Source: an uncultured Sandaracinus sp.
Lineage (GTDB): Bacteria; Myxococcota_A; Polyangia; Polyangiales; Houyiibacteriaceae
NCBI GenBank assembly: GCA_937982655.1
Contig: CALJLK010000352.1
Coordinates: 1-60,976, forward strand
Direction: 5' to 3'
Length of the DNA: 60,976 nucleotides
Positions within the stretch are counted from its first letter, which is position 1. The number at the start of each line of letters is the position of its first letter. Position numbers and translations under genes: made by a program. This document shows positions 1 to 60,976 of this stretch, one piece after another. A model generated the notes under the pieces. That model was not told the DNA's origin and did no database searches. It worked only from the letters and a program-made list of their open reading frames with translations.

Positions 1-2
1 GC

Positions 3-98
3 GCGGCGCGCGCGAAGGTTCCGAGCGCGGCGCGCGCGAAGGCTCCGAGCGCGGCGCGCACGAAGGTTCCGAGCGCGGCGCGCGCGAAGGTTCCGAGC
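3..98. repeat. 24-bp tandem repeat x4 (GCGGCGCGCGCGAAGGTTCCGAGC)
   Basis: Four head-to-tail units start at 3, 27, 51 and 75, with 1-2 substitutions. The reverse complement contains GGAACCTTCGCG, related to the GGATCCTTC arrays at 9303 and 53559. Confidence 0.9.
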
Positions 99-193
99 CC
101 TCGAGCGAGCGCGCAGGCACGACGTCGAAACCCGAGCCGAAGATCGAGCACGCGACTCACCACGCCTCGATCACCCGCGGGTGGGTCGACGAC

Positions 194-1912
194 GTGCTCG
201 TCCTGATCGCCGCGGTGCTCACGTTCGCGCGCAGCGTGCCGAACGACCTCGTGCGCGGCTGGGACGATGGACGCTTCCTCGTCGACTTCGCGCCCGTGCA
301 GTCGGTCTCCTGGGAGAACCTCGTCGCGATCTTCCGCGCGCCCCATTTCGAGGCCTACCACCCGCTGCACCTGCTCTCGTACTGGCTCGACGTCCCCTTC
401 GCGGGCGCGCACGGGCCCACGCTCCACGCCACGAGCCTCACGCTCTTCGCGGGCGCGCTCCTGCTCGTGCGGCGTGTGTTCCGCGCGCTCGGCCTCGGTC
501 GGAGCGCCGCGCTCGTCGCGACGCTCGCGTACGGCCTACACCCGGTGCAGGTCGAAGCCGTCGCGTGGGCCACCGGCCGCAAGGAGATCGTCGCGCTCCT
601 CTTCGCGAGCGGCGCGATCCTGCTGCACCTGCGCAGCACCTCACCCTTCTCCGGCGCCGCCTGGGGCAGCCGCGTGCTCTACGTGCTCGCCGCCCTCGCG
701 AAGACCACCGTGCTGCCGCTGCCGCTCGTGCTCGTGTCGATCGACGTCTTCCTCCGCCCGACGTCGGGCGACCAAGACGCCACATCGTTCTCGTCGCGCG
801 TGGGTCGCGCGTTCTTCGCGCAGCTCCCCACCCTCGCGATCGGGCTCGCGCTCGGCATGTTCGTGCTCTCGATCTGGCAGTCGAGCGAGATGGTGCGCCC
901 GCCCCTCGAAGGTTTCGGTCCGGTCTCGCTCGTCGCCGCCACGATCACGCACCATCTCGGCCACGCGCTCGCGCCCTTCGGCTCGAGCCCCGTGTACCCG
1001 ATCCACCGCGACGCCTCGGCGTTCGGCGTGCTCGACTACCTCGGCCCGCTCGTGCTCGCGCTCGCGCTGCTCGTGCCTTCGCCGCGCGCGCGCTTCTCGA
1101 TCCTCGCGTTCCTCGCGCTGCTCCTCCCGGTGTCGAACCTCGTGCCCCTCTACTTCGAGGTTCAGGATCGCTACCTCGCGCTGCCGCTCTTGCCGCTCGC
1201 GTTCGGGCTCGGCGCGCTCGTCGATGCGAAGCACCCGAGCCCCTCGAGCTCCTCGAAGGCAGCCGCGTCTGTGAGCGCGGCGGCACGCATGCGTCGACTC
1301 CTTCCCTCCGCGCGCGTCACGCTCGCGTTCGTCTACGTCGCGCTCCTCGCGATCCTCACGTACCGCTACTCCACCGCGTGGGCGAACGACGGAACCCTCT
1401 GGCGCCACGCCACGCGCGCACAGCCCGAAGCCGACTACGCGTGGCTCAAGCTCGGCGAGACCCTCCGCGACGAAGCGCTCGCCGCTGGCACCGAGCGCGA
1501 CGACGCCCGCCTCACCTTCGATCGTTCGATCCACGCGTACGATCGCGCGATCCGACTCGCGCCGACGCTCGTGGTGCCACACGTCGCGCGCCTGCGCGCG
1601 ATGGCCCATCGCGACGAGCTCGTGCACGCGATCGAGCCCTCGCGCGCGGCCGACTTCGCCACGCGCTTCGGTCGCGCGCAGGCGAACGCCGAGGCCCTCA
1701 AAGAGCTCGCGAGCGAGATGCTGGAGGTCGGCTACCACGACGCCGCGCTCGTGCCGCTCTCACGCGCGCTCGATCTCGATCCGATCGCCCCCGAGCGCCT
1801 CGAGCACGCCGCACGCGTGCAGCTCGAGAGCGGCCACGAGTGGCTCGCGCGTTTCTACGTCTCGCGTTTGCCCGGTCCACCGATCGATCCCGCGCTCGCG
1901 GCGCTTCGCTGA
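194..1912 (+). CDS. Multi-pass membrane protein with C-terminal TPR repeats (PMT/GT39- or TMTC-like glycosyltransferase family)
   Basis: The 572-aa ORF has normal composition, many hydrophobic helices (LLSYWLDVPFAG, LVLALALLVPS...) and then TPR-like helical repeats (YAWLKLGETLRDEA, YDRAIRLAP). GTG at 194 is the first start codon, but the frame stays open back to nt 2 through the 24-bp repeats, so the 5' end is uncertain. Confidence 0.7.
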   Translation: MLVLIAAVLTFARSVPNDLVRGWDDGRFLVDFAPVQSVSWENLVAIFRAPHFEAYHPLHLLSYWLDVPFAGAHGPTLHATSLTLFAGALLLVRRVFRALGLGRSAALVATLAYGLHPVQVEAVAWATGRKEIVALLFASGAILLHLRSTSPFSGAAWGSRVLYVLAALAKTTVLPLPLVLVSIDVFLRPTSGDQDATSFSSRVGRAFFAQLPTLAIGLALGMFVLSIWQSSEMVRPPLEGFGPVSLVAATITHHLGHALAPFGSSPVYPIHRDASAFGVLDYLGPLVLALALLVPSPRARFSILAFLALLLPVSNLVPLYFEVQDRYLALPLLPLAFGLGALVDAKHPSPSSSSKAAASVSAAARMRRLLPSARVTLAFVYVALLAILTYRYSTAWANDGTLWRHATRAQPEADYAWLKLGETLRDEALAAGTERDDARLTFDRSIHAYDRAIRLAPTLVVPHVARLRAMAHRDELVHAIEPSRAADFATRFGRAQANAEALKELASEMLEVGYHDAALVPLSRALDLDPIAPERLEHAARVQLESGHEWLARFYVSRLPGPPIDPALAALR

Positions 1913-2118
1913 CGGAGCCGGCGATCTCACGCGCGTCGTGAACAGCTTCGAGCGGTGTTCGAGCGTGAGGTTTCGTGAAGCGTGCGTAAGCGGAAGCCAA
2001 ACAGTTCCGAGCACCTGCGCGCGCCTCCACGCGATCCCGACACGATCCCGATCGCCGAAAACGCGAACGGCGGTTCGCAATGGAACCGCCGCTCTGCGAC
2101 AGGAGGTCGCGATCGCGC

Positions 2119-2577
2119 TCAGCGCGGGACGCAGATCTGGAAGCCGCCGTCGATGGTCGCGCAGTCGAAGCCGACCCCACAATCGCCGCCGTCGACACAT
2201 TGCTCGTAGCAGATGAAGGGGGTCCCCCCGAACTGCACGCACAAGCCCTCCAACCCGTTCGGCGACGCCACGCAGTCGGAGGAGCGGCTGCACTCGTAGG
2301 TGCAGATGTTGTTGCGCGAGGTGCGGTCGGGCCACTCCGCGACGATCTCCTGGCAACGCGTGGCGAGCGCCTCGCACTCGTCGACGACGACGCAGGGATC
2401 GTAGACCGGCACGGCCGCGACCTCCGGCAGACACGAGCCGCCGGCGGCGCAGTAGTAGCCGCCGGGGCAATCGAGGTCGGAGAAGCAACCCGTGGCGGGG
2501 GGATCGTCGTCGTCGATGATGATGCAGCCGCTGCCGAAGAGCGCGAAGAGCGGGAGCATCGCTAGGATTCGTCGCAT
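2119..2577 (-). CDS. Small secreted Cys-rich lipoprotein (paralog A)
   Basis: Lipobox signal MRRILAMLPLFALFGSGC and 14 Cys. It shares the pattern W-PD..S.N.ICT..C..SSDC...GLCV.FG...CYE.C...DC..GF.C..I.GGF.IC.PR with the neighbouring gene. Confidence 0.8.
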   Translation of the reverse strand: MRRILAMLPLFALFGSGCIIIDDDDPPATGCFSDLDCPGGYYCAAGGSCLPEVAAVPVYDPCVVVDECEALATRCQEIVAEWPDRTSRNNICTYECSRSSDCVASPNGLEGLCVQFGGTPFICYEQCVDGGDCGVGFDCATIDGGFQICVPR

Positions 2578-2599
2578 CGTGTGCCTCCGTTCCTACGCC

Positions 2600-2965
2600 T
2601 CAGCGAGGCAGACAGATGGTGAAGCCGCCGCCGATTTCGCCGCACGCGAAGCCGGGGTCGCAGTCGAAGTCGGTGTCGCAGTCCTCGTAGCACTGGAACC
2701 CGCGGCCGAAGTCGACGCAGAGGCCGGGGTCGCCGTTGCTGAACGGACAATCCGAGCTGTCGAAGCAGCCCCACGTGCAGATGCTGTTCGTGGAACGCAG
2801 CCCGTCGGGCCAGTCGGTGGTGATCGAGGAGCAGGAGGCGCCGACGTCGTCGCAATCGCTGTCGAACGCGCAGGATTCGTAGAGATCCGCGCCGTCGTCG
2901 ACCACGATGCAGCCCGACGAGCCGAGCGCGAAGAAGAGACCCAAAGCCAAACCGAGATGCTTCAT
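2600..2965 (-). CDS. Small secreted Cys-rich lipoprotein (paralog B)
   Basis: I moved the start to the internal ATG (MKHLGLALGLFFALGSSGC lipobox), which has AAGGA about 10 nt upstream. The C-terminal Cys pattern is collinear with the 2119-2577 product. Confidence 0.8.
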   Translation of the reverse strand: MKHLGLALGLFFALGSSGCIVVDDGADLYESCAFDSDCDDVGASCSSITTDWPDGLRSTNSICTWGCFDSSDCPFSNGDPGLCVDFGRGFQCYEDCDTDFDCDPGFACGEIGGGFTICLPR

Positions 2966-3226
2966 GAGAGGTTCCATCCTTTCCCGATGGCGCGCTCGTT
3001 CAGCAACGCCCGTGCCCAGGCACTCCGCGGATGGGGATCCCATCCCCCGCTCCGAAGTCCGAAGACCCGAGGTCGTCTCCGACGGGAGAGGATAGGGCCG
3101 TGTTCACTTCGGGGGAAAGCCGACCTCCGGGGTCATGTCGTCGGAGCCACGACCGGTGCACGAATCTGCACCGAAACCTCAGCACACGCAGAAGCCCGCC
3201 GCCGCCGGAGCGATCATGCTCCACCC

Positions 3227-3958
3227 ATGCGCACTTCGTATCTCCTCTACTGCTTGGGGCTTCTCTGCGTCCTCGGTTGCCCGACCTCGACCACCGTCGT
3301 CGACTGTGGCGATGGGGGCTCATACAGCGAGGACGACGTTGGGCGGTACTGCAGCTACATCGTGGTCCGCGGAGGGTTCACGTGCCCGCCCGCCCTCGCC
3401 AACGCGGTTCCGGTCGGAACCGGGATGGTGTGTACCGACTTGCGCGAGCCGACGCCCGAGCGTCTGCCTCCCACGGCCTGCGAGGGACTCGACGATCCAC
3501 GCTGTGGCACCGCGAGTCGCGCGTGCGCCGGGCCAACGCGCGAGACCGAGTACCTCAGCTGTTCGCCTGGCTTTCCCGATCCTGCGTTTCCCCCGGGGGA
3601 GTGGACTCGCGATCTGCTCGACGTCGACACGGAGCTCGCGCTCGAGGACGGCGATCGACTGGTGGTCGGTACGCAGCCCGATGGCTCGCTCGGTGCGAGC
3701 GTGGCGATGCGCACGGAAGGGGCGGGCTTCGTGTGCAGCTTCATCGAGATCGCGGCCATCGGCTCGGATGGCTCGGAGGTCCAGACCATCATCGGCTCGG
3801 CGCTGACCTCGCGCAGTGATGCCGGGCCGGGGGGGTCGCGCTACGTCTTCACGTTCGGAGTCCCCGGGCTCGGGCCGACGGTCGTTCGTGTGTCGTTCTT
3901 GGGGATCTCCGGCGCGCTCCAGGTTTGGGAGCGTGAGCTCGAGCTGATCTGCGAGTGA
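3227..3958 (+). CDS. Hypothetical lipoprotein
   Basis: The internal ATG of the 2492-3958 ORF gives MRTSYLLYCLGLLCVLGC (lipobox). Downstream composition is normal; the upstream part of the ORF is Arg/Ala junk. Confidence 0.7.
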   Translation: MRTSYLLYCLGLLCVLGCPTSTTVVDCGDGGSYSEDDVGRYCSYIVVRGGFTCPPALANAVPVGTGMVCTDLREPTPERLPPTACEGLDDPRCGTASRACAGPTRETEYLSCSPGFPDPAFPPGEWTRDLLDVDTELALEDGDRLVVGTQPDGSLGASVAMRTEGAGFVCSFIEIAAIGSDGSEVQTIIGSALTSRSDAGPGGSRYVFTFGVPGLGPTVVRVSFLGISGALQVWERELELICE

Positions 3959-3975
3959 GTGGGCTTCTGGGCGGA

Positions 3976-4145
3976 GTCGGCGGGGCCCGACTTCTCGACC
4001 GCGTCGGCGGGATCAGCCGCCGACTTGGGTCCGCCGCCGACTTCTCGACCGCGTCGGCGGGGTCAGCCGCCGACTTTTCTCGACCGCGTCGGCGGGGTCA
4101 GCCGCCGACTTCTTGGCCGGGTCGGCGGGGTCCGCCGCCGACTTG
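3976..4145 (+). repeat. Tandem array of the palindromic repeat (4 full + 2 partial units)
   Basis: Full palindromes GTCGGCGG(G)(G/A)TC(A)GCCGCCGAC start at 4003, 4053, 4088 and 4121. Each is followed by TTCTCGACCGC-like tails, so the canonical unit is 33 bp. The array is intergenic. Confidence 0.9.
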
Positions 4146-4195
4146 CGGAGGGCGCGCCGAGCCCGCATCGCTCCGAGGTGACCTCGCCCCTGGAG

Positions 4196-4912
4196 ATGCG
4201 GCTGCGCGTCCTCGCGCTCCTCGCCGAGCCGATGCTCGAGCTCGCGCGGACCTCGGCGCTGCAGCTCGACGACCTTCGTGATCTCGTCGCGACCGAGTAC
4301 TTCGAGCTCTTGCGACGACGCGGCGCGAGCTGGACCCAGATCGCGCGTCGCCTCGGAAAGAGCCGTCGCACCATCGCCGAGCTCGCGCGTCGCTCGGCTG
4401 ACCACGAACCGCTCCGCGCGCCGAGCGCACGACTCGACGTACGACGACGGATCGTGCGCGCCCTGGCGGAGGGGGAGGTGACCGTCGAAGGTCTCGCGCG
4501 GCGCGTGGGGTCACCCGCCGTCGCCGAGGAGCTGGAGGCGCTGCGGCTGGCGGGCATCGTATCCGGCCCGCCCGACGCACCCGAGCTCGCCGCGGAGCTC
4601 CTCGACTTGGTCGGCCCGGGCCTCGAAGCGCGGCTCGCGTCGCTTCGACAGTTCCTGGAGTCGGTCGCCCACGTCGTGTACGCGCGGTTCGTGCGGCCGA
4701 AGCCCGACCAGCTCGCGTTCGCGCGCGTGTGGTCCTTCTCGGCGGACGCCGAAGCTCTCGGCACGCTCGTGGAAGAGGTGTACGGACTGCTCGACCGACG
4801 CATCGCGGAGCTCGACGCCGCCGCCCGAGGCAACGACGTCCGCTCGGCGAGCGTGTCGTTCGTCGCGGTCGAACCTCCGAGCGACGAAGCCTGGCGGCAT
4901 CGACGGGGCTGA
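4196..4912 (+). CDS. Putative helix-turn-helix transcriptional regulator
   Basis: HTH-like segment ASWTQIARRLGKSRRTIAELARR plus a second winged-helix-like segment (VTVEGLARRVGSPAVAEELEALRLAGIV). The part of the ORF upstream of 4196 is the palindromic repeat array, so I moved the start to ATG 4196; that position is uncertain. Confidence 0.55.
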   Translation: MRLRVLALLAEPMLELARTSALQLDDLRDLVATEYFELLRRRGASWTQIARRLGKSRRTIAELARRSADHEPLRAPSARLDVRRRIVRALAEGEVTVEGLARRVGSPAVAEELEALRLAGIVSGPPDAPELAAELLDLVGPGLEARLASLRQFLESVAHVVYARFVRPKPDQLAFARVWSFSADAEALGTLVEEVYGLLDRRIAELDAAARGNDVRSASVSFVAVEPPSDEAWRHRRG

Positions 4913-4967
4913 GCCTGACCCATCTGCTACCCTCGGACGTCCGCGCACCGCACGCGACGTCTTCCTC

Positions 4968-5615
4968 GTGAGCTCGCTCCCCGACCTTCCGCGTTTGATC
5001 GCCACCCTCGAGGCGCACCGGCGGCTCGACGTCCCCGCGCTCCCCGGACGGCGCAACCACCTGCAGGCCGGCGTGCTCGTGCCCGTGCGCTTCGTGGACG
5101 ACGATCTCGAGGTCGTGCTCACCGAACGCGCGGCGACGCTGCGCTACCACGGCGGCGAGGTCTCCTTTCCGGGCGGCAAACCCGACCCGAGCGATCCCGA
5201 CCTCGAGCACACCGCGCTGCGCGAGGCGCGCGAGGAGATCGGACTGCACGAAGCGCGCGTCATCGGCAGGCTCTCGAGCATCCCGCTCTACACGAGCGAC
5301 TTTCGGTTGGAGCCTTTCGTGGCGGTGATCGCGCACGACGCGCCGCTGGTGCCGAGCCCCGACGAGGTCGCGCGTGTGCTCGCGTTCTCGGTGCGCGACG
5401 CGCTCGCGCGTCCGCACCTCCAAGGGATCCCCTGGACCCACGAAGGGCGCGAGCACCTCTCGCCGGTGTTCGAGCTCGAGAACAAACGTGTGTACGGAGG
5501 CACCGCGCACGCGCTGCACGAGCTGCTCGCGGTCGTGGCGCGCGCGGCCGGGCGTGCGCTGCCTCCGCTGCGTCGAGGTGACCTCGGCTGGGACGACGTG
5601 CTCCCGCGCGGTTGA
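4968..5615 (+). CDS. NUDIX hydrolase, CoA pyrophosphatase type
   Basis: Nudix box GGKPDPSDPDLEHTALREAREEIGL, preceded by LTERAATLRYHGGEVSFPGG, which is typical of the NudL/YeaB CoA pyrophosphatase subfamily. GTG start. Confidence 0.85.
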   Translation: MSSLPDLPRLIATLEAHRRLDVPALPGRRNHLQAGVLVPVRFVDDDLEVVLTERAATLRYHGGEVSFPGGKPDPSDPDLEHTALREAREEIGLHEARVIGRLSSIPLYTSDFRLEPFVAVIAHDAPLVPSPDEVARVLAFSVRDALARPHLQGIPWTHEGREHLSPVFELENKRVYGGTAHALHELLAVVARAAGRALPPLRRGDLGWDDVLPRG

Positions 5616-5718
5616 GCCGAGGAAGCACCTCGAGACCGAGCGAGCGATCCGTGGCGATGAGGCCGGGTCACGCGCCGCGGGCTTGCGTCGATCACGCTCG
5701 GGCCCGAGCATCCGCCGC

Positions 5719-6885
5719 ATGCGCGAGATCCACGACGAGGCCACCCTCACGAGCTTCCTCGGCTCCGCCACGAGCCTCGCGAACGTCGTCGTTCAGAACC
5801 TCGATCTGCGACCTCACGCCGCGAAGCTTCGCGCGCTCGACGTGCGCGACGGCGTGCTCCTCGGCTGTCTGCTCGAGCCGAACGATCTCGCCGACGTCGT
5901 CACCCGCGGCGCGCTCGTCTTCCCGCGCCTCGACGGCCTGCCCTACGAGCCCTGGCGCACCGCGCTCTACACGCCGGAAGAGCTCTTCGCGGGCTTCTCC
6001 GCCGACGATCCCTGCACCTACTGCGACACCCTCGACGCGCGCGTGTACACACACTTCCGCGCGACCGGCGGCGCGGACGAAGCGTCGATGCTGGAGGCCT
6101 TCGCGCGACGGCTCCACGATCACGGCATCTCGGAGGCGCTCGAGACGCTGCTCGCGCGGCACGAGCGCGTGGTCGCGTTCATGGGTGGGCACGCGATGCG
6201 GCGCGACGACCCGGCGTACCTCGCGGTGGCGCGCATGGCCGCGACCTTCGCGGGCGACGGCGTGCTCGTCGCGACGGGCGGCGGCCCGGGCGCGATGGAG
6301 GCGGCGAACCTCGGCGCGCGCTTCGCGAACGCCGACGACGCCGAGCTGGTGAGCGCGGTGCGCATGCTCGCGGAGGCGCCGCTCTACAAGGATCGCGAGT
6401 GGCTCGTCGCGGCCTACCGCGTGCGGTCGACCTTCGCGTCGATCCTGCGCGCCTCGCCCACACCCACCCTCGGGGTTCCGACGTTCTTCTACGGTCACGA
6501 GCCACCGAACGCGTTCGCGACGTGGCACGCGAAGTACTTTGCGAACTCCGTGCGCGAAGAAGGCCTCGTGAGCCTCGCGACCCACGGCATCGTCTTCGCG
6601 CCGGGCAGCGCGGGCACCGTGCAGGAGATCTTCCAAGACGCGTGTCAGAACCACTACGGCACCGTGCGTGGGCTCGTCTCTCCGATGGCGCTCTTCGGGG
6701 TCCGCTATTGGACCGAGAAGCTGCCGGTGTTGCCGGTGCTCGCGCAGCTCTCGCGCGGCACGTGGGAAGACCGCGTGGTCGCGAGCGACGACCCCGCCGC
6801 GATCGTCGCGTTTCTCACCGCGTACGGCCCGAAGAGGCTCGACCGCGCGTCGTGGTCGTTCTGCGGGGCGTATTGCCGCGAGTGA
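5719..6885 (+). CDS. LOG-family (TIGR00730-like) Rossmann-fold nucleotide-binding protein with an extra N-terminal domain
   Basis: Motifs GGGPGAMEAANLGA and APGSAGTVQEIFQ resemble the LOG GGGxGxM / PGGxGTxxE pair. I set the start at MREIHDE; upstream ORF residues are Arg/Ser junk. Confidence 0.75.
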   Translation: MREIHDEATLTSFLGSATSLANVVVQNLDLRPHAAKLRALDVRDGVLLGCLLEPNDLADVVTRGALVFPRLDGLPYEPWRTALYTPEELFAGFSADDPCTYCDTLDARVYTHFRATGGADEASMLEAFARRLHDHGISEALETLLARHERVVAFMGGHAMRRDDPAYLAVARMAATFAGDGVLVATGGGPGAMEAANLGARFANADDAELVSAVRMLAEAPLYKDREWLVAAYRVRSTFASILRASPTPTLGVPTFFYGHEPPNAFATWHAKYFANSVREEGLVSLATHGIVFAPGSAGTVQEIFQDACQNHYGTVRGLVSPMALFGVRYWTEKLPVLPVLAQLSRGTWEDRVVASDDPAAIVAFLTAYGPKRLDRASWSFCGAYCRE

Positions 6886-6965
6886 TCGCGACGCGATCGC
6901 ATGCGTGAGCGCTCCGCGCACGCGAACCACGACGCCGAGGATCGTTCGGCTCTACGCTGATCGTC

Positions 6966-8372
6966 GTGGACGACGAGACCACCACGCTCGTGCAGTGGGG
7001 CTTCGCGGGCGCGGCGCTGCTCGCGGCGCTGCTCGTGAGCCTTCACGCGCTCGGCTCGTGGCGCGACCCACGCTCGTCGCTCGGCTGGATCGCGCTCGCT
7101 TGGCTCTCTCCGCTCGTCGGCGCGCTCCTCTACCTGGTGCTCGGCATCAACCGCATCCGACGACGCGCGCTCCGGTTGCGCGTCCTTCACGCCTCGCCGC
7201 ACGCGGGCGGCCTCGCCCCCGAAGCGCTCGGCTCGCTCGCGCCGCTCGCACGCGCGGTGGGCACCGTGAGCCCTCGCCCGCTCGTCGCCGGCAACGAAGT
7301 CACCGCGCTCGCGAACGGTGATGCGACCTACCCCGCGATGCTCGCCGCGATCCGCGACGCGAAGCGCAGCGTCGTGATGCAGAGCTACATCTTCGAGGCC
7401 GCAGGTCCCGGAGAGCGCTTCGTCGACGCCCTCGCAGACGCGGTCGCGCGCGGCGTGCAGGTGCGCGTGCTCGTCGACGCCGCCGGCGAGCGCTACGGCG
7501 CCCCGCGCATCACACGCCTGCTCAAACGTCGAAAGGTCCCCGTGCGGCGCTTCTTGCCCGCGTTTCCTCCGTGGCGCTGGCCTTACGTCAACCTGCGAAA
7601 CCATCGGAAGATCCTGGTCGTCGACGGATCCGTCGCGTTCGTCGGCGGGCTCAACGTACGACCCGATCACGTGCTCACGGATGCGCCGAAGAACCCCACG
7701 CGCGACTACCACTTTCGGTTGCGCGGCCCGATCGTGAAGCAGCTCTTCGACGCCTTCGCGGACGACTGGCGCTTCTCGACCCGAGAAGTGCTCGAAGGCG
7801 AGGCGTGGAGCACGGACGAACGCACCCACGGCGACGCGTCGTGCCGCGTGATCACCGACGGCCCCGACGACGACATCGACAAGGCGTGGCTCGCGATGTT
7901 CGCCGGCATCACGCAGGCGAAAGAGCGCATCGTCGTGCTCACACCGTACTTTCTTCCGGAGCCGCCGCTCACCGCGGCGCTCGAGATGGCCGCGCGGCGC
8001 GGCGTACGCGTCGACGTCGTGATTCCGGAGCACAGCAACCTGCGCTTCGTCGACTGGGCAATGCAACATCTGCTCGATCGCAGCGGGGATCTCGAAGGCG
8101 TGAACGTCTGGCGTACGGCGCGCCCGTTCGACCACAGCAAGCTCCTGCTGATCGACGACGCGTGGGCGCTCGTCGGCAGCGCGAACTGGGATCCGCGGAG
8201 CCTGCGCTTGAACTTCGAGGTGCTCGTCGAGATCTACGACCGTGCGCTCGTCGAAGAGCTCCTCGCGGTCGCCGACGCGAGGCTCGCCACCGCGCGTCGG
8301 CATCGTCGGGAGACGCGTGTGCTGGCTCGCTACCGGAACGCCGCGGTGTTCCTCGCGCAGCCGCTCTTGTGA
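6966..8372 (+). CDS. cls: Cardiolipin synthase (PLD superfamily)
   Basis: Two N-terminal TM helices and two HKD motifs (NHRKILVVDGSVAFVGGLN and HSKLLLIDDAWALVGSANWD). Length of 468 aa is typical. Confidence 0.9.
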   Translation: MDDETTTLVQWGFAGAALLAALLVSLHALGSWRDPRSSLGWIALAWLSPLVGALLYLVLGINRIRRRALRLRVLHASPHAGGLAPEALGSLAPLARAVGTVSPRPLVAGNEVTALANGDATYPAMLAAIRDAKRSVVMQSYIFEAAGPGERFVDALADAVARGVQVRVLVDAAGERYGAPRITRLLKRRKVPVRRFLPAFPPWRWPYVNLRNHRKILVVDGSVAFVGGLNVRPDHVLTDAPKNPTRDYHFRLRGPIVKQLFDAFADDWRFSTREVLEGEAWSTDERTHGDASCRVITDGPDDDIDKAWLAMFAGITQAKERIVVLTPYFLPEPPLTAALEMAARRGVRVDVVIPEHSNLRFVDWAMQHLLDRSGDLEGVNVWRTARPFDHSKLLLIDDAWALVGSANWDPRSLRLNFEVLVEIYDRALVEELLAVADARLATARRHRRETRVLARYRNAAVFLAQPLL

Positions 8373-8375
8373 CGC

Positions 8376-8437
8376 GAACGTCTCTGCCGAACGTCTCTGC
8401 CGAACGTCTCTGCCGAACGTCTCCGAACGTCTCCGCC
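8376..8437. repeat. 13-bp tandem repeat (GAACGTCTCTGCC x3 plus two shortened units)
   Basis: It starts directly after the cls stop codon. Units lie at 8376, 8389, 8402, 8415 and 8425. Confidence 0.9.
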
Positions 8438-8492
8438 ACGTGCTCACGATCCGCGTCGACGTGACGGCCGCGATCGACCACCCTCGCGCGCC

Positions 8493-9254
8493 ATGACGGT
8501 CGACTTCTCCTCGCTCCCCGACATCTCCGACGAGCACCCCGAGCTCGGCCCCGAGGAGCGTTGGTACGCGGCGCACGTCAAGGCGCGCGAGCTCGCCCTC
8601 GAGGCAGTGTTCGGCGCCACCGAGCCACCCGACACCGTCCTGGCGCCCGAGGACGAAGAGGTCGCGCGCGCGTGGCCGGGTGGCGGCTTTCATCGCTACG
8701 CACCGCGCGGCGAGCGCACGAGCTGGCTCTACGTCACGCATGGGCTCTCGCAGCCCTTCGAGGAACGTGACGTCCAGGCGCTGAGGGACGACCCGGACGC
8801 CCTCTCGGGCCTCGGCCTCGAGTACGTCCTCGCGAGCGCGGAAGACGCCGCGTGGCCGCTCGAGCTCCTGCTCGGGCTCGTGCGGCAGGTGCTGCTCGAC
8901 GACGCAGCGACGCTACTCGAACCGGGTCGCCTGCGCGCCTGCCACAGCCCCATCGGAGGCCGCGGCGCGCTCCGTCACGTGCTCGCGACGTTGTCGCCGG
9001 AGTACGAGCTCGACCTGCTCTTGCCCGCCGGCCACTGCGTGCTCGTGCACCTCGTGGGCGTGACCGATGGCGAGGCCGCACGCGCGCAGGCCGAACCGGA
9101 CATCCTCGGCAGCCTGGTCCTCGAGCGCGTGCTCTACGCCTTCGGCGTCGGCGGCCTGACCGATCCCGATCGCGACTGCCTCACCACCCGAGAGGACTTC
9201 GACGCGGTGTGGAACGACGTCCGCGCCGAAGTGCTCGCGGAATCGGACGAGTGA
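8493..9254 (+). CDS. Suppressor-of-fused (SUFU)-like domain protein
   Basis: Acidic 253-aa protein with normal composition. Segments such as WLYVTHGLSQP, LEYVLASAEDAAWPLELL and VHLVGVTDGEA resemble bacterial SUFU-like (Imm-SUFU) proteins. The assignment is from memory, not from a search. Confidence 0.55.
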   Translation: MTVDFSSLPDISDEHPELGPEERWYAAHVKARELALEAVFGATEPPDTVLAPEDEEVARAWPGGGFHRYAPRGERTSWLYVTHGLSQPFEERDVQALRDDPDALSGLGLEYVLASAEDAAWPLELLLGLVRQVLLDDAATLLEPGRLRACHSPIGGRGALRHVLATLSPEYELDLLLPAGHCVLVHLVGVTDGEAARAQAEPDILGSLVLERVLYAFGVGGLTDPDRDCLTTREDFDAVWNDVRAEVLAESDE

Positions 9255-9275
9255 CCCCGCGTCAGTCGGCTCCCC

Positions 9276-9296
9276 GCTGCATCGTTCCAATGCAGC
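9276..9296 (+). terminator. Small hairpin after the SUFU-like gene
   Basis: GCTGCAT-CGTTCCA-ATGCAGC lies 22 nt after the stop. The stem is 7 bp and A/T-rich sequence follows. Confidence 0.35.
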
Positions 9297-9302
9297 AAGA
9301 AT

Positions 9303-9432
9303 GGTGAATCCTTCAGGATCAGAGGTGGATATTCGGTCGCAAGACCGGTGGACCCTTCACGATCAGCGGCGGATCCTTCAGGACCAGCGAGGGATCCGTG
9401 GGATTCAGCCGTGGATCCCTCAGATGCGCTGA
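9303..9432. repeat. Degenerate tandem array, about 6 units of 20-23 bp with a GG(A/T)(T/C)CCTTCA core
   Basis: The units are GGTGAATCCTTCAGGATCAGA / GGTGGATATTCGGTCGCAAGACC / GGTGGACCCTTCACGATCAGC / GGCGGATCCTTCAGGACCAGCGA / GGGATCCGTGGGATTCAGCC / GTGGATCCCTCAGATGCGCTGA. The array lies between convergent gene ends. Confidence 0.85.
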
Positions 9433-9447
9433 GGCTCCACGATGCGA

Positions 9448-10053
9448 TCAGAGCACGCCGAGCTGCGCTTGGAGCGCGCGCTTCTCGTCCACCGAGAGCT
9501 TGCGCATCTGGAGCTGACCCGAGCGCGGGTCCTGACCGGTGATCAGGTACCAGTCGCCGGTCGGGCGATGCTCCGCGAGCGCGAACCCGCGCGGGTCCTC
9601 CGCGATGAGCGAGAGATCCTCGGGGCGAATCGCCCCGGCCGCCGCGGGCGCGGGCTCGTCGGCCTTCGTCGGCCACGCCTCGTCGTTCGCCTTCGCCGGG
9701 AACTCGGGCTCCTTCGGCTCGGACGGCCAGCCTTGGTCGTTCGCCTTCGCCGGGAACTCGGGCGCTGCGGCGGGCGCGGCGGGCGCGGCAGGCGCCGCAG
9801 GCTTGGGCGGCGGCGGCGGCGCGTACGCCTCGACGAGCTCCTCGAGCTTCCACTGGAACTCGAGACGCTCGCGTCGCGCGGCCGCCGCGAGCAGCTCCAG
9901 CGTCGCGTGGCGAAGCGGCCCTTCGAGCCAGCTCCGCAACGTCGCGAGACCCTCGTCCCAACGATCGCGCTCGTGTCGGATCGATCGCAGCACGGCGTCG
10001 ATCGCATCCTTCAGCTCGCCCTCGGTCTTCGGCTGCGCCATCGGCTCGGTCAT
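9448..10053 (-). CDS. Hypothetical protein with a Pro/Ala linker and an internal tandem peptide repeat
   Basis: Balanced D/E/K composition and a helical N-terminus. The duplicated segment is EPEFPAKANDQGWPSEPK / EPEFPAKANDEAWPTK, and the C-terminal domain is about 55 aa. No family recognised. Confidence 0.65.
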   Translation of the reverse strand: MTEPMAQPKTEGELKDAIDAVLRSIRHERDRWDEGLATLRSWLEGPLRHATLELLAAAARRERLEFQWKLEELVEAYAPPPPPKPAAPAAPAAPAAAPEFPAKANDQGWPSEPKEPEFPAKANDEAWPTKADEPAPAAAGAIRPEDLSLIAEDPRGFALAEHRPTGDWYLITGQDPRSGQLQMRKLSVDEKRALQAQLGVL

Positions 10054-10317
10054 CGCGGCTTCGATTACGTCTCCCCGCGAAACGACGCAAGCGTTTCCTG
10101 CCGCGTAGGCCTGCGCGCACGGCCTCGCGGTTCGGTCTCCGTGATCCGCCAGAACCCGTCCTCACCGAGCCGAAGGGTGCGAGGTGTGCTCGATGCGCTC
10201 ACGCAGGTGGTCGGTCGCCCGGCCCCGTGTCACCTGGGGAGATACAATCCCGACGCCCCACTTGCCCGTAATCATTGCATTCTTTGCTGTGCACGCATCC
10301 TGCACAGTGTACGAGGC

Positions 10318-11982
10318 ATGCGTCGTTTGCTCCTCCTGGTGCCGATCGCCCTCGCCCTCGCGTGCGAGCCGGGGCGTCTGTCGCGAACGGATGTGCCGGC
10401 GGGCGACGCCAGCGTGCCGCTCCCGCCACCGGTCCCGGGCACCGACGCTGCGACGCCTCCACCTCCGCCTCCGGGCACCGACGCGGGAGTCGGGGTCGAC
10501 GCGGGAACCCCCACGCCTCCCGGAGTCGACGCGGGCCCGCCGCCGCCTCCGCCTCCTCCGCCGCCCACCGACGCGCCGCCCGGCTTCGGCCCCGTGAACG
10601 GCCTCGAGCTGACCGGCTTCGAGATCTACCAGACGATCCGTGTGCCCATCGTCGAGAACGGCGCGGTCGTCCCGCGCACGATCCCGCTCGTCGCCAACAA
10701 GCCCTCGCTGCTTCGCGTGTACGTCCGACCCACCGGGAGCTGGAGCGCGCGCTCGGTGATGGCGTTCGTCCGCATCGACACGGGCAGTGAGGTCCGCACG
10801 TTGATGGAGAGCGCGACGATCTCCGGCACCTCGTCGATCAACACGCCCTCCTCGACGCTGAACCTCGAGATCCCGCGCGACGCGCTCACGCCCTCGGCGT
10901 CGATCTCCGTCTCGCTCCTCGAGATGAGCGGCGCGGGCAGCGACCTCGCACGTTTCCCGCGCGACGGCGGAGAGCTCGCGCTCGACGCGATGCAGAACGG
11001 CGGCATCGACGTGGTGGTGGTGCCGATCCGCTACGACGCGGACGGCAGCGGTCGCATGCCCGACACGAGCGAAAGCGCGATGAACGCGCTGCGCGATCAG
11101 CTCCTCGCGATGTGGCCGGTGAGCGACGTGCGCCTGCGCGTGCGCGAGTCGGTCTCGACCAGCACCACCGTCGCGCCGACGAGCGGTCAGGCGTGGGGCT
11201 CGCTGCTCGACGGCGTGGGCAACCTCCGCCAGAGCGATCGCGCGCCCGGCAGCGAGTACTACCTCGGGCTCTTCTCGCCCGCAGCGTCGTTCCGCGAGTT
11301 CTGCGGACGCGGCTGCATCGCGGGCATCGCGCCGCTCAATCAGGGCAACTCCCAGAGCCAGCGCTACGGGCTCGCGCTCGGCTACGGCGACGAGAACAAC
11401 CGCTTCAGCGCGATCCACGAGCTCGGCCACGCGCACGGTCGTCCGCACGCGCCCTGCGGTGGCGTCAGCGGCTCCGAGCCCGGCTACCCGCACGCGGGCG
11501 GCGCGACCGGCGTCTGGGGCTACGACTTCCGCAACGACCGCCTCTACGACCCGTCCACGAAGGACTTCATGGGTTACTGCGAGCCGCAGTGGGTGAGCGA
11601 CTTCGCGTACCTGCGGCTCCACCAGCGCGTGGTCTCGGTCGCGGGCGGCAGCACGCTCTCCTGGCGTCTCGCGCCACACCACGTCTTCCGCGTGGCGCCC
11701 TTCAGCGCGCCGAGCTGGACCGGCCTCGTCGAAGAGCGCGTCACCGACGCGAGCGACGGTGAGCTCACGATGATGAAGGCGCGCGATCGCTTCGGTCGCG
11801 ACCTCGGCTGGGTGGGCGCGCGCCGCGTCGACACGAGCCTGCCCGGCTTCGCCAGCCTCCTCGTACCGGACGTGGAGGACGCGGCCTTCTTCGAGACCCC
11901 CTCCGGACAGATTTACCGCGTCGCCTCGAGCGGCGAGTCGGCCCTCCATCCCAATCCTCCCGACGACTCGAACGTGCGCTGA
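10318..11982 (+). CDS. Secreted zinc metalloprotease lipoprotein (metzincin-type HExxHxxGxxH)
   Basis: The internal ATG gives MRRLLLLVPIALALAC (lipobox). A long poly-Pro linker (PPPPPPPPPP) is followed by the zinc motif IHELGHAHGRPH. Confidence 0.8.
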   Translation: MRRLLLLVPIALALACEPGRLSRTDVPAGDASVPLPPPVPGTDAATPPPPPPGTDAGVGVDAGTPTPPGVDAGPPPPPPPPPPTDAPPGFGPVNGLELTGFEIYQTIRVPIVENGAVVPRTIPLVANKPSLLRVYVRPTGSWSARSVMAFVRIDTGSEVRTLMESATISGTSSINTPSSTLNLEIPRDALTPSASISVSLLEMSGAGSDLARFPRDGGELALDAMQNGGIDVVVVPIRYDADGSGRMPDTSESAMNALRDQLLAMWPVSDVRLRVRESVSTSTTVAPTSGQAWGSLLDGVGNLRQSDRAPGSEYYLGLFSPAASFREFCGRGCIAGIAPLNQGNSQSQRYGLALGYGDENNRFSAIHELGHAHGRPHAPCGGVSGSEPGYPHAGGATGVWGYDFRNDRLYDPSTKDFMGYCEPQWVSDFAYLRLHQRVVSVAGGSTLSWRLAPHHVFRVAPFSAPSWTGLVEERVTDASDGELTMMKARDRFGRDLGWVGARRVDTSLPGFASLLVPDVEDAAFFETPSGQIYRVASSGESALHPNPPDDSNVR

Positions 11983-12042
11983 CGTGTGTAGGCAAGGTCG
12001 GCCGTGGTGGGCTGGCCGTGCTGGTGAGTGTGTGTGGTCGAG

Positions 12043-12074
12043 GCCGCGCCGGTGGTGAGAGCCACCGGCGCGGC
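12043..12074. terminator. 13-bp perfect-stem hairpin between convergent genes (candidate bidirectional terminator)
   Basis: GCCGCGCCGGTGG-TGAGAG-CCACCGGCGCGGC is followed by GCTCGTATCTTTC. It lies between the metalloprotease stop (11982) and the DUF2126 stop (12143). Confidence 0.6.
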
Positions 12075-12142
12075 GCTCGTATCTTTCGGCAGGCCGAGCG
12101 AGCGGACGCGCGCGCAGCGGTGGGCTCGCGCGGACGTCGCGC

Positions 12143-14535
12143 TCACACCCAACGCGCGTCGATGGTGTGTCGCGTCGTCGCTCCGCTCGGCGCTCTCGTC
12201 CACGTCGGCGCTTTGCGCTCTTCGACCACGAAGCGCTGCACGCGGCGCTGGGTGGCTTCTTCGTCGGTCTCGGGGAGGCCGGGGTAGACGCCGCCGCCCG
12301 GGATCCACGCGTGCAGCGCGAGGGCGTAGCTGCGCTCGCCGACGCTGACCACGAGCTCGAGGGGATCGCGCGCGGGCAGGCTCGGGTGCAGGCCCAGCGT
12401 GGGCACGAAGGCACGGAAGCGGACGCCGACCACGACGGTGCTGCGGGCTCCGTCGTCCACGAAGGTGGTGGGCGCGCGGACGGCGGAGTCTCCCTCGCGC
12501 ACTCCGACGATCACGCGACCGACACGCTCGCTCGGGCCGGTGACGCGGACCTCGAGACGGGTCGTGGAAGGATCGACGAGGCGCGTGGTGCCGGCTTGTT
12601 CGCTGAGGTCTCCGACGAGCGGCCAATGCTCGATCGCGCGGCGCACGGTGAGGGTGACGGGGGCTTTCGGATCGCCGAGCTCGACCTCGCCGAGCACACG
12701 GTGTGGATCGCGGAAGAGCTCGTGCGCGAGAACGGAGGGGAGCGCGAAGCCGGCGCGCTCGAGGTCACCGAGGACTTCGCGGAGATCGTTCTCGAGGAAG
12801 AAGGGGAGCGCGTAGCGATCGTGGAGCTCGGCGCCGAAGTCGCGGAGCGCGACGGGGAAGTCGTTCGTGGCGAGACGCGCGAGGATCGCGCGGAAGAGCG
12901 CGGCGCGCGCGATGGCGTGCGAGCTCGTGGGCGCTTGCCGGAAGGCGCGCAGCTCGATGACCCCGAGCTTGCCGCGGCCGGGGAGCCAGGGGTTGAAGAG
13001 CTTCTCGACGTTGACCTCGCTGCGGTGGGAGTTGCCGAAACGATCGGCGAGGAAGGGCGCGAGGCTCGACCAGAGGAGCGTGGGATCGACGCTCGCGGCG
13101 CTCGCGGTGGTGCTCGACGCGGTGGGGATCGGACTCGGCGTCGTGGGCACCGCGCTCGGAGTGGTCGGCGCCAGTCTCGGCGCGGCGGGCGCGATCGGTG
13201 TGGTGGCAGCACGCACGAGTCGCGCGAGCGCGAGCTGGAGCTCTCCGAAGAGCTCGCGTGCGCTCTCGTCGGCGCGCGGGGACTGGCTCGCGCTGCCCGC
13301 GGCGTGGCCGCCGAAGTAGTAGCTGAGCGAGGGATGTTGGTTGAGGTACGCGACGAGCTTCGGGAGCAAGGTCGGGAAGCGGAAGAACGGGCTCGCTTCG
13401 GTCGAAGGACCACCGAAGGTGAGGTGTCCGCCGCCGCCGCTGTCGGAGAGCTCGCCGTTGAAGTGGCGTCGCTCCGCCGCGAGGCCGACGTCGTGGGCGG
13501 CTTCGTGGATCGCGTGCACCTGCGCGGCGAAGTCGGAGAGCTCCGTGCACGGCGCCATGTTCACTTCGACCACGCCGGGATCGGGCGTGAGCGTCGCGAA
13601 ACGGACGCGGGCGTCGACGGGGGGTGGGAAGCCGCGGAGAATCAACGCGCGGGTGGCGCTGGTGCGGCAGGCTTCGGCGAGGACGCCGAGGAAACGGAGG
13701 AAGGCGTCGACGTCGGCTGTCGTCGTCACGTGCGTCGTCGTCGTCGTCGCGTTCGTGGGCTTGGAGGCCGAGCCGCGCGTCGAAGCGAAGCCTGGCAGCT
13801 CGAGGACGGTGCACGGACCACGCGGCGTGTCCTCGACGCCGATGCACACGAGCGTGAAGCCTTCCGTCGCGAGCTCGTCGACGAGACCGCTCTCCGGGAT
13901 CGCGCGACCTTCGAGGGGTGCGCGCAGGCACCGTGCGTCGCGGGGATCGGTGCCGACCACGAGGCGGTGCGGGAGCGCTCCGTCGGTGTCGAAGGCGGTG
14001 CCGCCGAGCGCGAGCGCGAGCGCGTCGCGGAGCTCGCGAGCACGCGGCGGATGGAGCGCGGATCCCGCGGCGAACGCGGGATCTTCGAAGGTCGCGGGAC
14101 AGAGCGGTGTGCCGTCGCGCAGCGCGTAGAGACCGAGCGAGAAGCGAGGCGCGTCTTCGCCCGGGTATTGGCGACCGAGGGTGCGGAGCGCGAGCTGGCG
14201 GCGACCGTTGGGCGGCGGTAGCTCGCTCGCGCGTGCGCCGGAGCTCGCGTCGGCGCTCGCGTCGCCGCTCGAGCGTGCGTCCGGCGCGCGAGGGCGTTCG
14301 GTCGCACGACGCGCCGAGGGTGCGGTTCGCTCGTGCAGCACGACCCAGAGCGCGATCGCGCGTGCTTCCTTGGTGCCTCCGACCGCAGCGCCGATCCACT
14401 CCGGATCGCTGGAGGTCGGATCCGTGAAGGTCGGCTCCGCGCCGAGCCAGAGCTCGAGGCCAGCCTCGCGCACACGCGCGTCGTGCGCGGCGATCGCGCG
14501 GCGGAGCTCCACGTCCAAGGCGTTCGTGCCGTCGG

Positions 14536-14545
<10 letters not shown>
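12143..14545 (-). CDS. DUF2126 (Pfam 'putative amidoligase') family protein lacking the transglutaminase module
   Basis: Start at MAVTDGT. It is paralogous to the C-terminal two thirds of the upstream gene (VEVNMAPCTELSDF vs IEVNVPVASSFAEY; SGGGGHLTFGG vs SGGGNHLTLGG; HRSEVNVEKLFNP vs HRTEISIDKLYDP). Its ATG overlaps the upstream stop by 10 nt. Confidence 0.8.
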
Positions 14546-17847
<3,302 letters not shown>

Positions 17848-18062
17848 GCGCTCCTCGCACGGCGAGCGGACGGCGCTCCCGTGCTTGCGTGGCCTACACC
17901 GAGCGGGGCCTCCGCGACAATGGCGAGCGACGTTTCGGGAGCCGTTGTTTCGGCGGTGTTTCGACGGTGGGCGCGAACGAACCTCGGGAGTGACCTGAGA
18001 CGCACGGCTCTCGGCCTCGACGCGAACACGATGTCATTCACCGACGACCCAGACGCCGCAGA

Positions 18063-18590
18063 TCACGGTCGTACGTCGTCTTCGTTGCCGAAGGTGCCGT
18101 CGGGTCCCGCGCTCACCGCGATCACGTCGTCGGCTTCGCACTCGTAGGCGAAGTCACTTTCCCAGGGGTCGGTGGTTCGGCCGTGACGCTGCAGATAGCC
18201 CGCTTCGACGAGCTCTTCGGTGCTCGTCGGACAACGCGTGTGATCGAGCCGGAAGCGCAGCGCGGCGGCGGAGAGCGAGGACGCGTCGGTGCGCGCTTGT
18301 TTGGCCTTCGCGTCGCGCAGTGCCCCGAAGACGGATGCTCCGACCGCGCCGGCGACGAGGGCCATGATCGTGATCACGACGAGGATCTCGATCAGGGTCA
18401 TGCCGAGCTCGCGGTTCCGTCGTCGTCGACGAGACGTCGGAGCTCGCGTCGACGCGAGAGAGGACTGCGGATGAGGCTCGGCGTGCGGGTGCATGACGAC
18501 GTGCATCGCAGCGAGCGTGCCGAGCCGCGGAACGACGCCCGGTCGAGAGAAGGCGTTGCGAAGACGTTCGCGCGAACGACGGATTGTCAC
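18063..18590 (-). CDS. Type II secretion / type IV pilin-like pseudopilin (GspG-like)
   Basis: Prepilin cleavage/methylation motif ...NRELG|MTLIEILVVITIMALVAG, and a GspG-like C-terminus (DPWESDFAYECEADD...GPDGTFGNEDD). The maximal ORF gives an unusually long Arg-rich leader. The true start may be ATG 18506 or 18494. Confidence 0.7.
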   Translation of the reverse strand: MTIRRSRERLRNAFSRPGVVPRLGTLAAMHVVMHPHAEPHPQSSLASTRAPTSRRRRRNRELGMTLIEILVVITIMALVAGAVGASVFGALRDAKAKQARTDASSLSAAALRFRLDHTRCPTSTEELVEAGYLQRHGRTTDPWESDFAYECEADDVIAVSAGPDGTFGNEDDVRP

Positions 18591-18633
18591 GTACGCATCG
18601 AGCCGACGACGGCCTGACCGCGCCTCGCGTCGA

Positions 18634-19089
18634 TCACTCCGCGGCGGCGACCGGCTCTTCGTCGTCGAGGCGCACGATCAGCTCGATGAGTCGATCGCCG
18701 CGCCGCGGCTTGCGGGCACACGCGCGTGCGCCGGCGAGGCGCGCGGCTTGTTGGATCTCGTTCCCGTCCTCGGTCGACAGGAGCACCACGCGTGTGCTGG
18801 CGCGGATCGCGAGCAGACGTCGCACGACCTCGAGGCCATCCATGCCGGGGAGATCCTCCGCCACGAACGCGAGGTCGACCGGCCAATGCTGCGCGAGCGC
18901 GAGCGCGCCGTCGCCCGAGCTCGTGCCGACCACGCGGTTGCCCGCGACGGTGAGCCAGCGCGCGAACTTGTGTTGCAGATCCGGATCCGGCTCGACGACG
19001 AGCACGCCGCGCGGTGCCGTGAGCGGCATGCTGGACGGATCGGGCGGGCGGCTCGCTTTGCGTTCCCGACGGGGTGGGCGCGTGGGCAT
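18634..19089 (-). CDS. Stand-alone response regulator receiver (CheY-like)
   Basis: Receiver hallmarks are present: VLVVEPDPD, the phospho-acceptor context DLAFVAEDLPGMDG, VVLLST, and the conserved Lys in ARKP. The start could be the internal MPLTAPRG at 19029. Confidence 0.8.
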   Translation of the reverse strand: MPTRPPRRERKASRPPDPSSMPLTAPRGVLVVEPDPDLQHKFARWLTVAGNRVVGTSSGDGALALAQHWPVDLAFVAEDLPGMDGLEVVRRLLAIRASTRVVLLSTEDGNEIQQAARLAGARACARKPRRGDRLIELIVRLDDEEPVAAAE

Positions 19090-19387
19090 GGGCTCGGTTC
19101 GAAGGGTCGGTCGCCAATCGGCGAGTCGTCGCCAAGTCGGCGAGTCGGTCGGCGGGGCTCACGTGCCGTCGGGCTCACTCCCGTCGGTCGTTCGCAGACG
19201 TGATTTCAGTGCGGATGCGAGAAAGCGAAGCCTACGGCGCAATCGCTCGACGGGGGCGGGACCCCGGAACGAGCAGAACAGTAGGGCATCGGAGGGGGAT
19301 TCCGCAAACCGCGGGGAGGCGGCGCGGAGGGCTCCCGACTCGCGGACGTCGAGTGGCCTCGCCGGCGCGACGTGCGATGTCTGCGCG

Positions 19388-20059
19388 ATGGTGCGAAAGC
19401 GAGAGCTGCTCGCGGAGGACTCTACGCCGGACGGGACGCCCGTGACGCTCACGCGCGAAGCGGGCGCCTTCGTGGTCGCGGTGGCCGGACAGAGCCTGAT
19501 GGCCTCCGACGTCCACGGCTCCGAGGAGCACATGAGCGAGCTCGCGTGTGCGCCGCTCCGCGATCGCAAGGGCGTGCGGGTGTTGGTCGGCGGGCTCGGC
19601 ATGGGCTTCACGCTGCGGGCCGCGCTCGATCACCTCGGCGCCGACGCGCGCGTGGTCGTCTGCGAGCTCCTCCCGTGTCTCGTCGAGTGGAACCGCGGGC
19701 CGCTCGGACCGCTCGCGGGACATCCGCTCGACGACCCGCGGACCGAGCTCGTGATCGCGGACCTCGTCGACCACGTGCGCGCGGTGCGGCGTGCGTACGA
19801 CGTGATGTTGCTCGACGTCGACAACGGGCCCGAGCCGTTCACGCAGCCGAGCAACGAGCGGCTCTACTCGATCGACGGGCTGCGCACCCTGCGCGAAGCG
19901 CTGCGCCCGCGCGGGACGCTGGTGGTGTGGTCGGGCTTTCGGAGCGACGCGTTCGAGAAACGACTTCGACGCGCGGGCTTCGAGGAGGAGGTCGTGCCGG
20001 TGAAGGCGCGCATCCGGAAGGGCGGGCAACACTTCCTCTACGTCGGTCGCGCGCCCTGA
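19388..20059 (+). CDS. Spermidine synthase-like SAM-dependent methyltransferase-fold protein
   Basis: Internal ATG (MVRKRELL). It has the GxGxG SAM-binding loop VLVGGLGMGFTL and the DVMLLDVDNGP segment typical of the spermine/spermidine synthase-like family. Confidence 0.75.
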   Translation: MVRKRELLAEDSTPDGTPVTLTREAGAFVVAVAGQSLMASDVHGSEEHMSELACAPLRDRKGVRVLVGGLGMGFTLRAALDHLGADARVVVCELLPCLVEWNRGPLGPLAGHPLDDPRTELVIADLVDHVRAVRRAYDVMLLDVDNGPEPFTQPSNERLYSIDGLRTLREALRPRGTLVVWSGFRSDAFEKRLRRAGFEEEVVPVKARIRKGGQHFLYVGRAP

Positions 20060-20319
20060 CGGCGGCGATGCAGGCGCGCGCTGGGAGGCTGTCGCGCGCT
20101 GGTCGCAGGGTGGTCGGTGGTCGTTGGGGTGGTCGTGAGGTGGTCGTGAGGGCCTCACGCGAGGTGCGACCGGGCCCTGCTGCACTCACGCGCGCGCCCT
20201 GCTACAAATCGGGCTTCGTACCTGAGAGGAATCGAGGACTCGTTGCACGAAGTGAACATCTGCTGCCGAACTGAGAGTGGAACCCGCCCTGTGCGAGGCG
20301 TGACCGCGCGAGGTGTGTC

Positions 20320-20796
20320 GTGAGTCGCGGCGACTACACGATGGACAAGCGCGCCCGCGAAGCGGAGAAGGCGCGCAAGAAGCGGGAGAAGGCCGAGCGA
20401 CGCGCCGATCGACGCGACCGCGGCCCCGCCGAGATCGAGATCGTCTCCGCGGCGGAGCTCACCGGCGATCTTCCGACGATCTCCGAGGCCCTCCAACAGA
20501 TCGAGCGGGGCGCCAGCGGCGGCGGCTCGGGTCGAAGCGCGGCCACGATCCCGTGCCGACTCTTCGTGGGCGGCTTGAGCTGGAACATCGGCAGCGGTGA
20601 CCTGCGCCAGATCTTCGAGGAGGTCGGTGAGGTCGTGGACTGCGTCGTGATGACGGATCGCGCGACGGGCCGCTCCCGCGGCTTCGGCTTCGTGACGATG
20701 GCGGACCGGAAGCTCGCGCAGAAGGTCATCGACGAGCTCAACGGCGCCGAGTTCGACGGTCGCCGCATCGTGGTGAACATCGCGACCGAGCGCTGA
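20320..20796 (+). CDS. RRM (RNP-1) RNA-binding protein with a long charged N-terminal extension
   Basis: RNP-2 is LFVGGL and RNP-1 is RGFGFVTM. The GTG start has GAGGTG upstream. About 75 N-terminal residues are Lys/Arg/Glu-rich (KRAREAEKARKKREKAERRADRRDR). Confidence 0.85.
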   Translation: MSRGDYTMDKRAREAEKARKKREKAERRADRRDRGPAEIEIVSAAELTGDLPTISEALQQIERGASGGGSGRSAATIPCRLFVGGLSWNIGSGDLRQIFEEVGEVVDCVVMTDRATGRSRGFGFVTMADRKLAQKVIDELNGAEFDGRRIVVNIATER

Positions 20797-20810
20797 GCGC
20801 GCGCTCCCGT

Positions 20811-20852
20811 GACGAAGAAGAGCCGGCCTCGAGGGGTCGGCTCTTCTTCGTC
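20811..20852. terminator. Strong GC-rich hairpin between convergent genes (candidate bidirectional terminator)
   Basis: GACGAAGAAGAGCCGGCC-TCGAGG-GGTCGGCTCTTCTTCGTC forms a roughly 18-bp stem. It lies 15 nt after the RRM gene stop and 55 nt after the stop of the minus-strand lipoprotein gene. There is no clear U-tract. Confidence 0.6.
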
Positions 20853-20906
20853 GGGGGTCCCGCGACGCGGGGCGTGCTCAGCTTCCTCGAGAGGCCGTCG
20901 CCCGCT

Positions 20907-22025
20907 TCAACGACGACACCACGGCTCGTTGATCGTCGGCACCGCCGCCGAGTCGTCTGCCCACGCGCTCTCGATCTGCGAGCACGCCCAATCGCCCGCG
21001 CCGAGGGTGTCGACGCAGAGGGACCGCACGGCCGCACCGCACTCGGAGCGTGCCCGCTGAGAGGCCGCCGCTTCGGCAAAGGTCCGCTCGACCCAGCGCG
21101 CGGCCAGCCCCTGCAGGTACGACGCGCTCGCGTCGTCGAGCGAAGGCGGGGGATCGGCGATCGGGCGCAGACCAGACGCCGAGAGGCCGATGGGCGACTC
21201 CTGCAACACCACGCCGTAGTGCAAGAGCGAGATGAAGTAGTTGCCCTCGTTGGTGAGATGAACGTCGTCCGTGAAGATCTGGCGCAGGTTGGTCAGGCCG
21301 GCGGCTCGCCCCGCCGTCACGTCCTCCACGAGCTCGGCGAGGGCGCGCGCGGCAGGCACGACGAGCAGGGGCGGGTGGCTCCCACGGCTCTCGTTCAACC
21401 GTGACGCGACGCACTCCCAACCGATCGCGTCCCGGCGAGTCCGTTCGACGAAGCCCGAGGGTCGCGCCACGTCGATGGTCAGCCAACTCTCGAAGAAGAA
21501 CACGCGACCACCCGGGCTGCCTTCGTAGAAGGCGTCCCGGAGGCGACGGGCCATCGAGGTCGTTCGCTCGTATGCGATCGTCTGGACGATGTCGTGGCGC
21601 TCCGTGAACATCAGGGTGTCGTAGCGGCCGCTTCGAAGCTCGTCGGCCACTCGGAACGTCAGCGCGCTCCCGTCGGCCTGCTGACCGTTCAGCGGGCACG
21701 CCAGACGAATCGACAGCGTGGACCCGAGGCCCATCTGGAGCTGGTAGTCGACGTCCCGACCGTTGCGGGTCGCGAGCTGCTCGAAGAACGTCGGCGTGTT
21801 GACGTTGATGAGGCTGTGACCGGAGAAGAAGACTCGGGCGTCACCGCGTGGTTCGCCCGGGATCACCACGGGACCGCCGTCGACGGCGGGGTTGGCGCCG
21901 TCGAGCGCCCCCACGGTGCCCGAATCCTCGCCTCCTCCGACTCCCGAATCGCGCCCTCCGCTACCGGAGGTGGTCCCGGTGCAACCGACCGAAACGAAGA
22001 GAATGAGCGCCAAGTACGTCCGCAT
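20907..22025 (-). CDS. Hypothetical lipoprotein, possibly SGNH/GDSL-hydrolase-like
   Basis: Internal ATG gives MRTYLALILFVSVGC (lipobox). FFSGHSLIN and DDVHLTNEGNYF loosely resemble SGNH blocks I and V; this fold call is weak. Confidence 0.6.
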   Translation of the reverse strand: MRTYLALILFVSVGCTGTTSGSGGRDSGVGGGEDSGTVGALDGANPAVDGGPVVIPGEPRGDARVFFSGHSLINVNTPTFFEQLATRNGRDVDYQLQMGLGSTLSIRLACPLNGQQADGSALTFRVADELRSGRYDTLMFTERHDIVQTIAYERTTSMARRLRDAFYEGSPGGRVFFFESWLTIDVARPSGFVERTRRDAIGWECVASRLNESRGSHPPLLVVPAARALAELVEDVTAGRAAGLTNLRQIFTDDVHLTNEGNYFISLLHYGVVLQESPIGLSASGLRPIADPPPSLDDASASYLQGLAARWVERTFAEAAASQRARSECGAAVRSLCVDTLGAGDWACSQIESAWADDSAAVPTINEPWCRR

Positions 22026-22124
22026 CGGGCGTGTGATAGGGCGAACGGCCTCGAATGGCCAGCCTCCTCCGCGGGCCCCGAGCTGCACTGACGTTACCAC
22101 CGACGCTCGAACCACCGACCCGTG

Positions 22125-23822
22125 TCATCCAACGCGGACCGACGCCCAGTCGAGGCCGAAGCGCGCGAGGTACTTCCGCAGTCGGTCCGCGTCGTTCTTG
22201 CTGGTGCGGCGCGCGAGGCTCTTGTCGAAGAGCGCTCGCCCCGCGTCCGAGAGCGTCGCGCTCTGCGCACAGACCTCGAGCACCTTCTCGAGCTGCACGC
22301 GGTCGAAGAGATCGAGCGCGTGAGCCGCTTCGCCGAGCATCGCGTCCACCCGCGAGGTCCCGCTCGCCTCGCCCTCACCCCACGTCGCGCGCAGCCGCGC
22401 GATCTCGTCGTCGACCTCGACCTTCCGGATGCGGCCGCTCGGCGCGAGGGTCGCCATGCGCGCGACCGCGGCGCCGAGGTCGCGAAAGTTGTGGGTCCAC
22501 TTCGCATCCCCGCTGGTGGCGAAGCGCAGGAACGCGAGGCGCGCGTCGGTCGTGAAGGTCACGCGGCGGTCGGTCTGTCGCGCGAAGCGCTCGAGCTCGA
22601 AGTCGAGGTTCGGCTCGAGGTCGGCGAGCCGCTCGCGCAGGGTCGGCAGCCGGAAGTGCCAGAGGCAGATGCGCGCGAGGAGGTCTTCGCGAAAGCGCCC
22701 TTCCCGCACCTGCGCGAAGAGATCGCGGTTGGTGCCCGCGATGAGCTGGAAGTCGCTCTGCACCGGGCGATCCGCGCCGAGCGGCACGAAGCGTTTGTCT
22801 TCGATCGCCGTCAGCAACATCGCCTGCTCGTCGAGCCCGAGCTCGCCGATCTCGTCGAGGAAGACCACGCCGCCGTCCGCGCTCTGCAGCACGCCGCGAC
22901 GCTTGGCGTGCGCGCCGGTGAAGGCGCCGCGCTCGTGCCCGAAGAGGGTCGACATCGCGTGGTCGCCACGCAGCGTCGCGCAGTTCACCTCGACGAAGGT
23001 CTTGCTGCTCTGCCCGCGCTCGGACTTGAGGGCGTGGATGCGGCGGGCGAGCTGGGTCTTGCCGACGCCGGTGGGTCCCGAGAGCAGGATGGGCGCGCGC
23101 GAGCTCTCGGCGACGCGCTCGATGCGATCGATGAGCGTATTGAATCCAGGATCGCGCGTCGTGATCCCGGCTTTGAGAAAGCCGGTACGCACCTCGCGCT
23201 CGGCCTCGAAGCGTCGCGCGATGCGCTCGTAGCGCGCGAGGTCGAGGTCGATGATCGAGCAAGTCGAGCGCGGCTCGTCCGCTTCGCGCGCGGAGCGGTC
23301 CGGACCCGTGCGAGGCGGCGGGGAGGTCTGAAGCAACGCGCCGGGGAAGAAGCCGTTCTCGGTGAGGAGAAACAGGCAGATCTGCGCGACGTGCGTGCCC
23401 GTCGTGAGGTGCACGAGGTAGCGCTCGCGCTCGGGATCGAAGGGGTAGTCGCGCGCGAAGGCGTGGAGCGCCTCGTAGACCTCTTCGAAGTCCCACGGGT
23501 CCTTCACGTCGAAGTCGCGCCGACGAAAGTCGGTCTCCGGCGAAAGACGCGCTGCGTCTTCGAGAAACACTCGCAGATCCTCGTTTGGTCGACAGAGGAG
23601 CTCGAAGCGAGAGATCAGCAGATCGTCTTGTTGGAGCAGCCCGAGCGAGGGGCGCCAACGCTTCCAACGCTGCGCACCCTTCGGGGAGTCGAGGGTGGTG
23701 CCGTAGAAGCCGATCACCACCACGGGTCGAGGATCGTTCGTCACGCTCGCCAATCGTTCGACGTCGCGGACGGCTCGCTCGCAGGCTCCCCGCCGCACGC
23801 CATCGGGATCCAGACGACGCAC
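22125..23822 (-). CDS. rtcR: Sigma-54-dependent transcriptional regulator RtcR (CARF-like N-terminal domain + AAA+ + HTH)
   Basis: It is collinear with my recollection of E. coli RtcR (RWKRWRPSL..., HLTTGTHVAQICLFLL, IIDLDLARY, Walker A GPTGVGKT, FGHERGAFTGA, NDADRLRKYLARFGL). The ortholog alignment suggests the true start may be GTG 23744 (VTNDPRPVVVIGFYG). Confidence 0.9.
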   Translation of the reverse strand: MRRLDPDGVRRGACERAVRDVERLASVTNDPRPVVVIGFYGTTLDSPKGAQRWKRWRPSLGLLQQDDLLISRFELLCRPNEDLRVFLEDAARLSPETDFRRRDFDVKDPWDFEEVYEALHAFARDYPFDPERERYLVHLTTGTHVAQICLFLLTENGFFPGALLQTSPPPRTGPDRSAREADEPRSTCSIIDLDLARYERIARRFEAEREVRTGFLKAGITTRDPGFNTLIDRIERVAESSRAPILLSGPTGVGKTQLARRIHALKSERGQSSKTFVEVNCATLRGDHAMSTLFGHERGAFTGAHAKRRGVLQSADGGVVFLDEIGELGLDEQAMLLTAIEDKRFVPLGADRPVQSDFQLIAGTNRDLFAQVREGRFREDLLARICLWHFRLPTLRERLADLEPNLDFELERFARQTDRRVTFTTDARLAFLRFATSGDAKWTHNFRDLGAAVARMATLAPSGRIRKVEVDDEIARLRATWGEGEASGTSRVDAMLGEAAHALDLFDRVQLEKVLEVCAQSATLSDAGRALFDKSLARRTSKNDADRLRKYLARFGLDWASVRVG

Positions 23823-24051
23823 GCGACGTGGCGAGCCTGCGACGTACGGCGTCGGTCCTTGGCGTGGTGTCCACGCGCTTCCCCCAGTTCGTCGCGTCGC
23901 ATTCGTTCTTCCCCTTCCAGCAGGTCGTGCTGCAAGTCGTGCGGCAGCTCGACGCCCGAGATGGTGAGCGAAGCGCGCGATCGCCGGAAGCCTCTCGAGC
24001 TCCGAAGTGCGGCGTCGTGGTGGACCCTTGCGCTGCCCGCAGGCGTGGTGC

Positions 24052-26007
24052 TCAGCGCAAGGGCTCCGCGCTCCGCACGATCCCGAGCCCGAAGACCGTC
24101 AGCATGAGTCGATCGGTCGGATCGACGTGCGCGCGAACGTCGAACACCGGCGCGGCGGGCACGGGCTCGTCGTCGGCCGTCGGCACGCCGATCGCGGCCC
24201 AGCGCTCCGCGGCGCGGCGGAAGAGCCAGACGTCGAGGACGGTGCGCGTCATGCCCGACGGGAGGTCCGATGCGACGAAGCCGGCGGCCACGAGATCGTC
24301 GCGCGACGTCGTGGCGATGGGCAGGTACGCGACCTCGGCGGTCGTTCCGCCGCCGATCTGGACCCACGTGCGGCCCGCGTCGTCCGAGCGGCTCGGGTAG
24401 GTGTCGATGGTGTTGCAGTCCGATCCGATCGGGAAGTAGCTCGTGCTGTGGCCGAAGATCACGCCGTCGCTCGTGGCGGCAACGGGGACGTGATCGAGGA
24501 AGCCGTCGACCACGACTGCGCCTTCGGAGTCGACCAGCGCACCCCCGGGAGGCAAACGGCTCCACGTCGCACCGTCGTCCACGCTCTCGAGGAGCGTGCC
24601 GGTGCACCCTTCGCGCATGTACGCGAGCAGCCGATCCGGCAGCGCCACGAGCCGCTCGACGCTCGCGTCGCCCGAAAGGAGAACGGGCTCTCCCCACGTC
24701 GCGCCGCCGTCCTCCGAGAAGACGAGCGAAGGTGTGCGGTCTCCGGCGACCGTGGTCGCATACGCGAGGCGTCCCGCGCCGACGTCGAAGAGATCGACCG
24801 CTCCTGGGAGCTCACGCTCCCACGTCCACGCGCGCTGGCCGGGGCGGAAACGAAGCTGGTCGTTGCCCACCACGGCCACGAGCTCGCCGCTCGCGAGCGG
24901 GACCGCTCGAAGGAGGCCACCACCGGCCTCGTTCGAGACGCGCGCGAGCAACATCTCGACCTCTCCGTCCTCGCGCACCACGAGGGTCGGACCGCGGGTC
25001 TCGTCGGAGAGGTAGACCTCGTCGCCGCGGAGATACGCGCGGGTGCGTGGGATCTCCGCGTCGAGGAACGAACGCCAGGTGCGGCCGTCGTCGTCGGAGC
25101 GGAGACGGCTCTTCGGGAAGGTGAGCGTTCCGTCGGGGAGGATCTCGAAGTCCATCCAGTCGACGTCGGGGCCGGGGTTCGGGCCGATGGTCTCGTAGGT
25201 CGCACCGCCGTCGTAGGAGGCGACGGTGTTCGGGCCCTGGACGATCAACACGTTCCCCGCACGCGTGATCCACACGGGGTTGAGATCCCCGAGAGCGCCA
25301 CCGAGCCCCATCGGCACCGCCGGACCCTCGGACCAAGTCTGACCGCCGTCGACGCTCGTGTGGAAACCGAAGCGCGTCACCACGACGAGACCCGCGTCGG
25401 TCGAGTGCAGAGAGGCTCGGAAGCGCAGCGGCTCGTACGTCGTCGCGAGCGTCGGCAACGTCTCCCACTCGGCGTCTGGATCGGAGAGGTCGAGCCGGAA
25501 GAAGTAACCCACCGAGCGTTCGTCCGAGATGCTGCCGCCCTCAGTGATCTCCTCGACGAAGTGGTAGAGGAAACCGTCGTGGACGGCCCAGCCGCTGAGG
25601 TCGTCGCGCTCGCCGGAGAGGTTGCGGAAGGTGCCGGCCTCGAGGTCGGCGAGGGTGAAGGCGTTCAGCCCCGTCCGCACCACGCCGGTGGTGTCGCTCA
25701 GGAACACGAAGTCGGCGGGCAGGCGCCCCTCGGGTACGAGCTCGATCGCGCGCCACGTCGCGCGTCGGTCGAAGCTCACGTAGCGGTTGATCACCACGGT
25801 GTCTCCGCGAGTCCAGACCGCACGCACGATCGGGGTCAGGCCGTGTGGAGGTGGCGCGACCGATTCGAACGCGACCGGCTCAGGCTCGCGGGTGCCAGGC
25901 AACACCTCGTCGTCGTCGCCCCCGCAACCCAGGCCGAGGACGCCCGCGAGGAGCGTCGAAGCCAAGAGGGAACCGAGGATTCCGGGCCGGTCGAGCCTTC
26001 GAGCCAT
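24052..26007 (-). CDS. BNR/Asp-box repeat beta-propeller lipoprotein
   Basis: Lipobox LLAGVLGLGC. Six Asp-boxes are present (SVDGGQTWS, SYDGGATYE, SDDDGRTWR, SEDGGATWG, SVDDGATWS, SDDAGRTWV). Confidence 0.85.
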   Translation of the reverse strand: MARRLDRPGILGSLLASTLLAGVLGLGCGGDDDEVLPGTREPEPVAFESVAPPPHGLTPIVRAVWTRGDTVVINRYVSFDRRATWRAIELVPEGRLPADFVFLSDTTGVVRTGLNAFTLADLEAGTFRNLSGERDDLSGWAVHDGFLYHFVEEITEGGSISDERSVGYFFRLDLSDPDAEWETLPTLATTYEPLRFRASLHSTDAGLVVVTRFGFHTSVDGGQTWSEGPAVPMGLGGALGDLNPVWITRAGNVLIVQGPNTVASYDGGATYETIGPNPGPDVDWMDFEILPDGTLTFPKSRLRSDDDGRTWRSFLDAEIPRTRAYLRGDEVYLSDETRGPTLVVREDGEVEMLLARVSNEAGGGLLRAVPLASGELVAVVGNDQLRFRPGQRAWTWERELPGAVDLFDVGAGRLAYATTVAGDRTPSLVFSEDGGATWGEPVLLSGDASVERLVALPDRLLAYMREGCTGTLLESVDDGATWSRLPPGGALVDSEGAVVVDGFLDHVPVAATSDGVIFGHSTSYFPIGSDCNTIDTYPSRSDDAGRTWVQIGGGTTAEVAYLPIATTSRDDLVAAGFVASDLPSGMTRTVLDVWLFRRAAERWAAIGVPTADDEPVPAAPVFDVRAHVDPTDRLMLTVFGLGIVRSAEPLR

Positions 26008-26168
26008 CCACCGTTTCTATGGGCGTTCGCCTAGCAAAAACGTGATTTCTATCACACAAAGTTCCACCAGCTTGAAGGATTCCAACCGAAACCCATTTCG
26101 GCATGGGTCGCGGACTCGGAAAGGGCGCAGTCGAAACGGTAGTCCTTGCGATATGAACGGATAACATC

Positions 26169-26184
26169 CGATATCAGGATATCG
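26169..26184. promoter_or_regulatory. Perfect inverted repeat CGATATC-AG-GATATCG, candidate enhancer-binding (RtcR) site
   Basis: 7-bp arms, with a third CGATAT half-site at 26149-26154. The centre lies about 86 bp upstream of the candidate -24 element, inside an unusually AT-rich spacer. Confidence 0.4.
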
Positions 26185-26260
26185 CTCTGCCGATGCGCCC
26201 GAGCGCTCCGAGCCTCGCTTTTGTCGGCAAATTCGCGGCTTCATCCGGCTCGAACGCGCT

Positions 26261-26276
26261 CGGCACGCCTCTCGCT
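26261..26276 (+). promoter_or_regulatory. Candidate sigma-54 (-24/-12) promoter of rtcB
   Basis: CGGCACGCCTCTCGCT compared with the consensus TGGCACG-N4-TTGCW: GGCACG matches exactly, the GG-to-GC spacing is correct, and the -12 element is TCGC rather than TTGC. It lies about 55 nt upstream of the rtcB ATG, and rtcB is the known RtcR/sigma-54 target in E. coli. Confidence 0.5.
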
Positions 26277-26328
26277 CTACGGTCCTTCAACGGCTGACGA
26301 CGTCGGCCTCGACACTGGAGACAGAGCC

Positions 26329-27591
26329 ATGGACACGCGCGACTACGACGTGATGACGACCCCGGACGGCGGCCTCGTGAAGATGTGGACCCGTGGGGTG
26401 GTGGTGGAGGACGCGGCGCGCGCGCAGCTCGCGAACGTCGCGTCGTTGCCCTTCATCCACAAGTGGGTCGCGGTGATGCCTGACGTGCACTGGGGCATGG
26501 GCGCGACGGTCGGCTCCGTGATCCCGACGAAGCAGGCGATCGTGCCGGCCGCGGTCGGTGTGGATCTCGGCTGCGGGATGATGGCAGTGAAGACCTCGCT
26601 GCGCGCCGAGCACCTGCCCGACGATCTGAAGGGCGTGCGCTCGGCGATCGAGGCCGCGGTGCCGCACGGCCGCACGCTCTCGCGATCGACGAAGCGCGAT
26701 CGCGGCGCGTGGGGTGAGCCGCCGGACGTCGTGGCGGACGTGTGGGCGCGCAAGCTCGCGGCCGAGTTCGCGGTGCTCTGCGACAAGCACCCGAAGCTCG
26801 CGCAGAGCAACCACGTGACGCACCTCGGAACCCTCGGGACGGGGAACCACTTCATCGAGCTCTGCCTCGACGAGGCGGGCGATGTGTGGGTGATGTTGCA
26901 CTCCGGCTCGCGTGGGGTCGGGAACCGCATCGGCTCCTACTTCATCGAGCTCGCGAAGGAGGACATGCGCACGTGGCACGTGAACCTTCCGGACGAGGAC
27001 CTCGCGTACTTGCCCGAGGGTACGTCGCACTTCGACGACTACGTCGAGGCGGTGGATTGGGCGCAGCGCTTCGCGCGTGAGAACCGCGAGGTGATGATGC
27101 GCGCGACGCTCGCCGCGCTCCGCAAGGTGCTCGGCGACGGCTCGACCCGGTCGGCGGGGTCAGCCGCCGACTTCACGACGGCGGACGTGGCGGTGAACTG
27201 CCACCACAACTACGTCGCGAAGGAGCACCACTACGGCGCCGACGTGTGGGTGACCCGCAAGGGCGCGGTGCGCGCGGGCGCGGGTGAGCTCGGCATCATC
27301 CCGGGGTCGATGGGAACGCGTTCCTACATCGTCCGCGGGAAGGGAAACGCCGAGAGCTTCTGCTCCTGCTCGCACGGCGCGGGTCGCGCGATGAGCCGCG
27401 GGGAGGCGAAGCGGCGCTTCACCCTCGAGGACCACGCGAAGGCGACCGCGGGGATCGAGTGCCGCAAGGACGAGGACGTGATCGACGAGACGCCGATGGC
27501 CTACAAGGACATCGACGCCGTCATGGCCGCGCAGGCCGACCTGGTCGACGTGGTGTACGTGCTGCGCCAGGTGGTGTGCGTGAAGGGATGA
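26329..27591 (+). CDS. rtcB: RNA 3'-phosphate ligase RtcB
   Basis: Start at MDTRDYDV, with GGAGA 9-13 nt upstream. Hallmark motifs are MPDVHWGMG, GTLGTGNHFIE, NCHHNY and FCSCSHGAGR, with C-terminus RQVVCVKG. It is collinear with E. coli RtcB. Confidence 0.95.
   Translation: MDTRDYDVMTTPDGGLVKMWTRGVVVEDAARAQLANVASLPFIHKWVAVMPDVHWGMGATVGSVIPTKQAIVPAAVGVDLGCGMMAVKTSLRAEHLPDDLKGVRSAIEAAVPHGRTLSRSTKRDRGAWGEPPDVVADVWARKLAAEFAVLCDKHPKLAQSNHVTHLGTLGTGNHFIELCLDEAGDVWVMLHSGSRGVGNRIGSYFIELAKEDMRTWHVNLPDEDLAYLPEGTSHFDDYVEAVDWAQRFARENREVMMRATLAALRKVLGDGSTRSAGSAADFTTADVAVNCHHNYVAKEHHYGADVWVTRKGAVRAGAGELGIIPGSMGTRSYIVRGKGNAESFCSCSHGAGRAMSRGEAKRRFTLEDHAKATAGIECRKDEDVIDETPMAYKDIDAVMAAQADLVDVVYVLRQVVCVKG
27147..27174 (+). 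repeat. Palindromic repeat copy inside the rtcB coding sequence (in frame)
   Basis: GTCGGCGGGGTCAGCCGCCGAC at 27150-27171 has 8-bp arms and a 6-nt loop. It is translated as TRSAGSAADFTT. Confidence 0.9.
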
Positions 27592-27775
27592 GGCGTTCGG
27601 CGCTTCTCTCGTGATCGAAACGCTCGTGGGCAGACGAGCGAGTGCGTTGGCGTGCGAGCGCCGATCGGAGCGATCCGGTCGGCGTTCGCCTTTTGTAGGG
27701 CCTCGTTTCACGGCTCTGGCGTCGTGATCCGCGGCCCACGCGAGGATGCTCTCTCGAGCAGGCACGCGACGCCGC

Positions 27776-29908
27776 TCAGAGCGCCAGACGCACGCGGCTC
27801 TCTTCGCCCGCGCGGATCGTGACGACGTGCCGACGCTCGGGCTTGCCGGGTGCGCGCAGCGTGAGCGTGTGTCGGCCCGCGGGGAGCGAGACGTTCGTGA
27901 AGGGCGTGGTGCCGAGCTTGCGGCGGCCGAGAAAGACGTCGCACCAGGGCGTGGTGGCCATCGCGAGGGTGCCGGTGCCGCGCGGCGTGACGACGGGATT
28001 GCGCGGACGCGCCTCGCGTCGAAGCACGGCGGAGAACGTGGCGACCCCACCTTCGAGCGCGAGCACGGGCGCTTCGTGCTCTTGGTATCCGTCGAGCCGC
28101 AGCGTGACCACGTGCTCGCCCGGCGCGACCCCGACGTCGAGCGGCGTGCGACCGACGCGCTCTTCGCCGACGAGCACCACCGCGCCGCTCGGCTCGCTCA
28201 CCACGCGCAGCCGCGCATCCCTCGTGCGCGCTTGAAGCAGCACGTCGACCTCCGTCGCAGCCGCGACCTCGAGCGTGCGCGACGCGACGACGCGCCCTTC
28301 GTCGAGCGCCTCCACCACGTGCGGCCCCGGCTCCACCGCGAGCCGCAGCGGCGCCGGGCCGTGCTCGATGTCGTCGATGCGCAGCGCGAGCCCGGCTGGC
28401 TCGGTGGTGATGCGCAGATGCGCTGGTCGTGTCGGGAGCCGCTCGACGACGGGTCGGTCCGGTTCCGTCGGGAGCTCGAGTGGTGGAGGCGTTGTGTCGT
28501 CGGGGGTGCGGAAGACGAGCCAGGAGAGCACCCCCGCGATTGGAACGAGGAGGAATGGAGCCCACCGCCACGCGCGACGCGAGCGCGGCGGCGGCGCGAC
28601 CGAGGGCACCTTCTGCGTGACCGCGACCGGTACGTTCGTGGACCACGGTGGTGATGCGCTCGACGACGCGCTCGACGACGCGCTCGACGACGCGCTCGAC
28701 GACGCGCTCGACGACGGCGTGAGCCCGCTCCGCGACACCGGCGAGAGCGCGCTCGACTCGCGCAGATCGCGAAATCCCGCCGCGAACGTCGGATCCACTG
28801 GCGTGTCCGAGAAGCTCGCCTCGCCGCGCGGCGGTGTTCCGTCGAGCAACGCGGTGCCGACCGACGGTGGGGCGATCGGCGCGGTGCCGGGCGGCCCGTT
28901 CGGCGTGACCACGCCCGTGAGCGGCACGGTGCCGGCTGCGCGCGGACCGCGACGATCTTCTTCGACGACGTCGGGGAAGAGCCGCCGCACGTAGCGCCCG
29001 AGCTCGAGCGTGTCCGAGGGCTCCGGTACTGCGCGCAGGAACCGTTCGAGGTCCGCGCGCAACGCGAGCGCGTCCGGGTAGCGGTCCTCACGCCGCGCCG
29101 CGAGCGCGCGTGTCGCGATCTCGCGCAGCCCCGGCGGCAACATCTGCAGCCGCTCCGGCTCGGGGATCTTCCCCGCGGCGGCGAGCGTGCGCGCGTGCAA
29201 CGGGTCCTCGTGCGGGAAGAGCGTGTCTCCGGTGAGCACCTCGAAGAGCAGGATGCCGACGTTGAAGAGATCGCTTCGTCGATCGAGCGACTCGCCGCGC
29301 GCTTGTTCCGGCGAGAGGTACGCGGACTTGCCGCGCACCATGCCGACCCGCGTGATCTCCTTGCGGCCTCGCTGCAGCTTCGCGACGCCGAAGTCCGCCA
29401 CCTTCACCGCGCCCTCGAAGCCGAGGAGCACGTTCGACGGCGTGACGTCGCGGTGCACGAGCCCGAGCGGTCGCCCGCGCGCGTCCGAAAGATCGTGCGC
29501 GTGCGCGAGCCCCTCGCAGACGTGCGAGAGGATCTTCGCCGCGTGATGCATCGGCACCGCGCCGGGCCGTCGCGCCGCCATCGCCTGCTCGCGCGCGCGC
29601 ACGATCAGCGCGCGCAGATCGACCCCTCGCACGAGCTCCATCACGAGGTACGCGGTGCCCCCGACCTCGCCGAAGTCGTACACGTGCACGACGTTCGGGT
29701 GACCGAGGCGCGCGACGATGCGCGCCTCCTCGCGGAACATCGCCATCAGCTCCGGATCTTCGGAGAGATGCGGGAGGATGCGCTTGACCACGAGATCGCG
29801 CGCGAATCCTTCGGGTCCTTCCTTACGCGCGAGGAAGATCTCGGCCATGCCGCCCTTGGCGAGGCGACGAACGAGCACGTAAGGGCCGAGCGGCACTCCA
29901 GCGGCCAC
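27776..29908 (-). CDS. Ser/Thr protein kinase with C-terminal TM segment and three PEGA domains
   Basis: Hanks kinase motifs are present: GGMAEIFLA...VVKRI, HRDVTPSNVLL, VADFGVAK and YLSPEQ. A low-complexity linker is followed by a TM segment (WAPFLLVPIAGVLSWLVF) and then PEGA-like repeats (TTEPAGLALRIDD, VSEPSGAVVLVGEERVGRTPL, PWCDVFLGRRKLGTTPF). Confidence 0.9.
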   Translation of the reverse strand: MAAGVPLGPYVLVRRLAKGGMAEIFLARKEGPEGFARDLVVKRILPHLSEDPELMAMFREEARIVARLGHPNVVHVYDFGEVGGTAYLVMELVRGVDLRALIVRAREQAMAARRPGAVPMHHAAKILSHVCEGLAHAHDLSDARGRPLGLVHRDVTPSNVLLGFEGAVKVADFGVAKLQRGRKEITRVGMVRGKSAYLSPEQARGESLDRRSDLFNVGILLFEVLTGDTLFPHEDPLHARTLAAAGKIPEPERLQMLPPGLREIATRALAARREDRYPDALALRADLERFLRAVPEPSDTLELGRYVRRLFPDVVEEDRRGPRAAGTVPLTGVVTPNGPPGTAPIAPPSVGTALLDGTPPRGEASFSDTPVDPTFAAGFRDLRESSALSPVSRSGLTPSSSASSSASSSASSSASSSASPPWSTNVPVAVTQKVPSVAPPPRSRRAWRWAPFLLVPIAGVLSWLVFRTPDDTTPPPLELPTEPDRPVVERLPTRPAHLRITTEPAGLALRIDDIEHGPAPLRLAVEPGPHVVEALDEGRVVASRTLEVAAATEVDVLLQARTRDARLRVVSEPSGAVVLVGEERVGRTPLDVGVAPGEHVVTLRLDGYQEHEAPVLALEGGVATFSAVLRREARPRNPVVTPRGTGTLAMATTPWCDVFLGRRKLGTTPFTNVSLPAGRHTLTLRAPGKPERRHVVTIRAGEESRVRLAL
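28654..28713 (-). repeat. 12-bp coding microsatellite (GCGCTCGACGAC x5) encoding (SSSA)5 in the kinase linker
   Basis: Five perfect head-to-tail copies. They are read on the minus strand as SSSASSSASSSASSSASSSA. Confidence 0.9.
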
Positions 29909-29994
29909 GGCTGGACGCTATCAGGATTGGCGCGATCCGCCGAAGGGAAGTCGCGCGCTCGAGCGCGAGTCCGTGGACGGAGGGTGGCGCGAGC

Positions 29995-30477
29995 TCAGCC
30001 GCGGGCGGCTTCGAGCACGGCGACGTCGATCTTCGCCATTTGCAGCATCGCGTCGCGCACCCGCGTGGCGGCGGCGGGGTCGGGATCCGAGAGCAGCTCC
30101 ATCAACCTCCGCGGCACGACCTGCCACGACACGCCGAAGCGATCCACGAGCCACCCGCAGCGGCTCTCCTTGCCGCCGTTCGCGGTCAGCGCGTCCCAGT
30201 AGCGATCGGTCTCCGCTTGCGAGTCGGTCCGCATCACGATCGACGCGGCGGGTGACAACACGTAGTGCGGCCCGCCGTTGAGGATCTGATACGGCACGCC
30301 GTCGAGGTGGAGCTCGATCACGAGCGCAGGCGCCTCCGGACTCGGACGAAACGCGGACGTGATGCCGCTGTTCGGCACGAGCTCGACGTAGAAGCGTGCG
30401 GCGTCTTCTCCCCCGGACTCGAACCAGAGACAGGTGCTGATGCGGCTCGTCGAGGTGGGGTGCGGTTTCGCGGTCAT
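29995..30477 (-). CDS. VOC-superfamily protein, PhnB / 3-demethylubiquinone-9 3-methyltransferase-domain type
   Basis: Start at MTAKPH, with GGAGA upstream. ISTCLWFESGGEDAARFYVELVPNSGI matches the typical N-terminus of this family, and RCGWLVDRFGVSWQV matches the typical C-terminal motif. Confidence 0.8.
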   Translation of the reverse strand: MTAKPHPTSTSRISTCLWFESGGEDAARFYVELVPNSGITSAFRPSPEAPALVIELHLDGVPYQILNGGPHYVLSPAASIVMRTDSQAETDRYWDALTANGGKESRCGWLVDRFGVSWQVVPRRLMELLSDPDPAAATRVRDAMLQMAKIDVAVLEAARG

Positions 30478-30670
30478 GATCGTCTCCGAGGGGTCGCGCG
30501 CGGCGAGCGAGGGTCGAGGCGTGGGTGTGGTCGTCGAGCCGCTCGCCGTCGACGTCTGGAGCACGCCGCACGACGTCGGGCGTGCTCCGAGGGTTCGACG
30601 AGCCGCCCCCGTCGGAATCATCGGTGACCGATTCGGAATCCGTTCGTGGCATCGCCTCCGACGCGCCCGC

Positions 30671-32692
30671 TCACGAGCTCAGCTCGTCGGGCAGATCGTC
30701 GGGCAGGTCGTCGTCCGGGTCGTCGACCCACGCCGAGAGGTGCGCGCCGTCGTTCTCGGCATGCTCGAGGAACGCCGCGTAGAACGCGTGGCTCGCGAGG
30801 GTGGCTCCGTCGCCGACCACGAGGAGGAAGCGGCGCGCGCGCGTGATCGCGACGTTCATGCGGCGTACGTCCGCGAGGAAGCCGACCTCGCCGCGATCGT
30901 TGCTGCGCACGAGGTCGACCACGACCGCTTCCTTCTCGCGACCTTGGAAGCCGTCGACCGTGCCGACTTCGAGGCCTTCGCGCCGAAGCTCGACGAGCAA
31001 ACCGCGCAGCACGCGCGCTTGCGCTTCGTAGGGTGTGATCACCGCGATGTCTCTCGGCATCACGCCGCGCCGCACGAGGCGCTTCACCTCCGCCGCGACG
31101 CGCTCCGCTTGGCCGGGGTTGCGCGTGCTCGGGTCGTCGTCGCTGCGCTCCTCTTCCCAGCCACGGCCCGCCGCGTCGACGAAGAGCCACGGCGCATCGC
31201 GCGTGGGGTCGGGACGCACACCGAGGTCTTCGAGGCGATGCGTGGCGACCTCGGGTGCGGCGACCAATCGACCTTCGTAGAAGCGCTCCGACGGGAAGCG
31301 CATGATCGCCTCGTGCATGCGGTGCTGCACGAGCAGCATTCGGCCGAGCGCGCCGCGGCCGGAGTCGTCGGCTGACCCCGGCGACTCGTCGGCTCCGTCG
31401 GTCGAGTCTCCGTCGAGCAAGCGCTCGAAGAACGTGGTGCCGAGCCCTTCGCGCGCGACGCTCGGCTCGATCACGGTCGGCGGGAGCTGACGCGGATCGC
31501 CGGCGAGCACCGCGATCGGCGCGCGGCGCAGGGCCGCGAGCGCGAGCGGATCGAGGGCCTGGGTGGCCTCGTCGAGCACCACACGATCGAAACGCTCGGA
31601 GTCGAGCCGATGCTCGGCCGCGCCCGCGAGGGTCGCGCAGACCACCCGCGCGCGCTCGAACACTCGTTTCTCGGCGCCGCGGAGGTGACCGCGCGCGTCC
31701 TTGAGGAGCCGCCACGCTTCGTTCTGCATCGCGCGGCGCTCGTCGCGATCGAGCGCGCTCCGTCGCGCGGCCTTTCGTCGAAGCTGCGCGGCCTCGCGGC
31801 TCCATTGCCGCGCGAGCGTATGCTCTTCGCTCGCGTCGACCTGCGCGTCGAGGGTCACCGACTCGAGCGCCTCCGCGACACGCGCGGGATGGCCCATGCG
31901 CACGAGCGGCACCGACGCCGCGACGAGGCGCTCGGCGAGGTTGTCGACCGCGGTGTGGCTCGCCGCGCACACGAGCACACGCTCGCCACGCGCGACCGCC
32001 TGCCGCACGATCTCGGCGAGCGTGCGCGTCTTGCCGGTGCCGGGCGGACCGTGCACGAGCGACACCACGCGCCCGCCGAACGCGAGCTCGACCGCTTCGC
32101 GCTGCGGGGCGTTCAACCCTTCGTCGAACCAGGTCTCGATCCGGTGCACGCGCGCCCGGCTCACGCGCGCCGTCTCGCCCGCGAGCAACACGTCGCGCAG
32201 CTCGGACAGCTCGCTCTTGGCGTCGACGTCCTTCCAGCGCCGCAGCGCGCGGTCGCCGACGTCGAAGGTCGCCTCCGGCGCCTCGAGATCGAGGCGAAAG
32301 CTCCCCTCGAAGAGTCGATCGGGCACGTCGGCGTCGACCACGAGCGTGAGCTGCGCACCGGGCCGCCGCGCGATCACCGCGCGAACGCTCGAGTCCGGCT
32401 TGGGCTCGTCCCACCACAACAACACCGGCGCGCCGGGCCGGAGCGCGAGGTCGTCCGGGTCGACCCCCTTCGGATAGCTCACGATCAGGCGCGTGCGATC
32501 GCCGGGCGCGGCTTCGGTGTCCTCGACCTCGAGCCCATCGAGCGCCGTGCCTCGCGCGACGCGCTCCGCGAAGGTTCGGCGCGTGCGCTCCTCCGCGAAA
32601 CGCGCGCGGTGGGCCTGACGCTCACGTGCCCAGAGCGTGCGCAGGCGCTCGAGCGCCTCGCCCGCGCGCTCGGCCGGCGATCGCGGGATCAT
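30671..32692 (-). CDS. Superfamily-1 helicase, Upf1/IGHMBP2 (DNA2/NAM7)-like
   Basis: Walker A is GPPGTGKT, motif II is VVLDEATQA. Further motifs are LAGDPRQLPPTV, VDGFQGREKE and NVAITRARR. Confidence 0.9.
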   Translation of the reverse strand: MIPRSPAERAGEALERLRTLWARERQAHRARFAEERTRRTFAERVARGTALDGLEVEDTEAAPGDRTRLIVSYPKGVDPDDLALRPGAPVLLWWDEPKPDSSVRAVIARRPGAQLTLVVDADVPDRLFEGSFRLDLEAPEATFDVGDRALRRWKDVDAKSELSELRDVLLAGETARVSRARVHRIETWFDEGLNAPQREAVELAFGGRVVSLVHGPPGTGKTRTLAEIVRQAVARGERVLVCAASHTAVDNLAERLVAASVPLVRMGHPARVAEALESVTLDAQVDASEEHTLARQWSREAAQLRRKAARRSALDRDERRAMQNEAWRLLKDARGHLRGAEKRVFERARVVCATLAGAAEHRLDSERFDRVVLDEATQALDPLALAALRRAPIAVLAGDPRQLPPTVIEPSVAREGLGTTFFERLLDGDSTDGADESPGSADDSGRGALGRMLLVQHRMHEAIMRFPSERFYEGRLVAAPEVATHRLEDLGVRPDPTRDAPWLFVDAAGRGWEEERSDDDPSTRNPGQAERVAAEVKRLVRRGVMPRDIAVITPYEAQARVLRGLLVELRREGLEVGTVDGFQGREKEAVVVDLVRSNDRGEVGFLADVRRMNVAITRARRFLLVVGDGATLASHAFYAAFLEHAENDGAHLSAWVDDPDDDLPDDLPDELSS

Positions 32693-32699
32693 CGCGCGA

Positions 32700-33359
32700 T
32701 CATCCGCCGCCGAGGATCTCGGGCGGGAAGAGCGGCGAGTCGTCGGGCGGCGATTCGACCGGACCAGGCGACGACCCGAGCGGATCGGGTCGATCGGGGC
32801 GACGCCACGGATCGCGCGGATCGCGGAGCCAGGTCGCGAGGGCTTCAGAGGTGAGCCCGGTGCGGTTCGAGATCGGTTCGAGCGTCGTCTGCGCCACGCG
32901 CCGCGCCATTCCGTCGAGCACGACGAGGGTGCTGATGCGATCGACGCGGTAACGATCGAGCAGATCGCGGTGCCGATCGCGGCGCCCGATGTTCACGTGC
33001 ACGACCTCGTAGCCTTCGCTCACCACGTCGCGCGCAGGCGATTCGGTGAGGAGCTTCGCGACCTGCCGACAATCCGGGCACCACTCGGCGCCGAAGACCA
33101 CCAGCAGCTTGCCATCTCTCTCACGCGCGGCGGCGAGCGCGCGTTGCAGCTCCACGCGCAGCTCGTGATCGTCGCGGAGCTGGTAGATGCGGCCGTACTC
33201 GCTGTCGGCGGGGGGCGCGCGCTCGGGGGTCGGCGGCGGGCTCTCGGTCATGGCGGTCGGGGGCGGCTCGGGATCCGCGCGCGGCTCGGGCTCGGGCGAC
33301 GAGGGCTCTCCCCCACACGCGAGCAACAACACGAACGACGAGCGCAGTCGAAACGACAT
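32700..33359 (-). CDS. Thioredoxin-fold lipoprotein (WCPDC active site)
   Basis: Internal ATG gives MSFRLRSSFVLLLAC (lipobox). A Pro-rich linker is followed by LLVVFGAEWCPDCRQV. The stop lies 7 nt before the helicase start. Confidence 0.8.
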   Translation of the reverse strand: MSFRLRSSFVLLLACGGEPSSPEPEPRADPEPPPTAMTESPPPTPERAPPADSEYGRIYQLRDDHELRVELQRALAAARERDGKLLVVFGAEWCPDCRQVAKLLTESPARDVVSEGYEVVHVNIGRRDRHRDLLDRYRVDRISTLVVLDGMARRVAQTTLEPISNRTGLTSEALATWLRDPRDPWRRPDRPDPLGSSPGPVESPPDDSPLFPPEILGGG

Positions 33360-33546
33360 CGCGGCGCAGGGTAGCAGATGGTTCGGTCGCGCCCGGAACG
33401 AGGACGTGGCTTCGCTGACCCTCGTGGGCGAGTCGTCGTGATCGTCGGCAACGTTCACGATCGTGGTCGTGGTCGTCGTTCTCGTGGTCGGCGACTTGAA
33501 CGGTGAGGCGTGTGCGAGGAGCTCGGCTTCGTCGTTCACGTCGCAG

Positions 33547-33648
33547 TCGCCGTTCTCGTCGCCGTTCTCGTCGCCGTTCTCGTCGCCGTTCTCGTCGACG
33601 TTCTCGTCGACGTTCTCGTCGACGTTCTCGTCGACGTTCTCATCGACG
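33547..33648. repeat. 12-bp tandem repeat, about 8.5 copies in two subtypes
   Basis: TCGCCGTTCTCG x4 is followed directly by TCGACGTTCTCG x4 and a partial unit. The array is intergenic, lying between the infA stop and the thioredoxin-lipoprotein start. Confidence 0.9.
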
Positions 33649-33679
33649 TGAGCTTCGACGATCGGCACTTCCGAAGGGC

Positions 33680-33736
33680 GTGCCGACGGAGCACGAGCGC
33701 CCGGCTGTTCGTGCCGACGGAGCACGAGCGCCCGGC
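33680..33736. repeat. Tandem duplication with a 31-bp period
   Basis: GTGCCGACGGAGCACGAGCGCCCGGC occurs at 33680-33705 and again at 33711-33736. Confidence 0.85.
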
Positions 33737-33777
33737 CCACGTTCGTGGGTCGGGCGAGGAGTCGGAAACCGAATCTC

Positions 33778-33796
33778 GCGCTCCAGTACGGAGCGC
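33778..33796 (-). terminator. Hairpin immediately after the infA stop
   Basis: On the minus strand, GCGCTCC-GTACT-GGAGCGC forms a 7-bp stem starting 6 nt after the stop. There is no U-tract. Confidence 0.4.
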
Positions 33797-33801
33797 CGCG
33801 C

Positions 33802-34101
33802 TCACTTCGCGCGGTAGATGATCATGCCGTGCGTGAGGTCGTAGGGAGAGAGCGCCACCGTGACGCGGTCCCCGAGGATCACGCGGATGCGGAACTTGCG
33901 CATCCGACCGCAGAGCTGCGCGCGAACCTTCGTCCCCGCGTCGGTCTCGATCTCGAACTGGCCACCCGCGAACACGTTCGTGATGGTGCCGTCGAGCTTG
34001 ATGTGATCGTCCCGGCTGTCGTCTTCCGGATCCTCGAACTCTTGCCTTCCGCGGCGTCCACGGCCTCCGCCGCCTCCGCCTCCTCGTCGTTTCGTCGCCA
34101 A
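33802..34101 (-). CDS. infA: Translation initiation factor IF-1 with a roughly 27-aa N-terminal Gly/Arg-then-acidic extension
   Basis: The S1-like core is KLDGTITNVFAGGQFEIETDAGTKVRAQLCGRMRKFRIRVILGDRVTVALSPYDLTHGMIIYR. The TTG start has GAGGAG 8-13 nt upstream, and there is no in-frame start codon nearer the core. Confidence 0.9.
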   Translation of the reverse strand: MATKRRGGGGGGGRGRRGRQEFEDPEDDSRDDHIKLDGTITNVFAGGQFEIETDAGTKVRAQLCGRMRKFRIRVILGDRVTVALSPYDLTHGMIIYRAK

Positions 34102-34296
34102 GCTGTGCTCCTCTGTTCGTGCGTGCCGTCGAGCGCGCGCGCTCGGGGGTGGGGTTTGGACGGCGGAAGGTAGATCCCGCTACGTCCGGCGCCACCCCGG
34201 CGGCGGCGGGATAGCAGAAAAGCCCCCGAGGTCAGCCGAAAATCGGTCCGCCTCCCCGGAGCGAAGTGGTGACGTGGCCGACGTCGACTTCCGCGT

Positions 34297-35223
34297 TCAG
34301 CGCCCGAGCCTCACGCGCAGCTCGCGTGGGATGCGCCCGAGCCGGTGGTAGAACGGCGTCTTGGAGCCTTCGTGCTTGGGCGCGTACGCGTCGACGACGT
34401 AAGGCACGTACATGGTGCGCCGGAGGCTGCGCCAACCGACGTGCGGAGATCGTTCGACGCGATGCCACGTGCGGCCGTCGTGGACCGTGAGATCGCCGGG
34501 CTCGGTCTCGACGGCGATCTCGTCGCGATCGGGGCGGTGATCGACGAAGTAGGGCTTGCGCGCGAGCATCGAGAGGAACCCCTGCCGATGACTGCCCGGC
34601 AGGATGCGCAGGCCGCCGTCGGCCTTCGTCACGCGATCGAAGTGCAGGCCGACGTTGAGCATGGGACCCGGAACCGCGCGGTTGAGGAAGAGATCGCGAA
34701 GGCCGTCGGTGTGCCAGCCGAGGCGCGGGTACGCGCTGCCGGGGACGTTGAGGTTGCGGTTGAAGACGAGCCCGTCTTTCTCGCGATCGCCGACCCTCAC
34801 GTCGCGACCCACGAGGCTGCGGATGGGGGCGAACCGCGAATCGCGGACGAGCGCGTGCAGGTACGGCGAGAAGAGCGACGTGAAGGCGAAGCGCTGGATG
34901 TAGGGCTTGCCGTCGGGATCGCGGCCGACGAAGAGTGGGATGCCGTGGACCTCGCGGCGGTCCTCGGCGATCCATCGCGTCTGGAGTGCGTCGATCTCCG
35001 CCAGGACCTCCGCGACCTCGTTCGGGATCAGCACCGCGCCGAAGACGAGGAAGCCGTGCTCGTCGAGGAAGGCGCGTTGCACGGGGGTGACGGCTTCACC
35101 GAGCACGAAGCGTGTGGAGAGCGGGAGGCGGCGCGCTTGCTGGCGGTCAGCCTCGGTCACGACCGGAGGGGGCGGGGACGGGAGCACTTCGGGAATCGAA
35201 GCCGCGGCGTGCATCGCCGACAT
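34297..35223 (-). CDS. Phytanoyl-CoA dioxygenase (PhyH) family Fe(II)/2-oxoglutarate oxygenase
   Basis: The GWHTDG (HxD) motif, RILPGSHRQG, and the distal His in TVHDGRTWHRV fit the PhyH facial-triad layout. Confidence 0.8.
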   Translation of the reverse strand: MSAMHAAASIPEVLPSPPPPVVTEADRQQARRLPLSTRFVLGEAVTPVQRAFLDEHGFLVFGAVLIPNEVAEVLAEIDALQTRWIAEDRREVHGIPLFVGRDPDGKPYIQRFAFTSLFSPYLHALVRDSRFAPIRSLVGRDVRVGDREKDGLVFNRNLNVPGSAYPRLGWHTDGLRDLFLNRAVPGPMLNVGLHFDRVTKADGGLRILPGSHRQGFLSMLARKPYFVDHRPDRDEIAVETEPGDLTVHDGRTWHRVERSPHVGWRSLRRTMYVPYVVDAYAPKHEGSKTPFYHRLGRIPRELRVRLGR

Positions 35224-35383
35224 TGTGAACCAGGCTCACAACATCGCCAACGACCCGCGTCGCCCACGAGCCGCGAGCCGCGAGCCGCGTCGGCGCGGAC
35301 GTTCCCCGTTGCACACCGCGTCGTCGAGCGACCTCCAGCACGCCGCAACCCCGCCGCGCCGAGGAGCCACGAGGCCGCATCGC

Positions 35384-36865
35384 TCAGAGCGCCGCTTCGA
35401 TGCGATCGCAGAACGTCTCCAGCACCTTCAAACGCGCGCTGCGTTTGTCGTTCGCGGGCACGAGCGTCCACGGCGCGACCTCGGTGCTCGTGCGCTCGAA
35501 CATCTCGTGCGTCGCCAGCTCGTACGCGGGCCACTTCGCGCGATTGCGCCAGTCCTCTTCGGTGATCTTGAAGCGTTTGAACCCGGTTGCCGCTCGCTCG
35601 TCGAAGCGCCGTTTCTGTTCGCCCGGATCGATGTGGAGCCAGAGCTTGATCACGATCGATCCGTGGCGGACGAGCTGCTCCTCGAAGTCGTTGATCTCGC
35701 GGTACGCGCGTTGCCAATCGCTCGGACGCGCGAAGCCTTCCACACGCTCGACGAGCACGCGGCCGTACCAACTGCGATCGAAGATCGTGACCTGTCCGTG
35801 GTGCGGCACGTGGCGCCAGAAGCGCCAGAGATAGGGCTGCGCGCGCTCCTCGTCGGTGGGCGCCGCGATCGGGACCACTCGGTAGAAGCGAGCGTCGAGC
35901 GCGCCGGTGACGCGCCGGATCGAGCCCCCCTTCCCCGCTGCGTCGACGCCCTCGAAGACCGCAGTGATCGAGCGCTCACGAAACGCTTTCTTGCGGGTCA
36001 GCCGCGCGAGACGGCCGCTCAGCTCTTCGAGACGCTTCTCGTAATCCTCTTCGTCGACCTTTCCGCTCAGATCGAGGCTCTCCAGCAGCGTTCGCTCGCC
36101 CGTCTCGCGTTTGGCCTCGACCTTCTCGGGCACGAAGGGCTCCGTGCGCGCCGGCGCGTCGAGGTGGGAGCGCAGCGTCTGGAGCACGAGGCGCCCGGCC
36201 GCGAGCGAGCGGTAGCGCGTGTCGTAGCCCTCGATCACGTGCCACGGCGCCTCTGCGATGCTCGTGCGGCGCAGCGCGCGCTCGCAGATCGGGCGGAAGG
36301 TGTCGTAGCCGCGGTGGTTCTCCCAATCCTGCTTGGTCACGCGCCAGCTCGTGGCGCGGTCCGACGCGAGCTCCTCGAAACGTTTCTTCTGCTGCTTCTT
36401 CGAGAGGTGGAACCAGAGCTTGAGCAGCGCGACGTTCTCACGCGCGAGCATGCGCTCGAAGCGCACGAGCTCGTCCATCGCCTGATCGAGATCGGCCTCG
36501 CTGGTCTGCCCCCACGCGCGCTGGAGGATGGGCATCGTGTACCAGGAGCCGAAGAAGATTCCGATCTTCCCCTTGGGCGGCAGGTCGCGCCAATAGCGCC
36601 ACAGCGGCGGGCGCGCGCGCTCTTCGTCGGTGTACTCGCGCGACGCGTGGCTCTGCACGTGCCGTGGATCGAGCCACGAGCTCAGCAAGTTCACCGTCTC
36701 GCCCTTGCCCGCGCCATCGACGCCGTTGACGAGGATCACGAGCGAGAAGTCGCGCTTCTCCAGCAGATCGAGCTGCGCGTCGAGGAGCGACTCGCGCAGC
36801 GCGGGCACCTCGTCCGCGTACGTCTTCTTGTCGACCTTCCGACCGAGCTCCGCCGCTTCGAACAT
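35384..36865 (-). CDS. Two-domain polyphosphate kinase 2 (polyphosphate:AMP phosphotransferase type)
   Basis: Two PPK2 modules, each with a Walker-A-like loop (VNGVDGAGKGETV and FEGVDAAGKGGSI). The 493-aa length is typical of PAP-class PPK2. Confidence 0.9.
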   Translation of the reverse strand: MFEAAELGRKVDKKTYADEVPALRESLLDAQLDLLEKRDFSLVILVNGVDGAGKGETVNLLSSWLDPRHVQSHASREYTDEERARPPLWRYWRDLPPKGKIGIFFGSWYTMPILQRAWGQTSEADLDQAMDELVRFERMLARENVALLKLWFHLSKKQQKKRFEELASDRATSWRVTKQDWENHRGYDTFRPICERALRRTSIAEAPWHVIEGYDTRYRSLAAGRLVLQTLRSHLDAPARTEPFVPEKVEAKRETGERTLLESLDLSGKVDEEDYEKRLEELSGRLARLTRKKAFRERSITAVFEGVDAAGKGGSIRRVTGALDARFYRVVPIAAPTDEERAQPYLWRFWRHVPHHGQVTIFDRSWYGRVLVERVEGFARPSDWQRAYREINDFEEQLVRHGSIVIKLWLHIDPGEQKRRFDERAATGFKRFKITEEDWRNRAKWPAYELATHEMFERTSTEVAPWTLVPANDKRSARLKVLETFCDRIEAAL

Positions 36866-36959
36866 GGCCTCCTCCTTCTTCGCGACCCCGATTCCCTCGC
36901 GCGATCACCGACGCTTCGTCGTTCTTCCGTGCCCGATCACCGCCCGCTCGTTTCCGCGC

Positions 36960-39900
36960 TCAGAGCACGCTCGTGCGGGCCTTCTTCGCCTCTTCGAGCT
37001 GCTCGTTCGCCTCACGCAGACGGCGAGACAAGATCCGCACGATTCCCTCCGCGAGCTCGGCTTGCTCGCGCATCACCTCGTAGAACGCCTCTTGATCCAC
37101 GCAGAGCACGCGCGCGCCGTCCGGGCCCGCCACCGCCGACGCGCTCCGCGGGGACCCGTCGAGCACGGACATCTCGCCGAGCGCTTCGCCCGCCGCGAGC
37201 GTCGCGAGCTTCACGCCGCCGTGTGCGATCGCCACCGTGCCCGACGCGATCACGTAGAGCGTGTCGCCCGGCGCGCCTTCGTCGAAGAGCGGCTCACCAG
37301 GCTCGTAACGCTCCACCGTCGCGACGCGCGCGATCGGCATCAGATCCTCCGCGCGCAGCGTCGCGAAGAGCGGCGCCGTGCGCAGGGTCAGCAGCTTCTC
37401 CAACGTCGTCTCCACGTCGCCCTCCTCTCCCAGCGCCACCTGCGCGGCGCGCGCCACCCGCGGCGCCGGATCGTCACGCATCGCCGCGAGCCGCTCGCGA
37501 TCGCCACCCGCGGCGAGCGCCCGCGCCGCCGACTCGCGCACCACCGCGTCGGGGTGAGTCGTCGCGAGCGCGCCGTACGTCGCGACGTCCGGGTGCGCGC
37601 GTGCGATCAGCGCTTCGAGCACCACGAAGGTCGCGAAGGGGTTCGGGTGCGCGACTTGAGCACGAACCCAGGCGTCGAACGGCTGAGGCTCCGCGCCCGC
37701 GATCGGCACGCCCGCGAGCGGACCGTCGTCGACGAAGGGCATCACGAGCGCGCGCGTCGCGGGCTCGAGCATTCCGTCGAGCACCTCGAGCGCGTTCGCC
37801 CGCTTCGCCGCGCGCTCGGGCGAGGTCTCCTCGAAGAGCACGAGGGCGCCGAGTCGATCGCGCACGAGGCGCAAGGACTCCGGCGGATGACGCAGCTCGA
37901 GCGTGCGCAAGATCCGTCGCAACCCGCGGGTGGCGCGGAAGGCGATCGCCTCGTCGAGAAGCTCCGTCCCGATCACGTCGCGCGCCGCCGCGTACGAACG
38001 CACCAAGCCCTCCGTCGCCACGCGCTCGCGCCGAACCCAGCCGAGCACCCGATCGCGCGGCTCCGGCGCGCGACGCAGGGCGCTGCGGAGCTTCGACGCT
38101 GCGGCGAGGAGACGAAGCCGCAGGTGCGAGTCCGGCGTGTCGAGACGCGCGAGCACCGCGTCGTAGGTGCGTGCATCGACGATCTCGCGCAGCACGCGCG
38201 GCAGCGCGAGACGCACCTCGCGCGGGGACCTCGGATCGTCGAGCACCGCGAGGAGCGGATCGAGCGCACCGACACCGAGCGCGGAGAGCGCGGTGCCGGC
38301 GTCGCCCGCGGTCGCGCGCTCCTGGAGGCGCTCGACGAGCAGCGGCAGCAGGCTCGGGTGTGCGACCCGGATCGCCGCGCGCGCGGCCGCGCTGCGCACC
38401 ACGCGCGAGGGGTCACGCAGCAGGGGCGCGAGGCGACGGTGCCCCCCCGCCCCGAGCGCACCGATCGCGACCGCGGCGTCGTGGCGGTCTTCGGCGTCGT
38501 CGGACGCGAGCAGCTCCGCGAGCCGCGGCCCACCGACCATCGCGCCCTCGAAGCCGGCGCGACCGAGCAACGCAGCGAGCGCCGCGGTCCGCACCTCACG
38601 CTCGGGATCGTCGAGTCGCGCCCGCAACACGTCGACCGCCTCGTCGCCGTCGAGCGCGGCCACCGTTCCACACGCGGCCGCGCGAACGCCCGCGTGCGCG
38701 TCGTCGATCCCGACCGGCACGAAGCCCGCCCGCACGATCGCGCTCGGCGGGAGCGACGCGAGCCTGCGCAGCGCGACGGAGCGAATCGCCGGCTCGTCGT
38801 GGCCCGCGAGGCGCACGAGCGCGACCGCCGCTTCGTCGGACGAGGCCGACTCTCCGAGCGCGTCGAGCGCCGCGACCACGCGCCGCGGGTCTTCGCTCGA
38901 GAGCGCGGCCGAGAGCGCCGCCCGTGCGTGCGCGTCCACGAGGCCCTCCGCGTCGTCCTCCAGGCCGTGCACGCGGAGCGTGGCTTCGAGGCGCGCGACG
39001 TAGCGGCGACGCACCACCGGCACGATCGCGAGCCAGCCGACCGTCGCGCCGAGCGCGACCCAGGAGAGGCCGATCGTGCCGAGCGGCTTGGCGAAGAGGA
39101 GCAAGAGCACGCCGCCGAGCGCGTACGCGAGCGGCTTGGCCACCGCGTCGAGGAACGCGCGCGTGCGCGCCTTGGCCGCCGCAGGAAACGGCACGTAGAG
39201 CGACTGCAGTGTCGTCTCGTGGATCGTGTATTGAAAGCCGTTGTCGGCGAACTTCATGACCGAGGCGAACGCGAGGCTCGGCCAGAAGAGCAGGAGCGCG
39301 CTCGCCACTCCGAAGACGCCGGGCATCACGGACATGCCGACGCCGACCCCGAAGCGGCGGAGGATCCGCGGCGTGCCGACGAGCTGAAAGAGGAACGCGA
39401 GCAAGCCGGCGCCCGCGTAGAAGTACGCGAAGAACGCGGCGAGCTCGTCCTCCCGATAGGTTTCCCGCGCGACGGCCTTGAACTGGTAGTCGCCCACCGT
39501 GAGGCTCGCGAACGCGAGCAGGAGCATGCCGCCGAGCACACGCACGTAACGATCGGAGACCACGCTCGGCGCGGGGCGGGCGTTGCGACGCGCGGTCTTC
39601 GGTCGTGGGGTCGCGCGGACCTCGCGACCGAGACGCAGCGCGAGCCCCGCCACGAGAGTGAGCAAGCCGGAGAGCACGAAGAGGAGCTGCTCGGTGCCGA
39701 TCGCGCGCACGACGACACCGGTCGCGAGCCCGACCAGGATGATGCCGAGCACGCGCGCCGCGCCGACCGTCCCGAAGAGGCGTTTGGCGGATCGTGGATC
39801 GAAGACGTCGTTGGCGAGGGTCCAGAATTGCGAAATGAGCAGATTCGCGAAGACCTCGGACCAGACGTAGAAGACGGGGTAGATCCACCGTTGTTCCGCC

Positions 39901-40262
39901 CGCACCGTGAACCAAGTACCGACGTAGGTCACCACGCCGAGCGCGGACCAGATCGCGATCATGCGGTCGCGCGGCAGGCGATCGGCGAAGCGCGCGTACA
40001 CCACGACGGTGAGCGCGGAGGCCACGCCGTACGCGACGAACATCCACGGGAGCGCGTCGATCGAGAAGCGGCTCAGGAAGAGCGTGTCGCGCACCGTCCG
40101 CCCCATCACGAAGATCGCGGACGCGAGCAGCAGGTGCGTGAAGAGCAACGTGACGCGCACGCCCTCACCCGGCCGCACCATCAGGCCGCCTCGGATCATC
40201 GTGAGCGCGGACGGGCGGGCGCTCGCGGAGGCGATGGGTGTGTCGACGGGGTCGGTGCTCAT
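36960..40262 (-). CDS. TLC-type (ATP/ADP-translocase-like) membrane transporter fused to HEAT repeats and a C-terminal cyclic-nucleotide-binding domain
   Basis: The N-terminal 12-TM region carries a TLC-like signature (VWSEVFANLLISQFWTLANDVFDPRSAKRLFGTVGAARVLG). The central region has repeated HEAT-like helices (DPxxRVRxAAxxAL pattern). The C-terminus is a cNMP domain (FDEGAPGDTLYVIASG...GEALGEMSVLDGSPRSASAVA). Confidence 0.85.
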   Translation of the reverse strand: MSTDPVDTPIASASARPSALTMIRGGLMVRPGEGVRVTLLFTHLLLASAIFVMGRTVRDTLFLSRFSIDALPWMFVAYGVASALTVVVYARFADRLPRDRMIAIWSALGVVTYVGTWFTVRAEQRWIYPVFYVWSEVFANLLISQFWTLANDVFDPRSAKRLFGTVGAARVLGIILVGLATGVVVRAIGTEQLLFVLSGLLTLVAGLALRLGREVRATPRPKTARRNARPAPSVVSDRYVRVLGGMLLLAFASLTVGDYQFKAVARETYREDELAAFFAYFYAGAGLLAFLFQLVGTPRILRRFGVGVGMSVMPGVFGVASALLLFWPSLAFASVMKFADNGFQYTIHETTLQSLYVPFPAAAKARTRAFLDAVAKPLAYALGGVLLLLFAKPLGTIGLSWVALGATVGWLAIVPVVRRRYVARLEATLRVHGLEDDAEGLVDAHARAALSAALSSEDPRRVVAALDALGESASSDEAAVALVRLAGHDEPAIRSVALRRLASLPPSAIVRAGFVPVGIDDAHAGVRAAACGTVAALDGDEAVDVLRARLDDPEREVRTAALAALLGRAGFEGAMVGGPRLAELLASDDAEDRHDAAVAIGALGAGGHRRLAPLLRDPSRVVRSAAARAAIRVAHPSLLPLLVERLQERATAGDAGTALSALGVGALDPLLAVLDDPRSPREVRLALPRVLREIVDARTYDAVLARLDTPDSHLRLRLLAAASKLRSALRRAPEPRDRVLGWVRRERVATEGLVRSYAAARDVIGTELLDEAIAFRATRGLRRILRTLELRHPPESLRLVRDRLGALVLFEETSPERAAKRANALEVLDGMLEPATRALVMPFVDDGPLAGVPIAGAEPQPFDAWVRAQVAHPNPFATFVVLEALIARAHPDVATYGALATTHPDAVVRESAARALAAGGDRERLAAMRDDPAPRVARAAQVALGEEGDVETTLEKLLTLRTAPLFATLRAEDLMPIARVATVERYEPGEPLFDEGAPGDTLYVIASGTVAIAHGGVKLATLAAGEALGEMSVLDGSPRSASAVAGPDGARVLCVDQEAFYEVMREQAELAEGIVRILSRRLREANEQLEEAKKARTSVL

Positions 40263-40381
40263 CGAGGGGGTCTTCGAGGGATCATCGAGGGGTGCTTCGA
40301 GATGCGATCCTCATCGAGAAGCTCCGCGCTTCAGCGACCGCCGACGAAGTCGAAGACGGGTGCCGACGCGCGGTACCGCGC

Positions 40382-40855
40382 TCACCGCCGCTTGCACCCG
40401 AGCGCTTCGAGCCGCGCGCTCACGTCGCTGACCCAGTCGGTCTCCACGCCCGCGACGATGCTCTGCCGCGCGGTCGTCATGGGCTCGATCGACACCCGGA
40501 GCCGCACCTGCTCGGCGAAGCCACGCTTCGGATCCATGCGCACCGCGCCGGTGAAGGGCGAGAGCTCGACGTGCAGCGCCGCGGTGTCCTCCGGCACCAC
40601 CGCGCGCGCGATCGAGCGGAGCACGTCGTCGAGGTGCTCCGCCGCGTCGCGCAGGTGCAGCTCTTCGTCCGCCTCCGAGCGCATCCCGTACAGATCGATC
40701 GTCCACCCGTCGCGGCGCACCGATCCGTCGATCCCGATCTGATGCGGATGCACCTCGAAGCTCACGGAATGACGCTCGACCAGCCCTCGGAGCTCTTCTT
40801 CGGAGAGCCCGGTGGTCCAGTGATCGACCGGCAGAATCGAGTGTCGCGGCTCCAT
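40382..40855 (-). CDS. Hypothetical protein (158 aa)
   Basis: Internal ATG (MEPRHS) has AAGGAGG 7 nt upstream. Composition is acidic and balanced. No family recognised. Confidence 0.6.
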   Translation of the reverse strand: MEPRHSILPVDHWTTGLSEEELRGLVERHSVSFEVHPHQIGIDGSVRRDGWTIDLYGMRSEADEELHLRDAAEHLDDVLRSIARAVVPEDTAALHVELSPFTGAVRMDPKRGFAEQVRLRVSIEPMTTARQSIVAGVETDWVSDVSARLEALGCKRR

Positions 40856-41046
40856 CCCCATCCTCCTTCGCTCAGCACGGCGCTCACCACGGCGCGCGTC
40901 GAATCGCGCGTCACGTCGCTCGCGACCGCACGTCGCATCACGTCGCTGCGCCCCGCCGATCGCGGGCTGCGTTTGCCGTCTGGGCGCACCTGCTGCACAC
41001 CCCGCCGTCGGCGTCGTTCGCCGACCGCCTCGGAGTAACAACAACC

Positions 41047-43017
41047 GTGCCCTTGCTCGTCGCCCGCGGACTACAGAAATCGTTCGGACCGCGCGTCCTC
41101 CTCGACGGGGTCGACCTCTCGCTCGAAGAAGGCCGCCGCGTCGGGCTCGTCGGCGTGAACGGCAGCGGGAAGTCGACCCTCGCGCGAATCCTCGCGACGG
41201 GCGCTAGCTCCGGCACCGACGCGAGCACGGAGCTGCGCCGACGCGACGAGGACGCCGACTCCGGTGAGGTCATCCTGCGCAACGGCGCAGTGGTTGCGTA
41301 CCTCGCGCAAGAGCCGCGCTTCGCCCCCGGACGCACCGCGGGCGAGGTGGTGCGCGAAGGGCTCGCGGCGTGGGAGGCCGCGCGTCGTCGCCACGACGAG
41401 GCGACGCATGCGCTGACGGAGGGACGTGGCGATCTCGAGGCCGCGCTCGCGATGCAGGCCGAAGCCGCAGCGGAGGTCGAGCACCTCGGTGGGTGGGACG
41501 CCGACCACGTGGTGCCCGCGGCCCTGCGCGCGCTCGGAGCGCCCGAGCCGGAGCGGGTGGTCGACGGCATGAGCGGCGGTGAGCGGCGCCGCGTCGCGCT
41601 CGCGCGGCTGCTCGTGCAGGCGCCCGATCTCGCGATCCTCGACGAGCCCACCAACCACCTCGACACCGACGCGATCGAGCAGCTCGAGAACTGGTTGCTC
41701 ACGCGCTTTCGAGGCGCGGTGCTCCTCGTCACCCACGATCGCTACTTGCTCGACCGCGTGACCGACGAGACCTGGGAGCTCGACGCCGGCAAGGTGCACG
41801 TCTACGACGGCGGCTGGAGCGCGTACCTCGAAGCGAAGGCCGAGCGCATGCTCCTCGCCGAGCGCCAGGAGTCGAACCGCCAGAACTTCCTGCGCAAAGA
41901 GCTCGATTGGCTCCGGCGCTCTCCGTCCGCGCGCAGCACCAAGCAGAAAGCGCGCATCGGTCGCGCGCACGAGGCGCTCGCCGAAGAAGGCCCGCGTCGC
42001 GAGCGTACCGCGTCGCTCTCGCTCCAGCAGACGCGCCTCGGCAAGACGATCCTCGAGCTGAAGAAGGTCGACCTGACGATCGGCGGACGCACCCTCGTGC
42101 GGCAGCTCGACTTCGTACTGCAGAAGGGCGACCGCGTCGGGATCGTGGGCCCGAACGGCGCCGGCAAGACGACCCTGCTGCGCGCGGTGACGGGCGAGCT
42201 CGCGCCCTCGTCGGGGCAGGTCGTGGTGGGCCCGAGCACACGCTTCGCGTACTTCGATCAGACGCGCAGCGGGCTCGTCGACGAGCTCTCCATCCTCGAG
42301 AACGTCGCCGACAAGAAAGAGAAGCTGACGATCGGCGATCGCACGATGGACGTGCGCACCTACCTCTCGCGTTTCCTCTTCGCGCCCGATCGCATCCGCG
42401 AGAAGGTCGGCAACCTGAGCGGCGGCGAGCGCGCGCGCGTGCGGCTCGCGCAGCTCCTGCTGGAGCCGGCGAACGTGCTCCTGCTCGACGAGCCGACGAA
42501 CGATCTCGACGTCGCGACGCTCGGCGCGCTCGAAGAGATGTTGCTCGAGAGCGACGCGACCGCGCTGGTGGTCAGCCACGATCGTTACTTCCTCGATCGG
42601 GTGTGCACCGCGATTCTGGAGATCGATCCGAAGGGCGACGGCACACCGATCCGCTGGGAAGGCAGCTACGACACCTACCGTCGGCTGAAGCAGGCGCGCG
42701 AGGTGGAGCAGGCCGGACGCGAGAAGGCGATGCGCGAAGCCTCCAAGGAGAAGACCGCCGCGGAGGCGAAGGCGAGCACGCCGCCGAAGCCGAAGGCCGG
42801 CCTCTCGTCGAAGGAGAAGCGTGAGCTCGAAGGGCTGATGGACGCGATCGAAGCGGCGGAGACCCGCATGGCGGAGCTCGACGCGGTGCTCGCGGATCCG
42901 ACGACCTACGCGATGCGCTCGGCGGAGGTCCCGAAGCTCACGGCCGATCGCGACGCAGCGCACGCGGAGGTCGAGCGGCTGATGGCGCGCTGGGAAGAGC
43001 TCGAAGCGCGGAAGTGA
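41047..43017 (+). CDS. ABC-F family ATPase (Uup/EttA-like translation/ribosome-associated ABC protein)
   Basis: Two ABC cassettes without TM domains. Walker A motifs are GVNGSGKST and GPNGAGKTT, and the signatures are MSGGERRR and LSGGERAR. It has a C-terminal coiled coil and a GTG start. Confidence 0.9.
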   Translation: MPLLVARGLQKSFGPRVLLDGVDLSLEEGRRVGLVGVNGSGKSTLARILATGASSGTDASTELRRRDEDADSGEVILRNGAVVAYLAQEPRFAPGRTAGEVVREGLAAWEAARRRHDEATHALTEGRGDLEAALAMQAEAAAEVEHLGGWDADHVVPAALRALGAPEPERVVDGMSGGERRRVALARLLVQAPDLAILDEPTNHLDTDAIEQLENWLLTRFRGAVLLVTHDRYLLDRVTDETWELDAGKVHVYDGGWSAYLEAKAERMLLAERQESNRQNFLRKELDWLRRSPSARSTKQKARIGRAHEALAEEGPRRERTASLSLQQTRLGKTILELKKVDLTIGGRTLVRQLDFVLQKGDRVGIVGPNGAGKTTLLRAVTGELAPSSGQVVVGPSTRFAYFDQTRSGLVDELSILENVADKKEKLTIGDRTMDVRTYLSRFLFAPDRIREKVGNLSGGERARVRLAQLLLEPANVLLLDEPTNDLDVATLGALEEMLLESDATALVVSHDRYFLDRVCTAILEIDPKGDGTPIRWEGSYDTYRRLKQAREVEQAGREKAMREASKEKTAAEAKASTPPKPKAGLSSKEKRELEGLMDAIEAAETRMAELDAVLADPTTYAMRSAEVPKLTADRDAAHAEVERLMARWEELEARK

Positions 43018-43170
43018 GCGCTCGAGCTCTCGCGTCGTTCACGGATCGTAGAAGAGCTCGAACGCGCATGAGCGCTCGAGCTCTCGCGTCGTTCACGGAT
43101 CGTAGAAGAGCTCGAACGCGCATGAGCGCTCGAGCTCTTCGCGTCGTTCACGGATCGTAGAAGAGCGAGT
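43016..43170. repeat. 54-bp tandem repeat (2 full units + 1 partial) spanning the junction of two convergent genes
   Basis: Units start at 43016, 43070 and 43124. Each unit contains TTCACGGATCGTAGAAGAG (the reverse complement encodes LFYDP-stop, the C-terminus of the 43148-44854 gene) and GAAGAGCTCGAACGCGCATGA (a near copy of the ABC-F 3' end GAAGAGCTCGAAGCGCGGAAGTGA). Confidence 0.9.
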
Positions 43171-44854
43171 AGACCGGGTTGGTGCCGGTCATCCCGTCCG
43201 CGAACACGAAGTTGCCCGCGTTGATCTGGATCCGCGCGCGCTGGATCCCGCCGCCGATGCTGGTGCCCGTCGCGCACGCGCCTTCGGTGTCGTCGTCGTT
43301 GCAGGTGAAGCGGTTGTAGACGTCGGGCGTGTGGGTGTCGGAGTAGAGCTCGAAGACGGCAGGACGCTCGCCCGAGGCTGGGCCGTAGAAGAACAGATGT
43401 TCGCCCTCGAGGAACGAGCCGCTGCCCTGGCACGAGCCGCTCTGCCCCGCCGCGCCGACCGCGACGCCGCCGAACCCGATCACCGTGCCACCCCCGCGGA
43501 TGTCGAGCGCGGCGCCGCAGCGATCCTCGGCCGCGGTCGTGATCTGCACGTTGATCGTGTAGTCGCCGCTCGCGCTCGACCCGTACGGCTCCACGAGCAG
43601 GAACACGCGCGTGGTCGAGAAGCTCGAGCCGATGCGGTGCAGCCAGATGCGGCTCCACGTGGTCGAGCCGAGGTTCGAGTCGTCGTTGCAGCCGAGGCCG
43701 CCGAGATCGAACTCGCCACAGGTGCGCGCGACTGCGAGCACGGTGTCGACCGTCGCGCCCTGAGTGTCGATGCGCACGTCCCAGTTGCCCGAGGGGATGT
43801 CGACGTAGTGGATCGCATCCGGCGACGACGTCCGCGCCGCGCCGCCGATCGCGCTCCGCATGGCGCTGCTGGTCTGGCAGAGCGTGTCGTAGTCGTCCGT
43901 GAGCCCGACGAAGGTGCCCGTGATCGACCCGGTGTTCGCGGCGAGCACCACCGGCGTCGCGCTCTCGCAATCGTCCGGGAGATCCGTCGCGCACTCGTCG
44001 CTCTCGTCGACGTCGCCGTCGCAGTCGTCGTCCTCGCCGTTGCAGAGCTCCGGCGCGCCCGGGTAGACGTTCGGATCCGTGTCGTCGCAGTCGTCGCCAC
44101 CGCACCGACCGCCGACCGCGAAGCCGTCGTCGTCGTCGTCGCGCGGCGGGTTCTGGCAGCCGACGCCGGGCTCGCAGAAGTCTTCCGTGCACGCGTTGCC
44201 GTCGGCGCAGTTGATCGCCATCGCGCCGAGACAGCCGCGCGCCGGATCGCAGCGCCCACCTTCGAAGCAGACGCCGTCGTCGCAGAGCGCGTCGTTCGGC
44301 GTTCGCGAGCACCCACGCGCCGGATCGCAGGTGTCCACCGTGCAGCTCACGCCGTCGTCGCACGCGGCGTCGACGGGCATGTTGACGCAGCCGACGCCGG
44401 GCTCACAGCGGTCGGACGTGCAGGGCACTCCGTCATCGCAGCTCGGGGGCGCACCCGTGGAGCAGCCCGTGCGCGCGTCGGGTGCGGCGCCACCGCAGAC
44501 CTCTTCGCCGTTGCATGCGTTCCCATCGTCGCAGTCGGCGTTCGTCGCGCAGCGCTCCGAGATGCAACCGCGCGTGGGATTGCAGCGCTCGCCGAGCCCA
44601 CAGAGCGCGTCGTTCGGGACGAAGCGGCACGCGTCGCCCACGCACGTGTCGTCGGTGCACGCGACGCCGTCGTCGCAGCCCGCGCCACAGCCTCCGCCGC
44701 CGTCGCCGCCCCCGTCACTGACGGGGCCCGCGTCGACGAGCTCGTCGTCGCCGAGGCGTCCGGGGTCGGTGTCGACGAGCGCGCTGCAGCCGAAGCCGAG
44801 CGCGATCGCGCACGAGAGAACGAAGGGATTCGAAGCGCGTACGAGGATGGACAT
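43148..44854 (-). CDS. Secreted Cys-rich lipoprotein with MopE-type 'putative metal-binding' repeats
   Basis: Lipobox LSCAIALGFGC. Repeated C..D..C/CDDG.xC modules typical of the myxobacterial Cys-rich repeat are present. The motif GDDCDDTDPNVYPGAPELCNGEDDDCDGDVDE is followed by a Cys-poor beta-rich C-terminal half. Its start overlaps the upstream stop (TGATG). Confidence 0.85.
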   Translation of the reverse strand: MSILVRASNPFVLSCAIALGFGCSALVDTDPGRLGDDELVDAGPVSDGGGDGGGGCGAGCDDGVACTDDTCVGDACRFVPNDALCGLGERCNPTRGCISERCATNADCDDGNACNGEEVCGGAAPDARTGCSTGAPPSCDDGVPCTSDRCEPGVGCVNMPVDAACDDGVSCTVDTCDPARGCSRTPNDALCDDGVCFEGGRCDPARGCLGAMAINCADGNACTEDFCEPGVGCQNPPRDDDDDGFAVGGRCGGDDCDDTDPNVYPGAPELCNGEDDDCDGDVDESDECATDLPDDCESATPVVLAANTGSITGTFVGLTDDYDTLCQTSSAMRSAIGGAARTSSPDAIHYVDIPSGNWDVRIDTQGATVDTVLAVARTCGEFDLGGLGCNDDSNLGSTTWSRIWLHRIGSSFSTTRVFLLVEPYGSSASGDYTINVQITTAAEDRCGAALDIRGGGTVIGFGGVAVGAAGQSGSCQGSGSFLEGEHLFFYGPASGERPAVFELYSDTHTPDVYNRFTCNDDDTEGACATGTSIGGGIQRARIQINAGNFVFADGMTGTNPVYSLFYDP

Positions 44855-45921
44855 CAGAAGCTCCTCCGCACGAGGACACCGCCCGCGTTCGGGCCGGCGA
44901 TGGGGGCCACCTGGGTCCGCGCAACGTCTTCGTCGCCGCGATCCCAGAGAAGGAAGAACACCGTCGCGCCGGCCGCGAGCACCGTGGTGACGGCGAGGAC
45001 GTCGGTCGCGATGGAGAGGCGGGAGGCACGTCGATCCGCGTCGCGTCCGTCCGCGCGCGCCTCGTTGCGCTCCGCCGCGGTGGGCGCGCTCATGCTGCGT
45101 TCGACCGCGTCGTCGAAGTCCGACTTCGCGCCGAGCGCCGCCACGCCGAGCCCGATGGTGGTGCCGAGGAGCACCACCGTGGCCGCTCCGGCCGCGATCG
45201 TCGGCGCGTCGAAGTGGAGCCGGCGTCCTCCGCCCGCGTCGTCCTCGAACGCATCCTCGGTGTCGTCGGCCGTGTCGTCGGCCGTGCCGTCCGTGCCCTC
45301 GTTCGAAACGTCGGCGTCGAGCACCTCGGGGGGCGGCGTCACCACCTCCGGCGCCGGCACGAGCGTCACCGTCAGCTCCACCCGATCGCCGCCTCGCACC
45401 TCGACGTCGCGCGTCTCGGTGCGGTGGCCCGCGAACGAGACCTCCACGCGGTGCGTGCCGCGCGCGAGCTCGATTGGCTCCAGAACCGGCGCGGTCCGCA
45501 TGACGTTGCCGACCCGCACCGTCGCGCCGTCGGGCTGGACACGCACGAACACCTCTCCGACCTGCTGCCGCAGCCGCCGCACCGCCGCGCGCACCTCGCG
45601 CTGCTGCTCCGGGCTCGCGTTCTCGGCCTCCGCGAGGAAACGCTCGAAGTGATCGAGCGCTTCGAGCGGCCGCTCGAGCCGCTCGTAGCAGTTGGCCATG
45701 TTCACGCGCACGCTCGGATGCGGCGCGATCCGGTAGGCCTCCTGAAAGGACGCGAGCGCCTCTTGGAAGCGCTCCGCCGCGTACGCTTCGACGCCGCGTT
45801 GGAAGGCCGCCCGCGCCTGCGCCCGCTCCGCTTCGGTCTGGGCCGAGACGATCGACGGTCGCGCGAGAGAGGGCAGCACGAGCACGACGCTCGCGAAAGC
45901 CAAGAGAAGAACCCGAAACAT
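44854..45921 (-). CDS. TPR + PEGA domain protein with C-terminal TM helices
   Basis: Start at MFRVLLLAFASVVLVL (signal peptide), with GGAGGTG upstream. The TPR segment is AERFQEALASFQEAYRIAPHPSVRVNMANCYERLERPLEAL, the PEGA segment is VRVQPDGATVRVGN...GTHRVEVSFAGH, and the tail is hydrophobic. Confidence 0.8.
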   Translation of the reverse strand: MFRVLLLAFASVVLVLPSLARPSIVSAQTEAERAQARAAFQRGVEAYAAERFQEALASFQEAYRIAPHPSVRVNMANCYERLERPLEALDHFERFLAEAENASPEQQREVRAAVRRLRQQVGEVFVRVQPDGATVRVGNVMRTAPVLEPIELARGTHRVEVSFAGHRTETRDVEVRGGDRVELTVTLVPAPEVVTPPPEVLDADVSNEGTDGTADDTADDTEDAFEDDAGGGRRLHFDAPTIAAGAATVVLLGTTIGLGVAALGAKSDFDDAVERSMSAPTAAERNEARADGRDADRRASRLSIATDVLAVTTVLAAGATVFFLLWDRGDEDVARTQVAPIAGPNAGGVLVRRSF

Positions 45922-46210
45922 CCGCACCTCCGGCCGCTCGGGAGCGACCACGAGCCGACCCGAGCCAGCTCGACCACCTAGCTAGCGCGACGCGCCCGTC
46001 GCGAGCGAGCAGGATACGAACGCGCGTGAACGTCCGTCAAACGTGGGCGGCGCGCGACGCACGAGCGGCAAGGCGATCGGTGCTGCCTTCGACGCGCGAC
46101 CGGGCGTCTGTCGGGAGCAGTTCATCAAGTCCGGGTCATGAGCACTTAGAGATGTCCGCCTACGACCGGGCGTCTCGCGGACGCCCGCCCAGTCGTGCGA
46201 CGCTCGGAGC

Positions 46211-47323
46211 GTGCGCCTCCTCCTGGCCCTCTCGTTCACTCTCTCGTTCGCGCTCCCCGCGTCCGCCCAGAGCACGGGGTCGAGCTTCGGCAGCAGCGAC
46301 TGGGGCTCGACCTCGAGCGGCGGAGACTTCTCGAGCGGCGGCGGAGACTTCTCGGCCGGGTCGGCGGGGTCAGCCGCCGACTTCTCGAGCGGTAGTTTCG
46401 GAGACTCGAGCGGAGGCAGCTCGGGCGGCGGTCCACTCTCCCCAATCGTCGGAAGTCTCCTCCTGGCCGGGTTTCTCATCGGCCTCGGATGGGCTTGGTG
46501 GAGCGCAGAACGCGAGATTCGAGAGGCGGATCCCAACCGCATCGACCCCGGCCTCATCGACGTCGCGCTCGTCTCGATCGCGTTGGGTGGCCCCGCGCGA
46601 GAGCAGCTCCAACGACGACTACCCCGCGTGGCGCGTGGCCTCGGCAGCGCACGCGCTCGCCACGACGCGCTGCGCGACGTGGTCCAAGCCCTGCGCGAAG
46701 CGAAAGACGCGTGGGTCTACGGGCGCATCGTCGACCACCTCCCGCGCGCGGCCGGTCACGCGCGTCGCGATCTCGAACGCCACGCGGCAGAGCTCCGCGC
46801 GCGCTACCGACACGAGCTCCTCCGCGGCACCGACGCTCGCGCGACCGAACGCTCGGCGCCGGAGCCCACGCCACGCGCGGAGGAAGGCGACGGGCTCGTC
46901 GTGGTCTCCCTCGTGGTCGCGGCGCGCGACACGATCGAGGACGCGCGTTCCGTCACCCTCGAACGGATCGATCGCCTGCTCCAGCGGCTCGCGGACATCC
47001 CGATCGACCGACTCGTCGCGCTCGAGGTGACGTGGTCGCCGGCGAGCGATCGCGATCGGCTCTCCAGCGCCGAGCTCGAGGTCGTCTACCCGGAGATGGT
47101 TCGCCTCGTCGATCGCCCGCTCGGGCGGGTCACGTGTGCCTCGTGTGGCGTCGTGAGCGCGGCGGAGCTCGCGTCGTGTCCGTCGTGTGGAGCGCCCCGA
47201 CCCACGGCGCCTCCGACGCCGGGACCCGCCGCCGAGGCCGCGCGCGAGGACGCATCGAAGGCGGGTGACGACGCGCCGAAGTCCCTGCGCGAGATCATGC
47301 GCGCCAAGCGTGGGTCTTCGTGA
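46211..47323 (+). CDS. DUF1517-like membrane protein with a C-terminal zinc-ribbon-like CxxC..CxxC
   Basis: A signal peptide is followed by a Gly/Ser/Asp/Phe low-complexity region and one TM helix (IVGSLLLAGFLIGLGWAWW). A soluble domain follows, with CASCG...CPSCG near the C-terminus. The family call is from memory. Confidence 0.6.
   Translation: MRLLLALSFTLSFALPASAQSTGSSFGSSDWGSTSSGGDFSSGGGDFSAGSAGSAADFSSGSFGDSSGGSSGGGPLSPIVGSLLLAGFLIGLGWAWWSAEREIREADPNRIDPGLIDVALVSIALGGPAREQLQRRLPRVARGLGSARARHDALRDVVQALREAKDAWVYGRIVDHLPRAAGHARRDLERHAAELRARYRHELLRGTDARATERSAPEPTPRAEEGDGLVVVSLVVAARDTIEDARSVTLERIDRLLQRLADIPIDRLVALEVTWSPASDRDRLSSAELEVVYPEMVRLVDRPLGRVTCASCGVVSAAELASCPSCGAPRPTAPPTPGPAAEAAREDASKAGDDAPKSLREIMRAKRGSS
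46352..46392 (+). repeat. Palindromic repeat copy inside the DUF1517-like coding sequence (in frame)
   Basis: GTCGGCGGGGTCAGCCGCCGAC lies at 46360-46381 and is read as AGSAGSAADFSS, the same frame as in rtcB. Confidence 0.9.
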
Positions 47324-47425
47324 GGCGAGCTCGTGGCATCGGACGACGACTCGCCGCGCCGACGATGACGCCGCTCACGCTCCACGATTGAGTCGCCTCA
47401 CCCGAGGCGTGATGCTCCGGGGGCG

Positions 47426-47965
47426 ATGAAGATCTCCAAGATCCACCACGTGGCCTACCGCTGCAACGACGCCAAAGAGACCGTCGAGTGGTACGGCAAG
47501 CACCTGAAGATGGACTTCGTCCTCGCGATCGCCGAGGACCGCGTGCCCTCCACGAAGGAGCCCGATCCCTACATGCACGTCTTCCTCGACGCGGGGAACG
47601 GCAACGTGCTCGCGTTCTTCGAGCTGCCGACGAAGCCGAAGATGGGCAAGGATCCGAACACCCCGGAGTGGGTGCAGCACATCGCGTTCGAGGTGCCCGA
47701 TCGCGAGACGCTCCTGGCGTTTCGTGCGTCGCTCGAAGCGGCCGGCATCGAGGTGCTCGGCGTCACGGATCATTCGCTCTTCCACTCGATCTACTTCTTC
47801 GATCCGAACGGACACCGCATCGAGCTCGCGTGCCCCGATCCGGAAGAAGAGGCGAAGCTGCGCCGCCTCGACGCGGTGAAGTGGGAGATGCTCGAAGAGT
47901 GGTCGCGGACGAAGAAGGCGCCGCGCCACGCGGCGTGGATGCACGAGAAGCAGCTCGCGGACTGA
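47426..47965 (+). CDS. VOC family protein (glyoxalase / extradiol dioxygenase fold)
   Basis: KIHHVAYRCNDAKETVEWY ... HIAFEV ... SIYFFDPNGHRIEL is the classic paired beta-alpha-beta-beta-beta module pattern. Confidence 0.85.
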   Translation: MKISKIHHVAYRCNDAKETVEWYGKHLKMDFVLAIAEDRVPSTKEPDPYMHVFLDAGNGNVLAFFELPTKPKMGKDPNTPEWVQHIAFEVPDRETLLAFRASLEAAGIEVLGVTDHSLFHSIYFFDPNGHRIELACPDPEEEAKLRRLDAVKWEMLEEWSRTKKAPRHAAWMHEKQLAD

Positions 47966-48079
47966 CGGACGGGTCGCTCCTGACGGCTCGGAGGCACGAA
48001 GCGCAGCGCGCCGACGGCCGCGCGGGTCGCGGGCCACTCGGATGCACGAAGTGCTGCTCGCGGATGCGGACGGCGCAGC

Positions 48080-49375
48080 TCACCCCTCGAGCGCGCGGCC
48101 ACGTGAGGCTCGCGTGCTTCGCCGCGAGACGAGCCACGCGACGAGCGCGACGAGCCACGCCGCGCTCTGCGGAGTGCTCGCGCTCACCGCACACCCTCCC
48201 CCGCTCGCGCCGTCCGTTCCTGCGTCCGTCGCGACGCCGGCGTCGAGCAGCCCGAAGTGCTCGCGGTTGTGCGCGTCTTCTTCGACCGCACAGCGCGTGA
48301 GGGTCGGCGCGTCGTTCGCGCACGCGACCGGACCCACGACCTCGTCGAACGCGAGCACCGACGCGAAGCTCGCGCCCTCGTCGTTCGAGCGTCCCACCAC
48401 GAACGGGCTGGGCGTCCCGAAGCACGCGTAGAGCCCGTCGTCGCGCGCTTCGAGACACTTCACCTGCGCGTCCGAGAACACGTGCGCGAGCGGCGCGTCT
48501 GCCTCACCGCGCCAGAGCCCGACCTCCCGCGGCGGCGCCCCTGGCACGCCGATCGGCGGATCGCCGGGATCGCGACCCCCGACGAAGAGCGTCTCTCCCA
48601 CCCGCGCGAAACCGCCGAAGAGTGGCACCTCGAAGCGCGTCGTCCACGTCGCGCCGCCGTCGCGGCTCTCGAGCACACGCTCGGGGATCGAACGAATCGA
48701 CGGATCCCGCAGCGTGCGCGCGAAGAGGCGCGTGGGATCGTCCGCGTCGACTTCCAGCAGGAGCAGCGTCAGCTCGCCTTCGTCGAGCGGCACGCGGTGC
48801 TCCACGAAGCTCTCGCCGCCGTCCACGCTCGCGAGCACCGACGCGTCACGACGCTCGCCGGTCGTCTCCCGAGGCACGAAGCCCGCGACGTAGACCGTGC
48901 GCGGATCCGAAGGCGCCGTGCGCACGCGTTCGTAGAGCGGTGGTCGCGGCAGCGGCGCGTGTGCTTCCCACACGAGCCCGTCGGCGCTCCGCCAGAGCGC
49001 GTTGCTCGCGGAGCCGTTCGAGGTCACCGCCCAGAGCACGCCGTCGCGACCTGCGTGCACGTCGAGCACGACTTGGCGCCGCAGCGCTTCGACCGCCTGC
49101 ATCGCGCAGGGCTCACCGACCACGATTCCGTCGAAGCTCGCCACCACGAAACGCTCATGCGCGAAAGCCCAGATCGGATCTTCTTGCAGACGCAGGCCGA
49201 TGCCCGCGCGGCAGGTCCAGCGCCAGCCGTCGTCGCTCGGCACGAGCAGCCCGACCGTGCTCGCGACCGCCACGAGCTCGGAGCCGTCGAAGAGGAGCTG
49301 CTGCGTCTCCGGAAACCGTCCCGCGTGCGCGTGGGCGTGCGTGTGGAGCCCGAACGCGACGTACGCGAACAGCAT
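48080..49375 (-). CDS. Secreted beta-propeller-like (BNR-like) protein with a MYXO-CTERM-type sorting tail
   Basis: Start at MLFAYVAFGL. Asp-box-like segments are SVDGGESF, SRDGGATWT and SNDEGASF. The C-terminal GGGCAVSASTPQSAAWLVALVAWLVSRRS matches the Gly-Cys + hydrophobic + Arg pattern of MYXO-CTERM. Confidence 0.7.
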   Translation of the reverse strand: MLFAYVAFGLHTHAHAHAGRFPETQQLLFDGSELVAVASTVGLLVPSDDGWRWTCRAGIGLRLQEDPIWAFAHERFVVASFDGIVVGEPCAMQAVEALRRQVVLDVHAGRDGVLWAVTSNGSASNALWRSADGLVWEAHAPLPRPPLYERVRTAPSDPRTVYVAGFVPRETTGERRDASVLASVDGGESFVEHRVPLDEGELTLLLLEVDADDPTRLFARTLRDPSIRSIPERVLESRDGGATWTTRFEVPLFGGFARVGETLFVGGRDPGDPPIGVPGAPPREVGLWRGEADAPLAHVFSDAQVKCLEARDDGLYACFGTPSPFVVGRSNDEGASFASVLAFDEVVGPVACANDAPTLTRCAVEEDAHNREHFGLLDAGVATDAGTDGASGGGCAVSASTPQSAAWLVALVAWLVSRRSTRASRGRALEG

Positions 49376-49424
49376 CGCGCGAACGATCGATCGACGCGAC
49401 GAGCGCGCGAGAGCGCGCGAAGAA

Positions 49425-49458
49425 GTCGGCGGTTGACCCCGCCGACTCGGTCGAGAAG
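49425..49458 (-). repeat. Palindromic repeat copy (inverted orientation) in the 5' leader of the 48080-49375 gene
   Basis: The plus strand reads GTCGGCGGTTGACCCCGCCGAC-TCGGTCGAGAAG. The reverse complement is CTTCTCGACCGA-GTCGGCGGGGTCAACCGCCGAC. Confidence 0.85.
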
Positions 49459-49524
49459 ATCGCGAAGCAGGCGAAGTCGAGCCCGACGTCGAAGACACGA
49501 TCGACTCCGACGACCGACGCTTGC

Positions 49525-50541
49525 TCACCACACGCTCGCGTGGTCCTCGCACACCCCCATCACCTGATCGATCTCGATCCCGGCGACCTTCCCGCGGAAG
49601 AGCCCGTAGGGCTGCACGAAGTCGCTCTTCACGAGCTTCATGTCGAGGTGCTGCGCGCGCGCGCCGAGCGGCGTGAAGGTGAGATCGACCTCGTCACCCA
49701 CGCGGCTGACGATGCGCCAATCACCGACCCCCGGCTCGCGCGGCACCTCGAAGCTCACGCCACCCAGCGGACGCACGCGACCGTCGAGCCAGAACGCGTT
49801 CTCGAGCGAGTCGCCGTTGGCATCGTCGTAGACCTCGGCGGAGAGGTTCAGCCCGACGTTGCGACCGCCCGCGCGCCCCGCGAAGCTCGCCCACTTCCAG
49901 CGCGTCTCGCGCGAGGCCAGCGAACGTGTCCAGTCGATGGTCGCGAGCCCGCCGCCGAGATCGACCGACTCGTCGCCGAGCCGCAGCGAGCCCGTGACAC
50001 GAAGCCCCGCGGACTTGTGGGTGTACGCGGGCCGACCGCCGCCGAGATCGACGAGCAGCGCGAGCGACTCCGCCGACTCCACGTGGAAGCCGCCCGCCAC
50101 CGGCAGCTCACCGAGCACCACGTCCACGCGTGCATCCCAGCCGCCCGCTCGCGCCGCCACGCGGATGTCGGCGTCGCGGTGCCGCCAGATCGTCTCACCC
50201 TTCGTCGAGCTCTCCGCGAAGCGCAGGTGCCGACCGAGCACGGAGAGCGCCTCGTACTCGCGCGCCACCGTCGGCTGCTTGCGATCGACGAGGTACAAGA
50301 ACGCGTTGGCCACGTAGCCGAGCTGCACGAGCCCGAACGCGAGGAAGAGCCGCTCGCTCGCGACCGAGAAGTAGTGCCACTCCTTCAGGCGCATTCGCCG
50401 CACCACGCCGGTGCCGAGATCGGGCGACGGAATGGGCAGCCGGTAGCGACCCCACTGCCACTCGCCGTTCACGCGCGCCGCGCTCGGAGGCTCGGGCAAC
50501 GCGGGCGGCATCGTGCTTCGACGCATCTCGGTGTCGGTCAC
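49525..50541 (-). CDS. DUF2804-like protein
   Basis: 338 aa with balanced composition. The pattern RLKEWHYFSV...FGLVQLGYVANAFLYLVD is reminiscent of DUF2804. The GTG start overlaps the nagZ stop (GTGA). Confidence 0.6.
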   Translation of the reverse strand: MTDTEMRRSTMPPALPEPPSAARVNGEWQWGRYRLPIPSPDLGTGVVRRMRLKEWHYFSVASERLFLAFGLVQLGYVANAFLYLVDRKQPTVAREYEALSVLGRHLRFAESSTKGETIWRHRDADIRVAARAGGWDARVDVVLGELPVAGGFHVESAESLALLVDLGGGRPAYTHKSAGLRVTGSLRLGDESVDLGGGLATIDWTRSLASRETRWKWASFAGRAGGRNVGLNLSAEVYDDANGDSLENAFWLDGRVRPLGGVSFEVPREPGVGDWRIVSRVGDEVDLTFTPLGARAQHLDMKLVKSDFVQPYGLFRGKVAGIEIDQVMGVCEDHASVW

Positions 50542-51611
50542 GCGCGGACCTCCTCACGTCGCTCCGCGAGCAACGACTCCAGCTCGGCCACCTCCGGATC
50601 GGAGAGCGCCTCTCGCAGCGCTTGGCCCACGAGCGGCGTCGGCGCCACCTTCGCGCGCATCGCGAGCGCACGATCGCCCGCGTCCCGCAGCCGCTCCGCG
50701 AACGCGGCGTCCTCGCTCGCACGTCGCGCCAACGCGTCGCGCGCCTCGAAGCACGCGTCGACGTCCTTGCACACGAGCAGGAGATCACAGCCCGCCTCGA
50801 TCGCCCGCACCGCGCTCTGCGCCACACCCCAGCGGTCGGCCACCGCCTTCATCTCGAGGTCGTCGCTGATCACCACGCCAGGGTACCCGAGACGTCGCCG
50901 CAAGAGATCCGTGACCACGCGCCACGAGAGCGTCGCGGGCACCTCCGCGTCGAGCGCCTCGAAGAGCACGTGCGCGGTCATCAACGCGGGCACCCGCGAA
51001 GCCGCTGCGAAGGGCGCGAGCTCGACGGACTCGAGCCGCTCGAGCGTGTGCCGCAGCACCGGCAACGCGAGGTGGCTGTCGGTGTCGGTGTCGCCGTGGC
51101 CCGGGAAGTGTTTTCCACACGCGAGCAGCCCCGCGTCCGCGAGCCCGTCCGCGAACGCGAGCCCGTGCGCGATCACCGTCGCGGGATCGCGCCCGAAGCT
51201 CCGATCGCCGATGACGGGGTTGTCGGGATTGGTGTCGACGTCGAGCACGGGTGCGAAGTCCATCGTGAAGCCGAGCGCGCGGAGCTGACGGCCGAGCACG
51301 CGAGCACAACGGCGCGTGAGCCCGACGTCGCCCCGCTCCCCGAGGGCCCGCATCGGCGGCAGCTTCAGCACCGGCGCTCCGAAACGCGCGACCCGCCCGC
51401 CCTCTTGGTCGACCGACACCAGCAGCGGCTCCGGGCTCTCCAGGCTCGCGATCGACGCCGCGACCGCCTCGGGACCCTCCACGAGGTTCCGTTTGAAGAG
51501 GATCACCCCCGCGAGCGACCCCTCTCGGAGGGCGTCGCGAACGATCCGCGGCGGCTCGGTGGAGGGGTATCCGACCACCAGAACTCGCCCGGCGAGGCTC
51601 TCGAAATTCAT
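50538..51611 (-). CDS. nagZ: Beta-N-acetylhexosaminidase (GH3, NagZ)
   Basis: VDQEGGRVARF, KHFPGHGDTDTDSH and VVISDDLEMKA are NagZ hallmarks. I set the start at MNFESLAG. Confidence 0.9.
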   Translation of the reverse strand: MNFESLAGRVLVVGYPSTEPPRIVRDALREGSLAGVILFKRNLVEGPEAVAASIASLESPEPLLVSVDQEGGRVARFGAPVLKLPPMRALGERGDVGLTRRCARVLGRQLRALGFTMDFAPVLDVDTNPDNPVIGDRSFGRDPATVIAHGLAFADGLADAGLLACGKHFPGHGDTDTDSHLALPVLRHTLERLESVELAPFAAASRVPALMTAHVLFEALDAEVPATLSWRVVTDLLRRRLGYPGVVISDDLEMKAVADRWGVAQSAVRAIEAGCDLLLVCKDVDACFEARDALARRASEDAAFAERLRDAGDRALAMRAKVAPTPLVGQALREALSDPEVAELESLLAERREEVRA

Positions 51612-51720
51612 CCCTTGGCTCCCGGGGGCCCGTCCGAGCGACGATCCGGCGCCCGAGCCGATCGGGCGGTCACGAACCGCGATCGCGGCCAACCGCCGGA
51701 GATTACTACAAATCAGCCGG

Positions 51721-53202
51721 ATGCAAGCCTCGGTGCCCGGCGGGGTCCGGTGGGTCGCCCCACATTCCGACCTGCGCGCCCCACCCTCGGCGGGCTATCT
51801 TCGGTCGACCGTGGACCTCCACGCCGAGCTACCCCCCGAACCCCTCGACGACGACGACGATCTCGACGCCGAGGCGGACCTGTCGCCGACGCTCCTCGCC
51901 GGACCGACGCCCGCCATCTATCCGATCACCTTCCGGGAAGAGGATGTCGACCCCGACGCGGTGAAGGTCATCCGGCGGCTCACCCACTACGGCCACCAGG
52001 CCTACCTCGTGGGCGGCTGCGTACGCGACCTGCTGCTGGATCAGCACCCGAAGGACTTCGACGTCGCGACGAGCGCGCGTCCGAGCGAGGTGCGCCGGCT
52101 CTTCCGCAACTGCCGCGTGATCGGCAGGCGATTCCGGCTCGCGCACATCCTCTTTTCGGGCGGCAAGATCATCGAGGTCGCGACCTTCCGCCGCGATCCG
52201 GGTCAGACCTTCCGCACGAGCTCGTATGCGGAGCGCCCCGCGCGAGCCCGCGCCGATCTGCCCGAGCCGGTGAAGCTCACGCCGATCTTCGCCGCCACCG
52301 ACGACGACGCGGACCTCTTGATCCGCAACGACAACGTCTTCGGCGATCCTCACGAAGACGCGGTGCGCCGCGACTTCACGATCAACGGGCTCTTCTACGA
52401 CGTGCGGCGCGGCGAGGTGATCGACTTCGTGGGCGGCATGGAGGACATCGCGGCCCGCACCGTGCGGACGATCGGCGAGCCCGACGTGCGCCTGCGCGAA
52501 GACCCGGTGCGCATCCTGCGCGCGATCAAGTTCAGCGCGCGCTGCGACCTCGGGATCGCGCCCGACCTCTACGACGCGTTGGTGGACTTCCGCGGCGAGC
52601 TCGCGCGGGCGGCGCGGCCGCGCTTGCTCGAAGAGCTGCTTCGTCTGCTCCGCGGCGGCGCGGCGCATCGCTCGATGTACCTCGCGTGGGATCTCGGTGT
52701 GCTCGCGGAGCTGCTGCCCGAGGTCACGAGCTTCCTCGACGACGACGCCCCCGGCGCGCGCGAGCTCTGGGGTCGGCTCGAAGCGATCGATCGGCGCAAA
52801 GCGGCAGGCGAGCTGCCAGACGACGCGGTGCTGCTCGCGGCGCTGCTGCTCGGTCCGATCGAAGAAGCGGTCGACGGGGCGCGCGATCCGAACCTGGCCT
52901 TCGACGAGTTCATGGAAGAGCTCTCGCTGCGCCTCGCGGTGCCGCGCCGGATCAAGGACCGCATTCGACTGCTGGTCGGCAGCCAACGACGCCTGCGCGC
53001 CGGCAAGGTCGGCACACTCGCGCGGCGCGACTTCTTCCACGACGCCGCCACCCTCTTCGCCCTCGGTGAAGAAGCGCGCGGCGGTCGCCTCCCGACCTGG
53101 GCCGAGCCCAGCGTCGCGCCCGCGGAAGCGCCGGTCGAGGACGACGAGCGCCCGCGTCGTCGTCGCCGTCGACGCCGTCGCCGAGCCGGCGGCGCGGACT
53201 GA
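51721..53202 (+). CDS. pcnB: Poly(A) polymerase I (PcnB) / tRNA nucleotidyltransferase family
   Basis: YLVGGCVRDLLLDQHPKDFDVATSARPSEVRRLFRNCRVIGRRFRLAHILF is collinear with PcnB. The tail is Arg-rich (RPRRRRRRRRRR). The start position is uncertain (ATG 51721 chosen). Confidence 0.85.
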   Translation: MQASVPGGVRWVAPHSDLRAPPSAGYLRSTVDLHAELPPEPLDDDDDLDAEADLSPTLLAGPTPAIYPITFREEDVDPDAVKVIRRLTHYGHQAYLVGGCVRDLLLDQHPKDFDVATSARPSEVRRLFRNCRVIGRRFRLAHILFSGGKIIEVATFRRDPGQTFRTSSYAERPARARADLPEPVKLTPIFAATDDDADLLIRNDNVFGDPHEDAVRRDFTINGLFYDVRRGEVIDFVGGMEDIAARTVRTIGEPDVRLREDPVRILRAIKFSARCDLGIAPDLYDALVDFRGELARAARPRLLEELLRLLRGGAAHRSMYLAWDLGVLAELLPEVTSFLDDDAPGARELWGRLEAIDRRKAAGELPDDAVLLAALLLGPIEEAVDGARDPNLAFDEFMEELSLRLAVPRRIKDRIRLLVGSQRRLRAGKVGTLARRDFFHDAATLFALGEEARGGRLPTWAEPSVAPAEAPVEDDERPRRRRRRRRRRAGGAD

Positions 53203-53558
53203 TCGCGCGGACGGCGCGTCGTCGGTGTGGGCCCAGCGGTTGCGTGGACCGCTCCGAGGTGGTGAGGGAGCCCCATAGGCGAAGCCCGAGGTCACTCGCG
53301 TGGCCTCGGGCTTCTCGGGGTGCTTTGGGTGTTGTGCTTGGGTGTTTGGGTGCTGGTCGGGTGCGAGCCACGAGCCTCGTGGTCTCGGCCCTCGAGCGAC
53401 CCGGAGCGAGCTCCGAGCCCCCGGCGAGCCCGTCCCCCGACGGGCCCGCAGAGTCGTGTCGTGTCGTCGGTTTGTGCGACGATCGTTAGTAACTCACAGA
53501 AGAGTTACTCCGTTCGTCCACTCGCGCAAGCGGTTTCGACGAGTCCGGCAAAAATGGT

Positions 53559-53680
53559 GGATCCTTCGCGTGCAGTGGATCCTTCACGTGCAGCAGATCC
53601 TTCGCGTGCGGCAGGGTGGAGCCTTCGCGAGCAGCAGGATCCTCCGCACGCAGCGGGGTTCCAGCAGAACCTTCGCTCGC
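53559..53680. repeat. Degenerate tandem array, about 6 units of 18-22 bp with a GGATCCTTCGCG core
   Basis: The units are GGATCCTTCGCGTGCAGT / GGATCCTTCACGTGCAGCA / GATCCTTCGCGTGCGGCAGGGT / GGAGCCTTCGCGAGCAGCA / GGATCCTCCGCACGCAGCGG / GGTTCCAGCAGAACCTTCGCTCGCGG. The array lies between convergent gene ends (pcnB and the 53817 gene). Confidence 0.85.
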
Positions 53681-53816
53681 GGCCCCCGCGACGGTTGGAC
53701 GCGCCTGTCACGCACTGGCGTGCCCCGACGTTGGCTCGGCCCGTCGCGCTCGTGAGCGGTTCTCGAGGAGCTCCGCGGTCTGCGAAGTAGGTGCGGGGTC
53801 CCGAGGAACGGCGACG

Positions 53817-54719
53817 TCAGCTCGTGAGCTTCGACAGCCAAACCGCGAAGTCGGGCGCGTCGACGAGCGCGGTGAGCACACCTTCGCCTTGGACCCGCAG
53901 GTACGCGCGCACGTCCGGCAGCGCGCCGGCCTCGTCGAGCAGCTCCGCGACCGTCCGCTCGCCTTCGACCTCGAGGAACGCGGCCAGCTCCGCGCGCACG
54001 ATCGCGTGACCGAGCGCGGAGCGGAGGTCGTGCTCCACGATCGCGGGTGCGAGCTTCGCGACCTCGCGCCACGGCAGCGCGTCGAAGTCCGCGAGGATCT
54101 GCGCGAGCGGGACCTCGGCGACGTGCCGGAACGCGTGTCGCCGCAGCTCCTCCACCAGCGCGCGGCCCTCGTCCGAAGCGAGCCGCGCCGCGACCGCGTC
54201 GCGCAGGGTCGCGAACGCCGACTTGCTGAACTCCGCCGCGATCGCCTTCGCGCCCGAGAGCGCGCCGCCCGCCGCCTTGCCGCCGACGCGCGCGAGCGCG
54301 CCGAGCGCCCCCACGCCGGGCAGCTTGCCGACGAACTGCATCAGGATCTCCTGAAGCACCGGCGAGAAGAGCCGCTCGAGCAGCTTCGGATCGATCGCGT
54401 CTCGGGCCCACTCGAAGCGCGGAAAACGCGTCGCGAGGAGGAGCCGCTCGAGCTCGAGGCGCGCATCGTCGGGGAGCAGCTCGCCCACGCGGGTCTCGCG
54501 CCGCGTCGTCTCGTCGCGGAACCGGTCGAACGCGGGCAGCACGTGCTCGTCCACGCCGCGCGCGAGCGGCGGACGAACCACCGCGACCTCGAGCAACGCG
54601 AGCAGCCCCGTGACGTCGACCACGTCGCGCACGCGTCGCGCGAGCAGCGCGTCGACGACGATCGCGACCCCTTCGCGCCGGAGGTTCTCGTCGTGGCGGA
54701 GGCGATCGATCGCGGTCAC
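53817..54719 (-). CDS. Hypothetical all-helical protein
   Basis: Balanced Leu/Ala/Glu/Arg composition and no recognised family. I chose GTG 54719, with GGAG 7-10 nt upstream, because the maximal ORF (to 54881) runs through a tandem repeat. Confidence 0.5.
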   Translation of the reverse strand: MTAIDRLRHDENLRREGVAIVVDALLARRVRDVVDVTGLLALLEVAVVRPPLARGVDEHVLPAFDRFRDETTRRETRVGELLPDDARLELERLLLATRFPRFEWARDAIDPKLLERLFSPVLQEILMQFVGKLPGVGALGALARVGGKAAGGALSGAKAIAAEFSKSAFATLRDAVAARLASDEGRALVEELRRHAFRHVAEVPLAQILADFDALPWREVAKLAPAIVEHDLRSALGHAIVRAELAAFLEVEGERTVAELLDEAGALPDVRAYLRVQGEGVLTALVDAPDFAVWLSKLTS

Positions 54720-54828
54720 GCGCGCTCCGTAGAGGCAATCGCGTCGACGCGCCAGCAGCGAAGCGTCGGCGCCGCGCTCGCACCGCGTCACGCGGCGACC
54801 CGTCGTCGTCGCGACCCCGAACGGGCGC

Positions 54829-54920
54829 GTGAACGCGCGAGCTCGTGGCTCGTGAACGCGCGAGTGGGTGAACGTGGGCACGCGCGCTCCGTGAACGCGC
54901 GCGGCTCGTGAACGCGCGAG
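54829..54920. repeat. Five copies of GTGAACG(C/T)G(C/G)G at alternating 23/16-17-bp spacing
   Basis: Copies start at 54829, 54852, 54868, 54891 and 54908. They lie in the spacer between the DMT gene stop and the probable start of the 53817-54719 gene. Confidence 0.8.
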
Positions 54921-54945
54921 CCCACGCGATCAGCCGCGACGAAGC

Positions 54946-55389
54946 TCAGCGGTTCGAGCCGTAGAGCGCGAGCGCGACGCCCGCCACGCACACCACCGCG
55001 CCCGTCGCGCGCAGCGCGTTGACGGGGATGCCCTCGACGAGCGCGTCCCACGCGAGGCTCGCGACCATCTGCGCGGCCACCGCGACCACGAAGACCTGCA
55101 GCGCTCCGACCCGCGCGATCGCCCACGGGAGCCCCGTGATCAGCGCGAAGCCGAGCACGCCCGGCACGAGCCACCACCACGCGAGCTTCGCGTCGCTCGA
55201 CACCATGCCCGGCACCCAACCGCGGCGCGCAGCGAAGTAGAACGCGCCCGCGCAGACCGCGACGATCGCGCCGTTCAGCAGCACCGCAGGCGCGAGCCCG
55301 ATCTGACCCGCGATGCGCCGGTTCAGGCTCGCCTGCACGACGGCGACACAGCCGAGCGCGAACGCGACGAGAGCGGCGGGGTGGAACAT
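54946..55389 (-). CDS. DMT-superfamily small membrane transporter (DUF606 / transporter family-2)
   Basis: 147 aa with about 5 TM helices. The N-terminal SLNRRIAGQIG and overall size fit DUF606. Confidence 0.75.
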   Translation of the reverse strand: MFHPAALVAFALGCVAVVQASLNRRIAGQIGLAPAVLLNGAIVAVCAGAFYFAARRGWVPGMVSSDAKLAWWWLVPGVLGFALITGLPWAIARVGALQVFVVAVAAQMVASLAWDALVEGIPVNALRATGAVVCVAGVALALYGSNR

Positions 55390-55423
55390 CGGCGGCTCGG
55401 CGTGACGCGCGCGCGCGGTGGGG

Positions 55424-55819
55424 TCAAGCGCGCGCGGGCGGCAGATAACGAACCGCGCGCTGCGGCACCGGCGGTGGCGTGCCGACGAGCTTCTCGGCGA
55501 GCACGAGGCGCGTGCCGAGATCGATGTTCGTGAAGCGAAGCCCGAGCGCGTAACCTGGATCGCCCTCGCGCCAGCCTTCGATCACCCGCGCGACCTCGGC
55601 CTCCGCATCGAACCAGGTGTCGAGGTCGTCGCCGAGCTGGAACGTCACGATCACGGCGTCGCCGACCTGCGCCGCGTCGTTCGCGGCCAGCATCATCCCG
55701 TGCGGCGAGACGTCGAGCACCCGCTCTCCGAGGCGGCGAAACCCGTCGAGCGCGACCGCCTCGCAGCGACCACGGAGCGCACGACGAAGGACACGGCGAC
55801 GGGTGAGGTAACGACGCAT
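55424..55819 (-). CDS. PilZ domain protein (c-di-GMP receptor type)
   Basis: The RxxxR motif (RRRVLRR) is followed by D-x-S-x-x-G (LDVSPHGM). Confidence 0.75.
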   Translation of the reverse strand: MRRYLTRRRVLRRALRGRCEAVALDGFRRLGERVLDVSPHGMMLAANDAAQVGDAVIVTFQLGDDLDTWFDAEAEVARVIEGWREGDPGYALGLRFTNIDLGTRLVLAEKLVGTPPPVPQRAVRYLPPARA

Positions 55820-56006
55820 TTCGAGACTCCTATCCGCTGGCTCGCCACACGACTCGGGTGCCCGACTCGGGTGGGTCGATGTAGGACACGAACGTACTCG
55901 GGCGGATCCGATGTCCCAAGAAAGCGGCGCATCGCGACGGGAGGACCGCCGTGAGCCGTGAGGTCGACCGCTTGGAGGCGCGGGTTGGATCGGTCACGTT
56001 GCTCGG

Positions 56007-58091
56007 GTGGTGCGTCTTCTCTTTCTCGTTTCGTTCTTCGCGTTCGCGTGTGGTCCCCGCACCGAGCCGACCCCTCGACCGCTCGATCCCTTCGACGCTG
56101 GCCCCCCTCGCCCCGTCGACGCCGGACCTCGCCGCGACGTGATGGAAGTCGACGCCGCGATCTGCGGTGGCGACTGCGACGACGGCGTGTTCTGCAACGG
56201 CCCCGAGATCTGCACGCTCGAAGGCTGCGTCTCGACGGGTGTGGTCTGCGACGACGGCGATCCGTGCACCGAAGACCGCTGCGTCGAGCGCGGCGCACGC
56301 TGCGAGCACGTGATGGTCGACGTCGACCGCGACGGCGACGGAGTGACGACGTGTCGGGGCGACTGCGACGACGCGAACCCCTCCGTGTTCCCCGGCGCGA
56401 TGGAAGTCTGCGACGGCCTCGATCAGGACTGCGACGGCAGCAGCGACGAGGGTGTGCTCAGCGAGTGCGGTGACTGTCGCCCGTGTCAGATCGTGACGCT
56501 CCCCGACGAGGTCGGGATGAGCTGGGACGACGTCGCGGAGGAGCGCGCGGGCGTAATCGTGAACCCCGACGGAACGCTGCAGCTCGGCGCGGAGAGCACG
56601 GAGACGACCTTCGGTTGGATCGCGAACACGCGCTACGGGACGATCACGAAGCTCGATCTGCGCACCGGTCGACAGACGGGCGAGTACGACAGCGTCCGCA
56701 ACGACGGCACCAACAACGCGCCGCCCGCGAACGAGGAATGCAACGACGACGGCACGGCCGGGAACTGCCCCTCGCGCACCGCCGTCGATCTGCGCGGCGC
56801 GGTCTACGTCGCGAACCGCGCGTTCGGCGGTCAGGGCACCGTCACGAAGATCGCGGGTCGCGAAGAAGACTGCGTCGACCGCAACCGCAACGGGCGCATC
56901 GACACGAGCCGCGATCTGAACGCGAACGGGATCATCGATCGTTCGGGCGGCGAGTACGTCGGCCAAGACGACGAGTGCATCCTCTGGACGGTCGACGTCG
57001 GGAGCATCGAAGGCATCCCGCGCGCGATCGCGATCGACGCGCGGGGCGACGTCTGGGTCGGACTCTTCGGCGAGCAGCGCATCGTGCGACTCCGCGCGAG
57101 CGACGGTCGCGTCACACGGAATCTCTCCACGTTCCGCGAGGAGTTCCGTCCCTACGGCGCCGCGATCGGAAGCGACGGAATCCTCTGGATGACCGAGGCC
57201 TTCAGTGGTCGAATCTTCGGCATCGACACCGTGACGGGCGCCGCGGTACGCGACACGCGCGTCGTCAGCTCCGCGACCGGCTGCAACGGCAGCTACGGCA
57301 TCGCGGTCGACCCGCGCAATCGCGTTTGGATCGCGGGCATCAATTGCACGAGCGTGTTCCGCTTCGATCACGCCACCAACGAGTGGTTCGAGGTCGAGCT
57401 GCCCGACAGCGGCGCGACCCGCGGCATCGCGGCCGACGATCGCGGCTTCATCTACGTCGGCGCGTCGAACACGTACATCCGTCTGCGCGTCACCGGACTC
57501 GACGCGGGCCCCGCGATCGCGCGGCTCACGCGTTTCCGCGCGGACGACGGCGGCGACATCCGGATCTACGGGACGGAAGCTGCGCCCTTGCCCGGCCTCG
57601 GGTCGGTGGGAGTCGGCCTCGACTCGCAGCGGAACGTCTGGATGATCAACCAGGTCAGCAGCACCGCGACGCGCGTGAACCCCGAGACGGGCGAGGCGCG
57701 CGAGTTCCCTGTCGGCGACAGCCCGTACACCTACAGCGACTTCACGGGCTTCGCGCTCCGCACCTTCACGGTGCCGAACGGGTTCGTGCGCACGGTGATC
57801 GAAGGCTGCGCGAGCGGGCCGACGGAGTGGGAGGAGCTGAGCTTCGACGCGACGGTCCCCGCGGCGACGCGGGTCGAGATTCGTCTGCGCAGCGCCGACA
57901 CCCGCCTCGGCCTCGCGGACGCGGCGTGGCTCGGCCCGTTCACGCGTTCCCCCGCCGACCTGACGATGGCGCCCGGCCCGATCCCGCCGCGGCGCTTCCT
58001 CGAGGTCGAAGCCACGCTGATCAGCGAGGACGAATCGCGCTCCCCGCGCCTCGACACCGTGAGCGTGCAGCTCAACTGCCCCGCGGGGTGA
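56007..58091 (+). CDS. Secreted lipoprotein: MopE-type Cys-rich metal-binding repeats + beta-propeller (NHL/Vgb-like) + C-terminal beta domain
   Basis: Lipobox FFAFAC. The Cys-rich motif is RGDCDDANPSVFPGAMEVCDGLDQDCDGSSDE. Repeated propeller-like blades are present (RGAVYVAN, RGDVWVG, DGILWMT, RNRVWIAG, RGFIYVG, RNVWMIN). Confidence 0.85.
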   Translation: MVRLLFLVSFFAFACGPRTEPTPRPLDPFDAGPPRPVDAGPRRDVMEVDAAICGGDCDDGVFCNGPEICTLEGCVSTGVVCDDGDPCTEDRCVERGARCEHVMVDVDRDGDGVTTCRGDCDDANPSVFPGAMEVCDGLDQDCDGSSDEGVLSECGDCRPCQIVTLPDEVGMSWDDVAEERAGVIVNPDGTLQLGAESTETTFGWIANTRYGTITKLDLRTGRQTGEYDSVRNDGTNNAPPANEECNDDGTAGNCPSRTAVDLRGAVYVANRAFGGQGTVTKIAGREEDCVDRNRNGRIDTSRDLNANGIIDRSGGEYVGQDDECILWTVDVGSIEGIPRAIAIDARGDVWVGLFGEQRIVRLRASDGRVTRNLSTFREEFRPYGAAIGSDGILWMTEAFSGRIFGIDTVTGAAVRDTRVVSSATGCNGSYGIAVDPRNRVWIAGINCTSVFRFDHATNEWFEVELPDSGATRGIAADDRGFIYVGASNTYIRLRVTGLDAGPAIARLTRFRADDGGDIRIYGTEAAPLPGLGSVGVGLDSQRNVWMINQVSSTATRVNPETGEAREFPVGDSPYTYSDFTGFALRTFTVPNGFVRTVIEGCASGPTEWEELSFDATVPAATRVEIRLRSADTRLGLADAAWLGPFTRSPADLTMAPGPIPPRRFLEVEATLISEDESRSPRLDTVSVQLNCPAG

Positions 58092-58194
58092 GGGACGCGG
58101 CGTCGATCCCGCGCGGAGGACCGGGCGGAAAGTGACCGCCACGCACCGGAGCGAGACCGTGATCCCGTGGTAGAAACGCCCGCGGAGGTGGCCC

Positions 58195-58725
58195 TTGCTC
58201 GACTGGTTGCTCAAGCTCATCGGCGGAAAAGACGAGATCGACATCGCGGAAGATCGGATGAAAGAAGACGCGAAGGATCCGCTTCACGCTCGTGTCCACG
58301 GTCTCCTGCTCATCAGCGAGCCCGCCGATCCGGGCCATCGCCCAGACTTCGCGAACCAAGCCGTACGTGAGTGGTACGGGTGCGCGGACCGCGCGGCCGT
58401 GCTGCAGAAGATCGAGATGTTCGCCGCGAGCGCCGAGGGCTACGACGTGTTCCGCGCGACGTTCCTCGCGCGAGCGGCGGCCGGTGCGGGGCTGCTCTCC
58501 CCGGAGGAGAGCTGGTCGCTCTGCCAACGCACCCTCGCGACCGCTCAGCGCAACTTCGCGACCTGGCAGGACTACGGTGACGCGTACATTCGTGGTCACC
58601 TCTGGTACCGCCGCACGCAAGGCGACGACGAAGCCACGCTGGCCGGATACGAGCAGAACCTGCGCAAGACGATGATGGAGCTCCAGACCAAGGGGGTATG
58701 GAGCCGGGTGACTCTGTTGGGTTGA
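58195..58725 (+). CDS. DUF1266-like protein
   Basis: The TTG start has GGAGG 8-12 nt upstream. The pattern YDVFRATFLARAAAGAGLLSPEESW...FATWQDYGDAYIRGHLWY matches the DUF1266 consensus as I recall it. Confidence 0.6.
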   Translation: MLDWLLKLIGGKDEIDIAEDRMKEDAKDPLHARVHGLLLISEPADPGHRPDFANQAVREWYGCADRAAVLQKIEMFAASAEGYDVFRATFLARAAAGAGLLSPEESWSLCQRTLATAQRNFATWQDYGDAYIRGHLWYRRTQGDDEATLAGYEQNLRKTMMELQTKGVWSRVTLLG

Positions 58726-58779
58726 GCCGTCGGGGTCGAGCCCGCGTGCGGTCGAACGACACCGCGCTTTCGCAGAGCG

Positions 58780-60976
58780 TCACTCCGTCATGTCGAACGT
58801 GAGCGTGCCGCCCTCCGCGAGCGCTTCGTGCCCGATCCAATGGGCGTCGAAGGGCGCGTCGTTCCAGCGCACCTCGCTCACGCGCCACGCGCGGTCGCTG
58901 CTCTGTGGGGCGTCGATCACGAGGGTGCCGCCGCTCGGGAGATCGACCTCCGCGCGCGTGACGAGCGGGGCGGCGACCACGTACTCGTCCTTGGCGGTGA
59001 TCGGGTACACGCCGAGCGCCGCGAAGACGTACCACGCACTCAGCGTGCCCGCGTCGTCGTTGCCCGGGAGGCCCGCCGGCGTCTCGTCGTAGTAGGTGCG
59101 CGCGACCCACCGCGACCAGCGCCACGTGCCTTCCGGAGCGCCGACCGCGGCGAACGCGAAGGGCGCGTGGATGTCGGGCTCGTTGCCGTGCCAGTACCAG
59201 CGGTTGGGAAAGAGCACGGAGGTGTCGCGAGTGGATTCCGAGAAGAAGCGCTCGAGACGCTCGAGGTAGATCTCCTGTCCACCCATCACCTCGGCGAGGC
59301 CGTCGAGGTCGTGCGGCACGAAGAAGAGGTACTGCCAGGAGTTGCCCTCCGCGTAGTAGTCCTCCCATTGGTTCTCTCGTGTGGAAGCGAAGCGACCGTC
59401 GACGTAGCGTCCGACAAGGAACTCGCTCTCGGGATCCCAGAGGTTTCGCCAATGATCGGCGCGCGCGTCGTAGGTCGCGGCCAACGTCTCGTCGCCCACG
59501 TGCTCGGCGAGCCGCGCCATCGCGAAGTCGGCATACGCGAGCTCGAGGGTCCAGCTCGCGCTGCTGCCCGCTTCTTCGATGCCCACCCAGCCTCGCTCGA
59601 TGAAGGACGCGATCCCTGCGCGACCGCCGAACGGAGCTCCCTCGGGCGTCGGGGCGTCCGCGGTGATGCGCGCGAGGCGGAGCGCCTCGTCCCAGTCGAT
59701 GCCTTCGACGCCCTTCACCGCCGCGTCCGCGAGCTGCAGCGCCGCGCCGTCTCCCACCATGCCGCCCGTGTAGTTCGTCCCGAGCGGCCAGCGCGGGAGG
59801 TAGCCGCCGTCGATCGTCATCTGCATCAACGACAGGACCATGTCGCGCTGCAGATCCGGATAGAGCCACGAGAGAAGCGGGATCTGAGTGCGGTACGTGT
59901 CCCAGAGCGAGTGATCGGTCGAGTAGCGGAACGACGGCACGTCCTCTTCCGTCAGCGGGACTTGGTGCACGTCGTGATCGAGGCCGCGGTAACGACCGTC
60001 GACGTCCATGGCGAGCGTCGGCATGAGCAACGAGCGGTAGAGCGACGAGTAGAAGATCCGCAGCTCCTCGTCGCTGCGCGCCGAAACACGCACGCGCGAG
60101 AGATGCGCTTCCCAACGCGCCACCGTCGCGGCGCGGACGTCGTCGAAGGGGGCGAGCTGCGCGTCGAGGTTGGCGCGCGCTCCCGCGAGATCGGTGAAGG
60201 AGAGGCCGACCGCGACCTCGACGGTGGTGTCGCTCGGGTCGAAGCGCGCCCACGCGCCCGCCGTGTTTCCCTCGCGCGTGGTCTCGCCCTCCGCGAGCGT
60301 TCCGTCGACGAAGACACCGTGCGCGGCGAAGTCGCGATCGAAGCGCGCGACGAAGTACACGCGCACGCCTCCACGACGTCGCGCGTAGCCGCCGCCGCCG
60401 AGCACCGAGCCCCAGACCTCGCGCGCCTCCGGATCGACGTGCACGTCGGCTTCGAGGATCTCCACGTCGCCGAGGTGGTGGCCGAGGTCGACGATCACGG
60501 TGGGGTCGGTCTCGCTCGGGAAGGTGTAGCGGTGGAACGCGACGTGGTCGCTCGCGGTGAGCTCGACTCGGACGTCGTCGTCGAGGGTGACGGCGTAGTA
60601 GCCGACCTCGGAGGTCTCGTCGTCGTGCGAGAAGGCCCGCCGGTAGCCGGCGTCGTTCGTCTTCGCGGCGCTCATTCCGTCGGTCGGCATCAGCGCGATG
60701 AAGCCGTACTCCGCGATGCCCATGCCGTGCGCGCGCACTTGGCTGAAGCCGTCGATGAGCGAGTCCTCGTAGTAGTAGCCGGCGCAATGATTGAAACCGG
60801 GTGCGCCGTCGGGCTCGGTGGTGTCGGGCGCGGGGCGCGCGAAACCGAACGGCGTCTGCGGCGCCGGGGAGACGCTGCCGACTCCGAAGCCGAGGCCGCC
60901 GGTACCGATGAGCGGATCGACCCATTGCACGAAGGGCGCGGTCGCCGGTCGGCTCGGTCCGGGCTCGGGTCCCGCG
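58780..60976 (-). CDS. GH92 family alpha-mannosidase (5' end probably outside the window)
   Basis: VDPLIGTGG near the N-terminus, NRWYWHGNEPDIH, and overall size are typical of GH92. The frame remains open from GTG 60930 to the window end and no signal peptide is visible, so the gene is likely partial. Confidence 0.85.
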   Translation of the reverse strand, partial: AGPEPGPSRPATAPFVQWVDPLIGTGGLGFGVGSVSPAPQTPFGFARPAPDTTEPDGAPGFNHCAGYYYEDSLIDGFSQVRAHGMGIAEYGFIALMPTDGMSAAKTNDAGYRRAFSHDDETSEVGYYAVTLDDDVRVELTASDHVAFHRYTFPSETDPTVIVDLGHHLGDVEILEADVHVDPEAREVWGSVLGGGGYARRRGGVRVYFVARFDRDFAAHGVFVDGTLAEGETTREGNTAGAWARFDPSDTTVEVAVGLSFTDLAGARANLDAQLAPFDDVRAATVARWEAHLSRVRVSARSDEELRIFYSSLYRSLLMPTLAMDVDGRYRGLDHDVHQVPLTEEDVPSFRYSTDHSLWDTYRTQIPLLSWLYPDLQRDMVLSLMQMTIDGGYLPRWPLGTNYTGGMVGDGAALQLADAAVKGVEGIDWDEALRLARITADAPTPEGAPFGGRAGIASFIERGWVGIEEAGSSASWTLELAYADFAMARLAEHVGDETLAATYDARADHWRNLWDPESEFLVGRYVDGRFASTRENQWEDYYAEGNSWQYLFFVPHDLDGLAEVMGGQEIYLERLERFFSESTRDTSVLFPNRWYWHGNEPDIHAPFAFAAVGAPEGTWRWSRWVARTYYDETPAGLPGNDDAGTLSAWYVFAALGVYPITAKDEYVVAAPLVTRAEVDLPSGGTLVIDAPQSSDRAWRVSEVRWNDAPFDAHWIGHEALAEGGTLTFDMTE

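What the first reader, a model, noticed from the sequence alone, without database searches (positions are those of the whole stretch)
9303..9432. Iteron-like array of about 21-bp units with a GGATCCTTCA core between convergent genes
Six head-to-tail degenerate units of 20-23 bp fill the spacer between the SUFU-like gene and the 9448-10053 gene. The core GG(A/T)(T/C)CCTTC(A/G) recurs in the arrays at 53559-53680 and, reverse-complemented, at 3-98. A single copy (GAAGGATTCC) also sits in the rtcB upstream spacer near 26074. A period of about two helical turns and a conserved core with variable flanks is the architecture of iterons or arrays of protein-binding sites, such as partition sites, nucleoid-protein sites or regulator sites. 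It is not the architecture of terminators. The units are not palindromic apart from the BamHI-like GGATCC.
Basis: seen in the sequence. Interest (0 to 1): 0.62.

Follow-up and report, generated by a model that had tools for sequence, protein, structure and literature searches.

The report
Orphan transposase end-repeat cluster
The "iteron-like" array is a worn, gene-less copy of the short end sequence of a tyrosine (RAYT/TIRYT-type) transposase element found scattered through this myxobacterial genus, followed by stuttered partial copies of that end; this is selfish-DNA debris, not a replication, partition or regulator site.

Summary
The array is real and lies between convergent genes.

- **Distribution:** the head occurs 16, 21, 6 and 7 times in the four genomes of this genus. 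It is absent from 27 other genera, and a reversed control gave 0.
- **Position:** every copy examined is intergenic, with no fixed orientation to neighbouring genes and no functional theme among them.
- **Turnover:** heads come and go between relatives, and copy number varies at shared sites.
- **Transposase link:** head variants bracket, pointing outward, all five intact copies examined of a 352-aa RAYT-like Y1/HUH transposase gene, in three species. In one species the bracketing heads are the GGATCC type with the same stutter arrays. Two ~50%-identical metagenomic homologues have the same design.

The array is therefore best read as an orphan, decaying end-repeat cluster of a TIRtron/REPtron-like element. 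The 3-98 repeat is unrelated; it codes for an octapeptide repeat. The 26074 copy is chance. The iteron, partition-site and regulator-site readings are not supported. How the stutter arises is inferred, not shown. No transcript data could be obtained.

The parts
9276..9296 (+). 7-bp hairpin GCTGCAT-cgttcca-ATGCAGC, 22 nt after the SUFU-like stop codon and directly abutting the head. Probably the upstream gene's terminator-like stem, so membership in the element is uncertain.
   Evidence: Read from the sequence. It is the only stable stem in the DNA fold of this region.
9297..9313 (+). Degenerate 'head' AAGAATGGTGAATCCTT, the conserved end sequence of the RAYT/TIRYT-like element family. Its GGTGG core is mutated to GGTGA.
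   Evidence: nhmmer with the head profile gives E=0.0012 over the whole genome. It aligns with 35 other heads.
9303..9432 (+). Six decayed stutter units of 21-24 nt, each a partial re-copy of the distal half of the head (GGATCCTTC-like) plus a few flanking bases.
   Evidence: The same design lies next to transposase-flanking heads in G003 and in two metagenome contigs.
53550..53566 (+). Canonical head AAAAATGGTGGATCCTT of the second orphan cluster in the window.
   Evidence: Best nhmmer hit in the genome, E=8.4e-7, and an exact match to the genus-wide 17-mer.
53559..53680 (+). Fresher stutter array, with periods of 18, 18, 23 and 19 nt. It also lies in a convergent-gene spacer (poly(A) polymerase-family (PolyA_pol) gene versus the 53817-54881 minus gene). 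It is absent at the syntenic site in G001.

Best explanation
The array is an orphan, decaying cluster of the terminal repeat of a genus-restricted mobile element. That element's enzyme is a 352-aa RAYT/TIRYT-like single-strand-DNA tyrosine (Y1, HUH) transposase. The conserved head carries a GGTGG core and marks the outer end of the element. Intact transposase genes have heads on both sides, pointing outward. Beyond each head lie tandem 'stutter' units that repeat only the distal half of the head (GGATCCTTC, or GCACCTT in sister lineages) plus 8-15 nt of flank. Solitary heads with such stutters are scattered in intergenic DNA, and the two arrays in this window are of that kind. Shown: family membership, genus restriction, turnover between relatives, and physical association with the transposase gene in three species and two metagenome contigs. 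Inferred: the transposase recognises the head, possibly as a small GGTGG-loop hairpin in single-stranded DNA. Also inferred: the stutters are scars of repeated nicking and rejoining or nick-primed re-synthesis at that end, with ordinary replication slippage as the alternative source. The 9297 copy has a mutated core and diverged units, so it is probably inert.
For: (1) Head enrichment and restriction. The 17-mer occurs 16, 21, 6 and 7 times in the four genomes of the genus and 0 times in 27 other genera. The reversed control gave 0. (2) Every array of the family begins with a head. (3) All heads examined in G000 are intergenic, their orientation to neighbouring genes is mixed, and flanking genes are unrelated. 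(4) Turnover. There is one head in G000:C573 versus four in G001:C165, and one versus three at C519/C106. G002 has heads where the syntenic G000 sites are empty. The 53550 cluster is missing in G001. (5) The 352-aa protein matches NCBIfam NF047646, REP-associated tyrosine transposase, at E=1.8e-14. Pfam Y1_Tnp hits 5 of 8 family members. A family profile's top PDB hit is TnpA-REP 4ER8, with the HUH motif (H126-L-H128) and Y185 aligned. JGI names its homologues RayT. (6) At all five intact loci examined (G000 C449 and C291, G001 C199, G003 C35 and C201), heads on the opposite strand lie upstream of the gene. The nearest ends about 48 nt before the ATG. Same-strand heads lie downstream at four of the five; at C35 the downstream one is only a degenerate remnant. 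(7) In G003 these flanking heads are the GGATCC type, with GGATCC stutter arrays. (8) Two metagenome contigs encoding ~50%-identical homologues have the same layout, with heads GAAACGTGGTGGCAC(G/C)TT and stutters of 13-16 nt. (9) Homology between the G000 gene copies starts at the outer edge of the 5' head. Three orphan heads share about 40 further nt with the transposase 5' leader. (10) Published precedent exists: RAYT-like genes flanked by terminal inverted repeats that also form dispersed single, dimeric or grouped families (TIRtrons/TIRYT, PMC3733652).
Against: There is no transposase gene in this window. In G000 and G001 the heads next to the gene are the GGCAC(C/G) subtype, while the orphans are GGATCC, so current trans-activity on the orphans is unproven. 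The proposed hairpin is thermodynamically weak (mean z -0.48 versus shuffles). The abundant AATGG...CCTT flavour has a U.C mismatch in it. The covariation count was made on hand-picked distinct sequence types. Downstream heads lie at variable distances (135-300 nt) in non-homologous sequence, and homology between gene copies stops at the stop codon, so a defined right end is not established. Orphan clusters contain only direct copies, never inverted pairs. Copy number is low, with the most frequent flanking 16-mers at 7-10 copies.
Confidence: 0.7

Rival explanations
1. The arrays are binding sites for a host DNA-binding protein (nucleoid-associated, regulator, or replication/partition-related). 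On this view the transposase gene merely sits next to such sites or targets them.
For: A ~21-nt core is conserved while the surrounding sequence turns over. Unit spacing is 15-24 bp. GAAGGATCCTTC is a near-palindrome. Head-strand GC skew leans positive, 9 versus 2 contigs in G000, which might hint at replication-oriented sites.
Against: There is no common function or orientation among neighbouring genes. Sites are gained and lost between close relatives. The head subtype co-diverges with the adjacent transposase gene: GGATCC in G003, GGCAC in G000/G001, GAAACGTGGTGGCAC in the 50% homologues. There is no rep, par or initiator gene nearby. The skew bias weakens once syntenic loci are counted once and relatives are added.
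Confidence: 0.1
2. Each head plus array is a small non-coding RNA with repeated GGA-containing loops that sequesters an RNA-binding protein such as CsrA, in the manner of CsrB/RsmZ.
For: The head can be drawn as AAGG[GUGGAU]CCUU, a GGA hexaloop like known CsrA sites (my own knowledge of the RsmE-hcnA structure, not tested here). The 15-24 nt spacing suits a CsrA dimer. A CsrA homologue exists in G000 and G001. The loci are intergenic and independent of flanking gene orientation.
Against: CsrA was not found in G003 (98% complete), which has heads and arrays. The CsrA here is a flagellar-type CsrA-FliW fusion next to a gene with flagellin N- and C-terminal domains (flgL-like). Sister heads have GGC rather than GGA in the loop. 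No sigma-70-type promoter, intrinsic terminator or Rfam family was detected. Fold z-scores are unremarkable. The RNA idea does not explain the inverted flanking of the transposase gene.
Confidence: 0.06
3. The arrays are plain replication-slippage tandem repeats in unconstrained spacer DNA. On this view there is no shared element, and the similarity between arrays is coincidental.
For: The genome is very rich in tandem repeats, with 3672 merged TRF arrays. G003 has an unrelated 18-nt x17 repeat in the same spacer. Units within an array are more alike than units between arrays.
Against: Slippage cannot explain a 17-21-nt head shared by dozens of loci in four species with zero hits in controls and in other genera. 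It also cannot explain the head's fixed position and orientation around the transposase gene. Slippage may still be the process that multiplies the units once a head is present.
Confidence: 0.08

Closest known systems
TIRtrons / TIRYT: RAYT-like tyrosine transposase genes flanked by terminal inverted repeats (Di Nocera et al. 2013, PMC3733652)
   Same: A RAYT-like gene with an HUH motif and catalytic Tyr is flanked by short inverted repeats that are not classical GTAG REPs. Those repeats also form a moderately abundant dispersed family found singly, in pairs or in groups. The protein is longer than a classical RAYT.
   Different: Here each repeat is followed by tandem partial re-copies of only its distal half. 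Orphan clusters are all direct, never inverted. The gene is multi-copy, with reiterated 5' leaders. No GGGGWSAS motif is present.
REP / BIME / REPIN with RAYT (REPtron; E. coli TnpA-REP, PDB 4ER8; Bertels et al. 2017, PMC5581495)
   Same: The enzyme belongs to the same family (NCBIfam NF047646 hit; 4ER8 is the top PDB hit). The gene is bracketed by its cognate repeat in inverted orientation. Repeats are intergenic and lineage-restricted.
   Different: The repeats are not GC-rich imperfect palindromes, carry no GTAG tag, form no REPIN doublets, and number tens rather than hundreds of copies. The gene is not single-copy.
IS200/IS605-family insertion sequences
   Same: The transposase is a Y1 HUH enzyme (Pfam Y1_Tnp in 5 of 8 members). 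The gene is multi-copy. Short structured ends are recognised rather than long inverted repeats.
   Different: IS200/IS605 ends are hairpins on the same strand, whereas these heads are inverted. The protein is about 2.5 times longer. A conserved right end beyond the stop codon was not found.
Iterons of plasmid or phage replication origins
   Same: Both are direct repeats of about two helical turns with a conserved core.
   Different: There is no initiator gene, AT-rich region or DnaA boxes. The arrays occur at many chromosomal loci, with irregular periods (15-24 nt) and array-specific variable parts, and they are unstable between close relatives.
MIRU-type intergenic VNTRs of mycobacteria (from my own knowledge; not tested here)
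   Same: Both are dispersed intergenic tandem repeats in a high-GC genome whose copy number differs between close relatives.
   Different: MIRUs are 40-100-bp units with no known transposase and no conserved leading head.

Membership tests
TIRtron / TIRYT | A RAYT-like tyrosine transposase gene with an HUH motif and catalytic Tyr | tested here: met
   NF047646 at E=1.8e-14 (53.9 bits, below the curated cut-off of 80). Pfam Y1_Tnp in 5 of 8 aligned homologues. The profile's top PDB hit is 4ER8, with HLH (126-128) and Y185 aligned.
TIRtron / TIRYT | The gene is flanked by short inverted repeats that are not GTAG REPs | tested here: met
   At all five intact loci in three species, opposite-strand heads lie upstream; same-strand heads lie downstream at four, with only a degenerate remnant at C35. 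Two ~50% homologues show the same layout.
TIRtron / TIRYT | The flanking repeat also forms a dispersed family (single, dimeric or grouped) | tested here: met
   There are 16-21 exact 17-mers per near-complete genome at about 13 loci, most of them grouped. The window's two arrays are such orphans.
REP / RAYT (REPtron, REPIN) | The repeat is an imperfect palindrome forming a stable stem-loop, usually with a GTAG or CGTC tag | tested here: not met
   There is no tag. The best hairpin has a 4-6-bp stem at -1 to -6.6 kcal/mol, with mean z -0.48 versus shuffles. No larger conserved stem appears in the flanks. Covariation on curated rows is suggestive only.
REP / RAYT (REPtron, REPIN) | High copy number and inverted REP doublets; a single-copy RAYT | tested here: not met
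   Flanking 16-mers occur 7-10 times. All heads within each cluster examined share one orientation. G000 holds at least 5 gene copies or fragments.
IS200/IS605 | Left and right subterminal hairpins on the same strand, with both element boundaries conserved between copies | tested here: not met
   The heads are inverted. Homology between copies runs from the outer edge of the 5' head only as far as the stop codon.
Replication-origin iterons / partition sites | Adjacent initiator or par gene, a single origin-type locus, and regular, conserved units | tested here: not met
   The neighbours are a SUFU-like gene and an unknown gene. There are about 13 loci per genome. Periods are irregular. The arrays are not conserved at syntenic sites.
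CsrB/RsmZ-type CsrA-sequestering sRNA | CsrA is present wherever the RNA is present | tested here: not met
   CsrA was found in G000 and G001 but not in G003 (98% complete), which has heads and arrays.
CsrB/RsmZ-type CsrA-sequestering sRNA | A discrete transcript with its own promoter and terminator | not testable with these tools
Consensus scans found no promoter or terminator, but these scans are E. coli-type.

The most novel reading that the evidence does not exclude
The stutter arrays are in-vivo footprints of the transposase. On this reading the enzyme nicks single-stranded DNA inside or just after the GGTGG core. Repeated rejoining out of register, or nick-primed short re-synthesis, then lays down tandem copies of the 15-24 nt just distal to the nick. 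That would make a Y1/HUH transposase a generator of VNTR-like arrays, and would expose its cleavage site and polarity directly in genome sequence. Support so far: partial units begin within or right after GGTGG in four diverged lineages (read by eye for the GGATCC family). In two metagenome loci, 18 of 30 downstream copies kept <=1 nt left of the boundary, and the others that kept 15 nt or more were whole heads.
Probability: 0.25. Interest if true: 0.6.

Novelty: new variant of a known kind. Interest (0 to 1): 0.38.

Why it matters
For this window, the result removes a false lead. There is no cryptic origin, partition site or regulon operator here, and the two arrays need no functional annotation beyond "transposon-end relic".

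More broadly, how RAYT-type enzymes spread their short repeats is still unsettled. A family whose ends carry ordered partial re-copies with a sharp boundary in a conserved GGTGG core offers a simple hypothesis for where the enzyme cuts, and it can be tested at the bench.

The arrays also differ in copy number between close relatives, so they could serve as strain markers for these uncultured Sandaracinus-like myxobacteria. They break short-read assemblies too: several lie at contig ends.

Tried and rejected
- **Coding repeat or small ORF:** rejected. The ATG in some heads is not conserved, and periods of 15-24 nt are not multiples of three.
- **Promoter:** rejected. The head fits no sigma-70, sigma-54 or ECF pattern read by eye, and the scans found nothing.
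- **Intrinsic terminator on either strand:** rejected. The stem is too weak, orientation to genes is mixed, and the scan found nothing.
- **Known RNA family:** no Rfam hit at gathering or relaxed thresholds.
- **CsrA sponge:** set aside because CsrA is absent from G003.
- **Shine-Dalgarno or 16S-tail mimicry, and tRNA 3'-end or att-site likeness:** considered by eye and dropped as unconvincing.
- **Replication-fork or Ter-like polar sites:** the GC-skew test gave 9 versus 2 in G000, but the result was mixed in relatives and the loci are not independent, so it is inconclusive.
- **Regulon theme among neighbours:** none.
- **Core-only definition of the family (GGATCCTTC with <=2 mismatches):** this picks up mostly unrelated coding repeats.
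- **Loose head pattern:** noisier than its reversed control, 107 versus 224 sites, so it was not used for statistics.
- **AlphaFold model of the transposase:** pLDDT 50, too poor for a fold search.
- **phmmer of the single protein against PDB, and Pfam on the single protein:** no hits. Profiles were needed.
- **Script to tally stutter breakpoints:** my pattern missed the main GGATCC family, so it covered only the two metagenome loci.

Full report
**What is in the sequence.**
The 193-nt spacer between the SUFU-like gene (8493-9254, +) and the gene at 9448-10053 (-) holds six degenerate head-to-tail units of 21-24 nt. Five of them match GGATCCTTC on the same strand with at most two mismatches. 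TRF scores only the central 2.5 units.

The convergent gene arrangement is correct. A long plus-strand ORF (9442-11982) overlaps the minus gene, but codon-position GC content shows the minus gene is real at 9448-10053. The plus ORF is coding only from about 10400 onward, where it has an M66-peptidase hit.

I collected every cluster of the core in the whole assembly (8.2 Mb, 620 contigs, 70% GC). Almost every true array begins with a conserved head, GG(C/A)AARAWKGGTGGATCCTT.
- In the window it is AAGAATGGTGAATCCTT at 9297-9313. This copy is degenerate, with nhmmer E=0.0012 genome-wide.
- The second copy, AAAAATGGTGGATCCTT at 53550-53566, is the best hit in the genome.

After the head, each array repeats GGATCCTTC plus its own 6-15-nt variable part. 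Periods are 15-24 nt, so the arrays are not coding.

- The 24-nt x4 repeat at 3-98 has no head and is in frame as (RGAREGSE)x4 at the start of the downstream membrane-protein ORF. The G001 orthologue has a degenerate version of the same charged peptide region.
- The single copy near 26074 is what chance gives. One-mismatch matches occur about once per 3.3 kb.

**Distribution.**
- The exact 17-mer occurs 16, 21, 6 and 7 times in the four genomes of this genus.
- It does not occur in 27 other genera of the same family and order, and a reversed control gave zero.
- Earlier notes of this scan place the genome among uncultured Sandaracinus-like myxobacteria, and public homologues of its proteins carry such names.
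- All heads in G000 are intergenic.
- Relative to the head, neighbouring genes are divergent, convergent or co-directional.
- The neighbours have no common function. They include an oxidoreductase, a heme O synthase, an Hsp70, a TonB receptor, an amylase and a flotillin.

**Turnover between relatives.**
- At the 9297 spacer, G001 (about 92% identical in the flanking genes) has a degenerate head (GGCAACGAAGGCGGATCCTTCGAC) followed by different repeats.
- G003 has an unrelated 18-nt x17 repeat in that spacer.
- The 53550 head and array are absent from G001, although the sequence just upstream is conserved.
- G000:C573 has one head where G001:C165 has four. G000:C519 has one where G001:C106 has three.
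- Two G002 head loci are empty at the syntenic G000 sites.

This is the behaviour of mobile or rapidly rearranging DNA, not of a conserved host site.

**The link to a transposase.**
Loosening the head pattern revealed sister subtypes in G000:
- AAAAACGGTGGCACGTT
- AAAAAGGGTGGCACCTT
- AAGAATGGTGGCACCTT

These cluster on a few contigs. They lie next to a 352-aa gene. The gene's product has several lines of support as a tyrosine transposase:
- It carries an HLH (HUH) motif at 126-128 and a YVLENP tyrosine at 185.
- It matches NCBIfam "REP-associated tyrosine transposase" at E=1.8e-14, below the curated cut-off.
- Pfam Y1_Tnp matches 5 of 8 aligned homologues.
- A profile of the family has E. coli TnpA-REP (4ER8) as its top PDB hit, with both catalytic motifs aligned, though weakly (E=0.026).
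- JGI names public homologues "REP element-mobilizing transposase RayT".
- Close copies exist only in this genus. G000 has at least five copies or fragments, G001 has many, G003 has two, and none was found in the 56%-complete G002. Homologues at 33-41% identity occur in five other genera.

**Arrangement around the gene.**
At all five intact loci examined (G000 C449 and C291, G001 C199, G003 C35 and C201), heads on the opposite strand lie upstream of the gene. The nearest one ends about 48 nt before the ATG. Heads on the gene's strand lie downstream at four of the five loci; at C35 the downstream same-strand head is only a degenerate remnant. So the heads point outward on both sides.

In G003 the flanking heads are the GGATCC type and carry GGATCC stutter arrays like those in the window. 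Two metagenome contigs encoding ~50%-identical homologues have the same design. Their heads are GAAACGTGGTGGCAC(G/C)TT and their stutters are 13-16 nt, made of GCACCTT plus flank.

Homology between the G000 gene copies begins exactly at the outer edge of the 5' head and ends at the stop codon. Three orphan GGATCC heads share about 40 further nucleotides with the transposase 5' leader. The head subtype therefore co-diverges with the gene, which argues against the gene merely inserting next to a host site.

**What it most likely is.**
The closest published kind is the TIRtron. This is a RAYT-like (TIRYT) gene flanked by short inverted repeats that are not classical REPs, and those repeats can also form moderately abundant families found singly, in pairs or grouped (PMC3733652).

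It fails the tests for classical REP/REPIN systems on four counts:
- It has no GTAG tag.
- It has no stable palindrome.
- Its flanking 16-mers number only 7-10 copies, against the much higher figures reported for REPIN-associated RAYT groups (PMC5581495).
- The gene is not single-copy.

It also differs from IS200/IS605, whose end hairpins lie on one strand. The window's arrays are orphan members. The 9297 copy has a mutated GGTGG core and diverged units, and is probably inert.

**How it may work (inferred).**
The only block invariant across all lineages is GGTGG. In several subtypes the flanks can pair around it:
- AAGG[GTGGAT]CCTT.
- AACG[GTGGCA]CGTT, which has a compensatory C-G.
- AACGTG[GTGG]CACGTT in the 50% homologues.

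On a hand-picked set of 17 distinct types, 85% of cells pair, against 76% in shuffles and at most 44% when the partner is slid. The stems are weak, however, and the commonest AATGG flavour has a mismatch. I therefore rate the hairpin as suggestive only.

Partial units start within or right after GGTGG, while longer duplications include the whole head and upstream sequence. I read this by eye for the GGATCC family. It was tallied only for the two metagenome loci.

This pattern fits repeated nicking and rejoining, or nick-primed re-synthesis, at the element end. Ordinary slippage seeded by the head is the alternative.

**Rivals.**
- **Host-protein site array:** not excluded, but it lacks any regulon, synteny or partner gene.
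- **CsrA-sponge RNA:** considered because the head resembles a GGA hexaloop and a CsrA homologue exists. That CsrA is a flagellar CsrA-FliW fusion found only in G000 and G001, while G003 has heads without it. No promoter, terminator or Rfam match was found.
- **Pure slippage:** cannot explain the shared head.

**Relation to earlier notes of this scan.**
That is the same family. It agrees with this reading but is not independent proof.

**Verdict.**
The iteron, partition-site and regulator-site readings are not supported. The array is an orphan end-repeat cluster of a RAYT/TIRYT-like element (confidence about 0.7). The stutter habit and its sharp boundary are the only unusual aspect.

Noticed in passing
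G000 contig C588:23377-24030 (locus L048:1501-2154); also G001:C527: A 217-aa ORF fuses a CsrA domain (residues 1-49) to a FliW domain (78-193). It lies directly after a gene with flagellin N- and C-terminal domains (flgL-like) and before a T2SSE-type ATPase. CsrA was not found in G002, G003 or three other genera of the family. Flagellar-type genes and a regulator-antagonist fusion are unexpected in a myxobacterium.
   Followed up: partly
window 53270-53467: This intergenic stretch is 95% identical to G001, higher than the 92-93% of the flanking coding DNA. It contains a strong stem (gaagcccgagg...cctcgggcttc) followed by G/T-rich repeats (ggtgctttgggtgttgtgcttgggtgtttgggtgctgg). It may be a conserved non-coding RNA or terminator module downstream of the poly(A) polymerase-family (PolyA_pol) gene. 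A second conserved hairpin (AGTAACTC...GAGTTACT) lies at 53491-53512.
   Followed up: no
window 1-98: The 24-nt x4 repeat encodes (RGAREGSE)x4 at the N-terminus of the 2-1912 membrane-protein ORF. G001 has a degenerate, unexpanded version. The repeat sits at the contig start, so its true length is unknown.
   Followed up: yes
window 9442-11982 (+) versus 9448-10053 (-): The 846-aa plus ORF is a high-GC artefact over its first ~950 nt, where it is antisense to a real minus gene. It becomes a real M66-like peptidase gene from about 10400. Automatic gene callers could mis-annotate this.
   Followed up: yes
G003:C124 (locus L022), syntenic to window 9255-9447: The same convergent spacer in G003 is filled by about 17 copies of an unrelated 18-nt unit (GCCGTGTCCGGTTCCGCG). 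Spacers in this genus seem generally prone to tandem expansion; TRF merged 3672 arrays in G000.
   Followed up: no
G000 genome-wide; for example C87:37659-37731 and C410:5180-5254: The commonest 16-mers (GGCGGCTGACCCCGCC and its neighbours, about 360 copies) belong to the separate GC-rich hairpin repeat already noted by this scan. G000 also has four distant Y1-transposase paralogues (about 31% identity; C555, C308, C433, C152). One of these might be that repeat's cognate enzyme.
   Followed up: no
G000 C449:3110-3960; G001 C199: The transposase gene's first ~130 nt, together with its upstream head, is reiterated 7 or more times in tandem ahead of the intact gene. This gives a pile of promoter-plus-leader copies.
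   Followed up: partly
It is unrelated to the head family.
   Followed up: no

Follow-up and report, generated by a model that had tools for sequence, protein, structure and literature searches.

Palindromic repeats that lie in frame within protein genes are usually viewed as a peculiarity of Rickettsia, for which small populations and relaxed selection have been invoked. Head-to-tail arrays with copy numbers that vary among close relatives and unit lengths that are multiples of three are a feature of the mycobacterial MIRUs, and in 2008 Elhai et al. are said to have described small dispersed repeats (SDR) of cyanobacteria, about 21-27 nt long, often palindromic, mobile and encoding no protein, in both coding and non-coding DNA. 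The RPEs of Rickettsia are dispersed palindromic repeats found both between genes and, in frame, within numerous unrelated and functional protein genes, where they encode a fold-compatible peptide (PMC10969869; PMC1779305). REPs are clustered, GC-rich palindromes of 20-40 nt with conserved stems and hundreds of copies (PMC3116915), and PARCELs are coding tandem repeats with DNA dyad symmetry that encode similar peptides on both strands and are mobile within genomes (PMC2996958). Here, we describe a repeat now dispersed over hundreds of sites in one clade of uncultured Sandaracinus-like myxobacteria. It works like RPEs but is a previously undescribed, much smaller and array-forming element; as an earlier note, made from the DNA sequence alone, had supposed, no description of it was found in the literature on Sandaracinus or other myxobacteria.

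The Sandaracinus repeat resembles RPEs in being palindromic and in occurring in frame in many unrelated genes with the open reading frame (ORF) preserved (61 clusters, with presence and absence in rtcB and ppc). However, RPEs measure about 100-150 bp and this repeat 33 bp, which is four to five times smaller, and their hosts are obligate intracellular, AT-rich Rickettsia with reduced genomes, whereas the host here is a presumably free-living, large-genome lineage with 70% GC. RPEs have also not been reported as short-period tandem arrays, while the Sandaracinus repeat forms head-to-tail arrays that expand inside genes. The two show no apparent sequence relationship, as judged without direct comparison with the RPE consensus. 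The parallel with RPEs had been drawn in the earlier note and is apt as a description of behaviour; its wording of surface loops in essential proteins needs qualification here, as RtcB is not essential and the surface loop is only inferred from a low-confidence coil. RPE-like behaviour is hereby extended to a GC-rich, presumably free-living, large-genome Sandaracinus-like lineage.

Like REPs, the repeat is a short GC-rich palindrome at high copy number, but REPs are mainly extragenic, against at least 32% of the Sandaracinus repeat clusters inside ORFs, and they usually come as inverted doublets (REPINs) associated with a RAYT gene, or as alternating BIMEs, whereas the arrays seen here are direct with a fixed 33-bp period. 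As for MITEs, the two 8-nt arms qualify as terminal inverted repeats, trivially, as any palindrome would; a fixed-length target-site duplication was not seen in comparisons of flanks and of filled and empty sites, and the usual MITE size is 50-500 bp, against 22-33 bp. From the cyanobacterial SDR the repeat differs in lineage and sequence. Its arrays are minisatellite- or VNTR-like in that they run head-to-tail and differ in copy number between close relatives. MIRUs, however, are longer, intergenic and not built on a perfect hairpin, and they are not known to seed single units in many enzymes. With PARCELs the repeat shares dyad-symmetric coding units, similar peptides from both strands and mobility within genomes; PARCELs, in contrast, are 25-residue amphipathic domains that lie in ORFs of unknown function and have spread by horizontal transfer, whereas the Sandaracinus repeat makes 11-codon insertions in housekeeping enzymes and also occupies intergenic DNA.

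The copy that led to the family lies within rtcB in the window, that is, the whole stretch of DNA analysed (60,976 nucleotides from an uncultured Sandaracinus sp.):

26329..27591, forward strand: rtcB coding sequence, 420 aa, host of the insertion (ORF, PF01139, RtcB structure matches).
27136..27168, forward strand: the rtcB insertion, 33 bp or 11 codons, residues D270-A280 (DGSTRSAGSAA), from DNA and protein alignments.
27150..27171, forward strand: perfect hairpin of the rtcB copy, 22 nt, with an 8-bp stem and the 6-nt loop GGTCAG.

The product of 26329..27591 is an RtcB RNA ligase, with domain, fold, and metal-binding and catalytic motifs all satisfied. It carries the Pfam domain PF01139, with homologue identity up to 97% (all homologs tested), a PDB sequence search returned RtcB structures, its model matches the fold of 4dwr, 1uc2 and 8odo (TM about 0.75-0.78), and NCHHNY is unchanged throughout the RtcB protein alignment. 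Within this normal rtcB, sequence and ORF confirm the perfect 22-nt palindrome reported earlier, GTCGGCGG GGTCAG CCGCCGAC, in frame and translated as ..GDGSTRSAGSAADFTT... The earlier note had also proposed a frame-preserving unit of 33 bp, or 11 codons. Its length was right and its boundaries were not: by ortholog DNA alignment the insertion spans 27136-27168, or equivalently 27139-27171, and consists of the hairpin and the 11 nt that precede it, not of the hairpin and its downstream tail. As GA(C) stands at both flanks, the ends can be shifted by 2-3 nt; in the alignment the empty allele reads CTCGGT followed directly by GAGTTCGCG, and the filled allele CTCGGC GACGGCTCGACCCGGTCGGCGGGGTCAGCCGCC GACTTCACG.

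The 11-residue segment is absent from 113 of the 117 RtcB sequences compared (all at least 72% identical), and its four carriers are the closest ones, namely the window, P0001, P0002 and P0004 (91-97% identity), so that the gain in rtcB suggested in the earlier note withstood comparison with orthologs. The next relatives, Sandaracinus sp. MAGs with RtcB at about 90% identity, have a clean 33-bp DNA gap at the insertion site. In one lineage the hairpin has decayed (GTCGTCGC) with the ORF retained. Taking the identity of the element and its evolutionary history together, we consider it highly probable that the palindrome belongs to a family of dispersed DNA repeats in a clade of uncultured Sandaracinaceae-like Myxococcota, and that the rtcB insertion was acquired in the common ancestor of the window's clade.

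A structural model of RtcB based on the 117-sequence alignment reached a mean pLDDT of 86.7, with residues 271-280 as the lowest-scoring block (57), in coil; it replaced a first, unusable model from a 24-sequence alignment (mean pLDDT 54.8). The insert falls in the coil between helix 233-268 and the NCHHN-bearing strand, which it makes 11 residues longer, and the position between helix and NCHHN(Y) motif given previously is in line with the model. We infer a surface loop from this low-confidence coil, without a measurement of solvent exposure. Likewise, translation of the insert (the LGDGSTRSAGSAADF stretch) is inferred from the preserved reading frame, with no proteomics.

Searching the window for GTCGGCGG-N5-7-CCGCCGAC gave seven matches against 0.01 expected, a number reached in none of 100 dinucleotide-preserving shuffles. 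The palindromes start at 4003, 4053, 4088, 4121, 27150, 46360 and 49425, and outside rtcB they belong to the first three of the following features:

3964..4146, forward strand: tandem array in non-coding or leader DNA, with four full hairpins (4003, 4053, 4088, 4121) and two truncated units (about 3976-3991 and 4028-4046).
46346..46381, forward strand: single in-frame unit, ..DFSAGSAGSAADFSS.., in the N-terminal, Gly/Ser-rich part of a DUF1517 protein encoded by 46211..47323.
49420..49458, reverse strand: single unit in opposite orientation with the loop GGTCAA, in the gap between a DUF2804 gene, whose stop is at 49525, and the next minus-strand gene, which probably starts at about 49375.
31363..31392, reverse strand: candidate decayed copy (GTCGCCGGGGTCAGCCGACGAC; nhmmer E=0.012), on weak evidence from the sequence of the window alone.

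These positions bear out what had been read from the sequence: Tandem Repeats Finder reports 3976-4145 as a tandem array with a 33-bp period, the DUF1517 gene, which is unrelated to rtcB, has its copy at 46360 in the same frame (SAGSAADF), and the copy at 49425 is inverted, between two minus-strand genes. The array is flanked by the upstream gene, which stops at 3958, and by a gene for an HTH regulator (about 4199-4912), and its hairpin spacings of 50, 35 and 33 bp permit no single reading frame. An orthologous copy of the DUF1517-gene unit was found in MAG Prado145 (L009), while a copy in a biotin carboxylase gene (L027) has no ortholog within the window. The candidate decayed copy reads ..DESPGSADD.. 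and lies between AAA_11 and AAA_12 of an SF1 helicase gene (30671..32692).

Beyond the window, the exact 22-mer was found at 50 or more loci in genome contigs (49 of them from MAG Prado145, among the matches listed) and at 118 or more in metagenome contigs. It was unmatched in viral contigs, and there is therefore no sign of phage carriage. Among the matches listed, at least 216 clusters lie in about 1.3 Mb (1.33 Mb) from one MAG and several metagenomes, in both orientations, and 271 22-mers are identical, wobble positions included. The 33-bp unit consists of an 11-nt linker (consensus TTCTCGACCGA, highly variable) and a near-invariant 22-nt hairpin ending in CGAC, with TTCTCG as the consensus tail 3' of the hairpin. 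As sampling was by exact 22-mer, conservation of the hairpin is overestimated, and the combined statistics count orthologous loci of related genomes more than once. Compensatory stem variants with perfect pairing occur, GTCCGCGG..CCGCGGAC in 12 copies and GTCGGCCG..CGGCCGAC in three. A near-invariant hairpin with very variable linkers also fits a hairpin-recognising protein that cuts at a fixed distance. The repeat is organised as single copies and as same-strand, head-to-tail arrays with a spacing of 33 bp (79 of 89 cases among the matches listed), the array at L111, in an oxidoreductase gene, having 11 units. Orthologous sites carry 5 vs 2, 6 vs 1 and 3 vs 2 units, and comparison of these sites shows that copies, once in place, expand and contract as head-to-tail arrays.

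Gene context could be evaluated for 189 of the clusters, with gene calls from our own codon-usage classifier rather than from annotation. About a third (61 of 189, 32%) are internal to ORFs and in frame, more lie at ORF termini, and at least half are non-coding or frame-breaking. In the first sample of 63 clusters, 30% were internal, whereas the same classifier called 57% of random positions internal (p=3e-5). Frame usage among the 61 internal clusters is strongly uneven (+1, 30; -0, 21; +2, 7; +0, 2; -2, 1; -1, which contains a stop, 0), and two of the six, read as SAGSAAD or SAADPAD, account for 51. The earlier note had expected an over-represented motif with a frame bias in coding copies, and both were found, in the genome and metagenome loci counted above and in these 51 copies. 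In the favoured frames the unit encodes FSTESAGSAAD on one strand and KSAADPADSVE on the other, made of small hydrophilic residues in host-like codons, and the codon score of the unit peaks there. The stem can co-vary synonymously because these frames pair wobble with wobble positions in the 22-nt stem. The 33-nt period of 11 codons, the wobble-wobble pairing and the benign, linker-like peptides of both favoured frames are features that would point to a possible transposase-free minisatellite adapted to coding sequence.

Because the period equals 11 codons, a genic insertion keeps the reading frame, and the unit is inferred to be translated. Conserved, real host genes include those for DPP-IV, EamA, biotin carboxylase, a sigma-54 activator, MazG, PEP carboxylase and an ABC ATPase, mostly with the copy between Pfam domains; the surviving genic copies lie in loops, inter-domain linkers and protein termini. 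In PEP carboxylase (ppc), which carries KSAADPAD arrays as does the L111 oxidoreductase, a 33-aa array at the N terminus and a second, internal insertion vary in presence independently of each other among relatives of about 88% identity. Such clean filled and empty alleles in rtcB, ppc and other genes provide a natural system for studying the movement of very short repeats that encode no protein of their own, as well as protein tolerance and the fixation of loop and linker insertions, and they bear on whether such elements create new linker or tail sequence.

The frame bias raises the alternative of a protein-level module, in which a flexible linker peptide is selected for its amino acids and spread by recombination between genes, the palindrome being a by-product. 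Such a module would account for the Ser/Ala/Gly/Asp-rich peptides in two frames, for in-frame arrays that reach 121 aa inside enzymes and for both stem variants being synonymous in the favoured frames. However, copies are identical as nucleotides even at wobble positions (the 271 22-mers), frames +2 and +0 are also occupied in real genes, and half or more of the clusters, such as the window array at 3964-4146, are non-coding or break the frame. We reject this alternative as very improbable because the copies are nucleotide-identical and many of them non-coding. Excision of the insert from RNA followed by religation, RtcB itself being an RNA ligase, was also set aside: the frames are biased, the one with the stop is unused, and the ORF is kept where the hairpin has decayed, all of which indicates translation.

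As RNA, the 45-nt stretch containing the rtcB hairpin folds at -19.9 kcal/mol. That stability (about -20 kcal/mol), together with folding z-scores of -2.7 to -4.3 for the arrays, one array unit scoring as terminator-like and a stem conserved through compensatory variants, would suit a signal kept by selection for a role in the host, such as transcription termination, mRNA stabilisation or protein binding, with genic copies incidental. We consider this improbable, since the decayed rtcB hairpin left its ORF intact, presence and copy number differ among close relatives, both orientations occur, and copies inside genes or close to their 5' ends outnumber those at 3' ends. No Rfam family reached the gathering score anywhere in the window. 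An intrinsic terminator in particular fits poorly with that location bias and with the usual tail TTCTCG, which lacks a U-run; the single terminator-like unit, with a T-rich tail, came from 3700-4400, the sole region scanned.

How new copies arise can be approached through six independent filled and empty ortholog pairs, which differ by exactly 33 bp with GA(C/G) at every junction. On this comparative evidence, new copies are insertions of exactly one 33-bp period at GA(C/G) sites. In the 3 nt after GAC, upstream and downstream flanks match at 0.65-0.73 within a locus vs 0.41 between loci. A classical 11-bp target-site duplication was rejected, as beyond these 3 nt within-locus flank identity does not exceed the between-locus level; in the filled and empty pairs a match to the target is seen for just one 11-mer of the two, and the upstream one agrees with it at only 5-8 of 11 positions. 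A few master donor linkers are unsupported by the sample as well, Prado145 having 60 distinct linkers in 67 clusters, although sampling is thin.

We tentatively favour, with slightly less than even confidence, a spread by microhomology-guided template-switch copying of one period, an inference made without the mechanism having been shown. A growing DNA strand with ..GAC (often ..GACTTC) at its end would leave its template for a repeat located at another genomic site, copy one period ending again in ..GAC, and re-anneal at the site of departure, and the hairpin may promote the stalling and slippage that initiate the switch. One pair, L163/L101, is compatible with this model only in a different register. 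We infer that an element-specific transposase is probably not needed, although an enzyme acting in trans cannot be ruled out. It remains possible, if somewhat doubtful, that the repeat is a non-autonomous element like a REP or MITE that depends for its movement on a dedicated enzyme, either an HUH transposase of the RAYT/IS200 type or some other nuclease that binds hairpins. By recognising the 22-nt hairpin and cutting a set distance from it, such an enzyme would yield constant 33-bp units with variable linkers. The almost invariant hairpin beside variable linkers, the pairing preserved by compensatory variants, and a size and copy number like those of REPs, whose REP/REPIN families have been tied to RAYT transposases (PMC3116915), all agree with this view. 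Yet the arrays are direct, whereas REPINs typically consist of inverted doublets, there is no perfect target duplication of fixed length, and the co-variation of the 3 nt after GAC favours microhomology over a fixed cut site. RAYT/IS200 TnpA gave no tblastn match in the 1.33 Mb around the 216 clusters, a weak test with provisional queries and partly sampled genomes.

The template-switch reading can be taken further, to a transposase-free, self-seeding hairpin minisatellite adapted to coding sequence, which we regard as rather unlikely at present. If true, housekeeping enzymes of a free-living bacterium would continue to gain insertions of up to 121 aa from it, in loops, linkers and tails. On the practical side, the repeats will mislead gene callers, MAG assembly and alignment-based annotation in this clade, and many copies lie at contig ends.

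The open reading frame (ORF) carrying the palindrome has its real start at 26329 and encodes a 420-aa product that is a typical RtcB, with a PF01139 match, up to 97% identity to database proteins and matches to solved RtcB structures. Within this frame, as the earlier note had claimed, the sequence at 27150-27171 (GTCGGCGGGGTCAGCCGCCGAC) is perfectly palindromic, two 8-bp arms enclosing a loop of 6 nt. In the 61-kb window we counted 7 instances of the motif GTCGGCGG-N5-7-CCGCCGAC, compared with 0.01 expected from dinucleotide-preserving shuffles. The in-frame SAGSAADF copy, the tandem array and the inverted unit named in the same note were all found again, and one further candidate was added.

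3964-4146: tandem array of four full and two truncated units with a 33-bp period
46346-46381: single unit in a DUF1517 gene, giving SAGSAADF within the Gly/Ser-rich N-terminal region
49420-49458: single unit in reverse orientation, flanked by two minus-strand genes
31363-31392 (minus strand): marginal candidate for an old, decayed in-frame copy (..DGADESPGSADDS..) between AAA_11 and AAA_12 of an SF1 helicase (nhmmer E=0.012)

The gene preceding the array stops at 3958 and an HTH regulator gene follows the array; since the spacings of 50, 35 and 33 bp shift the frame, the array is not a coding repeat.

Among 117 RtcB sequences of at least 72% identity, the extra 11 residues are present only in the window and in three database homologues (P0001, P0002 and P0004; 91-97% identity), and are missing from the next relatives (Sandaracinus sp. 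MAGs, about 90% identity) and from all other members of the set. The peptide is therefore not carried by RtcB beyond the closest relatives of the window (4/117), and since the outgroups lack it, the gain is assigned to the common ancestor of the window and these relatives. DNA alignment of filled and empty alleles, i.e. those with and without the insertion, gives a clean 33-bp gap.

Empty rtcB allele: CTCGGT, directly followed by GAGTTCGCG
Filled rtcB allele: CTCGGC GACGGCTCGACCCGGTCGGCGGGGTCAGCCGCC GACTTCACG

The gained segment (27136-27168; residues D270-A280) consists of an 11-nt linker and the hairpin; the size of 33 bp, or 11 codons, given by the earlier note thus stands, but not its make-up as a hairpin with a downstream tail. 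The lineage of P0004 has alterations at two bases of the stem (GTCGTCGC), which break the hairpin while the ORF and the extra residues are retained.

The structure model of RtcB, built on the 117-sequence alignment, was graded good (mean pLDDT 86.7, pTM 0.89) and agrees with solved RtcB structures at TM 0.75-0.78. Its lowest-confidence block (57) is the coil of residues 271-280, located between the helix 233-268 and the strand 284-292, which bears the invariant NCHHN, and in HMMER alignments archaeal and Thermus RtcB vary in length at the same point. The proposed position between helix and metal-binding motif is thereby upheld, while exposure of the insert at the protein surface is only inferred from the predicted structure.

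Beyond the window, we scanned for the exact 22-mer in one genome per species, in metagenome contigs and in viral contigs. The genomes yielded at least 50 loci (among the matches listed, 49 in the MAG Myxococcota bacterium Prado145 and 1 in a Sandaracinus sp. MAG) and the metagenomes at least 118 loci from several projects, and no match was found in the viral contigs. In aligned copies the unit runs from (C)GAC through the 11-nt linker (consensus TTCTCGACCGA, with a second type starting GGnTCC) to the 22-nt hairpin with its CGAC end, usually followed by TTC. Units occur alone or are joined head to tail in direct arrays, with a spacing of 33 bp in 79/89 cases and of 30 bp in 4/89; arrays with the 30-bp period, also a multiple of three, occur at the metagenome loci L064 and L074. 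The hairpin is near-invariant and the linkers are variable (60 distinct linkers among 67 clusters in Prado145), although ascertainment on the exact 22-mer, a perfect hairpin, overstates hairpin conservation. Two stem variants are changed on both sides with perfect pairing, GTCCGCGG..CCGCGGAC (12 copies) and GTCGGCCG..CGGCCGAC (3 copies). These variants (L059, L145, L084 and other loci) alter wobble-wobble pairs in the favoured frames and are hence synonymous on both strands, a placement that rests on n=2 only and has a chance probability of ~0.14.

Clusters were classed from their flanks alone, using a codon-usage score trained on long ORFs of the repeat loci; the gene calls come from our own classifier, and orthologous loci were counted more than once. 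ORF-internal position, with both flanks coding in one frame without a stop, was assigned to 61 of 189 evaluable clusters, and further clusters are read through at C-termini (~13) or lie in open frame at 5' ends (~40). In a first sample of 63 clusters, 19 (30%) were ORF-internal compared with 57% of random positions under the same classifier (p=3e-5), so gene interiors are depleted of copies, as expected if selection removes many insertions. Frame usage among the 61 internal copies is far from even: 30 in +1 (SAGSAAD), 21 in -0 (SAADPAD), 7 in +2, 2 in +0, 1 in -2 and none in -1, which holds a stop. By a binomial test, p is ~1e-6 in the first sample alone, and together with the excess in the window this bears out both the over-representation and the frame bias anticipated earlier. 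In the favoured frames the codon usage of the unit is host-like (91% GC3), and translation of the genic copies is inferred.

Host genes are ordinary and conserved according to Pfam, including DPP-IV peptidase, EamA transporter, biotin carboxylase, sigma-54 activator, MazG, Fe-S/NAD oxidoreductases, PEP carboxylase, ABC ATPase and CPBP protease, and the insertions mostly fall between Pfam domains. In PEP carboxylase, Prado145 and the database homologue P0121 share an N-terminal three-unit array (33 aa) that the homologue P0122 lacks, while Prado145 and P0122 share an internal insertion in opposite orientation that is missing from P0121. The longest stretch described here is an 11-unit in-frame array (locus L111, 6879-7230) encoding 121 aa of KSAADP[AT]DSGN in a 421-aa FAD/NAD(P) disulfide-oxidoreductase-like ORF. 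Nucleotide identity extending to wobble positions, together with the many copies in non-coding DNA, rules out a module acting purely at the peptide level. A role as terminator or other RNA signal is a poor fit: the tail has no U-run, and copies prefer gene interiors and 5' ends, occur in both orientations and differ in presence among close relatives.

Comparison of flanks across loci revealed six independent filled/empty pairs (rtcB, L012/L116, L017/L151, L031/L100, L084/L031 and L163/L101), each differing by exactly 33 bp and with GA(C/G) at the junction. In every pair the empty target is matched exactly by one flanking 11-mer and only approximately by the other (5-8/11 positions), which leaves a fixed-length target duplication unsupported. 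It is only in the 3 nt following GAC that flank identity is higher within loci than between them (0.65-0.73 vs 0.41). Array copy number differs among orthologs (5 vs 2, 6 vs 1, 3 vs 2), the rtcB copy together with its flanks has a folding energy of about -20 kcal/mol, and the folding energies of arrays are well below those of shuffled controls. These features fit a route of spread that we infer, microhomology-guided copying of a single period out of a repeat already in place: a nascent strand ending ..GAC(TTC) would switch onto a repeat, copy 33 nt, again ending ..GAC(TTC), and then go back, with the stable hairpin promoting stalling. A hairpin-recognising enzyme moving the element in trans would explain the invariant hairpin and constant unit length equally well; a weak search of the 1.33 Mb sampled detected neither RAYT nor IS200 TnpA. 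The repeat hints at a route of spread without a transposase, and its filled and empty alleles are clean natural material for study.

Rickettsia palindromic elements (RPEs) are palindromic repeats that sit in frame within numerous functional genes (PMC10969869, PMC1779305). The 33-bp repeat is likewise palindromic and in frame in many genes, but differs from these elements (~100-150 bp) in unit size, phylum and the formation of arrays, and is not a family member. It resembles REPs (PMC3116915) in size and copy number without sharing their extragenic location or inverted-doublet organisation, minisatellites in array dynamics, and PARCELs (PMC2996958) in dyad-symmetric coding. Our literature searches returned no description of it in myxobacteria. 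The original observation is thus confirmed and its RPE-like interpretation supported by the rtcB gain, family size, frame bias and ortholog gaps, extending this type of gene colonisation to a presumably free-living GC-rich lineage.

Several minor observations were also made. At locus L083 (9416) a single hairpin has its loop flipped relative to its flanks, the sole such copy among ~270, while the orthologous L042 (160-214; 97% flank identity) has two normal units. The RtcB homologue P0003 (JGI) is 100% identical to the window over 93% of its length and differs at the C-terminus (vs window 27500-27591), consistent with a frameshift, whether from misassembly or as a genuine variant of another sample. 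In the window, rtcR (22138-23741, minus strand) is kept apart from rtcB by a gene for a 651-aa BNR/Asp-box repeat protein (24052-26007), while in the relatives L051, L053 and L055 it lies immediately upstream; in L051 and L053, but not in L055 or the window, the gene after rtcB is an RTC cyclase gene. The window additionally holds an unrelated tandem repeat at 42994-43166 (54-bp period, 3.1 copies, 95% matches) and short-period repeats at 33546-33649 (12 bp x 8.7), 1-98 (24 bp x 4.1) and 28656-28716 (12 bp x 5.1), the last inside a Ser/Thr kinase ORF, where its translation shows an SSSA run.
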